Source: Heptranchias perlo | Taxonomy: Eukaryota | Direction of reading: 5' to 3' | DNA length: 64,000 nt | Assembly: GCF_035084215.1 (NCBI RefSeq) | Contig: NC_090364.1 | Span: 8,680,001 to 8,744,000, forward strand | Shown here: positions 1 through 64,000 of the stretch, one piece after another | How the letters are laid out: each line of letters starts with the position of its first letter | Position numbering within the stretch: the first letter of the stretch is position 1 | Program-made: the position numbers and the translations under genes | Notes under the pieces: model-generated | Seen by the model: the letters and a program-made list of their open reading frames with translations, nothing else | What the model was told of the DNA's origin: nothing | The model's database searches: none

Positions 1-283
1 AGTACCATTATAACAGTCAAGTACCATTGGAATAGTCAAGTACCATTGTAACAGTCAAGTACCATGGAAACAGTCAAGTACCATTGTAACAGTCAAGTAC
101 CATGGAAACAGTCAAGTACCATTGTAACAGTCAAGTACCATTGTAACAGTCAAGTACCATGGTAACAGTCAAGTACCATTGGAATAGTCAAGTACCATGG
201 AAACAGTCAAGTACCATGGAAACAGTCAAGTACCATGGAAACTGTCAAGTACCATTGTAACAGTCACGTACCATGGTAACAGA
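1..283. repeat. 19-bp minisatellite (AGTACCATTGTAACAGTCA and variants), about 15 copies, running off the window start
   Basis: Directly visible 19-nt period with variant cores (TTGTAAC, TGGAAAC, TTGGAAT); no unique spacers. Confidence 0.95.
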
Positions 284-629
284 TATAATAGAGGTCTTTT
301 CTGTTTTGGACCTTATGTTGCTAGCTTATGTTATCAACTTGCTAAGTGTCAGCTTGGTGCAGTTGGTAGTACTCACCTCTTGAGTTAGAAGGTCATGGGT
401 TCCACTTCACTTCTGTGCTGTAAAATTCCATGATTCTGAATGTTAATACACTCTTAAAGCCTCTGCAGACTGTGTCTGGGTACAGTGTGATATGGCAGCA
501 ATACACAGGAGAGAGACCAGAGTTCCAGTTAATCACTAGTAGCAGTAACATTTTTGAAAGCAGCGATGTTAAGCATTGCACCAACCATTACCCACTGTCC
601 TACCTGCCCACAAACTCAGGCAGAGCAAA

Positions 630-832
630 CATAGAATTACATAGAATTTACAGCACAGAAACAGGCCATTCGGCCCCACTGGTCTATGCCGGCATTTATG
701 CTCCATATGAGCCTACGTCATCTAAACCTATCAGCCTATCCTTCTATTCCTTTCTCCCTCATGTGTTTATCTAGCTTCCCCTTAACTGCATCCATGCCTA
801 TTCGCCTCAATTACTCCATGTGGTAGCGAGTT
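630..832 (-). mobile_element. CR1-type LINE 3' end fragment
   Basis: CATAGAA tail and GGCCATTCGGCCC hairpin typical of CR1 3' UTRs, as seen in other copies in this window. Confidence 0.65.
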
Positions 833-891
833 CTAACAAATCGACATGACCCGATATGATCTTGGTTGCTTGTTCCTCAATCTGACTCATT

Positions 892-1681
892 GGACCAGAA
901 TTTGCTGTAGCTGGGCAACGAATGGTGCCCGCCATTATTTAGACTTGCCCTTGCCAATTTCATCTCAATGATATTTTACGCCGCAAGTTGGTGAAAGTAC
1001 AAGCTGATAACATCGCAACGAGGAGAGAACCGGGCATCTGGGACCTGAGTGAACAGGGCCAGCAACAGGGGGTCTCCTTAAATAACCAGATTGAAGGATT
1101 GGGAAATAAACTGTGCAAGGACTGAGATGGAAGTGTAAATTAGAATGGGTGAGTCCAATGTCAAATGAGGTACAGAAAGAGAAATAAGGAGAGGGAAAGA
1201 AAGATTCGATTAAGAGAGAGAAAACAAAGAGACAGGAAGGAAAAGTTTAAAAAGATATTTTAATTTAAATTTTTTAAAAAATCGCCAACAACGTTAAAAC
1301 CTGAAAGAATGAGACTCTACACTTGTAATAGTTAATTTTCAGTGCCAGAGAGGTTGACTGGCAGTAATTAACACTTATCACGTCGTTAAAAGGGTTGTTA
1401 GACTGAAATGGACAAGACTTAACTTTCTGCGGTGAGTTTAGTTCGTGTCTACCGCGCAAATCCAGCAACGTCACGCCGCTCTGTGCATTTCAACCGTGAG
1501 GCAGACGACGAGATGCCGTTTTCGCGAAGCTAATGGCAGAGGGGCGTGTCTCGGACAGCAACTTTTGGATTTCCGTGTTTAACCGGGCTCCTGCCCTCGC
1601 CTGAAGTGGCTGTAGCGTTTGTGCATAAATAACGGCGAGCACCATTAGTCTCACCGTTACTTTGACAGCAAATTCTGGGCC
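892..1681. mobile_element. Non-autonomous DNA transposon (PIF/Harbinger-like MITE)
   Basis: Terminal inverted repeats (TIRs) GGACCAGAATTTGCTGT / ACAGCAAATTCTGGGCC, subterminal inverted match AATGGTGCCCGCCATTATTT / AAATAACGGCGAGCACCATT, 3-bp TSD ATT (889-891, 1682-1684). Confidence 0.8.
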
Positions 1682-1749
1682 ATTGTGTAGTGCGCGTCTT
1701 CCTGTTGTGAACTTACTGTACAATGGATTAAATAGAGCCAACTTTGCCA

Positions 1750-2130
1750 TTGTTCAATCTCATTGAAACATACAAAATTCTCACAGGGCTCGACAGGGTA
1801 GATGCAGGGAGGGTGTTTCCCCTGCCTGGGGAGTCTAGAATCAGGGGTCACAGTCTCAGAATAAGGGGTAGGCCATTTAGGACTGAGATGAGGAGAAATT
1901 TCTTCACTCAGAGGGTGGTGAATCTTTGGAATTCTCTACCCCAGAGGGCTGTGGAGGCTCAGTCACTGAGTACATTCAAAACAGAGATCGATAGATTTCT
2001 AGATATTAAAGGGATCAAGGGATGGTGCAGAAAAATGGCGTTGAGGTAGAAGATCAGCCATGATCTTATTGAATGGCGGAGCAGGCTCGAGGGGCCGGAT
2101 GGCCTACTCCTGCTCCTATTTCTTATGTTT
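1750..2130 (+). mobile_element. CR1 LINE 3' fragment (ORF2 C-terminus + 3' UTR)
   Basis: ORF 1744-2049 contains LIETYKIL...RGHSLRI...[17 protein letters not shown]; 3' hairpin and TTCTTATG tail. Confidence 0.9.
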
Positions 2131-2564
2131 GAGGATTGGGCTTAACATTTGCTTGTTATACTGGGAGTGAACCTGACAATATCACACAATACTTCATTTA
2201 GGTTCGAGTCAGGTGAGTTTCTCTCACATTAGACAGAAACACAGGTGTTGTGTTGCTGAAACACCGTTTAATTAGGTTAAATATCGAGGAACGCTCAAAG
2301 GCACTTCAGAGGAACAAACACTTTGTGGATCAGTGTCGAGTTTGTCTGAATTAATACTTCCTCTGAAAAGCCAAAATGAGGTCGCATTGTATATTTTAAA
2401 GCTGTCATTTTCAATCTTTGTGGAAAAAAGAGTCACATTCAGAGTTTTCATTATTGAGAGAAGTCACAGAACCAACCAGCAATGACGTCATCATGGAGTT
2501 GTCATCCCAGCCTGCTTCTTCTTTAGAGCTCTGATCGGCTCCAGACGCCATCCCCAAATCTCAA

Positions 2565-3040
2565 CCATAGAACCGTACAACACAGAAGGAGGTCATTCGG
2601 CCCATCAAGCCTATGCCGGCTCTATCCAATTAGTCCCACTCCCCTGCTATTCACCTAAAGCCCTGCAAATTTTTCCTTTTCAAGTATATATCGCATTCCC
2701 GTTTGAAAGTTATTATTGAATCTGCTTCCACCGCCCTTTCAGGCAGCGCATTCCAGATCATAACAACTCGCTGTGTAAAAAATTTTCTCATCTCCCCCTC
2801 TGGTTCTTTTGCCAATAATCTTCAATCTGTGTCCTCTGGTTACCGACCCTCCTGCCAGTGGAAACAGTTTCTCCCTTTCTACTCAGTTAAAATTTTGAAC
2901 ACCTATATTAAATCTCCCCTTAACCTTCTCTGCTCTAAGGAGAACAATCCCAGCTTCTCCAGTCTCTCCGCATAACTGAAGTCCCTCATCCCTGGTATCA
3001 TTCTGGTAAATCTCCTCTGCACTCTCTCCAAAGCCTTGAC
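2565..3040 (-). mobile_element. CR1 LINE 3' fragment inserted into the ferritin pseudogene promoter
   Basis: Antisense ORF2 C-terminal sequence, 7-bp TSD ATCTCAA at 2558-2564 and 3041-3047. Confidence 0.85.
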
Positions 3041-3047
3041 ATCTCAA

Positions 3048-3171
3048 TCAGTGCTGAGCGAATTCTTAAACTTGCCAGCTTCTTGATTGATCAATAAAAG
3101 ATGTCCGTCATTGTAGAGGACGTCATTTTCTGGATTTCAAGACTGTTTTGTGCAGCAGGAGTACAAATTCA
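3048..3171 (+). promoter_or_regulatory. Decayed ferritin core promoter of the pseudogene
   Basis: Aligns by eye to 13435-13556 and 21918-22044; CCAAT boxes mutated (ATTGA) and TATAAA changed to TACAAA. Confidence 0.7.
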
Positions 3172-3172
3172 T

Positions 3173-4871
3173 GGGCGCTAAATTGGGTGGTGAGGCGCCT
3201 GTTGTTTCAGGGCTACACGGCCTCTCCAACATCCAAGATGGCGTCTTAGCTGCGCATGCACGTTTCCAGCGTGACCTGCGCCGGACGCCATCTTGGTATA
3301 GGAGTTAGCACTTGCGCAAATACCGAATGCCAGGAGCATGTAAAGTAGGGAGAAAATGGATGCAATCAGTGTGCAACGCTGATTTAAAGTGATCGACACC
3401 ATTTTGGGATTTAACGCTCAATTCAACGCACAGTCTTAACCCCGACCATCTGAACGTATCTTAGAGTGCCTGGAGGACAACCACCAGCGCTATTTAAAGG
3501 GACCATGCAGGATTTACAGGTTAGTGGCTGGATTTTTGCTTCTGGCTGCCAAGGCATTTGTAACTGTTTTTGGAGGTCTCCTAGACTTGAATACTAGGAT
3601 GCAGGGACATAGCCTAACATTTAGAGCCAGGACGCGCAGGAGTGAAGTTTGGAAATGCTTCTACACGCAAAGGGTGGGAGATGTTTGGAACACCCTTCTG
3701 CAAACGGCAGTTGATGCTAGCTCAATTGTGAATGTTAAATCTGAGATTGATAGATTTCTGTGAACCAAGGGTATTAAGGGCTATGGGGCTAAGGCGGGTA
3801 TATGGAGTTAGGTCACAGGTCCACCATGATCTCATTGAATGGCGGAACAGGCTCAAGGGGCTAAATGCCACTGCCACTTGCTGCCTCCTGATATGCGCCA
3901 CCTTCTCCTGCAAGAAAGCGGGATGTGTGTCTGGGTGATGTGCCTGTCATTGTTGAATAGCTGTCAGTGTGTGCGGCCTGTGAGTTGTGAGTGGGCAGCT
4001 TGAAAACAGTGGTAACGTGCAAGGGTGAGAGGAAGCATCTGATTGGAAGAGTTGAGTACTGATGGAAAGAGTTTGTTGGTATGTGGGTGATGGGGTGTAG
4101 TGTGTGGAGCAGTGGATGTGGCTAGTGGTGCAGTTGGTAGGAGACAACACTTGACAGTTGACCTCACTCACCTTGACCACTCATGTCAAAGCATTGAACT
4201 TCTTCCTGCACTGCATCCATGCTCATGATGCTGTGCGCCTGGCATTGACTTCGTCCCCCGCTGCCTCCCACGGCCTTTTGGATATATGTCTGGAGGGCCT
4301 CTTGCCCTCCCCCCGGATATAGGATGTCCCTCCTTCTGTCCACTTCTTGCACCAAGGCCTCTAGTGCATCAGTAGAGAACCTTGGTGCACGGACTCTCGC
4401 AGGCCTGGTACAAACGCAGATCGGCAGATTGGTGAGGTCTGACATGCAGATCGGAGGATGTGGGATTTAGTAGTGCGCAACCTTTATTCGATGTTTTAAC
4501 ATAACGCATCAGTTTGTAAACATAGAGACGGGAGCTGCATCTGTGTTTTGCGTGTGCAATGTCTGATCTCTGTTCAGACTCGGTGCAGACAGCAGATTGT
4601 TATTTTCAGCAAATAATAGGTACCAGCTACCTTTAAGAGATTTTTAAGAGACAGCCTGCCTTTAAGAGATTGGGGCTCCCTGTGCTTGTGAAAAGTGCAA
4701 ATTGCATTGAATCCTCGTGTCAATGCTGATTCGGAACGCTGCTTGAAGGTAAGTCCTCAGGCCTCACGTAAGTCTCGTTCTGCCTGCGCAGGGGCCATTA
4801 GGCGCGTGGTAATAGCGGATCGCACTGCCCCCGCCCAATAATAGGCCCTATCCAATTTCCCCCTCCCCCCC
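3173..4871 (-). mobile_element. PIF/Harbinger-derived element with Myb/SANT-like ORF remnant; nested CR1 fragment at about 3585-3865
   Basis: Minus ORF 4164-4445 RVRAPRFSTDALEALVQEVDRRRDILY resembles Harbinger Myb/SANT proteins; imperfect GGG..AAATTGG / CCAATTTCCCC termini; flanks rejoin as AATTCA|AGTCTT, as in the intact promoters. Confidence 0.7.
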
Positions 4872-4937
4872 CAAGTCTTTTAACAACAACGTTTCAAGAT
4901 ATTGGCTTTGCTGAAACTAAATTAGACCAAAAAACAA

Positions 4938-5033
4938 ATGAATTCCTAGGTATGCCAGAACTACCACCAGGATTGTGAGACTGCTATCAACAAGCAGATT
5001 AAGATGGAGCTCTCTGCCTCCTATCTTTCTGTG
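4938..5033 (+). pseudogene. Ferritin pseudogene: exon 1 plus part of intron 1; exons 2-4 not found
   Basis: ATG AAT TCC TAG ... reads [31 protein letters not shown]; stop at codon 4, 6-nt deletion, GT donor; 5034-5400 resembles intron 1 of the intact genes. Confidence 0.9.
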
Positions 5034-5816
5034 GTGATTTTAAAAAAAAATCTGGTATTAAGTGTTTAAATTCTTGTCTCTTAGTTAGGGCTAATTTTAA
5101 CTGTGGCCTCTTCCATCTCTTGATCTAGTTGCAGCACTAACAATAGACAGCATTCACTTTAATCCGTTAGAACTGACGTTGGCAGCGACTTCCTTGCATT
5201 TAGGGGAAGCAGAGGTAAGGCTTAAATGTCAAATTGGTCATTTCGTTGCTGCTGGGAATTTGTAATGCGCAAGCTTTTTGACCTCGCTCCAACAGAATAC
5301 AGTTCAGACTCTCTACTGAGTGGAGTTAAACTCGAAGGCCCTGAGCTATCGTCAGTCTCAAATTGAACGGCACAATTGATCTCCTTGGTGAGCTGTAGCT
5401 AATCCGGATTGTAATAAAAGGTCAGAATCTTCTGTGAAGACTGAATGTCTATTGCTGTTTATTCCCCTATCGCATTGGCACAAACTTACCCGGTTGCTGT
5501 CCCACAAGAGATGAATGGGCAACATTACACAAATGTCTTCATTTCTTAACTCTTTCCATCGTCTTCTCTCCATTGTACTTACGTGTCAATCTGACAGTTG
5601 ATATTATCAACTGCTACACGGCATTTTTTATTGGGCAAAGGGATCGCACTTTCACCCACACCTTCTCAGTTATAGTTAACTGCTGGTCTAGTCTCTATTC
5701 CATACGTCCACTTTTTTATTTCCCGTGCAATCTGTTACTGGACAGTAAATGCACCTCATTTTACTGAGAAACCAATCGAATATGCGAATAAGTCTGAAAA
5801 GAAAGCCTCACCAATT

Positions 5817-6265
5817 GGCGGCACTCTCGCCTCTGAGTCAGAAGGTCGTGGGTTCGAGTCCCACTCCAGAGACTTGAGGACAAAATCCAGGCCGACACTC
5901 CCAGTGCAGCACTGAGGGAGTGCTGCACTGTCGGAGGTGCCGTCTTTCAGATGAGACGTTAAACCGAAGCCCCGTCTACCCTCTCAGGCGGACGTAAAAG
6001 ATCCCAAGGCACTATCCGAAGAAGGGCAGGGGGGTTCTCCCCAGTGTCCTGGCCAATTTTTATCCCTCAACCAAAATCAATAAAACAGATTATTTGGTCA
6101 ATATCAAATTGCTGATGTGGGATCTTGCTGTGCGCAAATTGGCTGCCGTGTTTCCAATGTTACAACAGTGACTACACTTCAAAAGTACTTCATTGGCTGT
6201 AAAGCGCTTTGGGACAACCTGAGATCGTGAAAGATGCTATAGAAATGCAAATTCTTTCTTTCTTT
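5817..6265 (+). mobile_element. tRNA-derived Deu-domain SINE (SacSINE1-like)
   Basis: B-box GGTTCGAGTCCC, Deu-like core GTGTCCTGGCCAA..TATCCCTCAACC, L2-like tail GCTATAGAAATGCAA..TCTTTC. Confidence 0.8.
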
Positions 6266-6469
6266 TAAACTCTATCAGTGTACGGTGAAACATAACACCA
6301 ATAGAGAAAGAGAGAACTCCAGTTATTTCGACTCATGGAAACAAGTGACTATTGTGTTCATACAGCAATGACTGTTTTGGATGCAGACATTTTAAACATT
6401 GTACCAATCACTAATCAATATCACAACTCAGAGTCAGAAGGTTGAGGGTTCAAACTCCACTAAATATCC

Positions 6470-6815
6470 CAAAGTGTTTCACAGTCAATGCATTTATTTT
6501 TCAAGTGTGCCCACTATATTGTCAACTGTGGCTCAAACAGCAAATGAGGTGAATGATCAGATAATCTGTTTTTGGTGATGTTTGCTGAGTGAGGAATGTT
6601 GGCCTGGACACCGAGTGAACTCCCTGCTATTTTTCAAGAAGTGCCGAGGAAACTTTCGCATCTACCTGAACAGGCAGACATTACCCTTGTTTCAACTCAA
6701 ACGAAGATAGCACCGCTAACAATGCAGCACTCCCTCAGTACTGCACTGGAGTGTGGCCTAGATTATGGACTCAAGTCCCTGAGGTGGAGTTTCAGCCCAC
6801 AGCCTTCTGACTCCG
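6470..6815 (-). mobile_element. Deu-domain SINE, degraded
   Basis: Reverse complement similar to 5817-6265. Confidence 0.65.
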
Positions 6816-6888
6816 AGATTCAATTCTTCTTCCTGAGTTGGGAGCAGTTATGATACTGAGTTGAAAAGTCAGAAACAATTTTTATACT

Positions 6889-7095
6889 AGCCATGATGTG
6901 GAGATGCCGGTGGTGGACTGGGGTGGACAAATGTAAGGAATCTTACAACACCAGGTTATAGTCCAACTGTTTTATTTGAAAATCACAAGCTTTCGGAGGC
7001 TTCCTCCACTCACCTGACGAAGGAGGAAGCCTCCGAAAGCTTGTGATTTTCAAATAAAACTGTTGGACCATAACCTGGTGTGGTAAGATTCCTTG
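6889..7095. mobile_element. Penelope-like element end with inverted duplication (hairpin)
   Basis: Inverted arms of about 72 bp (6935-7007 and 7022-7093); 12-bp TSD AATTTTTATACT (6877-6888, 7096-7107); same family as 18586-19345. Confidence 0.75.
7010..7046 (+). ncRNA. Minimal type I hammerhead ribozyme-like motif (Penelope-associated)
   Basis: UCAC-CUGACGA-A-GGAGG(AAG)CCUCC-GAAA-GC-UU-GUGA: catalytic core, stem II, stem I UCAC/GUGA, palindromic AAGCUU stem III. Confidence 0.6.
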
Positions 7096-7694
7096 AATTT
7101 TTATACTGATGTTTTCAGAAATGTGTATTTTCTATCTCTAGCCATGCAGCAATCATGGAAAGAATTGTAAGACAGATTATTAAATATCTCTGACATTTGT
7201 TTGGATGAGACAATGGCTATTTTCCAACTGTCTGTATATTGAATAATTGTGAACTACTTCTGAGGCTAATGAAAATTGTTTCTAACCACACTTGGCTGAA
7301 TCCCATTTGTAATCGAGATCCAGGGACATGCTGGGGCATTTATAAAAGGTAATAAATGAAAAAACACCATGGAACTGGCCAGATTTGTACAAAATAATTT
7401 CAGGCTGATATTGTCCTATAGGGTGAGATGATGTATCTTCAGTGTTTATGGCATGTGACAGGTGGGTGAGTCAACCCACAAGGGACAAATGGTGGCATCA
7501 TACATTTCTTAGCTCTTCCCTTCATCTTCTCTCCTTTCTATCTCACTAATGTAGATGAACCGTGTTTACCAAGTTGTTATGGCTGTTTTGGTCCAACAAA
7601 GAGGCCACATTTTCACCTCGCCCTTTCCCAGTTATAATTAACTGCTGGTCTGGACCTTGTATTCCTTTCATCCACCATTTTCCTTTCTCAATCT

Positions 7695-7835
7695 TTTTTT
7701 TTATTCGTTCATGGGATGTGGGCGTCGCTGGCGAGGCCGGCATTTATTGCCCATCCCTAATTGCCCTTGAGAAGGTGGTGGTGAGCCGCCTTCTTGAACC
7801 GCTGCAGTCCGTGTGGTGACGGTTCTCCCACAGTT
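7695..7835 (-). mobile_element. 3' end of a second LINE family (CR1/L2 group)
   Basis: Reverse complement of the 3' end seen at 63700-63840. Confidence 0.8.
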
Positions 7836-8249
7836 CCTGGACAGTAAATAATACTGGTATTTTACTCAGAAACTAATATAAATTTGATACGTCAATAAAT
7901 CTTAAAGCCTCTGCAAACAGAGTCTGAACACAGTGTAACATGACAGCAATACATGAGGAGAGAGTACTAGTTATTTGCGCAATGATAAAAGTCACTATTC
8001 TGTTCTTACAGCGATGATTTTTTTGGATGTAAACTTCTTAAGCATTGCACCAAACATTACCCACTGTTATACATGTCCACAAATTAGGTATATGAAATCA
8101 ATTTAGACAACCCTAGCACCAAATCTAATAGAGACCTCTTGTTCCTCAGTCTGTCTCATAGTTCGTCTAATGCTCCGTTTTCAACTTACTGGACATTTAA
8201 TCAAGCATCCGCACAACTTCAGTGTGGCTCGGTGAATATTACAACAACA

Positions 8250-8458
8250 GTCCTGGCCAATATTTATCCCTCAACCAACATCATTAAAACAGATTACCTG
8301 GTCATTGTCACATTTCTGTTTGTGGGATCTTGCTGTGCGCAAATTGGCTGCCGCATTTCCTACATTATTACAGTGACTATGCTTCAAAAATACTTAAAGT
8401 GCTTTGAGATGTCCTGAGGTCATGAAAAGCGCTATATAAATTCAAGTCTTTCTTTCTT
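8250..8458 (+). mobile_element. Deu-domain SINE 3' half
   Basis: GTCCTGGCCAATATTTATCCCTCAACC core and tail. Confidence 0.75.
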
Positions 8459-9160
8459 TAACTCCCAGACTCCGTCAGCCTGTTTGACTCCAGAATCCAC
8501 TTGATCCAGAATGTCCATCGTCCAATGGTAAATGATCACGTGTGAGAGCACACTGAGACAACTGTGCACTGAAGGGAGACAGAATGAAGGGGGGGACTTG
8601 AGGAAAGAGAGTTAGAGTGAAAAAGATTCAAGGACAGGAAGAGTAGGTAAGGCTACATAGGGAAAAGTGGAACAGAAGCAAACAGAAGGATGTAGAAAGA
8701 ACTAAAGAGCGGGAGAGAAGCTGAGACACAATTTTTATTTATATTTTTGACTGTGAGCAATGCCACAGAAATCAACTAGTAATCAGTAATAAATCAGTCG
8801 TGACAGTTTGACATGACTGTAATGATCCAATGTTGCCTCAAGAATCTCACTGTGAACGAGGTGATTATTTTTAAGAGATACATCACAATTGTCAACCAAA
8901 ATGAATGGATTTTGTCAAACCTGAACTAGCACCAGGTGACAGCATCATCCAATCCCTTTGTTGCTATCAGTAAAATAACTTTGTGTGAAGAATAGAAAAA
9001 AATTGCAAATTGTTACGGGGTCTTTTCTAGAAGGTCTAACCTGGGTGAAAAATCGACAAATAATGACCACAGTTCTGGACAGGCATAGGATGGATGTGAT
9101 CACTTCAGGCTGATATTGCCCTATATAGATATATGATGGATATTTGTTGGTTATGCCACG

Positions 9161-11712
9161 TAAGAACTTAAGAACATAAGAAATAGGAGCAGGAGTAGGC
9201 CATACGGCCCCTCGAGCCTGCTCCACCATTCAATCAGATCATGGCTGATCTTCGGCCTCAACTCCACTTTCCCGCCTGATCTCCATATCCCTTGATTCCT
9301 CTAGAGTCCAGAAATCTATCTATCTCAGCCTTGAATATACTCAACGACGCAGCATCCATGGCCTTCTGGGATAGAGAATGCCAAAGATTCACAACCCTCT
9401 GAGTGAAGAAATTCCTCCTCACCTCAGTCTTGAAAGGCTGACCCTTTATCCTGTGACTATGCCCTCTAGTTCTAATCTCTCCAGCCAGGGGAAACAATCT
9501 CTCAACATCTACCCTGTCAAACCCCCTCATAATCATATATGTTTCAATGAGATCACTTTTCATTCTTCTAAACTCCAGAGTATAGGCCCATTCTACTCAA
9601 CCTCTCCTCATAGGACAACCCTCTCATCCCAGGAATTAATCTGGTGAACCTTTGTTGCACCGCCTCTAAGGCAAATATATCCTTCCTTAGACCAAAACTG
9701 TATGCAGTACACCAGGTGAGGTCTCACCAAAGCCCTGTACAACTGTAGTAAGACTTCCTTACTCTTGTACTCCAACCCCCTTGCAATAAATACCAACATG
9801 CCATTTGCTTTCTTAATTGCTTGCTGTACCTGCATGCTAACTTTTTGTGTTTCTTGTATGAGGACACCCAAGTCTCTCTGAACACCAACATTTAATAGTT
9901 TATCACCATTTAAAAAATATTCTGTTTTTCTATTCTTCCTACCAAAGTGAATAACTTCACATTTCCCCACATTATACTCCATCTGCCACCTTCTTGCCCA
10001 CTCACTTAACCTGTCGATATCCCTTTACAAACTCTTTGTGTCTTCCTCACAGCTTACTTTGCCACCTAGCTTTGTATTGTCAGAAAACTTGGATACACGA
10101 CACTTGGTCCCTTCAACCAAGTCATTAATATAGATTGTAAATAGCTGAGGCCCAAGCACCGATCCTTGCAGCACTCCACTAGTTACAGTTTGCCAACCTG
10201 AGAATGACCCGTTTATCCCTACTCTCTGTTTTTCTGTCCTTTAGCCAGTCCTCTACCCATGCTAATATATTACCCACAACCCCATGGTTCCTTACCTTGT
10301 GTAATAACCTTTTATGTGGCACCTTATCGAGTGCCTTTTGAAAATCCAAATATACTACATCCACTGGTTCCCCTTTATCTACCCTGCTAGTTACATCCTC
10401 AAAAAACTCTAATAAATATGACATACATGATTTCCCTTTCATAAAACCATGTTGACTCTGCCTAATCATATGATTTTCTAAGTGCCCTGTTACCACTTCC
10501 TTAATAATGGATTCCAGCATTTTCCCGATGACCGATGTCAGGCTAACTGGCCTGTAGTTCCCTGTTTTCTCTCTCCCTCCCTTCTTGAATAGCAGGGTTA
10601 CATTTGCTACCTTCCAATCCAACCTTTCCAGAATCTAGGGAATTTTGGAAGATTATAACCAATGCATCCACTATCTCTGCAGCCACCTCTTTTAGAACCC
10701 TAGGATGTAGGACATCAGGTCCAGGGGATTTGTTGGCTTTTAGTCCCATTAGCTTGTCCAGTATTTTTTCTCTAGTGATGTTAATTGTTTTAAGTTCCTC
10801 ACTCTCATTTACCCCTTGGTTTCCCACTATTTCTGGTATGCTTTTTGTGTCTTCTACTGTGAAGATAGATATAAAATATTTGTTTAAAGCATCTGCCATT
10901 TCCTGATTCCCCGTTATAATTTCTACTGTCTCAGCCTCTGAGGGACTAATGTTTACTTTTGCTACTCTCTTCCTTTTTACATACTTGTAGAAGCTCTTAC
11001 AATCCGTTTTTATATTTCTTGCTAGTTTACTTTCATATTCTATTTTCTCCCGTTTTATCAATTTTTTGCTCGTCCTTTGCTGGTTTCTAAAAGTCTCCCA
11101 ATCCCCAGGCTTATTACACTTCTTGGCAACCTTACAGGCCTCTTCTTTCAATCTAATACTCTCTTTAACTTCTTTAGTTAGCCACTGTTGGATCACTTTT
11201 CCTGTGGAGTTTTTATTTCTCAATGGAATGTATATTTGTTGAGAATATTGAAATATTTCTTTAAATGTTTGCCATTGCTTTTCAACTGACAAACCCTTTA
11301 ATTTAATTTCCCAATCTACCTTTCATAACTTGCCCCTCAAACCTATGTAATTGGCTTTATTTAAGTTTAAGATTCTAGTTTTTGACTTAAATACGTTACT
11401 TTCAAACTCAATGTGAAATTCTATCATATTATGATCACTCTTCCCCAGAGGTTCTTTTACTGTGAGATTACTAATTAACCCTATCTCATTACATAATACA
11501 AGATCTAAAATAGCCTGTTCCCTGGTTGGTTCCATGACGTATTACTTTAAGAAATCGTCTCGAATACATTCCATGAACTCATGTTCCAAACTACCTTGGC
11601 CAATTTAATTTGCCCAGTCTATATGCAGATTAAAGTCCCCCATAATGACTGTATTTCCTTTGTTACGAGCTCCTATTATTTCATGATTAATACTTTGTCC
11701 TCATGATTAATA
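9161..11712 (-). mobile_element. 5'-truncated CR1 LINE, about 2.5 kb, frameshifted ORF2 (endonuclease end, RT, C-terminus)
   Basis: Minus ORFs 11323-11535 (PTREQAILDLVL), 10543-11292, 10179-10622 (GNYRPVSLTS, QHGF, YLDFQKA), 9608-9982, 9258-9563. Confidence 0.95.
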
Positions 11713-12179
11713 CACTGTGTGACAGTTACCTGACTTCCATTCCACAAGGGTTGACATCATGATGAATTTCTTAGTTCTTTCTTTCATCTCGGTATTGTAC
11801 TTGTGCTCTAGTCTGACAGTATGAACCATTTATAGCAACTGCTAAGGGCTATTGTATTCCAACAAAGCCAACACTGTCACCCACCCCTTCTCACTTACAG
11901 TTAACTGTTGGTCTGAACATTCTATCACTTACTTTTTTCCCTCTGCTACCTGTTACTGGCCAGTAAATATTCCTCATATTTACTGAGATACCAAAAGCAT
12001 TTGAAATTATGGTAAATATACCATGGAACTGTGTGTGGGCACTGTGCAACATGGCAGCAATACATGAGGAGCAGAGAGTTCCAGTTATTTACTCTGATAC
12101 AAGGGTGTCGTTAGTGCATTCATGCAGCAATGACTTTTTTTGGATGCAGACATTTTAAACATTCCGCCAACCATTCCCC

Positions 12180-12556
12180 ACTGCTCCGTGGCCTCGCCCC
12201 TCTCTATCCCTGTAACCTCCTCCAGCCCCACAACTTTCCGAGATCTCTGCACTCCTCCAATTCCGGCCTCTTGCTTTTCTCTGATTTTTATCACTCCACC
12301 ATTGGCGGCCGTGCCTTCAGCTGCCCAGGCCGTGAGCTCTGGAATTCCCTCCCTAAACCTATCCTCTACCTCTCTCTCCTCCTTCTTTAAGACGCTCCTT
12401 AAAACCTACCTCTTTGACCAAGCTTTTGGTCTCCTGTCCTAATATCTCCTTATGTGGCTCGGTGTCAAATTTTGTCAGATTATGCACCTGTGAAGCACCT
12501 TGGGGAGTTTTACCACGTTAAAGGCGCTATATAAATGCAATTTCTTGTTGTTGTTG
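12180..12556 (+). mobile_element. L2-type LINE 3' fragment
   Basis: [28 protein letters not shown]; tail AAAGGCGCTATATAAATGCAA..(TTG)n. Confidence 0.85.
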
Positions 12557-13052
12557 CTATACTTGTCCTGAACTCAAGACTCAGAATTGAATCTAGACAA
12601 CACCAAACCCTAATATGACAGAGCCCCCCTGCTCCTCGGTCCATCTCCTTATTTATGCCGTGGGCTCCTGTTGTCAAGTTACTGCACGGTGGATCAAACA
12701 TATTAACAGCTCCAGGGGTAAAGAAAGATATCCCTTGTTCCTCTGCCACTTTGGCCAATTTCATACAGAGCACTGAAGGTGGCTTAATCAGGCTAAATAC
12801 TGAGCAAAGCTCACAACCAAATTAAAGAAACAAACTAATTTGTGGGTCTATCTCAAGCTTGTCAGCATTAATAGCTCTCCTCAAATGCCAAAACGATAGT
12901 TTTGTTGTACATTTTAAAGCTATCATTCCCACCATTGCTCATGGAAAAGACACTTTCAGAGTTATCACTTTTGCTGGAGGACAAAGAACCAATCGACCAA
13001 TTGTCCTCAATGAACTACCATTCTCTTTTTTAATGTTCTCATTGGCTCTGGA

Positions 13053-13400
13053 ATCTTTGAGTAAAACTGTGAAAAAAGTGTTACCATTTTTTTTTGTGTG
13101 CCACATCCAGTCGCAACCAAATTAAACCAAGATCCCATTGTGCTCATCGATTATGCACTCCAGTCCCTGCAATGTCCATCAGTCGCGGAAAGCCTCGACC
13201 ATACTGGCGACACCCCGTGCTCCTTCCTCAGGGCCACCCAGGCGCAGAGAATGCCGCGGAAGAGAGGCAGGCAGTCGGAGCGACCGCCCTCACGGGTCAC
13301 GTCTAACCTGGACCTGTGGATGGTAACCTTGGCCAGGCCCGGGAGCAGACCCACGAGGATGTCCTCCGACTTGCCTGACCCCCCCTCCTCACCGGGCGGC
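13053..13400 (-). mobile_element. Tx1/L1-like LINE 3' fragment in the promoter of ferritin gene A
   Basis: Minus frame LLPGLAKVTIHRSR..DCLPLFRG resembles the Tx1 ORF2 C-terminus; 15-bp near-perfect TSD CT(C/G)ATTGGCTCTGGA at 13038-13052 and 13401-13415. Confidence 0.7.
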
Positions 13401-13552
13401 CTGATTGGCTCTGGATGCCATCCCCATCCCATCCTGTGCTGATTGGAATCCTTGGACATGGCAGCTGTTTGATTGGTTGACAAGAGTGGCCAGTCATCAT
13501 TGATGATGTCATTTCCTGGATTTCATGCTAGGTTGCGCTCCAGGGGTATAAA
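13401..13552 (+). promoter_or_regulatory. Core promoter of ferritin gene A: three inverted CCAAT boxes, CRE-like TGATGTCA, TATA box
   Basis: ATTGG at 13404, 13442, 13472; TATAAA 13547-13552; layout conserved with the gene B promoter. Confidence 0.8.
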
Positions 13553-13631
13553 TTCAGGTCTTCTGGCACTATAGTTCCAAATTAATAGTGGTACTGAAAC
13601 TAACTTAGAGTGTTTGTAGAATTTTTGAAAA

Positions 13632-18067
<4,436 letters not shown>

Positions 18068-18199
18068 TACTCAATTATCATTGTGTTTGAAATAGGACCA
18101 TCTTTGTCTTAGTTGATGTTGACTATGAAGATTTCCTCTTAAGAACTACTTGTAGCCAGTAACTTGTTTGGGGGTTGTCTGTGTGAAACAGAACTCTAA

Positions 18200-18247
18200 A
18201 ATAAAATTTTCTGGGAATTAATGTAAAAACAGTATGTTGCAAATAAA
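18200..18247 (+). terminator. Candidate polyadenylation signals of ferritin A
   Basis: AATAAA at 18200-18205 and 18242-18247. Confidence 0.6.
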
Positions 18248-18585
18248 GTGGACACATTCTGTATTGGTCTCCTGTATTGGATATAAGCTATTGATTTTCA
18301 CAATAGCCTCTGCTTTAAGTTTGAGTGTGATTACTAACATGGTCTAATCCATCATGCTGCCTGATGACTCTACTAACTATAGTGGTCATTAACTGAGAGG
18401 AATTGTCTCCCTCTCACTCTCTGTACTGAATTTGTAGCCTGGCCTCTGCCCCCTTGGGTTAGGGAGAAAGAAATAATAAACAATCTTGGTGGATAGAATG
18501 GGACTTTGTCAGGAACACCATTTCCTTCTAATGAGGTGCTAACTAGGTGAAGGCACAATACAGGTCTGCATACATAACTAAACAG

Positions 18586-19345
18586 GATGTGGAGATGCCA
18601 GTGATGGACTGGGGTGGACAAATGTAAGGATTCACACAACACTAGGTTATAGTCCAACAGCTTTATTTGAAATCACAAGCTTTCAGAGCTTTGCTCCATC
18701 AGGTGAGTGAAGGGTTCCATAAAGGCACAGCATATAGTCAGAACAATGCCTGGTGATTACAGTTGTAAACAATTTTACAACACCAAGTTATAGTCCAGCA
18801 ATTTTATTTTAAATTCACAAGCTTTCGGAGGCTTCCTCCTTCCTCAGGTAAATGTTCAGGAGCTCCTCTAAGCCTACGCATTTATACATATAGAACAATA
18901 CATGGTGTTTACAGAATGCCCCTGCAACTGCCCGTTGCCAAGGCAATCACCGTGTTCAGACAGAGAGGTGTCACCTGCAGAACCCCCGAATACACATTCA
19001 ACAAAAAAACAAACAGGAAAAAAAAAGAGAGAGGCAGAAACATCCGGAAGGCAGAGAAAGCCAGCAAATGACCCATTATATTAAAAACAGATAACATTTG
19101 TTCGCTGGTGATTACAGATAATCTTTCTAACTTCCCTTTATCTCTCTGCCAAGGTGTGATAATCAAAGGTTTGGATGGTGTTCAGACAAGTTAGTCGGAG
19201 TTATTACATCCAAGAATACTGAATACACAAGGGGTCACATCACAAAGACAGAGAGAATGACTAGTTGTAGTAAAAACAGAACTTTTTTATGCTGGTGGGG
19301 TTACATGTAGCATAACATGAACCTAAGATCCTGCTTGAGGCCAGG
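18586..19345 (-). mobile_element. Penelope-like element fragment with a related copy nested at 18763-19104
   Basis: Shares GATGTGGAGATGCC..GGACTGGGGTGGACAAATGTAAGG with 6889-7095; nested copy flanked by 13-bp direct repeat CTGGTGATTACAG (18750-18762, 19105-19117). Confidence 0.7.
18815..18851 (-). ncRNA. Minimal hammerhead ribozyme-like motif (antisense)
   Basis: Reverse complement reads UUAC-CUGAGGA-A-GGAGG(AAG)CCUCC-GAAA-GC-UU-GUGA. Confidence 0.55.
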
Positions 19346-19761
19346 AGCTAAGTGGCCACATACACCCAATGGATCAAGTCAAAGCTCTGCTGTCCTACTT
19401 GTTTTGAATGGGGGCAGATAATTTAAGTAATTAATGGGACAAGAAAGCTCCATACATATCAATGATGTGTACTCACAACCATCTTCAGGTAGAGTGGATG
19501 ATCCAGTCTTCAGCTAATTTATTCTGCAGGCAGTCACGAAACTTTATGTACTGGACACAAAGGTTATGGGCCTTGACACCATCCTGCCTGTAGTGCTGAA
19601 GACCTGTGCTCTAGAACTAGTCATCTCTAGCCAAGCTGTTCCAGTAAAGCTACAATGCTGCATCTACCTGACAATGGAAAAATGTCCAGACATGTCCTGT
19701 CCACAAGCAGGACAAATGCAATCTGGCCAGTTACGATCCCATCTATTCTCAATCAGCAATA

Positions 19762-20100
19762 AAGTCCCACTCCAGAGACTCGAGCACAAATTCTAGGCTG
19801 CCCCACCCAGTGCAAAATACAGAGTGCTGTACTGTCAGTTGCTGTGTTTTGTATGAGACCTAGTCTGCCCTCAGGTGGATGTAAAAGATCCCCCAGTGCT
19901 ATTTTTGAAGAGTAGGGGAGTTTTTCCAGGTGTCCTGGCCAATATTTATCCCTCAATCACAAACAGATTATCTACTCATCTTGCTATGTGCAGATTGGCT
20001 GCTACATTACAACAGTGACTACACTTCAAAAGTACTTAATTGGCTGTAAAGCATTTTAGGACATTGTGAAAGGTGCTATAGAAATGCAAATTCTTTTTTT
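19762..20100 (+). mobile_element. Deu-domain SINE
   Basis: Similar to 5817-6265. Confidence 0.75.
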
Positions 20101-20629
20101 CCATTACCAGTCTATTCCTTCCCAATTTAAACCCTCATTTACTCATCCAACAAGCAGCTTCTCTGGCCTGTGTATGTTGTAGCAACTCCCATACTGCTTC
20201 TCCTCTTCCCCAGCGCAGTCACTAGCCTCCGCACAGAACGTACTCGTTCTCATCTGACTCCGTGTCCTGCCTTTTTAAATAAAAGATGCAAATTTAGTGT
20301 ATCAACATGCAGTGGGGAATAGAAAGAGGGATGGGAAGCAGACAAGGCAACAATGAGTAAGTGTGTCACATACAGATAAAGAGTGGAAGGGAGATGAATA
20401 ATTAAAGTGTGAGCAAAACAGATACAATTACAAATAAGGCAGTTATATTTCTGAGCTGAGCAATGCTGCAGGAGATTAATATGTAGTCTGTAATAATTCA
20501 GCTGTAGCAGCTTGTCACGTACATAATAATCCATCATTACCACAGAGATCCCACTGTAAAAAGGTCATAAAGTGCCTCGGGGGAAATAAGTCAATTATCC
20601 ATTAAATTTAAGGAGTGAAACAATGGGAT

Positions 20630-21082
20630 TCACACCAAGTCCTGTTCATCCTTCAGCCCTGTGCTCGCTGGCTACATTGGCTCTTGGTCCAGCAAAGCCT
20701 CGATTTTAAAATTCTCATCCTCATTTCCAAATCCCTCCAAGGCCTCGCCCCTCCCTGTCTCCGTAACCTCCTCCAGCCCTACAATTCTCCAAGAACTTTG
20801 CGTTTCTCCAATTCTTGCCTCTTGAGCATCCCCGATTTCCTTCGCTCCTCCACTGGCAGCCATGCCTTCCGCTGCCTAGGCCCTAAGCTCCTTAAACCCC
20901 TTCACCTTTCCACCTCTCTCTCCTCCTTAAAACTTACCTCTTTGACCAAGCTTTTGGTCACCTGTCCTAATATTGCCTTTTGTGGCTCGGTGTCAAATTT
21001 TGTCTGATAATCGCTCCTGTGAAGTGTCTTGGATCATTTCACTAAGTTAAAGGCGCCTTTTTAATGCAAGTTGCTGTTGTTG
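20630..21082 (+). mobile_element. L2-type 3' fragment
   Basis: LHWL..DFKILIL..SLQGLAP motifs and L2 tail. Confidence 0.8.
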
Positions 21083-21840
21083 TTTGGACAGACCATTTGT
21101 GCTAATCATGTATTAGTGGGACCCTCCTCCAGAGGGGGCACTTGTAGTGATGGTTTTGTTCTGGTGGCATTGAGTTAGCCTAGTGCCACTCAAATGGTCC
21201 GTTCAAAATAGTCCTGTACAAGGGCCTTCTCTCAAAGAGAGAAGAATTGTCCATTCTCCAAATACTGACTGAATTTCTACATAACTATTATTATGGGATC
21301 CCTTCAGGCTGATATTATTGATAGTGTGTGAACGGCAGGTGAGTCAAGTTACCTGATTGCGTTAGGTAGGGATGAATGGTCAACATCACACACATTTCTA
21401 CATTTCCTCGCTCTTTCCCTCATCTCCTCTCCATCCTACCTATGTGCTAGTATTACAGTAATGCAGATGAACCAGTTACATCAACCAATAAAGAGACTTT
21501 TCCCTCAAGACAGAGTCAACACTTCTATCCACACCTTCTCATTTGGGTTAGAGTCAGGTGAGTCTCCCTGACATTGGATAGATACACAATTAAGGACCTT
21601 GAGGGGCAATCAGAAGGCTGGTTCACATTGCACACTCACAGGGATCCTACATGGATACACATCTCAAACACCCCTTGGATTTTCAAATAGCTAACAAGAC
21701 TCTGATTAATTGAGGCAAGTATTCACAGATGTTTCACCAAGTTGCAGAAATAAATAGGTTGTGATGCAGAAACAACGGAGACTGCTCAGGTCAAAGAAAC
21801 AATTAGCAATAATATCATCATTGAGTCTATTCTGTAAAGT

Positions 21841-22040
21841 TCTGATTGGCTTTGGGTACCATACCCAAAGATTTCTCCTTATTGGTTAGTTAGAAAAGGC
21901 ATACCCAAAGCTTATCCTGTGTTGATTGGAGTCCTGAAACATGGCAACTGCTTGATTGGTTAACAAGAGTGGTTAATCAACATAGATGATGTCATTTCCT
22001 GGATTTTAAACAGGTGGGTGTATCCCTCCCACAGTATAAA
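21841..22040 (+). promoter_or_regulatory. Core promoter of ferritin gene B: four inverted CCAAT boxes, CRE-like site, TATA box
   Basis: ATTGG at 21845, 21881, 21925, 21955; TATAAA 22035-22040. Confidence 0.8.
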
Positions 22041-22080
22041 TTCAAGTCTTCTCAGGGTAAAGTCTTAGACATTTAGTATT

Positions 22081-22111
22081 GTTGCTGTTTAAATAGTGTT
22101 TGAACTGATTC
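22081..22111 (+). promoter_or_regulatory. Degenerate iron-responsive element (IRE) in the 5' UTR of ferritin B
   Basis: TG-T-TTAAA-TAGTGT-TTGAA-C versus canonical TG-C-TTCAA-CAGTGT-TTGAA-C; bulge C and loop C1 both changed to T. Confidence 0.65.
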
Positions 22112-22136
22112 TCCTGTCCAAAAGCTCACGTAAAGG

Positions 22137-23892
<1,756 letters not shown>

Positions 23893-24049
23893 TGTGACAA
23901 AATATTGCAACAACTATTTAAATTGTCTATTGTACATGTGAACAGTGTCTTCTGCAGTGGTATGAAATGGAACATCAGTATTTGAAAAAAAAAGTGAGAT
24001 TTGATGTACCAGGTGCTGTAAGCATGATTAATGTGTTCCAATTATTTCA

Positions 24050-24055
24050 AATAAA
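24050..24055 (+). terminator. Candidate polyadenylation signal of ferritin B
   Basis: AATAAA about 160 nt after the stop, followed by a GT/T-rich tract. Confidence 0.65.
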
Positions 24056-25229
24056 AAGCTAAGCTAGCATTGTCTTTGACCTTTCTCGTGGTGTTCTATA
24101 ATGGTTATGCAAACAGTTCAGCCTCATTTGCATCTGCTCCAAGGTTGACTACTTGTGAGTAATGTGACATAGGCCATATGCAGGATTTGGTCAAAAGGCC
24201 ATTTTGCAAACTCCTTTGCTCCTCCATGGTGCAGGTACAAAATCATCAGATGATTTCAATCTAAAAAATACATAATGGTGGTTTTCCCATGATCTGGCTT
24301 GAGTATATGTTAAAAGTTTATTCTCTCTGAATGATTCTGGCCATGATTTATTCTTAGTTGCCCAGAAGGGATGGGAGTGGCTTTCAAAGCATTTACCGGA
24401 TTTCTTTTTCATGGAATCATAGAAGGATACAGCACTAGGAGGCCATTGTGCATGTACCTGCCCCTTTAAAAGAGCTATCCAATTCACTTTTTGAAAGTTT
24501 TTTTGAATCTGCTTCCACCACCCTTTCAGGCAGTGTATTCCAGATCATTTTTTGTTCAATTTTGCAACTTGCTAAGGTGTGATTTTGAAGCCTTGCATTT
24601 CTAATCCAGTACAATTACCACCACACTACAAGGTAGAAGTTTGTGAAAGACCAGGGAAGTAAGCTGATTGGAAAAACACTTGTTGCTGTAAATTCCTAGG
24701 AAATCTGAACTTGAGTTAAAAGCATAAACTGTTTTGTGCTACAGAGCTATTGATGTGCTAGGACATAAGGGATATTATCCAGGCTATAATGTCTTTAATA
24801 TTAAATGGTTGATGGCAGAAGTGGATGAAGTGAGTACATGTTCACATTGGCAAATTTCCAATGTTCTCTCAATCTTTCAACAGAAGGTTGGCAGAAACCC
24901 TGCAGAAATAGTGTTGATGCCAGCTGGTGGGAGAGAGGAGAATCTCTGCAGAAATGGTGTTGGTTGACTCCTTCTTCTGGAGACCTGCGGTCTGCAGCCA
25001 TCTCCCTGGTTCCTCCTAGTCTCAGTTAGCCAGCAAGTACACATTCTTGATGCTGCTATACTATGCACCAAACCTCACACCGTGCTTGCAGACATGATTA
25101 AATTCTGTGGCAATACATTTTTACAAGGTTTTGCTCCTGTTGCTTATAACATCAGCTCTTAACCTCTACATGCTTATCTTTTTGGCTTGATTTGCATCTG
25201 CCTCATGGATCTTGGGCTGTTTTCATCAA

Positions 25230-25476
25230 TTTTAATCGCTGCACCGTTGGCAGCTGTGCCTTCGGCTGCCTAGGCCCTAAGCTCTGGAATTCCCTCCCTA
25301 AACCTCTCCTCCTTTAAGACTCTCCTTAAAACCTATTTTTGACCAAGCCTTTGGTCACCCATCCCAATATCTCCTTATGTGGCTCTGTATCAAATTTTGT
25401 CTGACCACGCTCCTGTGAAGCACCTTGGGTTGTTTTACTATGTTAAAGGCGCTATATAAATGCAAGTAGTTGTTGG
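25230..25476 (+). mobile_element. L2-type 3' fragment
   Basis: Same tail as 12180-12556. Confidence 0.75.
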
Positions 25477-26682
25477 TGCCATATGGTGAGCGAGAAGGAG
25501 AATCCCTGCATAAATTCCAGGCGCATAGCTCTACTGAGCTCAGTAATTTCTTCCAGGCTACGTGTAGTGTTACTGATTATATCTCTACAGATGATGCAGC
25601 TTCCTCTCTCTCATGCATCTGAGCCAGCACACCTGTGTTAACTGATTGTATCTCTAAGGCTAAACAAGCTCCCTCTCAATGTTGGGCTCAGTGACTCCTC
25701 CCAGTTAGTTCTGGTAATGATACCATTCATGGTCAAAGGAAATAAATTAATAAAATTTAACAATGAGCGAAAGGATGTTAAAGTAGTTCTGATTTTTAAA
25801 GAGTGACTTGATGGTGAGTCACCCTCTTTAATGGAATGGTCGATGGGTGCATTTGTTCAGATATCACCATTCTCCCAGAGCAGCAAAAGGTTGATCTGGA
25901 CACAAATGGTACTTTAAATTAAATAAATATATCAGTCTGATGCTTGATTCTGCTATAACTCCAAAATGGCTGAATTTTGAATTGTGGCCTTATTTCCACA
26001 TTATGTGGAAGTATTGGCCATTAAGGTACTGAAAGTCCACTGTGAAGAGGAGGAGGAGCATTCTTGCAATCCACTTGCATATTGTTGCTGCAGTTTCTAT
26101 GGGGCAGCTGCACCACTGGGACAATGGTCAAGGAAATGGCGTCTGGATTACTGTTCATCAGTGTTTGGTATGGGAGTTTTTAATCCTGATCTTTCTTCTG
26201 GTGCTGGGGTACAGAATACAGGGACACCCACTTTCCAGGTGGTCGCACTTTGTATCTGACTGCCCATTTCACCTCAAACATTGGCCACCTCAATCCTTCT
26301 CCTCTTCTCCCCTCTCCCAACTTGGTTAATGCTTGACCTGGAGTTCAATGGTCAGCATTGCTTTGTTCCACCCATCTCCAAGTCTAACCAGTTGGCAAGA
26401 AAAGGCTTATTGATAAAATTCAACGCACAACACTCTCATTTGGTAGTTAAATTACCCATAAACTAATTTCCCTACATAGCTGGTCGGGTTGTGTGCACAG
26501 TGTGCAGGTATTCAGTTAGCAGAGATCCAGAGGTGAATGGCTGAGAGGAAGGGAGTTTAGAAGCTCACGGACACAAACAAGGGATTAAGCTAAGGACGTT
26601 TACTTTACAGACGAGAGGTCGTCTTCGCGCTTTTATTCCAATACTTTACTGAAAAAAAGTTATATGTGTGGACTGTTAAATG

Positions 26683-26717
26683 ATGCAAAACATCAAATGC
26701 GTGGTGGTGGGAGATGG
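26683..26717 (+). CDS. Rac-like gene 1 exon 1 (coding)
   Basis: [18 protein letters not shown] donor. Confidence 0.92.
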
Positions 26718-29700
26718 GTGAGTAATCCTTATCACCTCCCTGATGGTTTTACCTGTTTTATATAAATATATATTTTATCTGAACTATCTGGAAGTGATAC
26801 AAAGATCGATTCCTTTCCATTCTTCCTCCCTTTCCTGAAGGCACTGACTTGTACTTGAATACGTTTCACAGAGGCTTGCCTCCCTTCAGGCCAAGTGACC
26901 ATTTTTCAGCTGTAAACTTGCTGCATGTTGGGCTAATCTGCATTCATCCAACTCTGGCCTCTTGTGCCCCCTCCATTTCCTTCACCCCCACTATTGGCGG
27001 CCGTGCCTTCAGCTGTCTAGGCCATAAGCTTTGGAATTCCACCCGTAAACCCCTCCGCCTCTCTCTCCTCCTTTAAGCCGCTCCTTAAAACCTACCACTT
27101 TGACCAAGCTCTTGGTCACCCATCCCAATATCTCCTTATGTAGCCAGGCGTCAAATTTTGTTTGATAACCGTCCTGTGAAGCACCTTGGGACATTTCGCA
27201 ACGTTAGAGGCGCCATATAAACGCAGGTTGTTGTTGATGATGAAGCAATAATCCACTGGCAACTGTTTGGCAGCAGGGAGGGGACGACAAAAGAGTAAAG
27301 GAAAGAATGCCTTACACCAGCAATGGTTCACCATTGGTGTTGCCCCACTGACACTGCACACACAGCAAAACTCCCATTGCTTTCCGTGGGACTGACGATA
27401 AGCTGGACACTCTCTTCTTTTTGCAGAGCTGTTGGTAAAACATGTCTTCTTATCACTTACACAACCAACGACTTCCCTGAGGAGTACATTCCTACTGTGT
27501 GAGTATCTGGTGCTACTTTTTAAAATTTTTACTTTGTGCCCCTCAATTTGAGAAACATTTGCTTTGGGGATAGAGGTGCTGAAATTCCTCGGGTTGCGAT
27601 TACATTTTTGCAATTTCACACCCCAGGTCTTCCATCTCTGGCTCAAGTGAGACTGATAATGTAGTGGGTCATTTTGATTGATATTAAAGTCGCGGGCACC
27701 GTGTGCCCAGATTTCCAGATACGGAACAAGCTCCGCCCCACTACTGCAAATTCGTATAATTACCCCGCTAGTGCCAACTAGTGGTGTACCTGAAACCACC
27801 AGGGTAAGACAGTGTATTGTTTCGGTTTTCCAAGTGTGCCTTGGTGTTGCCAAGGGGTGTATTGTGGGATGTTGGCTGCTCTGCCGGCCTCCTTTGACTG
27901 CGGACTACAACTGCCCTGATCCTCCAAAGCAACATTGCTTTTATATTGGTCAGCTTTAGGGTTGCCAACCCTCCAGGATCGCCCTGGAGTCTCCAGGAAT
28001 AAAGACTAATCTCCAGGACACTGCTGCGAGCAACACCCAGGAGATAATTGTGTTTCTTTTTAAACTTTCTTTGAACATTTTTGTTTACTAGTTATAAATA
28101 GATTGGACACTTGGAGGGAAAAAAAACTGTTTGACTGACAGTCAAGAATCATCCAATCGGGTAACGGAGAGTCTATTTGCGTTTCTAATTGGCGTGCGAA
28201 GGCGGTATGTTATGAGGATGGGCAGATTGGTCGACCAATGGCGGGAATGTGGGGGCAGGGCGGTTGGTCATGTGATGAAACCTCCAGGAATATATCCAAC
28301 CAGAGATGGCAACCCAAGTCAGCTTCTCAAAATAACAGGACCGCCCTGTGACAATTCGAAGCCAATGAATATCCCTCAACCGCCCAATCACACAGTGAAC
28401 TGATTTTTAGTTTGTAAAGTTAGCGCTTTGCCTCTTACTTATATTTCTTCAATAGATTTTGAAAACATACTTTATAAGGGCCCAATTTAAAGAAAAATTC
28501 TTTACCTTCCTTCAGAGGTCTAGTTCTCGACCCAGGCCTGGACCCCTGAGGTGTGCCCCACTCCTGTCAATGCTGAGGCTGGTGTGCCTCTTCCTTCTTG
28601 GCCTACCAGCTTGGGAAGCCTCTTGAGAGGCTGAGGATGCAGGAACTCCTGGCTTAGGGAGTCCCCGCCCTCGAAGCCCGCTCCCTCCACGTCAGTGACT
28701 TTCTTTTGGATGGGGTCTTCCTTCAAAGTGGTCACAGCAATCTCAGGTGCAAGTCTGGGACCCTCTGTATCTAGGTCCCAACGGAGTTCCCTGCCACTCT
28801 AATGGATTCCCACTGTAGTTGTGGTGAGAATCAGTTGAGCAATGTTAAGGCCCATAGTATAAAATATGTACATATTCAGTCCCCATTTTACACCTTACAT
28901 TTTGTCTTTGTTTTTATATAATACATTATTACTTGTTGTTCTCCCATATCATCACATACAGTAAGTCAGAGACTATTGTCTCTCTCATCTGTCTATGTGG
29001 TCTTCATGTTGCTGTTTCTTTCTCTGTGTCTCCTCTTCTGCTTCTCTTGCTCTCTGACTCCTTGCTCCTCCCTCCGTCTGTTTCCTTTCGGGTGGGAGGT
29101 GATGGGTGATGTGGCGGGGAAAGGAGCTACCAGTGGTTGCCGGTTGCATTTGCCGTGGGGGTTGTGGGGAAAATGTGGCCCTCGTCTCATTCCTCTCCCC
29201 AGTTACTCACGTTCCCGCAACCCATCGCTCGCATTGCATCCCCATCCCTTCCCCTTCCCGCTACCTCCCCTTCCCAGCACACTGTCATTCCCATCACTAC
29301 CTCACGTCTTCCCCTTTGAACTATCTCCTCAACCCCTGTGCCCTCCCCTTCCTCTTGCTCTGCTCTGTCGCTCGCTCCCACTCGTACCCCCACATTTCCT
29401 TCACCACACGGACTGCAACGGTTCAAGAAGGCGGCTCACCAGCACCTTCTCAAGGGCAATTAGGGATGGGCAATAAATGCTGGCCTCGCCAGCGATGCCC
29501 ACATCCCATTTTTAAAAAAAAGTTTACATTTCTGCAAAATAACTTCCTATGTCCATATTTGGAATGGGTTTTGCATTTATAAACTTGTCATGCTGTAATT
29601 ACACCCTCCCACAAGTGGTGGCTCTGTTCCACTTCCGTTTTGCATCTCCCAGCTCTTCAGCTGTCTCTCCACACTGTAGCATTATCTTATATTTCACCCG

Positions 29701-32700
29701 ATGTCCTGCTGTGTTTTTATTCCCGTTACACTGGTGAGCCCATTTTAAACTTTAACAATTTGTATATCCTTTTTTTAAAGTTTCAGTATTTCGTCCCTCA
29801 TTAGTTTTCCTGCCTCCCTTCCGTCTCTGGACTCCCGTTTCCTTCACCAACTCACAGGCTTCCAGGTTCCCTTCCAACCCGCCCACCCACCCAAATCCAA
29901 CCTCATTGAATGTTCTGCTGAGCATATCGGGTCTTCCGCACTGAAATTGAAGTTCCGCCCCTCCAGTTTTGCCCCTGATGTCAACCCCTGCTGATATTTC
30001 TCCTCAGGGACCTCCTGTTGATCATTTTGTGCCGTTTCTGTCCCCCACTGGAGATATCCACTTCCTCGCCCCAATGTCATCCGTGCTGATTCTTCTGCTC
30101 AGCCCTCTTTCTCCGTTTGCTCACGGGACTCCCTTTCTGCTGCGGCAGCTTCTCCTGCCCCCACCTGGCCTAGAGCAAACTTTTTCTGCTCCCGGCAGCT
30201 AATCACTGATTGTGTTTTTGGGAACATGGATATCCTCCCCCTTCACTCTTTCAGCATTGCAGTCCTCGTATTTTGGTTAAGTAGCTGCCACTTTAAGCCT
30301 GTAGGAATTGCTGGATGAAGATAGACCGAGGTCCATCTAGTCCATCCTGGTGGTCGCAGAATGTCAATGGAGAACCTCCCAGTCATGTGTGGAGGACGCT
30401 TAAAATGGCTGGTCTCCATTCAAAATACAAATATCTCCTATTGGCCACCAGTTCTACCTAGTTTTGTATTGAAAGTGTTCCCAATATAGAAAGAGAAAGA
30501 ATTGCATTTATATAGCACTTTTCACAACCTCAACCAAAGCATTTTACAGCCAATAAAGCACTTTACAAGTATAGTCGCTGTTGTCATGTAGAAAACACTG
30601 CAGCCAATTTGCACAAAGCAAGCTCCCACAAACAGCAACACAATGATCAGATAGTCTGTTTTAGAGATGTTGGTTGAGGGGTAAATTTTGGGCCAAAGAC
30701 ACTGGAAAAAAAAACCCCTGCTCTTCTCCGAATAATGCCATTGGATCTTTTACATCCACCTGAGAGAGCAGATGGGGCCTTGGCGTAACATCACGTCCAA
30801 AAGACGGCACCTCTGACAGTGCAGCTCTCCCTCAGTACTGCACCCGGATGTCAGCCTAGATCTTGTGCTCAAGTCTCTGGAGTGGGACTTGACTCCGCAA
30901 CCTTCTGACTCAGGAGGGCAAGAATGCTACCCACTGAGCCAAGGCTGACACCTACTTTAAAATCCACATCTGTCTAGTAAATGAAAATTAGCCTAGAGAG
31001 GCTCCCACCTACTAGTTACACAGTTTCTGTTTGGACTGAAGTCTTTTTTTGCCTTCCTTTACAGTTTTGATAACTATTCTACCACTGTGACGGTTGATGG
31101 TCACGTAGTGAACCTAGGATTGTGGGACACAGCAGGACAGGAAGACTATGACAGGCTCCGACCACTCTCCTACCCGCAGACTGTAAGAATATTAACACAG
31201 CAATTCTCTCTTTGTCTCTCTACTTTCTTCCTTTTACCAAGTTACCTCCTAAGAAAGCACAATAGTTTGACGTGGAGTTCAGCGGAATGAAACAATACTA
31301 TTGTAGGACTACTCGGTTGTTCATTTTACTTTCCTCTTTTCCAGGATGTATTTGTGATCTGTTTTTCCCTGGTCAGCCCTGCTTCTTTTCAAAATGTCCG
31401 TGTCAAGGTGAGTCAGGGGACATTTGGACTTTTAGCACAGGAAGTGGCCATTTAGCTGATTGTATCTGTGTGGGTCACATCGGAGAGATCTACTCCAATC
31501 TGGCTTCTCTGCTATTTTTCCATAAATTTTAATATCGTTCCTTTTCAACTGTTTTTCCAATTCAATGCCTTGACCTCAATCAGCTACTTGTGGTAGTGCA
31601 TTCCATAATCTAATAAAACTGTCTTCTTCCTTTGTGCTTCTGAGTTTATGTCACCTTGTTCCAGATTCACTGTCCAATCATAGAAATTTACAGCACAGAA
31701 GGAGGCCATTTGGCCCATCGTGTCTGTGCCGACTGAAAAGAAGCCATCCAGCTTAATCCCTCTTTCCAGCTCTCGGTCCGTAGTCTTGTAGGTTACAGCA
31801 TCTCAAGTGCACATCCAAGTACTCTTTAAATGCGAAGGGGCCTTGGCGTAACATCACGTCCAAAAGACGGCACCTCCGACAGTGCAGCACTCCCTCAGTA
31901 CTGCATCCGAAATGCGAGGAGTGTTTCTGCCTCTATCACTCTTTCAGGCAGTGAGTTCCAGACCCCCACCACCCTCTGGGTGAAAAGATTTCTCCTCAAC
32001 TCCCCTCTAATCCTTCTACTTCAAATCTATGCCCCCCTGGTTATTGACCTCTCTACTAAGGGAAATAGGCCCTTCCCAACCACTCTATTTAGGCCCCTCA
32101 TAATTTTATACACCAGTAGAAATAATCATCCTTTATTCTCTGAACCCTTTAATAATTTTGAGACGTCCCATTCAACTCCCCCCCTAACCTTCTCTGCTCT
32201 GATGAGTCCAACCTTAGTTTTTCCAAATTTCTCATTGCAACTATATCCTCTCAAGCCTGGTTATCACCCCAGTCCTAGACATTTATTGATTAATGATTTT
32301 TGTGCTCATCAAGGTATTTATAGTCCCCCGCTGTTTAAAGCAGGCGTGTTGGTGTTAACGCGATTTGCCCGCTTTACGTGGTGGACGCTAAAACCAAAAA
32401 GGTAGATTACCAACATATTTTTAAAAACAGGATATCTCACTTAGCGACTGCCTCTCCTAATTGTTAGCAGTTGCATCCAGAATCTCATCACTAAGGTAAT
32501 TGCACTTTAACGAGGTGTGAACAGCTGATTGAACTTGCTCGGAAACCCAACTCCGCCTGAAGTTAGCAGAGCCTTTTAAATTGGTCAGTGGGGGGTAAGT
32601 ACATGGGGAACTGCCTGAAATAGTCGGCATTCTTAATGCGTTATAAGCAGTGCCTTTGTAATTGACTCTTATGGTAATGGGAAATGGTTCGGGCCATTTG

Positions 32701-35700
32701 GCCGAGATAGATGGCTGCCCGTGTTAAGCCAGGGCGTAAGTTGTGGAAACTGTATTACAAATTGTTTTTTTTATATAGAACATTTTGGGATAAATTGTCA
32801 ACTTGCAGCCTGGGCATAAAACTGTCACTGTAGATTGGCCGCCTGTTGTAGAAACGGCCTGAGTTTTGTTTCCGTTGAAATCAATGGAAATACAAATCGG
32901 GCGGTTTCTATAACAAGCTTTACACTGGGGCTCCAAGTTGAAAATTTACCCCTTTCTCTCTCAATAGTTCCCTTAAGTGGACCTTATCTCCTGCAATCCG
33001 GACCCTGTATTTTTAATGATAATCTGCCCTTCTTGGTGTTGCATAACCCAAAGATTAACGATTACCATTACTTGCAGTGATCTCTTTATTGATTAGTAAT
33101 CTAATACTATACTGCCGCTCTCTGGTGAAATATTACACATAAATCATAATTTTTACAGATTTAAGCAACTAAAATTATGCACAATTTAATGGAAATGGAA
33201 AGTGTTAAATAGTTTAGCAAGTCAAAATATTAAATCTAAATCAATAAATTGGGAAAAATCTGAAATGGATTAATTACCCTTTTTTCAGAAAAGCCTATTT
33301 TGGAAGAGTAATTTCTGGATTACTAATGTAATCTGGATTACTCAGTATGTCTTTGACCTCTCCACCTCAGCATCAGTAGGTCCTGAATTATGAAGTATGT
33401 AATGCCAGCCTCACTCTACGAGTCCCGGCCCTCTGATCAAATCTCAGGACTCAGAAATGTTCTGTTCAAAAACTTTCAACATCTTTCAGTAGCTATCCTC
33501 GCAGATTTCCCACATCCCCTTGCTTACCAGGACTATACAATAACTCATTAGCCTAGGAGCTTGTTTTTGGATGCAGTTGGTTTCCCAGGCAAACTGACAA
33601 AGCTTAAAGGTCCCCGAACACCTCCGTTTTAAAGTTCTCATCCTTGTGTTCAAACCCCTCCAAGGCCTCGCCCCTCCTTATCTCTGTAACCTCCTCCAAC
33701 CCTACGACCCTCCAGCAGCTCTGCATTCCTCCAACTCTGGTCCCTACTTCCTTCACTCCACCACTGATGGCCATGCCTTCAGCCCACTAGGTCCTAAGCT
33801 CTGGAAATCCCTCCCTAAAACTCTCTGCCTCTCTCTCCTCCTTTAAGACGCTCTTGAAAACCTATCTCTCTGACCACTTGTCCTAATGTCCCCTTCTTTG
33901 GCTTGGTGTCAATTTTTGGTCTGATTACATTCTTGTGAAGCGCCTTGGGACTTTTTACTACGTTAATGGCGCTATATAAATGCAAGTTGTTAATTATGGA
34001 GTATTACAATTCAGAAATATAAATGGCATTGAATTAAACACAGTATCCTACAGAAACCAAGATACATTTTCATCTGCATAGTTTCACTCCATTTACATGT
34101 TACTAGATAAAAACAATTAATAAACTTATCTCATTCTGGAAGTTTGCTGTTTACAACATAGCTCAACTTCATTTTGAGCTATAAATAAATCCATCCCTTC
34201 AATAGGATCAGGCTCAGCTGTGATGCCTCTTGCGGCCAAATAATTCGCTAAAACCTATTGTTCAGACTTGCAACGTGAATGGCCAATCGGGCAAGGCACC
34301 AGAGGGAAGAGAAGAAAATTGTCAGGGAGGAAAATTTCTTGAAAAAAGGATAGGTGTTTGGGGAATAAGAATAGTGTTCTTGGGTTTCCAACTGATCTGC
34401 GTGAGAAAATGCCAGTGTGCCTACAAGTTCAGCATGTAGCTATATTGCCAATAAAGAAACCTTGGGGTAGAATTTCCCCAGAGTTCTCATGTAAGTTTGA
34501 CGGAGGATCGGTGGAAACGGCGTAAAAGACCAGTTACGCTGTATTTCCCGCCAAAGTCATGGCAGGAGAGCGGAAATTCCAGATGATTTTCTGCAATGGT
34601 GGCAGTGTTTGCCTTCAGGTAGAGGACAAAATGGGCAGTGTCACATCGGACGCCCGTTATACGCCCAGATATTCAATCCCATTGACCTCAACAGACCGGA
34701 GTATCGGCGGGGCGTAAAACGGACATTCCATTCGATACGGGCCACGATGAACATCTACCCTGTTGTCTTTAAGAAGTTGAGTCGAGGTGAGTCCCAGGGA
34801 GTGTGTCAATATTTGCAGGGGATGCACCAGCACAGGGAACTTAGTAAACCACCAGACTAATCCAATATCCCGAGCTTCTAAACATTCTGTTCAACATTTG
34901 CCCATTTGCTTTCGGTTTATTTGTTTCAATTTGCATTTAACACTTAGAAATTTTGGCCCTCGTGGGTGGGAGAGACAGAAAATGCAAATGCTGGATGGAA
35001 TTTGAATGATTTATGACCTGCCCCAATTCAGTTTCCCTCATTATTTCTGTGTAATAGACAAAGCTTCCAACAGGAAGACAGTCAGGATTTGGATCACTGT
35101 AACAGGAGCACAGATCTCAAAGGTTACCAGTCATCTGCTTCCTACTACCTTCGTAGAATCATAGAATGATACAGCACAGAAGGAGGCCATTCGTCCCATC
35201 GTGCCTGTGCCAGCTCTTTGAAAGAGCAATCCAATTAGTCTCACTCCCCTTCTCTTTCCCCGTAGCCCTGCAGATTTTTCAAGTGTTTAACTAATTCCCT
35301 TTTGAAAATTATTATTGAATCTGCTTTCCAGATCATAACAACTCGCTGTGTAAAAAATGTTCTCCTCGTCTCACCTCGTTTTTTGCCAATTGCCTTAAAT
35401 CTGTGTCCTGATGAGTTCTGACGAAAGGTCTTCGACCTGAAACGTTAACTCTGTTTCTTTCTCCACAGATGCTCCCTCACTTGCTGAGCTTCTCCAGCAT
35501 TTTCTGTTTTTATTTCCAATCTCCATCATCTGCAGTATTTTGCTTTTGGTTAAATCTGTGTCCTCCGATTAACGACCCGTCTGCCACTGGAAACAGTTTC
35601 TCCTTATTTACTCTATCAAAACCCTTCATGATTTTGAACACCTCTATCAAATCTCCCCTTAACCTTCTCTGCTCCAAGGAGAACAACCCCAGTTTCTCTA

Positions 35701-38550
35701 GTCTCTCCACATAACTGAAGTTACTCTAAACCATTTTCTCAGGCGCTACAATTTTGTGCAGTATAATATTGGCCTTATTCTCAAACAGCTGCCCTTTGGC
35801 ATCCATTACAATGCAGTTCAATAGTACATCACTCAGTGGAAAAATTGGCCGTCAAATTGTTAGAAAACTGACCAGGCAGCGCTCCACAGTCTGGGAAAGT
35901 CATGGATTAACGTAGGAAATTATGTAATGATTCTTGATTTCAATAACAATGAGAATACAGGGAGGAGGGGGAACATGTAGAACGGCACATTTGGACTCTA
36001 GTGGGAACAAGAGAAGAAAACTTAGATGGTCAAAGACTTTAATAGTGCAGATAAAGTAGAGAAAGACAAAGGTTCTGATGGGGGAGATGGGGGCAAGAGG
36101 TGAGAGGAGGTGCACCGATCAGATGACGAGTCTTTTTTAAGTATTCCTACCAGGAATGTGGGTGAGATGTCCAAGATTCTCCAGATATGATGCAAATAAT
36201 GGGCTAGATTTTCCATCCATTGATTATGAATGGATGGCAATGACATCACATGAATGGAGAACATAAGAACATAAGAAATAGGAGCGGGAGTAGGCCATGC
36301 GGCCCCTCGAGCCTTCTCCGTCATTCAATAAGATGTTGGCTGATCTTCAACCTCAACTCCATTTTCCTGCCTTATCCCCATATCCCTTGATTCCCTTAGA
36401 GTGCAAAAATCTATCGATCTCCGCTTTGAATATACTCAACGACTGAGCATCCACAGCCCTCTGGGGTTGGGAATTCCAAATATTCACGACCCTCTGAGTG
36501 AAGAAATTTCTCCTCATCTCAGTCCTAAATGGCCGACCCCTTATCCTGACACTATGTCCCCTAGTTCTAGACTCTCAAGCTGGGGGAAACAATATGGCTT
36601 CCATAGCTTTGATATACAAGCACAATAGTAAACAAAAGTAAACCTTAAATGGAACCATGTTGGCCAAATTTTCTGCGCCAATAAGTCAGCACTTGACCAT
36701 TTTTTTTGCTTCTCCTTACACAGTGGCACCCTGAGGTGAAACGACACTGCCCCAACTCTCCCATCATCCTTGTGGGCACCAAGCTGGACTTGCGAGATGA
36801 CAAAGAAACCATAGAGAAACTGAAGGAGAAGAACCTGGCGCCCATCAGCCACGAACAAGGCGCACAGATAGCGAAGGAGATTGGTATGTGACATTTCTAC
36901 AAGAGGAGCAAAAAGCTTTTTTTGCACATTGGTTTGACCATTGACAGTCTCATGAGTGGCGACATATATTGGATCATAGTGTTAATAAGGGCATGGGGTA
37001 AGGTGTGTGCCCATCCTCTGAACAAAAAGAAATCAATCAAGTTCAAGATGCAATGGAATATTTATAGTCACTTGACGACCAAATGTTCACATCTCCTCTA
37101 GGGCTCGATATCCGTTCATGTTTTTATGAGACACAATCAAATTAGCCCTGGAGCAAGATCTCCATATACTATCTGATCTGCAAGTCAAAATCGCTGGCCT
37201 GTATCCCGAAAACTATCTCCCCCGCCAAAACCCGTTCTCCATTTTGTGGGCAGAAGGGGAAGACAGCTAGGCCCAGAAATTCAGCAGACTTTTTTTATTT
37301 GTTCATGGGATGTGGGCGTCGCTTGCAAGGCCTGCATTTATTGCCCATCCCTAATTGTCCTTGAGAAGATGCTGGTGAGCCGCCTTCTTGAACCGCTGCA
37401 GTCCCTGTGGTGAAGGTTCTCCCACAGTGCTGTTAGGTAGGGAGTTCCAGGATTTTGACCCAGCGACGATGAAGGAACGGCCGATATATTTCCAAGTCGG
37501 GATGGTGTGTGACTTGGAGGGGAACGTGCAGGTGGTGTTATTCCCATGTGCCTGCTGCCCCTGTCCTTCTAGGTGGTAGAAGTCGCGGATTTGGGAGGTG
37601 CTGTGGAAGAAGCCCTGGCAAGTCGCTGCAGTGCATCCAGTGGATAGTACACACTGCAGCCACGGTGCGCCGGTGGTGAAGAGAGTGAATGTTTAGGGTG
37701 GTGGATGGGATGCCAATCAAGCGGGCTGCTTTGTCCTGGATGGTGTCGAGCTTCTTGAGTGTTGTTACTGGCTCTAAATGGCCCGCAAGGCCTCCAACAT
37801 GGCGGGCAGGGAGCACATGCTCATTATGAGCTGGAAGTGCGTCACCCGCCATATTGGTAAAGGCCAAAAGATCGGTGTGCAGTGCTCACACCTGAAACAG
37901 ACGTTAGGTCCTTTGCAAATGTAAATGAAGGGCATAACGCCTGTTTGAAGAACGCCAGCCACTACCCACCCACCGATCACTGCCGCTATTTCCCAACCCG
38001 GTTGCCCTCAATTCCTCACTTACCCGAGGGCCGCTGCTTGGGCAGCTCGCCGCCATGACGTCAATGAGGCCCTATATCGTCGGGGGTGCCTTGATTATTC
38101 CCTGTGCTTACCCCCACCCTGCCACCTCCCCCCGCACCCCCTCCCTGCCCCCACGCAGCCAAAAATGGGCACACCCAAATTTCCAGGCCCTTCTACCTTA
38201 ACAATAGTTCATTCAGAAACATTACGTAATAGGGCCAATTTCACAAAAGTCTACTCCCCGGGGATGAGTCTCACTCACCGGCCATCCACATCAGGAAATC
38301 GCAGGCATGCTGCCCACGATCCGTTAAAGTCGATAAAGGAAGTTTTGGAGGGGGAGGTACTGAGCAAAATACAATAGGAGGACAAGAGCTGAAAGTGTCT
38401 GTCTTATTTTTAATTTCTACAGGAGCGGTGAAGTTTATTGAAAGTTCGGCGTTCAAACAGAAGGGCCTAAAGATGATATTCGAGGAGGCCATTCGGGCTG
38501 TGATCTTCCAACCAGTACAGAAGAGAAAGTTACAGTGCCGTGTTCTGTAG
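26683..38550 (+). CDS. Divergent Rac-subfamily Rho GTPase (191 aa; 192 if the in-frame ATG at 26680 is used), join(26683..26717,27427..27498,31065..31182,31345..31407,36724..36883,38423..38550)
   Basis: [191 protein letters not shown]; exon sizes 35/72/118/63/160/128 follow the RAC1-type structure. Confidence 0.95.
26945..27240 (+). mobile_element. L2-type 3' fragment (Rac intron 1)
   Basis: [12 protein letters not shown] motif and tail. Confidence 0.75.
27427..27498 (+). CDS. Rac-like gene 1 exon 2
   Basis: [24 protein letters not shown]; AG/GT borders. Confidence 0.95.
27957..28317. mobile_element. hAT-type MITE
   Basis: TIRs TAGGGTTGCCA / TGGCAACCCAA; perfect 8-bp TSD GTCAGCTT (27949-27956, 28318-28325). 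Confidence 0.85.
29400..29520 (+). mobile_element. LINE 3' end fragment (family of 62990-63840)
   Basis: CACCACACGGACTGCA..GGGCAATTAGGGATGGGCAATAAATGC. Confidence 0.8.
30490..30952 (-). mobile_element. Deu-domain SINE, full length
   Basis: Reverse complement similar to 5817-6265, including the tRNA-like head. Confidence 0.8.
31065..31182 (+). CDS. Rac-like gene 1 exon 3
   Basis: [26 protein letters not shown]. Confidence 0.95.
31345..31407 (+). CDS. Rac-like gene 1 exon 4
   Basis: [21 protein letters not shown]. Confidence 0.95.
31678..32270 (-). mobile_element. CR1 3' fragment(s) with a 74-bp SINE-derived insert
   Basis: CATAGAA tail, antisense ORF2 C-terminus. Confidence 0.75.
32786..32952. 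mobile_element. Palindromic MITE
   Basis: GGGATAAATTGTCAACTTG / CAAGTTGAAAATTTACCCC termini; central TTTCCGTTGAAATCAATGGAAA palindrome. Confidence 0.7.
33620..33991 (+). mobile_element. L2-type 3' fragment
   Basis: [12 protein letters not shown].. and tail. Confidence 0.75.
35153..35720 (-). mobile_element. CR1 3' fragment interrupted by a Penelope-derived insert (35410-35549)
   Basis: Minus ORF 35510-35710 [25 protein letters not shown]; insert flanked by 15-bp TSD TTAAATCTGTGTCCT. Confidence 0.85.
35413..35451 (+). ncRNA. Minimal type I hammerhead ribozyme-like motif
   Basis: GAGUU-CUGACGA-A-AGGUC(UUC)GACCU-GAAA-CG-UU-AACUC; 5-bp stem I, 5-bp stem II, palindromic AACGUU. Confidence 0.65.
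36258..36592 (-). mobile_element. CR1 3' fragment
   Basis: AGAACATAAGAACATAAGAAATAGGAGC tail, same family as 9161-11712. Confidence 0.85.
36724..36883 (+). CDS. Rac-like gene 1 exon 5
   Basis: [27 protein letters not shown] (G4 motif and Rho insert). Confidence 0.95.
37290..37765 (-). mobile_element. LINE 3' fragment (family of 62990-63840)
   Basis: [26 protein letters not shown] in minus ORF 37538-37867. Confidence 0.85.
38423..38550 (+). CDS. Rac-like gene 1 exon 6 (coding)
   Basis: [12 protein letters not shown]...[13 protein letters not shown] box. Confidence 0.93.
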
Positions 38551-38666
38551 AGTAATTATCTAGAAATTATTGGTGGGGTAAACCCAGGGCAATTTCTGAG
38601 ACGTCGTGCAACATAAAGGAGTTTGAAATCGATTGGAGTTTTTGTTACCAATCTTCTCCCCTCTTA

Positions 38667-39030
38667 TAGAATCATAGAATCTTACAGCACGGAAGGAGGC
38701 CATTCGGCCCATCGTGCCTATGCCGCCTATTTGAAAGAGCTATCCAATTAGTCCCACTCCCCTGCTCTTTCCTCACAGCCCTGCAATTTTCTCCCCTTCA
38801 AGTATTTATCCAATTCCCTTTTGAAAGTTACTACTGAATCTGCTTCCACCGCCCTTTCAGGTGGTGGGTTCCAGATCATATCAACTCGCTGCGTAAAAAG
38901 ATTTCTCCTCATCTTACCTCTGGCTCTTTGGCCAACTACATTAAATCTGTGTCCTCTGGTTATTGACCCTTCTTCCAATGGAAACAGTTTCTCCTTATTT
39001 ACTCTATCAAAACCCTTCATGATTTTGAAC
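38667..39030 (-). mobile_element. CR1 3' fragment
   Basis: Minus ORF 38748-39020. Confidence 0.85.
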
Positions 39031-39324
39031 GCCTCTTCTCCTGAAGGCCTTGGGAATGAAGTCCCATGGCTACTGGATGCTCTCCTGTACTTCTCCCAAG
39101 TGGCAATTGTTCATATGTGAGACATTAGCTGGTTGGAGGGTTTCACTATCCCTGTTCCTCACTGGACTTCCCAGCAGAGGTTTTAGGCCCTTTGTTTTTT
39201 AATCTTTTGTTTTGGGAGGTGGAGAATTTGACTTGGCACTTTTAGAAAGGCCAGCAAAGAAACCAAAATAAATTCACTGCCAAAATTTCCTTTGGAGAGG
39301 CACCAGTGCAAATCAGCTACAACA

Positions 39325-39805
39325 CCAGGAGGTGCAGCACAGATTCACCAGAATGATACCAGGGCTTAAAGGGTGAAATTATGAGGACAACCTTGGCTTG
39401 TATTCCCTTGAGTATAGAAGAGGTGATCTGATCGAGGTGTTTAAAATGTTAAAAGGATTTCATAGGGTAGGTACAGAGAAGCCATTTCCTCTGGTGAGGG
39501 GAATCAAGAACAAGGGGACACAATCTTCAAATTAGAGCCAGGCCATTCAGGAGCGAAATTAGGAAGCACTTTTTCACTCAAAGGGTAGTAGAAATCTGGA
39601 ATTCTCAACCCTCAAAAGGCTGTGGGGTCTGGGGGAGAATTGGAGCTTTCAAGACCGTGATAGATTTTTGTTGGGTAAGGGTATCGAGGGATACGGAGCA
39701 AAGGTGGGAAAATGGAGTCGATGGGGCAGATCAGCCGTGATCTAATTGAATGGCGGAGCAGGCTCGAGGGGCTGAATGGCCTCTTCCTGTTCCTTATGTT
39801 CCGTA
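39325..39805 (+). mobile_element. CR1 3' fragment
   Basis: Degraded ORF2 C-terminus and 3' hairpin. Confidence 0.75.
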
Positions 39806-39859
39806 TGCTCCAGGCACCATTCCAATCAAGCAAGTTCCTGTTAAGGGTGAACATTAGGC

Positions 39860-41471
39860 TCCAAAGTGCTTCTGTCTTTACCAAGGAAAAATATACCAGT
39901 AAAGGAAGATTTGGTTGAGATACTGGCTGGGCTAAAAATTGATAAAGAGGAGGTACTTGAAAGGCTGGCTGTGCTTAAAGTAGATAAGTCACCCGGTCCG
40001 GATGCGATGCATCCTAAGCTGCTGAGGGAAGTAAGGGTGGAAATTACGGAAGTACTGGCCATAATCTTCCAAACATCTGTAGATACAGGGAGTGGTTCCA
40101 GAGGACTGGAGAATTGCAAATGTTACACCCTTGTTCAAAAAAGGGTGTAAGGATAAACCCAGCAACTATAGGTCAGTCAGTTTAACCTCAGTGGTGGGGA
40201 AACTTTTAGAAACGATAATCCAGGACAGAATTAACAGTCATTTGGATGAGGGTGGATTGATTAGGGAAAGCCAACATGGGTTTGTTAAAGGCAAATCATG
40301 TTTAACTAACCTGATAGAGTTTTTTGATGAGATAACAGAGAGGGTAGATGAGGGCAATGCAGTTGATGTGGTGTATATGGACTTTCAAAAGGCGTTTGAT
40401 AAAGTGCCACATGGTAGGCTTATCATCAAGATTGCAGCCCATGGAATAAAGGGGGCAGCAGCAACATGGATACAGAATTGGCTAAGTGACAGCAAACAGA
40501 CACTAATGGTGAACGGTTGTTTTATGGACTGGAGGGAGGTGTACAGTGGTGTTCCCCAGGGGTCGGTGCTGGGACCACTGCTTTTCTTGATATATATTAA
40601 TGACTTGGACTTGGGTGTACAGGGCACAATTTCCAAATTTGCAGATGACACAAAACTTGGAAGGATAGTGAACAGTGAGGAGGATAGTGATAGACTTCAA
40701 GAGGATAAAGACAGGCTGGTGACATGGGCAGACACGTGGCAGATGAAATTTATTGCAGAAAAATGCAGAATGATACATTTCAGTAGGAAGAATGAGGAGA
40801 GACAATATAAACTAGAGGGTACAACTCTAAAAAGGGTAAAGGAACAGAGAGATCTGGGGGTGTCTGTGCACAAATTGTTGAAGGTGGCAGGGCAGGTTGA
40901 GAAAATGGTTAAAAAAGCATATGGGATCCTAGGCTTTATAAATAGAGGCATAGAGTGCAAAAGTATGGAAGTCATGATGAACCATTATAAAACACTGGTT
41001 TTGGCCACAACTAGAGCATTGAATCCAGTTCTGGGCACTGCACTTCAGGAAAGATGTGAAGACCTTTGAAAGGGTGCAGAAGAGATTTACTAGAATGATT
41101 CCAGGGATGAGGGACTTTAGTTACGTGGAGAGATTGGAGAAGCTAGGGTTGTTCTCCTTGGAACAGAGACAGTAGAACCAGAGGACATAGATTTAAGGTG
41201 ATTGGCAAAAGAACCAAAGGTGACATGAGGAAAACATTTTTTACACAGCGAGTGCTTAGGATCTGGAATGCACTGCCCGAGGGGGTGGTGGAGGCACATT
41301 CAATCATGGTCTTCAAAAGGAAACTGGATAAGTACTTGAAAGGAAAAAATTTGCCGGGCTATGGGGATAGGGCGGGGGAATGGGACTACCTGGATTGCTC
41401 TTGCATAGAGCCGGCATGGACTCGATGGGCCGAATGGCCTCCTTCCACGCTGTAACCTTTCTATGATTCTA
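39860..41471 (+). mobile_element. CR1 LINE, 5'-truncated, RT domain
   Basis: ORF 40092-41069 with NYRSVSLTS, QHGF, YMDFQKAFDKV, GVPQGSVLGP, KFADD; TTCTATGA tail. Confidence 0.95.
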
Positions 41472-41489
41472 GGAGACCCAGATTTAAAA

Positions 41490-41830
41490 GAGGCACAGTG
41501 GATTAGACAGTGACCTTATATTTCTGGCACTCTGGTTCAGATCCAGCCCAGACTTCTCTCTCTTTCTCTGTTTGCTGTAAAGATCCTATGTGAATGTGGC
41601 AGAACAGCTTAGATTATCTCCCAGTGGGTGTGGGGACCACAGCGTAAAGCCGTCCCTAATTTGGCATTAAACTGGCAATCTCAGTCGGAGGGCGTAGGAT
41701 GGCTATTATTGGAAATGTGAAAATGATATACTGGTGCAGTTAGGGCTGGGGGCCAATGTTGCAGTAAAATAGAGGGAGTTTTACTCAGCATCTTAGCTAT
41801 GCTGTACTTGACTTGGGATTTCTCAATGCT
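41490..41830 (+). mobile_element. Old tRNA-derived SINE resembling LF-SINE
   Basis: TGGTTCAGATCCAGCCCAG B-box and AATTTGGCATTAAACTGGCAATCTCAGTCGGAGGG recall the LF-SINE consensus (from memory). Confidence 0.4.
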
Positions 41831-55264: not shown

Positions 55265-56507
55265 TGACAAATTTCTTAGAGTTTTTTGAGGATATAACTA
55301 GCAGGGTAGATAAAGGGGAACCAGTGGATGTAGTATATTTGGATTTTCAAAAGGCATTCGATAAGGTGCCACATAAAAGGTTGTTACACAAGATAAGAGC
55401 TCATGGGGTTGGGGGTAATATATTAGCATGGATAGAGAATTGGTTAAAGGACAGAAAACAGAGAGTAGGGATAAACAGGTCATTCTCAGGTTGGCAGGCT
55501 GCAACTAGTGGGGTACTGCAAGGAACGGTTTTTGGGCCTCAGCTATTTACAATCTATATTAATGACTTGGATGAAGGGACCGAGTGTAATGTATCCAAGT
55601 TTTCTGACGATACAAGGCTAGGTGGGAAAGTAAGCTGTGAGTCTGCAAAGGGATATAGACAGATTAAGTGAGTGGGCAAGAAGGTGGCAGATGGAGTATA
55701 ATGTGGGGAAATGTGAGATTAGTCACTTTGGTACGAAGAATAGAAAAACAGAATATTTTTTAAATGATGAGAAACTATTAAATGTTTGTGTTCCGAGAGG
55801 TTTGGGTGTCCTCGAACAAGAAACACAAAAAGTTAGTATGCAGATACAGCAAGCAATTAGGAAAGCAAATAGCATTTATTGCAAGGGGGTTGGAGTACAA
55901 GAGTAAGGAAGTCTTACTACAATTGTACAGGACTTTGGTGAGACCTCACCTGGAGTACTGCATACAGTTTTGGTCTCCTTATCTAAGGAAGGATATACTT
56001 GCCTTAGAGGCGGTGCAACAAAGGTTCACTAGATTAATTCCTGGGATGAGAGGGTTGTCCTATGAGGAGAGGTTGAGTAGAATGGGCCTAAACTCTCTGA
56101 AGTTTGCAAGAATGAGAGGTGATTTCATTGAAACATATAAGATTATGAGGGGGTTTGACAGGGTAGATGCTAAGAGGTTGTTTCCCCTGGCTAGAGAGTC
56201 TAGAACTAGGGGGTATTGTCTCAGGATAAGGGATCGGCCATTTAGGACTGAGATGCGGAGGAATTTCTTCACTCAGAGAGTTGTGAATCTTTGGAATTCT
56301 CTACCCCCAGAGGCCTATGGATGCTGAGTCGTTGATTATATTCAAGGCTAAGATCGATAGATTTTTGGACTTGAGGAGAATCAAGGGATATGGGGATCGG
56401 GCGGGAAAGTGGAGTTGAGGTCGAAGATCAGCCATGATCTGATTGAATGGCGGAGCAGGCTCATGGGGCCGTATGGCCTACTCCTGCTCCTATTTCTTAT
56501 GTTCTTA
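55265..56507 (+). mobile_element. CR1 LINE, 5'-truncated, inserted in a GATA-rich tract
   Basis: ORFs 55264-55671, 55637-55906, 55782-56327; close relative of 9161-11712. Confidence 0.95.
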
Positions 56508-57004
56508 TATGGATAGAGAGATAGGTGGATAGATCCAGATTGATAGACAGGCAGAAAGATAGATAAGTCATTGAAAGTAAACCTAAAAATATTACTTTAC
56601 ATTAAATTGCAGGAGTAGAACAAGAGGTCACAGGTTAAAACTAGTAAAAGGTAATCTCAGAATTGATATCAGGAAATTCGTCTGCACACAAAGAGTGATC
56701 AATGTATGGAATAGACTTTCAGGGAGAGTAGTGGAGGTGAAAACCCTGGAATCATTCAAGAAACAATTGGATGCTGCAATGGGGAGAGGTTAGGATCTCT
56801 CTGGATGGATGAACTAAGATGGACCGAATGGACTTCTTTATCTTTAATTATCCTGTGATATAGGAACAGGAGGAGTCCATTCAGCCCCTCGAGACTGTTC
56901 AGCCATTCAATTAGATCATGGCTGATCTGTATCTTAACTTCCATTTACCCGCTTTGGCTCTACATAGATAGATAGATTTGGTTGTAAAAACAGAAAGACA
57001 GATC

Positions 57005-57765
57005 ATTATCTGAATGGTGATAGATTGGGAAAAGGGGAGGTGCAACGAGACCTGGGTGCCCTCGTACACCAGTCGCTGAAAGCGAGCATTCAGGTGCAGC
57101 AAGCAGTTGGGAAGGCGAATGGTATGTTGGCCTTCATTGCAAGAGGATTTGAGTACAGGAGCAGGGATGTCTTACTGCAGTTGTACAGGGCCTTGGTGAG
57201 ACCACATCTGGAGTATTGTGTGCAATTTTGGTCTCCTTATCTGAGGATGTCCTTGCCATGGAGGGAATGCAACGAAGGTTTACCAGACTGATTACTGGGA
57301 TGGCAGGACTGACGTATGAGGAGAGATTGGGTCGACTTGGCCTATATTCACTCGAGTTTAGAAGAATGAGAGGTGATCTCATCGAAACATATAAAATTCT
57401 AACAGGACTAGACAGACTAGATGCAGGGAGGATGTTCCCGATGGTTGGGGAGTCCAGAACCAGGGTTCACAGTCTCAGGATATGGGGTATGCCATTTACA
57501 ACCGAGATGAGGAGAAATTTCTTCACTCAGAGGGTGGTGAACCTGTGGAATTCTCTACCACAGAAGGCAGTGGAGGCCAAGTCATTAGATGCATTCAAGA
57601 AGGAGATAGATATATTTCTTAATGCTGAAGGGATCAAGGGATAGGGGGGAAAAAGCAGGAACAGGGTACTGAGTTAGACGATCAGCCGTGATCATTTTGA
57701 ATGGCAGAGCAGGCCCGAAGGGCCGAATGGCCTACTCTTGCTCCTATTTTCTATATTTCTACAGA
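57005..57765 (+). mobile_element. CR1 3' fragment
   Basis: ORFs 57025-57291 and 57216-57644. Confidence 0.9.
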
Positions 57766-57889
57766 AACATATAAAAGCAGACAGATGGTTTGATTTCACA
57801 GGTGCTTTTTTATATATATATATATATATAGATAACCCAATGACAGGCAAATTCGAGCTGTTAAACTTCTTGGGAGTGGCAGTCTCAGA

Positions 57890-58075
57890 TTGACACCGCC
57901 CACAAGCAGAACGGTCCAATCAGAGACGGAAAGAGGCGGGGATGATTGACAGGAGAGACCGACAAACTTGCTGGTCTTGAGTGACACCCATTTCGAGCAA
58001 TAAACAGACGACCGGGCTACACAGTGGCCAATCAGTGCGGTTAGAGGGCGGGACTGGCGGTTCATGCTAGTTAAA
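57890..58075 (+). promoter_or_regulatory. CpG-rich, TATA-less promoter of Rac gene 2
   Basis: CCAATCAG at about 57916 and 58028; GC boxes (CCGCCC 57896, GAGGCGGGG, GGGCGGG about 58046) upstream of the ATG at 58244. Confidence 0.7.
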
Positions 58076-58243
58076 GCTGCAGCGCAGAGGTTGGGTGGTG
58101 GCTTGTGAGTGAGCTGAGCAGTGGCATCGGGATCTTTTCAATTGTGTTTATTTTTTTTTTTTGTTTCCTCCTGCTATAATATATATTTTGGCCAATTTAA
58201 CTTCTTGGGAGACTTCGAAGCCTCAGTTTACCAAAGTTGGAAG

Positions 58244-58278
58244 ATGCAAGCCATCAAATGTGTGGTGGTGGGGGATGG
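58244..58278 (+). CDS. Rac gene 2, first coding exon (rest of gene not seen in the window)
   Basis: ATG CAA GCC ATC AAA TGT GTG GTG GTG GGG GAT GG|GTGAGT = [12 protein letters not shown], identical to the RAC1/2/3 N-terminus; 35-nt exon. Confidence 0.9.
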
Positions 58279-59249
58279 GTGAGTAATGACTGCGAGCCGC
58301 CAAACTTTTTAAAGTAAACTTTTCCTTCGTTTCTCTTTTTTTTTAAAAAAAAAAGTTTTAGTTTTGAGATTTTGTGAGAAGTCGGTCTTCATATCATTCG
58401 ATATGTGCTTTTGAATTTTTCATCACAGAGATGTTGGGGGAGAAAATGACTAAATGGAAGGAAAAAAAGTTCCTCTTTCATTTCCTTTTTCTTAGTTTTT
58501 TTTGGGGACATTTTTTAATACTTTAGTAACACAGTTATAGTGGTGCAGTTTACCCCGTTCTTTTTTAAGATGAAAACTTACAATAGAAAGACCTTAAATC
58601 ACTTTCCTTCATTGTGTCTAATAATCCACATGTGTCCCTCTGTATTTTATGGTCCATGTGTTTTTAATGAAAATTAAAATATTGCAGAATGCAGATTTAA
58701 AGACTGTAGCTCTCTTCTAAGTATGTTTCAAAGTTCTTGTGTGATATTCTAAAAGTTTTTTAAAAATTGTATAAATTACAACTTTTTATAAGTGTGACTG
58801 ACATTTCATGGGGACATAATTTAATTCTAACTGGTTTAAAAGTTCTGTGTTATCTTGTATTAAATTTTCCAAGTGCTAATATATTTGCCTATATTTGTGT
58901 GTGCCATGCATGTGGGAAAGTATGGTACCAGTTTGGGGTTTTGGCCCGTTGTTCTTTATTGACGTACCTGGGATTGTGACGCTATCGCCCTTCTGTCTTG
59001 TTACTCATTGATTTTCCTAGAAGTAAACTAATTTCATTATGCCTAAGCATGTTTGAAACTCTGCCTTAAAAAGGTTTTGGTTAGCCTGAGGTGCTATTTG
59101 AGGATGGACTGAGGAAGATGTGGCAGGTGTCTTTTACACTCTTTAGCTGCAGGGACCTTTAAATTTTATTTAGGTGTGACCTGATGAGAGAAATTAAAAT
59201 CATCACAGGGCAACTGTAGATCTGAGCAAAAGAAGCCACCTGTGATTCC

Positions 59250-59558
59250 TGGAGGCGTCCTGAACGAGTGATTCAGATGGATGTAAACTATCCCATGGCA
59301 CTTTCAAAGAAGAGCAGGGGAGTCCTACCCTGGTGTCCTGGCCAACATTCATCCCTTGATCAAACATCACCATAAAACAGATTATTTGGTAGTTATTACA
59401 TTGTTGTTTGTGGGACCTTGCTATGTGGAAAATTGGCTGCTGTGTTCCCTACATTACACTGGTGACTACACTTCAGAAAAGTACTTAAATTTTCTGTGAA
59501 GTGCTTTGGGGCATCCCGAGGTTGTGAAATGTGCTATATAAATGCAAGTTCTTTTTTT
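59250..59558 (+). mobile_element. Deu-domain SINE 3' part
   Basis: Deu core and tail. Confidence 0.7.
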
Positions 59559-60171
59559 AATTGATCAGTGTGCATAGATTTATTGGCTGGGGATCCAAGT
59601 AGACCTCTTTGCAACCTACCTCCTCCCTGTTCCTCACCCCCACAAAAAAAACACCGAGCCCCCAACCTGTTGCATTCAGTTCAGGTATTAGTGAGTTTGT
59701 TGTGGTATTAGGACAAATATTGAGCATTGCCTATGGTCCCCGGTTTATGAACTGGGTGACTGAGGGCCAGTCTGGCTGTTAGATGTAATTGGACTGGCCT
59801 GGTGTTGATTTGGTCCAATGGTTATGCTTAGAATGAATCTAGAAATTGTACCATTTTGATGCCTCTGATTCCTTTGATCGACAAACTGAAACTGAATAAT
59901 CTGTTTGGAAAAGTTTAACTAACTGTAATTATTGTTCTTGCTTGCTTTTGAACCTTATTACTTGTGGGGGTGGAAAGAATAATTTCCCCCAGCCCCTGTT
60001 CCCATGAGGGACATGTTGCTACGTTACGTTCTTTTTGGGGCCCCTGCCAACACTCATGTTGTCCTTGAGCAGAGATGTGAGAGGGTACCCAGGATATTGG
60101 ATTTGTGATTCTTCTTACTAGGAAGTGACACCCCCCCCCCCCCCCCCCAAAATTACTTAAACCAGTGTGAA

Positions 60172-61765
60172 GACCTGAGGCCTTGGTGATAAATCATGGT
60201 TCGTATTCACTTTCAAAGAGCTGGCACAGGCACGATGGGCTGAATGGCGTCCTTCTGTGCTGTATCATTCTATATTTCAGCACCCATGTCACCATGTACT
60301 GTACTGTAGTTTCTCTAATGAATGTCTGATAGCTATTTTTAAATAGCGCAAATAATGGAAAATATTGATTGCATGACTCTTTTTCATAAAAATGGTACAG
60401 ATCCTTGGCCCTGCAGGGGCAGTCAGTACCCAGAAGTGCTGCTTAGATGATCAAATTGTAATCTGTATTTGGCCCTTTTCCAAAAAATCCATTTTAGTCT
60501 TAATTTTAAGGTCTTTAAGATCCCTAATGTCTTGATCTACCTGCTGCAAAGACTTCAGACACAGCAGCAGCATCTTGCATTTATATTTAGCCCCTTTTTA
60601 ACATGGAAAAATGTCCCAAGGTGCTTCACATTGGCATGAGGAAAATGGATGCTGAACCAAGTAAAGAGATTAGGAAGGGGTGACAAAAAGTTTGGTCAAA
60701 TGAGATGGGTTTTACAGGAGGAGAAGGGGATGGAGAGTCGGAGGGGTTTGGGGAGGTGCTCCAGAGAGTTGGTCTTAAGCACAACAAAGGGAGGGGAGGC
60801 TGTAATCAGAGGAATGGGGAGATTGTAGGCTGGAAGAGGTTACAGAGAAAGGGATAGCTGAGACCATGGAGGGATTTACACACCAGGATTAAAAATGATA
60901 AATTTGAGGCATTGGGGGACCGGGAGCCAATGTAGGTCAGTGAGGGTGGGAGTGATGGGTGAGCAGGACTTGGTGCAGGATGTGATACAGGAAGCAGAAT
61001 ATCAGATGTGCTCGAGTTTATGGGCTGGGTGGAGGATGGCAGTGTAAGAAGGGTGTTGGATTGATCGAGTCTGAAGGTGACCAGAATGGATATGAACTTC
61101 AGAGGTGGGGTGATAGTAGACGGTCTTTGTGATGGAGAGGGTATGGGTTGAACAGGGCGACAAGGTTGTGCACAGACTGGTTAAGCCTGCGACAGCGACT
61201 AGGGAAGAGGATGGAGTTAGTGGTGAGAGTAAAGGTGTTTGTAGTGGAGACCGAAGACGATGGCTTAAATCTTCCCAGTGTTTAGCCAGAAGTTGTTGAG
61301 ACTCATCCACGACTGTATGTCAGACAGGCCAATGTCATGACCGGAGGCCTTGGTGACATGGTTCATGTTCACTTTCAAAGAGCTAGCACAGGCATGATAG
61401 GCCGAATGGCCTCCTTCTGTGCCTCATTCTATGATTCTTTGTCGGCACCCATGTTGTCATGTACTCCTACAGTTGTTTCTCTAACAAGTGTCTAATAGCA
61501 ATTTAAATAACACAAATAATGGAAAAAATTGATTGCATGAAACTTTCATAAAGATGGTACAGATCCTCGACCCTGCAGGGACACTCTGTACCCAGAAACA
61601 CTGCTTAGATGATCAGATTATAATCTGCTTTGGGCCCTTTTCCAAAAATCCATTTGGTCTTAATTTTAAGGGCTTTAAGATCCTTAAAATGTCTTGATCC
61701 ATTGTTGCAAAGACTTCAGACACAGCAACAGTATCGTGCATCTATATTTAGCACCTTTTTAACAT
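60172..61765 (+). repeat. Local direct duplication of about 430 bp (60172-60604 and 61339-61765)
   Basis: Colinear blocks, e.g. ATGGTACAGATCCT..CCCTGCAGGG..TACCCAGAA..CTGCTTAGATGATCA. Confidence 0.9.
60575..61325 (-). mobile_element. Degraded L2-type LINE fragment
   Basis: Reverse-complement L2 tail and purine-rich body. Confidence 0.6.
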
Positions 61766-62987
61766 AGGTGGTGGAGGAATAAAGCCCAGTGTCATCATCG
61801 TACATGTAGCAGCTGACCCCATTGTCTGGGGCTGATTCGCCAAGCGGCAGCATATAGAGGAGGAGGAGGAGGACGACTTTCGAGACTCTGGAGGTGATGA
61901 TGCAGGACCCTGGGGGGAAAAGAACGCTCTTAGTACCTTGCACAGTAGCCAGTTTAAAGTCTGACTAAGCTCACCCTAGTTTCTTCAGATTCAGTTTAGT
62001 TTGTCAGATCATGTTTTACATAGAGATGGTTGACTTCCTCAGTAATTCACCACCTGCAATATCCTGTGAGTTCTTGCATCACAGTCCAGTATCTTGCGAA
62101 GACTTGCAACGTTCAGGACTGTTTTAATGTGTCGTTGAAAGAAGCAGCCTTCAACGAGCTATAAAACCTGTAAAGTATTTAAAAAGAAAATTGTTGTTCG
62201 AGAATTATGGGCATTAGTGGAATTTCATGACTCGGGAGGATGAATAAACCACTTTCATAGTTGGATGTCATGTGCATCTCAACTGCAATACTGTCTCTTA
62301 ACCCCATGCCGTCTGCCCAATATCCTGTGTGTTGCCCAAGTCAAAGAGTAGTGTTGAAGAATCTGTAATAATTCTGTAACCCAAGGGGAGGAAGAATCTT
62401 TGTAGCCTGAAAATCGCAATAGTTCTTAACAAAGAAAATAAATCCTACCTTTTTTTTGTATGGCACCTTTTCATGCAGTGGAATATCTCTCTCAATGCTT
62501 CACACGACTACATTTTTTTTGGAGCATGGTGACTTTTTTTTTTGTTTATAACTGGAAATGCAGCAAACTTTGTGCACCAGCAAACAATGAGATGAGTGAT
62601 CATCCAATTGGGTATCTCTGGTGGTATTTGTTGAGGGAGGAATACAGATCACGACACTGGAAGCAATCTCTGTTCCTTGAAGAGTTTTGTGGGATCTTTA
62701 TCATACTTTTACTCTTCCATCTGTTCTGCATGGACTAAGCTTTGACATCTACAGTGATTGGTGTGAATTGGTCACTGATGTTGCTCTCGAGACTTTTTAA
62801 AAAAAAAATCAGTTTTCTCCTGTTTGACTGTGCTAACTATGCTGGATACAGTTCCATAGGCCAACACCTTCTCCAAGAGGCCATTATTCACGTGAGCCTT
62901 GACAGTAACATTTGGCAAGCTACTCATATGCTTGGGACATCGAGATGCTGTGCTCAGTAGAGGTCCTCGCATGACTTCCAGTCGCTG

Positions 62988-63840
62988 TATAATGAAGCAG
63001 TCCGAGCCTGCATGCAGCAAGACCTGGACAACATCCAGGCTTGGGCTCATAAGTGGCAAGTAACATTCGTGCCAGATAAGTGCCAGGCAATGACCATCTC
63101 CAACAAGAGAGAGTCTAACCACCTCCCCTTGACATTACCATCGCCGAATCCCCCACCATCAACATCCTGGGGGTCACCATTGACCAGAAACTTAACTGGA
63201 CCAGTCACATAAATACTGTGGCTACAAGAGCAGGTCAGAGGCTGGGTATTCTGCGGCGAGTGACTCACCTCCTGACTCCCCAAAGCCTTTTCACCATCTA
63301 CAAGGCACAAGTCAGGAGTGTGATGGAATACTCTCCACTTGCCTGGATGAGCGCAGCTCCAACAACACTCAAGAAGCTCGACATCATCCAAGATAAAGCA
63401 GCCCGCTTGATTGGCACCCCATCCACCACCCTAAACATTCACTCCCTTCACCACCGGCGCACTGTGGCTGCAGTGTGCACCATCCACAGGATGCACTGCA
63501 GCAACTCGCCAAGGCTTCTTCGACAGCACCTCCCAAACCCGCGACCTCTACCACCTAGAAGGACAAGGGCAGCAGGCGCATGGGAACAACACCACCTGCA
63601 CGTTCCCCTCCAAGTCACACACCATCCCGACTTGGAAATATATCGCCGTTCCTTCATCGTCGCTGGGTCAAAATCCTGGAACTCCCTTCCTAACAGCACT
63701 GTGGGAGAACCGTCACCACACAGACTGCAGCGGTTCAAGAAGGCGGCTCACCACCACCTTCTTGAGGGCAATTAGGGATGGGCAATAAATGCCGGCCTTG
63801 CCAGCGACGCCCACATCCCGTGAACGAATAAAAAAAAATA
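62988..63840 (+). mobile_element. LINE 3' portion (CR1/L2 group), relatively intact, with poly(A)
   Basis: ORFs 63012-63212 (LQQDLDNIQAWA..WQV) and 63218-63775 (VRSVMEYS..SWNSLP); AATAAA and A tail. Confidence 0.9.
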
Positions 63841-64000
63841 ATAATGATCAGGAGCAGGACCATGGCCAGTTTTTGCCCTCCCTCACCCAGGCGTCCTGAG
63901 GCCCCTTTTGTAGTTCCCCAGCTGAGATCGGCTCACTTGGCTCAGAATCTGGGGCCTCCCCGATCTCTGGCAATAATGCTCACTGGGTAAACTTGCTGCC

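Follow-up and report, generated by a model that had tools for sequence, protein, structure and literature searches.

A putative fossil iron-responsive element in the leader of a shark ferritin gene predicted to encode a ferroxidase-deficient subunit

Does a ferritin gene of the shark Heptranchias perlo still carry, within the leader, a functioning iron-responsive element (IRE) or only the remains of one, and what would this mean for the protein it encodes? The question is raised by a stretch of 64 kb (the window, to which all positions refer) that contains two intact, tandem ferritin genes of four exons each on the + strand, gene A (13632–18067) and gene B (22137–23892) (Table 1). Their products of 176 residues each are identical to Heptranchias perlo RefSeq models (P0002, XP_067830304.1, for gene B and P0133 for gene A), and the gene B protein matches the Ferritin domain PF00210 with 122.5 bits. 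The two differ at 13 residues, and the dN/dS of 0.18 between them (dN 0.033, dS 0.18) points to purifying selection on both genes. For a transcript check small shares of the contigs of four coded runs, presumed to be RNA, were used. Contigs that may also come from paralogues bridge the GT-AG junction between exons 1 and 2 in all four of these runs and the junction between exons 2 and 3 in three of them, and one contig equals gene B over 22973–23065 (93 nt of exon 2), covering four sites that are diagnostic for A or B.

The exons of A and B, together with about 40–60 flanking intron bases, are 91–94% identical while the intron bodies barely align, a pattern that suggests gene conversion between old duplicates. 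In the proximal promoters 110 of 133 aligned bases are identical. Three inverted CCAAT boxes lie upstream of gene A, so that the two promoters (21845–21994 in B, 13404–13520 in A) show three or four such boxes about 30–44 nt apart, and both share the block GATGATGTCATTTCC. The first inverted box stands in what we take to be a Y-box-like context, and the conserved CCAAT-box promoter could be the basis of germline expression. A broken orphan ferritin exon 1 further upstream (window 4850–5041) has a 6-nt deletion besides its stop codon, and its upstream flank is related to the flank of gene A (0/2000 shuffles) but not to that of gene B. Next to the ferritin array there are tandem Rac-like small GTPase genes on the + strand, with a start exon near 26680, Ras-family matches at 31066–31170 and 36703–36885 and a second start exon near 58247. 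The segments 1–282, 6929–7100, 9169–10900 and 55265–57757 contain a long palindrome, a tandem repeat of short length and remnants of LINE reverse transcriptase, some as inverted pairs.

Table 1: Positions of the ferritin features in the window.
Feature	Position	Strand	Details
Orphan ferritin exon 1, broken	4938–5041	+	stop at codon 4
Gene A, tandem paralogue	13547–18067	+	TATA 13547; exons 13632–13733, 16854–17000, 17388–17513, 17912–18067; A61/K62/C65
Gene B promoter	21845–21959	+	four inverted CCAAT (ATTGG) boxes at 21845, 21881, 21925, 21955
Gene B TATA box	22035–22040	+	TATAAA
Putative fossil ferritin IRE	22078–22113	+	full 36-nt Rfam IRE_I register, lower stem broken; R1 aligns positions 1–36
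IRE core relic	22086–22105	+	17/20 identical; U n8 (22088), A n11 (22091), U n14 (22094); AGU 22095–22097 intact
Gene B coding exon 1	22137–22238	+	ATG at 22137; contigs span the junction with exon 2
Gene B exon 2	22923–23069	+	E61 (22992), K62 (22995–22997), R65 (23004–23006), human H numbering
Gene B exon 3	23418–23543	+	
Gene B exon 4	23737–23892	+	includes stop codon
Gene B polyadenylation signal, putative	24050–24055	+	AATAAA

The sequence TGTTTAAATAGTGTTTGAAC lies at 22086–22105, between the TATAAA (22035) and the ATG of gene B. The original prediction had described an element after this TATA box as a fossil ferritin IRE that deviates at the bulged C, the loop C and one base of the upper stem. 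The sequence is indeed present there, with its core behind the TATA box at 22035–22040, and the three mismatches are exactly n8, n14 and n11: compared with the cores of real ferritin IREs and with the Rfam IRE_I consensus, the relic has U for C at n8, A for C at n11 and U for C at n14. A scan of the 64 kb with up to three mismatches gave this single match, and none of 100 dinucleotide shuffles gave any. When every position of either strand is scored against the core, the 17 of 20 bases again rank first, followed by 15/20 at three positions. When the 96-nt stretch from TATA to ATG was shuffled, none of 20,000 shuffles reached 17, the maximum being 16, and the analytic chance of a relic-like match is about 8e-6 per UTR. 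An accidental resemblance of an AT-rich UTR to an IRE, which might be suspected as structure-aware models miss the relic in the whole window and as the reference core was picked with the finding in mind, is extremely unlikely in view of these numbers, of the right gene, strand and position and of a reference that equals the Rfam consensus. From its sequence, the gene B element thus appears to be a true but decayed homologue of the ferritin IRE, and on identity, uniqueness in the window and the UTR shuffles the description as a fossil was borne out.

The reference IREs were compiled by searching public contigs for an IRE motif, which led to 17 loci. That their cores are identical to the motif follows from the way of searching, but they are identical to the Rfam IRE_I consensus as well, and 11 of the 17 score 46–57 bits with Rfam IRE_I (gathering threshold 34). 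As these contigs are deposited as microbial or metagenomic, we assigned the labels fish, mouse, H, M and L from frames and tree, and the ferritin frames cluster alongside chains of the H, fish M and rodent L types. No ferritin gene accompanies the motif in L004, L006, L009 and L014, nor was one seen in L017, L016 and L017 gave no Rfam IRE match, and the IRE pattern had no match in viral contigs. Our own covariance model R1, built from seven intact IREs, gives 44–53 bits for seven of nine loci tested, six of these seven being in the training set, and 21–23 bits for the other two, both motif matches lacking a ferritin gene. L001, L002, L003 and L005 are vertebrate ferritin mRNAs with intact IREs inside bacterial assemblies and therefore contamination, as are P0043 and P0198, vertebrate-type ferritins that go under the names of Aeromonas or Salmonella.

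To what extent could the relic still work? At gathering and E-value thresholds Rfam IRE_I has no match in the whole window, in 1–26000 or in 22050–22140, a check that the original prediction had suggested. In the register 22078–22113 the relic scores 6.6 bits with R1 compared to 44–53 for intact IREs, and it is absent among the six R1 matches in the whole window at E up to 10. A functional IRE has five defining features, namely the C14-G18 pair, the AGU triplet, at position 19 a U or C that is unpaired, the bulged C8 and the upper helix (PMC8466369), and three of the five fail in the relic. The cross-loop pair is U14-G18, the bulged C8 is a U, and the upper helix of five base pairs contains an A.G mismatch at n11-n22, with four of the five upper-stem oppositions kept. 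The triplet A15 G16 U17 is present, as is U19, even though the predicted fold gives this base a partner, and the G7-C25 pair is also kept. The list of defects in the original prediction was correct for the three core positions but overlooked the lower stem, in which three of five pairs are broken (C.U, G.G and U.U). The predicted probability of upper-stem pairs in the IRE register is 0.00 in the relic compared to 0.93–1.00 in five of five intact IREs, and U8 violates the core rule of SIREs (PMC2896125), the other program that had been suggested as a check. A hairpin slipped by one base (22087–22105) would pair both U8 and A11 and show an AGU triloop without bulge. This hairpin is weak (-3.9 kcal/mol), is not favoured for three of four guessed transcript starts once cap-proximal bases are included, and is probably due to chance.

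Changes at the same positions are known from human disease. In the hyperferritinaemia-cataract syndrome (HHCS) the FTL IRE alleles include +29C>G (Torino), +33C>U (Madrid/Philadelphia), +36C>A (London-2) and +39C>U (London-1) (PMC3585816). In the ungapped register these are the very letters of the relic, with the difference that the relic, in a reference-type gene, combines all four. It can be regarded as a compound mutant, made by nature, that carries four alleles of human disease. Since the catalogue lists two or three of the three possible changes at +33, +36 and +39 (PMC3585816), the exact agreement in letters is no great coincidence, and the feature of note in the sequence would be which positions have changed, namely the conserved cytosines of the 5' arm. 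With equal mutation rates at all sites, the probability that three of three core changes fall on the four Cs is 0.0035. In fact C mutates more readily than this calculation supposes, which leaves room for drift as the cause of the 5'-arm C losses.

An attenuated but working IRE that binds shark IRPs weakly and confers some iron response would fit the intact AGU triplet and U19. Single changes at these sites still allow measurable IRP binding in vitro (PMC3585816, PMC8466369): this has been found for U14-G18 and C8 variants (PMC8466369), and +29C>G alone costs about 30–40% of binding (PMC3585816). In the relic, however, four such changes are combined with G51U, a slipped hairpin or cap-proximal pairing is predicted to be preferred over the IRE register, the SIREs core rule is broken by U8 and no such element can be detected in gene A, which makes residual regulation very unlikely. 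With C8, the C14-G18 pair and the lower stem lost and no in-register fold predicted, translation without iron-dependent repression is most likely. The proposed escape from IRP control is therefore a likely prediction, as three of five features fail, the lower stem is gone and the core changes are of the disease type, and judged from the sequence the gene B mRNA has likely lost this control.

All of this presupposes that the relic is transcribed. As the core follows the TATA box at 51 nt, and the intact IRE of L007, a fish gene of the M type, at 63 nt, we infer that it is located inside the gene B mRNA. The TATA box lies 102 nt before the ATG and the leader contains no upstream ATG. In the three runs of the first organism practically no contig covers the gene B 5' UTR, which with contigs of this kind does not count as a finding. 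If transcription started further downstream or if another first exon were used, the relic would be real but outside the main mRNA and would say little about translational control. Two acceptor-like CAG sites a short way upstream of the relic, ending at 22034 and 22055, could be read in this way, and in a second organism a contig joins a B-like promoter to exon 1 via an unlike stretch of 85 nt, showing that other 5' UTRs exist among paralogues. Against this stand the spacing of TATA box, core and ATG, the missing upstream ATG and a layout that is that of the fish M gene, and we regard a relic outside the mRNA as quite unlikely. An upstream exon supplying an intact IRE, which would have contradicted the original prediction, was not found: neither the 22 kb upstream nor the rest of the window contains an intact IRE, so that the gene B mRNA would be IRE-free whichever first exon is used.

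Another contig of the second organism covers 22023–22105, including TATA box and relic, over 83 nt without gaps and with 73 of 83 bases identical. Six of its ten differences fall at 22056–22075 and four are unplaced, and because of the latter this contig cannot separate an intact IRE from the same relic; an intact IRE would require all four unplaced differences to lie at the three C positions and 22084. A relic spotted by eye in gene A had to be rejected (13/20; 1.3 bits), as neither core identity nor the R1 model detects one in its leader, and the similarity of the A and B UTRs is equalled by 473 of 2000 shuffles. Among N-terminal extensions of gene models, which may be spliced artefacts, IRE-like translations occur in five mammalian H models and are absent from three extensions of the shark clade described below.

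For the protein we use human H numbering, which we take to be offset by +3 in the shark residues. Compared with solved H chains, gene B keeps E27, Y34, E61, E107, E140 and Q141 and has ligands replaced by K62 and R65, while gene A has A61, K62 and C65, replacing three members of the ligand list E27, E61, E62, H65, E107 and Q141 (PMC4117605). As a ferroxidase-null mutant the double change E62K/H65G is standard (PMC4029007), and for FTHL17 it is stated that E62K by itself suffices to abolish the activity (PMC7760355). On this comparison the gene B subunit would be without ferroxidase activity. In order to place both genes we reconstructed a tree of 95 proteins from the fetched set, from which fused or partial models and near-duplicates had been excluded. 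A and B are found among 27 shark proteins that form one clade with support 100/99 and come from Heptranchias, Heterodontus, lamniforms, carcharhiniforms and orectolobiforms. Every one of the 27 sampled members has K62, 22 keep H65, and the 3-fold iron channel (D131, E134, H118) is conserved in 27/27, including gene B. Position 57 is H, A or D in every member (H57 in B) and never E, and among positions 57/60/61/64 there are only two glutamates in B and one in A. The sister of this K62 clade is a second expanded chondrichthyan clade (n = 31) with E62 in 28/31, and both are placed in the M/L lineage. Mammalian L is placed apart in the best trees, but a common origin with the K62 clade is not rejected (p-AU 0.276, 46 rows).

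Some further observations concern the two expanded clades. P0037, P0045 and P0051 are Heptranchias paralogues from the E62 clade that have separately changed to K or N at position 62, apparently a repeated loss of the ferroxidase ligand. Residue 19 of P0002 (22 in H numbering) is K or Q/N in 58/58 proteins of both clades, and each of the 27 canonical chains in our table (H, M-like and L) has R there; R22 is presumably the NCOA4 ferritinophagy contact. The shark models P0001, P0007–P0010 and P0121–P0132, with 260–410 residues and repeated exon 2–3 content, are probably fusions within the tandem array.

Was the loss of the IRE tied to that of the ferroxidase site? We used a crude clock in which the relation between dS and protein distance for A and B serves to scale tree lengths. 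For neutral decay from the root of the K62 clade onwards, the probability that at least 17 of 20 bases are left is 0.73; it is 0.046 for decay from the base of its stem and 0.017 from the base of both expansions. This favours an IRE loss no older than the K62 lineage, while joint and later loss would not be separable by the clock, the distances of which are too short if the barely aligning introns next to such similar exons reflect gene conversion as they seem to. Of the original proposal that IRE and ferroxidase site disappeared together, the replacement of E62 and H65 is confirmed, and the joint timing is compatible with this rough dating.

That the role of the protein is uncoupled from iron storage, as was further proposed, cannot be deduced from this, as mammalian L combines K62 and an IRE with iron storage. 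K62 is found in 8/8 and E57 in 7/8 mammalian L chains, the rodent L chain L005 has K62 together with a 57-bit Rfam IRE, and L subunits store iron in heteropolymers (PMC7692541). It is nevertheless conceivable that the shark protein left iron storage for another role, as has been proposed for FTHL17, and that its IRE decayed for that reason. This reading concerns the function of the protein and is compatible with a fossil IRE. E62K together with H65R, the few glutamates at 57/60/61/64 and the residues at position 57 would agree with it, as would the precedents of FTHL17 (E62K, germ cells; PMC7760355) and of atypical invertebrate ferritins without IRE (PMC8395497). The storage function of mammalian L, the conserved iron channel and the parallel expansion of ferroxidase-intact paralogues with E62 argue against it, and we see it as a real possibility but not as the favoured one. 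The loss of E62 without the acidic patch of L chains leans towards a passive or non-iron role, whereas the conserved iron channel and the co-expanded active paralogues, which make mixed cages possible, lean towards mixed cages made in bulk, for which an iron-independent translation would be useful.

Taken together we consider it quite probable that gene B carries a fossil IRE and that its mRNA is most likely translated without iron-dependent repression, probably resulting in an iron-independent output. The computed basis for this is the homology of the element, its position between TATA box and ATG, the failure of IRE features, purifying selection and E62K/H65R. In the corresponding model the IRE would have been inherited from the M/L-type ferritin gene that founded the shark family by duplication. 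The bulged C8 and the C14-G18 pair needed by IRP1/IRP2 would then have been lost, the upper helix would have acquired a mismatch and the lower stem would have disappeared, leaving an mRNA free of iron-dependent repression. Gene B would be one of many ovary-biased shark ferritin copies with an output set by transcription, and its product a catalytically dead cage subunit, either alone or mixed with ferroxidase-intact paralogues.

A broader scenario is speculative and in our opinion rather doubtful: sharks, independently of mammals, might have evolved a ferroxidase-dead, IRE-free K62 subunit class that is kept in squalomorphs and galeomorphs, has been multiplied in tandem and mixes with active paralogues in oocytes, forming a second H/L cage or an FTHL17-like germline cage, with gene B caught mid-way in the regulatory step, selection having removed all four cytosines of the 5' arm, the loss of which de-represses L-ferritin in humans. 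If true, changes that cause disease in humans would be adaptive in a shark for bulk, iron-independent synthesis. In any case the K62 subclade, all sampled members of which are without this ferroxidase ligand and two or more genes of which are without a predicted working IRE, offers a testable handle on the large and unexplained expansion of shark ferritins. The mechanism itself is not new, as ferritin paralogues lacking both IRE and ferroxidase site are known in mammals and invertebrates. A literature search, which covered sources other than subscription journals, found no paper on shark ferritin IREs or the K62 subclade, and this occurrence in sharks, the K62 clade that spans them and a readable fossil with four disease-type changes appear to be undescribed.

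Compared to the ferritin IRE (Rfam RF00037, IRE_I) of FTH1, FTL and fish H and M genes, the relic shares 17 of 20 core bases, the AGU triplet, the G7-C25 pair and the position between TATA box and ATG, but it differs in the lost C8, C14-G18 pair and lower stem, the A.G in the upper stem and the lack of a predicted in-register fold. The closest parallel of gene B may be the germ-cell FTHL17, with which it has E62K as the sole sequence feature in common; FTHL17 is not known to carry an IRE. Mammalian FTHL17 is ferroxidase-null due to E62K, expressed in germ cells and multi-copy in mouse (PMC7760355); it is X-linked and FTH1-like, in contrast to the intron-containing shark clade of the M/L lineage. 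A further trait of this germline type of ferritin is that part of it is located in the nucleus. With FTL the shark clade shares this lineage in a broad sense and K62 next to a conserved E107, but FTL keeps its IRE, has E57 and replaces E27, H65 and Q141, which the shark clade mostly keeps while being without E57. For the Greenland shark ancient clusters with 155 FTL-like and 179 FTH1-like copies have been reported that are syntenic in white shark, the largest cluster being ovary-specific (bioRxiv 10.1101/2024.09.09.611499). Here too we find many near-identical shark paralogues, but the ferritin passage of that report is silent on IREs, on ferroxidase residues and on any K62 subclade, and the ovary expression refers to the Greenland shark cluster and not to gene B or this subclade. 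In atypical invertebrate ferritins the loss of iron-binding residues also accompanies the absence of the IRE (PMC8395497). These proteins, however, are far more divergent and, as described there, have no recognisable IRE remnant, whereas gene B is about 70–75% identical to H chains and its relic can still be read.

Follow-up and report, generated by a model that had tools for sequence, protein, structure and literature searches.

In the shark Heptranchias perlo, two Rac genes directly follow a cluster of ferritin genes, which raises the question of where the pair comes from and whether it holds a fourth vertebrate Rac ohnolog lost in mammals. Such an ohnolog, if true, would complete the 2R Rac quartet, and the evidence leans against it. 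What is new here is an ancient chondrichthyan paralogue of the known Rac family, racA; its neighbour racB is most likely the RAC2 orthologue, judging from position and by elimination.

The two Rac genes of the window

The window, i.e. the whole stretch of 64,000 nucleotides that was analysed, carries on its plus strand, in order, a ferritin exon-1 remnant, ferritin 1, ferritin 2, racA and the first exon of racB. Both Rac first exons that a sequence-only reading had placed downstream of the ferritins are thus found there, on the plus strand. racA (26680-38550, plus strand) is a complete gene of six coding exons, with all five introns of the GT-AG type. In the coordinate gene model its reading frame of 192 codons plus stop is open throughout, and the protein is identical in 192 of 192 residues to RefSeq XP_067830305.1 of the same species, listed in databases only under the automatic name 'ras-related C3 botulinum toxin substrate 1-like'. 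Exon 1 (26680..26717, 38 nt) offers two ATGs, at 26680 and 26683; exon 2 (27427..27498, 72 nt) holds S22T, A27D and G30E; exon 3 (31065..31182, 118 nt) has an altered beta2 strand and an unchanged switch II. Exon 4 (31345..31407, 63 nt) is followed by exon 5 (36724..36883, 160 nt), with the G4 box and the insert helix, and by exon 6 (38423..38550, 128 nt), with C157S in G5, a weakly basic tail, the CAAX box CRVL and the stop. Pfam Ras matches fall on three of these exons. An acceptor-like site about 70 nt 5' of the start (window 26598-26679) suggests an upstream non-coding exon; the same interval contains no promoter boxes comparable to those of racB. Exon 6 and its 3' flank were also sought in sequencing runs, and no RNA run was among those listed.

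The first exon of racB (58132..58278, plus strand) lies 19.7 kb beyond the end of racA. Its 5' leader starts at about 58132-58153, and its 35 coding nucleotides (58244-58278) give a canonical Rac N-terminus. Upstream, a promoter-like stretch (57830..58131, plus strand; GC 0.54, CpG o/e 0.67), to which we attribute a putative promoter function, contains three CCAAT boxes (57837, 57916, 58028) and two GC boxes (57896, 58046). Neither tblastn nor a Rac profile run over six frames found further racB exons up to position 64000. In three of three RNA-like runs (X5-X7, all from one sample, their RNA status guessed by the tool) one contig each, of 366, 1822 and 1648 nt, shows racB joined by splicing to a Rac exon 2 that lies beyond the window. 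These contigs cover 58132/58153-58278 with no mismatch, leave the window exactly at the donor and continue with 30 letters of Rac exon 2, in which the canonical Ser22 is kept (by eye). The racB sequence covered here hence runs from exon 1 to 30 nt into exon 2 and gives the first 22 residues.

The two first exons share the end GATGG and the first nine intron bases, as had been pointed out from the sequence. The donor hexamer recurs at 6 of the 12 window donors, and a third Rac exon 1 matches through +6; as the motif comes down to a conserved codon pair and a common donor hexamer, with only three further shared bases, it carries little weight. That third exon 1, which has GC-rich flanks, appeared together with racA exon 1 in a DNA run from which the window itself may derive. 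Each differs from racB at 4 positions, so racA and racB are not especially close in exon 1, and since the third copy comes from elsewhere, at least one more Rac exists in the genome. Between racA and racB, the interval 43984-44049 bears a faint likeness to Rac exon 4 (6.1 bits, controls at most 4.3), with 32 of 63 nt identical, no AG acceptor and stops present; it is possibly a decayed third Rac copy, or chance.

Divergence and distribution of racA

The G1, G3/switch II and G4 boxes of racA and its W56 match RAC1, placing it within the Rac subfamily; in the window gene the P-loop, residues 31-40, W56, switch II, G4 and the CAAX box are all unchanged, the P-loop, switch II and G4 being identical to those of both RAC1 and RAC3. 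Over residues 1-177 racA is 80% identical to RAC1, from which it has 35 differences, 77-79% to RAC3 and 77-79% to the RAC2 rows. RAC2's S48, S107, L145 and D150 are absent from racA; the weakly basic tail with Gln-Pro recalls RAC2, a weak likeness. This tail has a net charge of +3 and lacks both C178 and the proline run; the charge is +3 in 12 of 12 shark racA rows, as against +3/+4 in RAC2 and +5/+6 in RAC1-type proteins. RhoG is, like racA, a divergent member of the Rac subfamily, and we take it to share V79 and H98-type residues with racA and to have one coding exon, where racA has six. The best PDB matches of racA exon 5 are RAC1 (81.9 bits), RAC2 (80.5) and RAC3 (75.1), whereas RhoG, proposed as 'RAC4' in PMC8625570, scores 57; these scores and the full-length search agree that racA is closer to RAC1-3 than to RhoG.

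Among 177 aligned columns, 18 tell every one of the 12 racA rows apart from every one of the 28 canonical rows, and six of these are fixed in 12 of 12 racA rows: S22T, G30E, M45T, L79V, R102K and C157S. Position 27 is Ala in none of the 12. Canonical Rac is among the most invariant of vertebrate proteins: 155 of 177 columns do not vary across its 28 rows, against 113 of 177 in the 12 racA rows. The P-loop nevertheless is identical to that of RAC1 in 12 of 12 racA rows, and a CAAX-type end is found in 18 of 18.

A search with exon 6 returned five clusters among seven candidates, all chondrichthyan. From the cluster members and the best 120 of 5838 matches listed, racA orthologues occur in at least 13 sharks, five batoids and Callorhinchus; no bony-vertebrate protein with the racA residues is seen among the matches listed, and bony vertebrates may have a strongly diverged orthologue. 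In the protein tree the racA clade has a support of 100/100 and a stem of 0.34. The best tree sets it outside all canonical Racs (81/76), which is likely a long-branch effect: grouping of racA with RAC2 (p 0.18), RAC3 (0.29) or RAC1 (0.14) is in no case rejected. Judged by its sequence, racA is an ancient, divergent chondrichthyan paralogue and not a recent duplicate, because a divergent orthologue group spans sharks, batoids and the chimaera. The proposal that the pair includes a local duplicate is borne out by position and fails on age, racA being common to at least 19 chondrichthyan species. Among the open-licence papers listed by full-text searches, none was found that describes racA as a distinct paralogue, a fourth vertebrate Rac or the Rac repertoire of sharks. 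The batoid proteins (P0026, P0030, P0041, P0052, P0101) are far more diverged, with changes in the W97 region and the insert and a stem of 0.24.

Linkage to ferritin is equally widespread. Ferritin copies and racA orthologues lie on contigs of equal size in 12 of the 13 species for which both are listed; the exception is Callorhinchus, whose racA and ferritin contigs measure 4.04 and 81.2 Mb, a mismatch that possibly comes from different assemblies. For C. plagiosum the agreement is one of accession proximity only. In S. torazame, racA and a ferritin share one scaffold of 566,999 bases, six locus numbers apart.

What racA does can be predicted from these residues. The P-loop, switch II, G4 box and CAAX box are all preserved, so it should have kept the action of a prenylated GTP/GDP switch, one with a weaker, RAC2-like membrane charge. 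Its effector set is most likely narrower than, or different from, that of RAC1 and RAC2, since S22T, G30E, the non-Ala residue 27 and M45T flank switch I and C157S lies in G5. Lapouge et al. 2000 are said to have found that Rac residues 22, 27 and 30 contact p67phox, with 27 and 30 setting Rac-versus-Cdc42 specificity. As all three are changed in racA, a loss of p67phox binding and NOX2 activation would be the first prediction. Position 45, Thr in 12 of 12 racA rows, corresponds to M45, named as an IQGAP-binding hotspot in PMC8625570. C157S, together with F/Y160, may alter nucleotide exchange. With its effector-side surface and G5 cysteine changed and kept so in all three chondrichthyan lineages, racA amounts to a natural specificity mutant open to direct assay.

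Chromosomal context and origin of the pair

In human, we take LFNG and DAGLB to mark the RAC1 region, MFNG and GGA1 that of RAC2 (22q13), and RFNG and GGA3 that of RAC3. To our knowledge, human RAC2 has no adjoining ferritins. Within the window, 145 of the 201 unmasked frames of at least 55 aa were compared with Pfam; the matches were confined to racA exons and one reverse transcriptase, therefore no flanking marker gene was detected there; orthologues of CYTH2, KDELR1 and GRIN2D were specifically absent from these frames. Paralogons were instead read from marker families in the matching rows of a table from the hagfish genome paper (PMC10972751, supplementary file 6), in which the bamboo shark has the code Chipun; the Rac and cytohesin families are not among the rows listed.

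In those rows the ferritin, BAX, NUCB and GYS families belong to linkage group O, and the KDELR, LFNG/MFNG/RFNG, GGA and DAGLB families to linkage group H. In the bamboo shark, NUCB2 and the FTH1-type ferritin are together on chr16. Its chr39 bears two arrays of tandem ferritins, one spanning 4.5-4.8 Mb and the other 10.6-10.7 Mb, and genes of the BAX and NUCB1 families at 0.2-0.4 Mb; the ferritin arrays account for 24 of the 30 first-listed chr39 rows (228 in all). This non-FTH1 array agrees with the earlier suggestion that the ferritins are of the FTL/M side. On the same chromosome a GGA1-type gene (10.85 Mb) and an MFNG-type gene (13.63 Mb) are both classed as CLGH beta1, corresponding to chicken chr1, and gene IDs 13195-13210, of which 7 of the 9 listed are H beta1, directly precede ferritins 13211 and 13212. 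Every classed H-group gene among the listed chr39 rows is beta1, and KDELR has no row for this chromosome. H alpha1 corresponds to chr21/chicken 14 (LFNG, KDELR2, GGA2) and H alpha2 to chr24/chicken 18 (GGA3), the paralogons of RAC1 and RAC3, respectively; none of these rows revealed where H beta2 lies in the shark. The candidate chr40 was rejected as H beta2, 13 of its 15 listed rows being CLGC alpha1.

By way of the ferritin array, we infer that the window sits on the equivalent of chr39. The locus chromosome is then most likely an H-beta1 segment, the RAC2 paralogon, a placement made at chromosome level only; the shark ferritin-array chromosome derives from the same ancestral segment as human 22q13 and chicken chr1. 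The sequence-only reading had suggested that the locus could be the fourth Rac paralogon and held that synteny to a RAC1, RAC2 or RAC3 region would speak against this; the synteny found through the array, again at chromosome level, is to the RAC2 region, chr39 being labelled H beta1 with GGA1 and MFNG in the rows of PMC10972751. Since ferritin belongs to group O and the Rac-region markers to group H, FTL linkage marks no fourth Rac paralogon. Two ancestral linkage groups meet in human 19q13.3, which makes FTL unusable as an H-group ohnologue marker; in sharks the FTL and RAC2 blocks go together. We also note that BAX, NUCB1 and the ferritin arrays (group O, with no class assigned) stand on chr39 beside the H beta1 block in the rows of PMC10972751. 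These group-O genes may represent the O-1 beta segment missed in PMC7269912, and the chr39 layout implies that the O/H joins may differ between sharks and tetrapods.

The other Rac genes of sharks bear on the same question. P0287 (three bamboo-shark relatives) and P0310 (Heterodontus) are RAC1-like and lie on contigs other than those of racA. P0043 falls in the RAC3 clade of the protein tree with a support of 100/99. The expectation of further Rac loci elsewhere therefore holds in part: RAC1-like and RAC3 proteins exist in other sharks, and H. perlo has one further Rac exon 1, while no separate shark rac2 was seen among the sequences listed. The 30 listed members of two RAC2 clusters, out of 528, include no shark sequence that carries the RAC2 signature residues. 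The C-terminal tails of P0287 and P0310 are changed relative to the near-invariant mammalian and Albula RAC1 tail. Two teleost cases proved uninformative. The tandem pair P0031/P0314 of the catfish Pangasianodon consists of near-identical sisters (100/97) with consecutive locus tags and is an independent recent tandem Rac pair. The killifish Rac P0261 lies on a contig of the same size as that of ferritin P0161, which is of little weight, since teleost chromosomes are fusions of several Rac paralogons.

We now propose an origin for the pair. With RAC1 and RAC3 accounted for in sharks, racB in the RAC2 slot is the simplest reading, and we consider it probable that racB occupies the RAC2 position and that racA split off from it in tandem long ago. 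The H-beta1-derived shark chromosome would also carry the group-O block of FTL, BAX and NUCB1, and racB, by its position, would be the canonical-type Rac of the H-beta1 segment. racA would have arisen from racB by tandem duplication before the chimaera/elasmobranch split, and its presence and divergence suggest a burst of change followed by intact retention.

That the array instead keeps a fourth 2R Rac seems unlikely. Either racB or a fast-evolved racA would then be the ohnolog, chr39 would also hold an H-beta2 segment beside the FTL block, and a true rac2 would lie elsewhere on chr39; racA would have its own effector set, absent from bony vertebrates, a combination that we likewise hold to be unlikely. 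Human 19q13.33 and Xenopus chr7 do join H-beta2 to the FTL block: on XTR7 the rows of PMC10972751 list nucb1 at 105.27 Mb, three ferritins at 105.37-105.42, gys at 105.47 and a group-H kdelr at 107.85. This union of O and H blocks is the basis of the sequence-only reading. In the bamboo shark, BAX and NUCB1 (0.2-0.4 Mb) and one ferritin array (4.5-4.8 Mb) lie away from the verified beta1 genes, and the protein tree ties racA to no paralogue. Chondrichthyans are also described as retaining more ohnologues than bony fish (PMC10115646). However, all classed H genes listed for chr39 are beta1, with no KDELR row among them, and racB as a beta2 gene demands a further shark rac2, of which none was seen. 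The skate supplement names no Rac ahead of sheet 5; from the order of the matches, Rac is apparently absent from its differentially retained ohnologues.

Quite unlikely, too, is that racA and racB are both extra beta1 copies, or relocated RAC1-type ones, with the one-to-one RAC2 orthologue as a third gene near MFNG. MFNG lies 2.8 Mb from GGA1, which makes a separate rac2 there possible, and the region is prone to tandem expansion, as the ferritin arrays show; yet this scheme needs one more gene than is seen. The exon-4-like trace between racA and racB would fit it but barely exceeds its controls (6.1 bits vs at most 4.3). Mammalian RAC2 is blood-restricted, whereas racB has a housekeeping-type promoter layout and was assembled in three of three RNA-like runs, which might fit this scheme too. 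Finally, that racA is a recent or decaying duplicate devoid of function is highly improbable and, as far as sequence can tell, already largely refuted by conservation. No racA RNA contig was seen in the RNA-like runs, and just 113 of 177 columns are invariant in 12 rows (155 in the 28 canonical rows); against this stand an open frame with canonical splice sites, full-length models in at least 19 species including the chimaera, a P-loop as in RAC1 in 12 of 12 rows and an identical exon-4-skipping model in two species (P0003, P0017).

The neighbouring ferritins and repeats

Ferritin 1 (13632..18067; exons 13632-13733, 16854-17000, 17388-17513 and 17912-18067) and ferritin 2 (22137..23892; exons 22137-22238, 22923-23069, 23418-23543 and 23737-23892) are intact plus-strand genes of four exons and 176 aa, identical to each other in 500 of 531 nt. 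The former matches P0168, XP_067830302.1, and the latter P0137, XP_067830304.1, each in 176 of 176 residues; these two and the racA accession share one H. perlo scaffold of 20,256,265 bases. By these identities the window comes from a hexanchiform shark, either H. perlo or a close relative. Upstream of both, the exon-1 remnant (4943..5033, plus strand) has no in-frame start codon and a 6-nt gap, and no further exons of it were found.

Ferroxidase positions 61/62/65 read A/K/C in ferritin 1 and E/K/R in ferritin 2. Like turtle L, both proteins have 176 aa, and they share Lys62 with turtle and mammalian L; the shark array chromosome, like the FTL locus, bears the BAX and NUCB1 families. Unlike L/M chains, they retain E27 and Q141 and give no IRE match: searches of both 5' ends (13450-13700 and 21950-22200) returned nothing at E up to 5. 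Both may have left IRP control. A degenerate IRE look-alike was noted by eye near 22076-22108, and Rfam gave 0 matches across the window at gathering score. Shark Lys62 ferritins (P0137-P0141, P0171-P0198) form a clade with a support of 99/99. In the best tree, built from a set with no vertebrate FTH1, this clade joins other shark ferritins and not turtle L, a grouping with L not being rejected (p 0.19), so that, on this tree, an L-like chain may have arisen twice. The turtle model P0160 is BAX fused with ferritin L. Large shark ferritin expansions (P0136, P0139, P0185-P0226) include at least 24 Stegostoma models on one chromosome of 26.9 Mb.

The self-repeated share of the window is about 39%. 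Positions 1-290 form a tandem repeat with a unit of about 20 nt (by eye), and decayed LINE reverse-transcriptase frames, presumably CR1-like, lie at 9261-11541 (minus strand) and at 39851-41452, 55255-57641 and 63119-63772 (plus strand).
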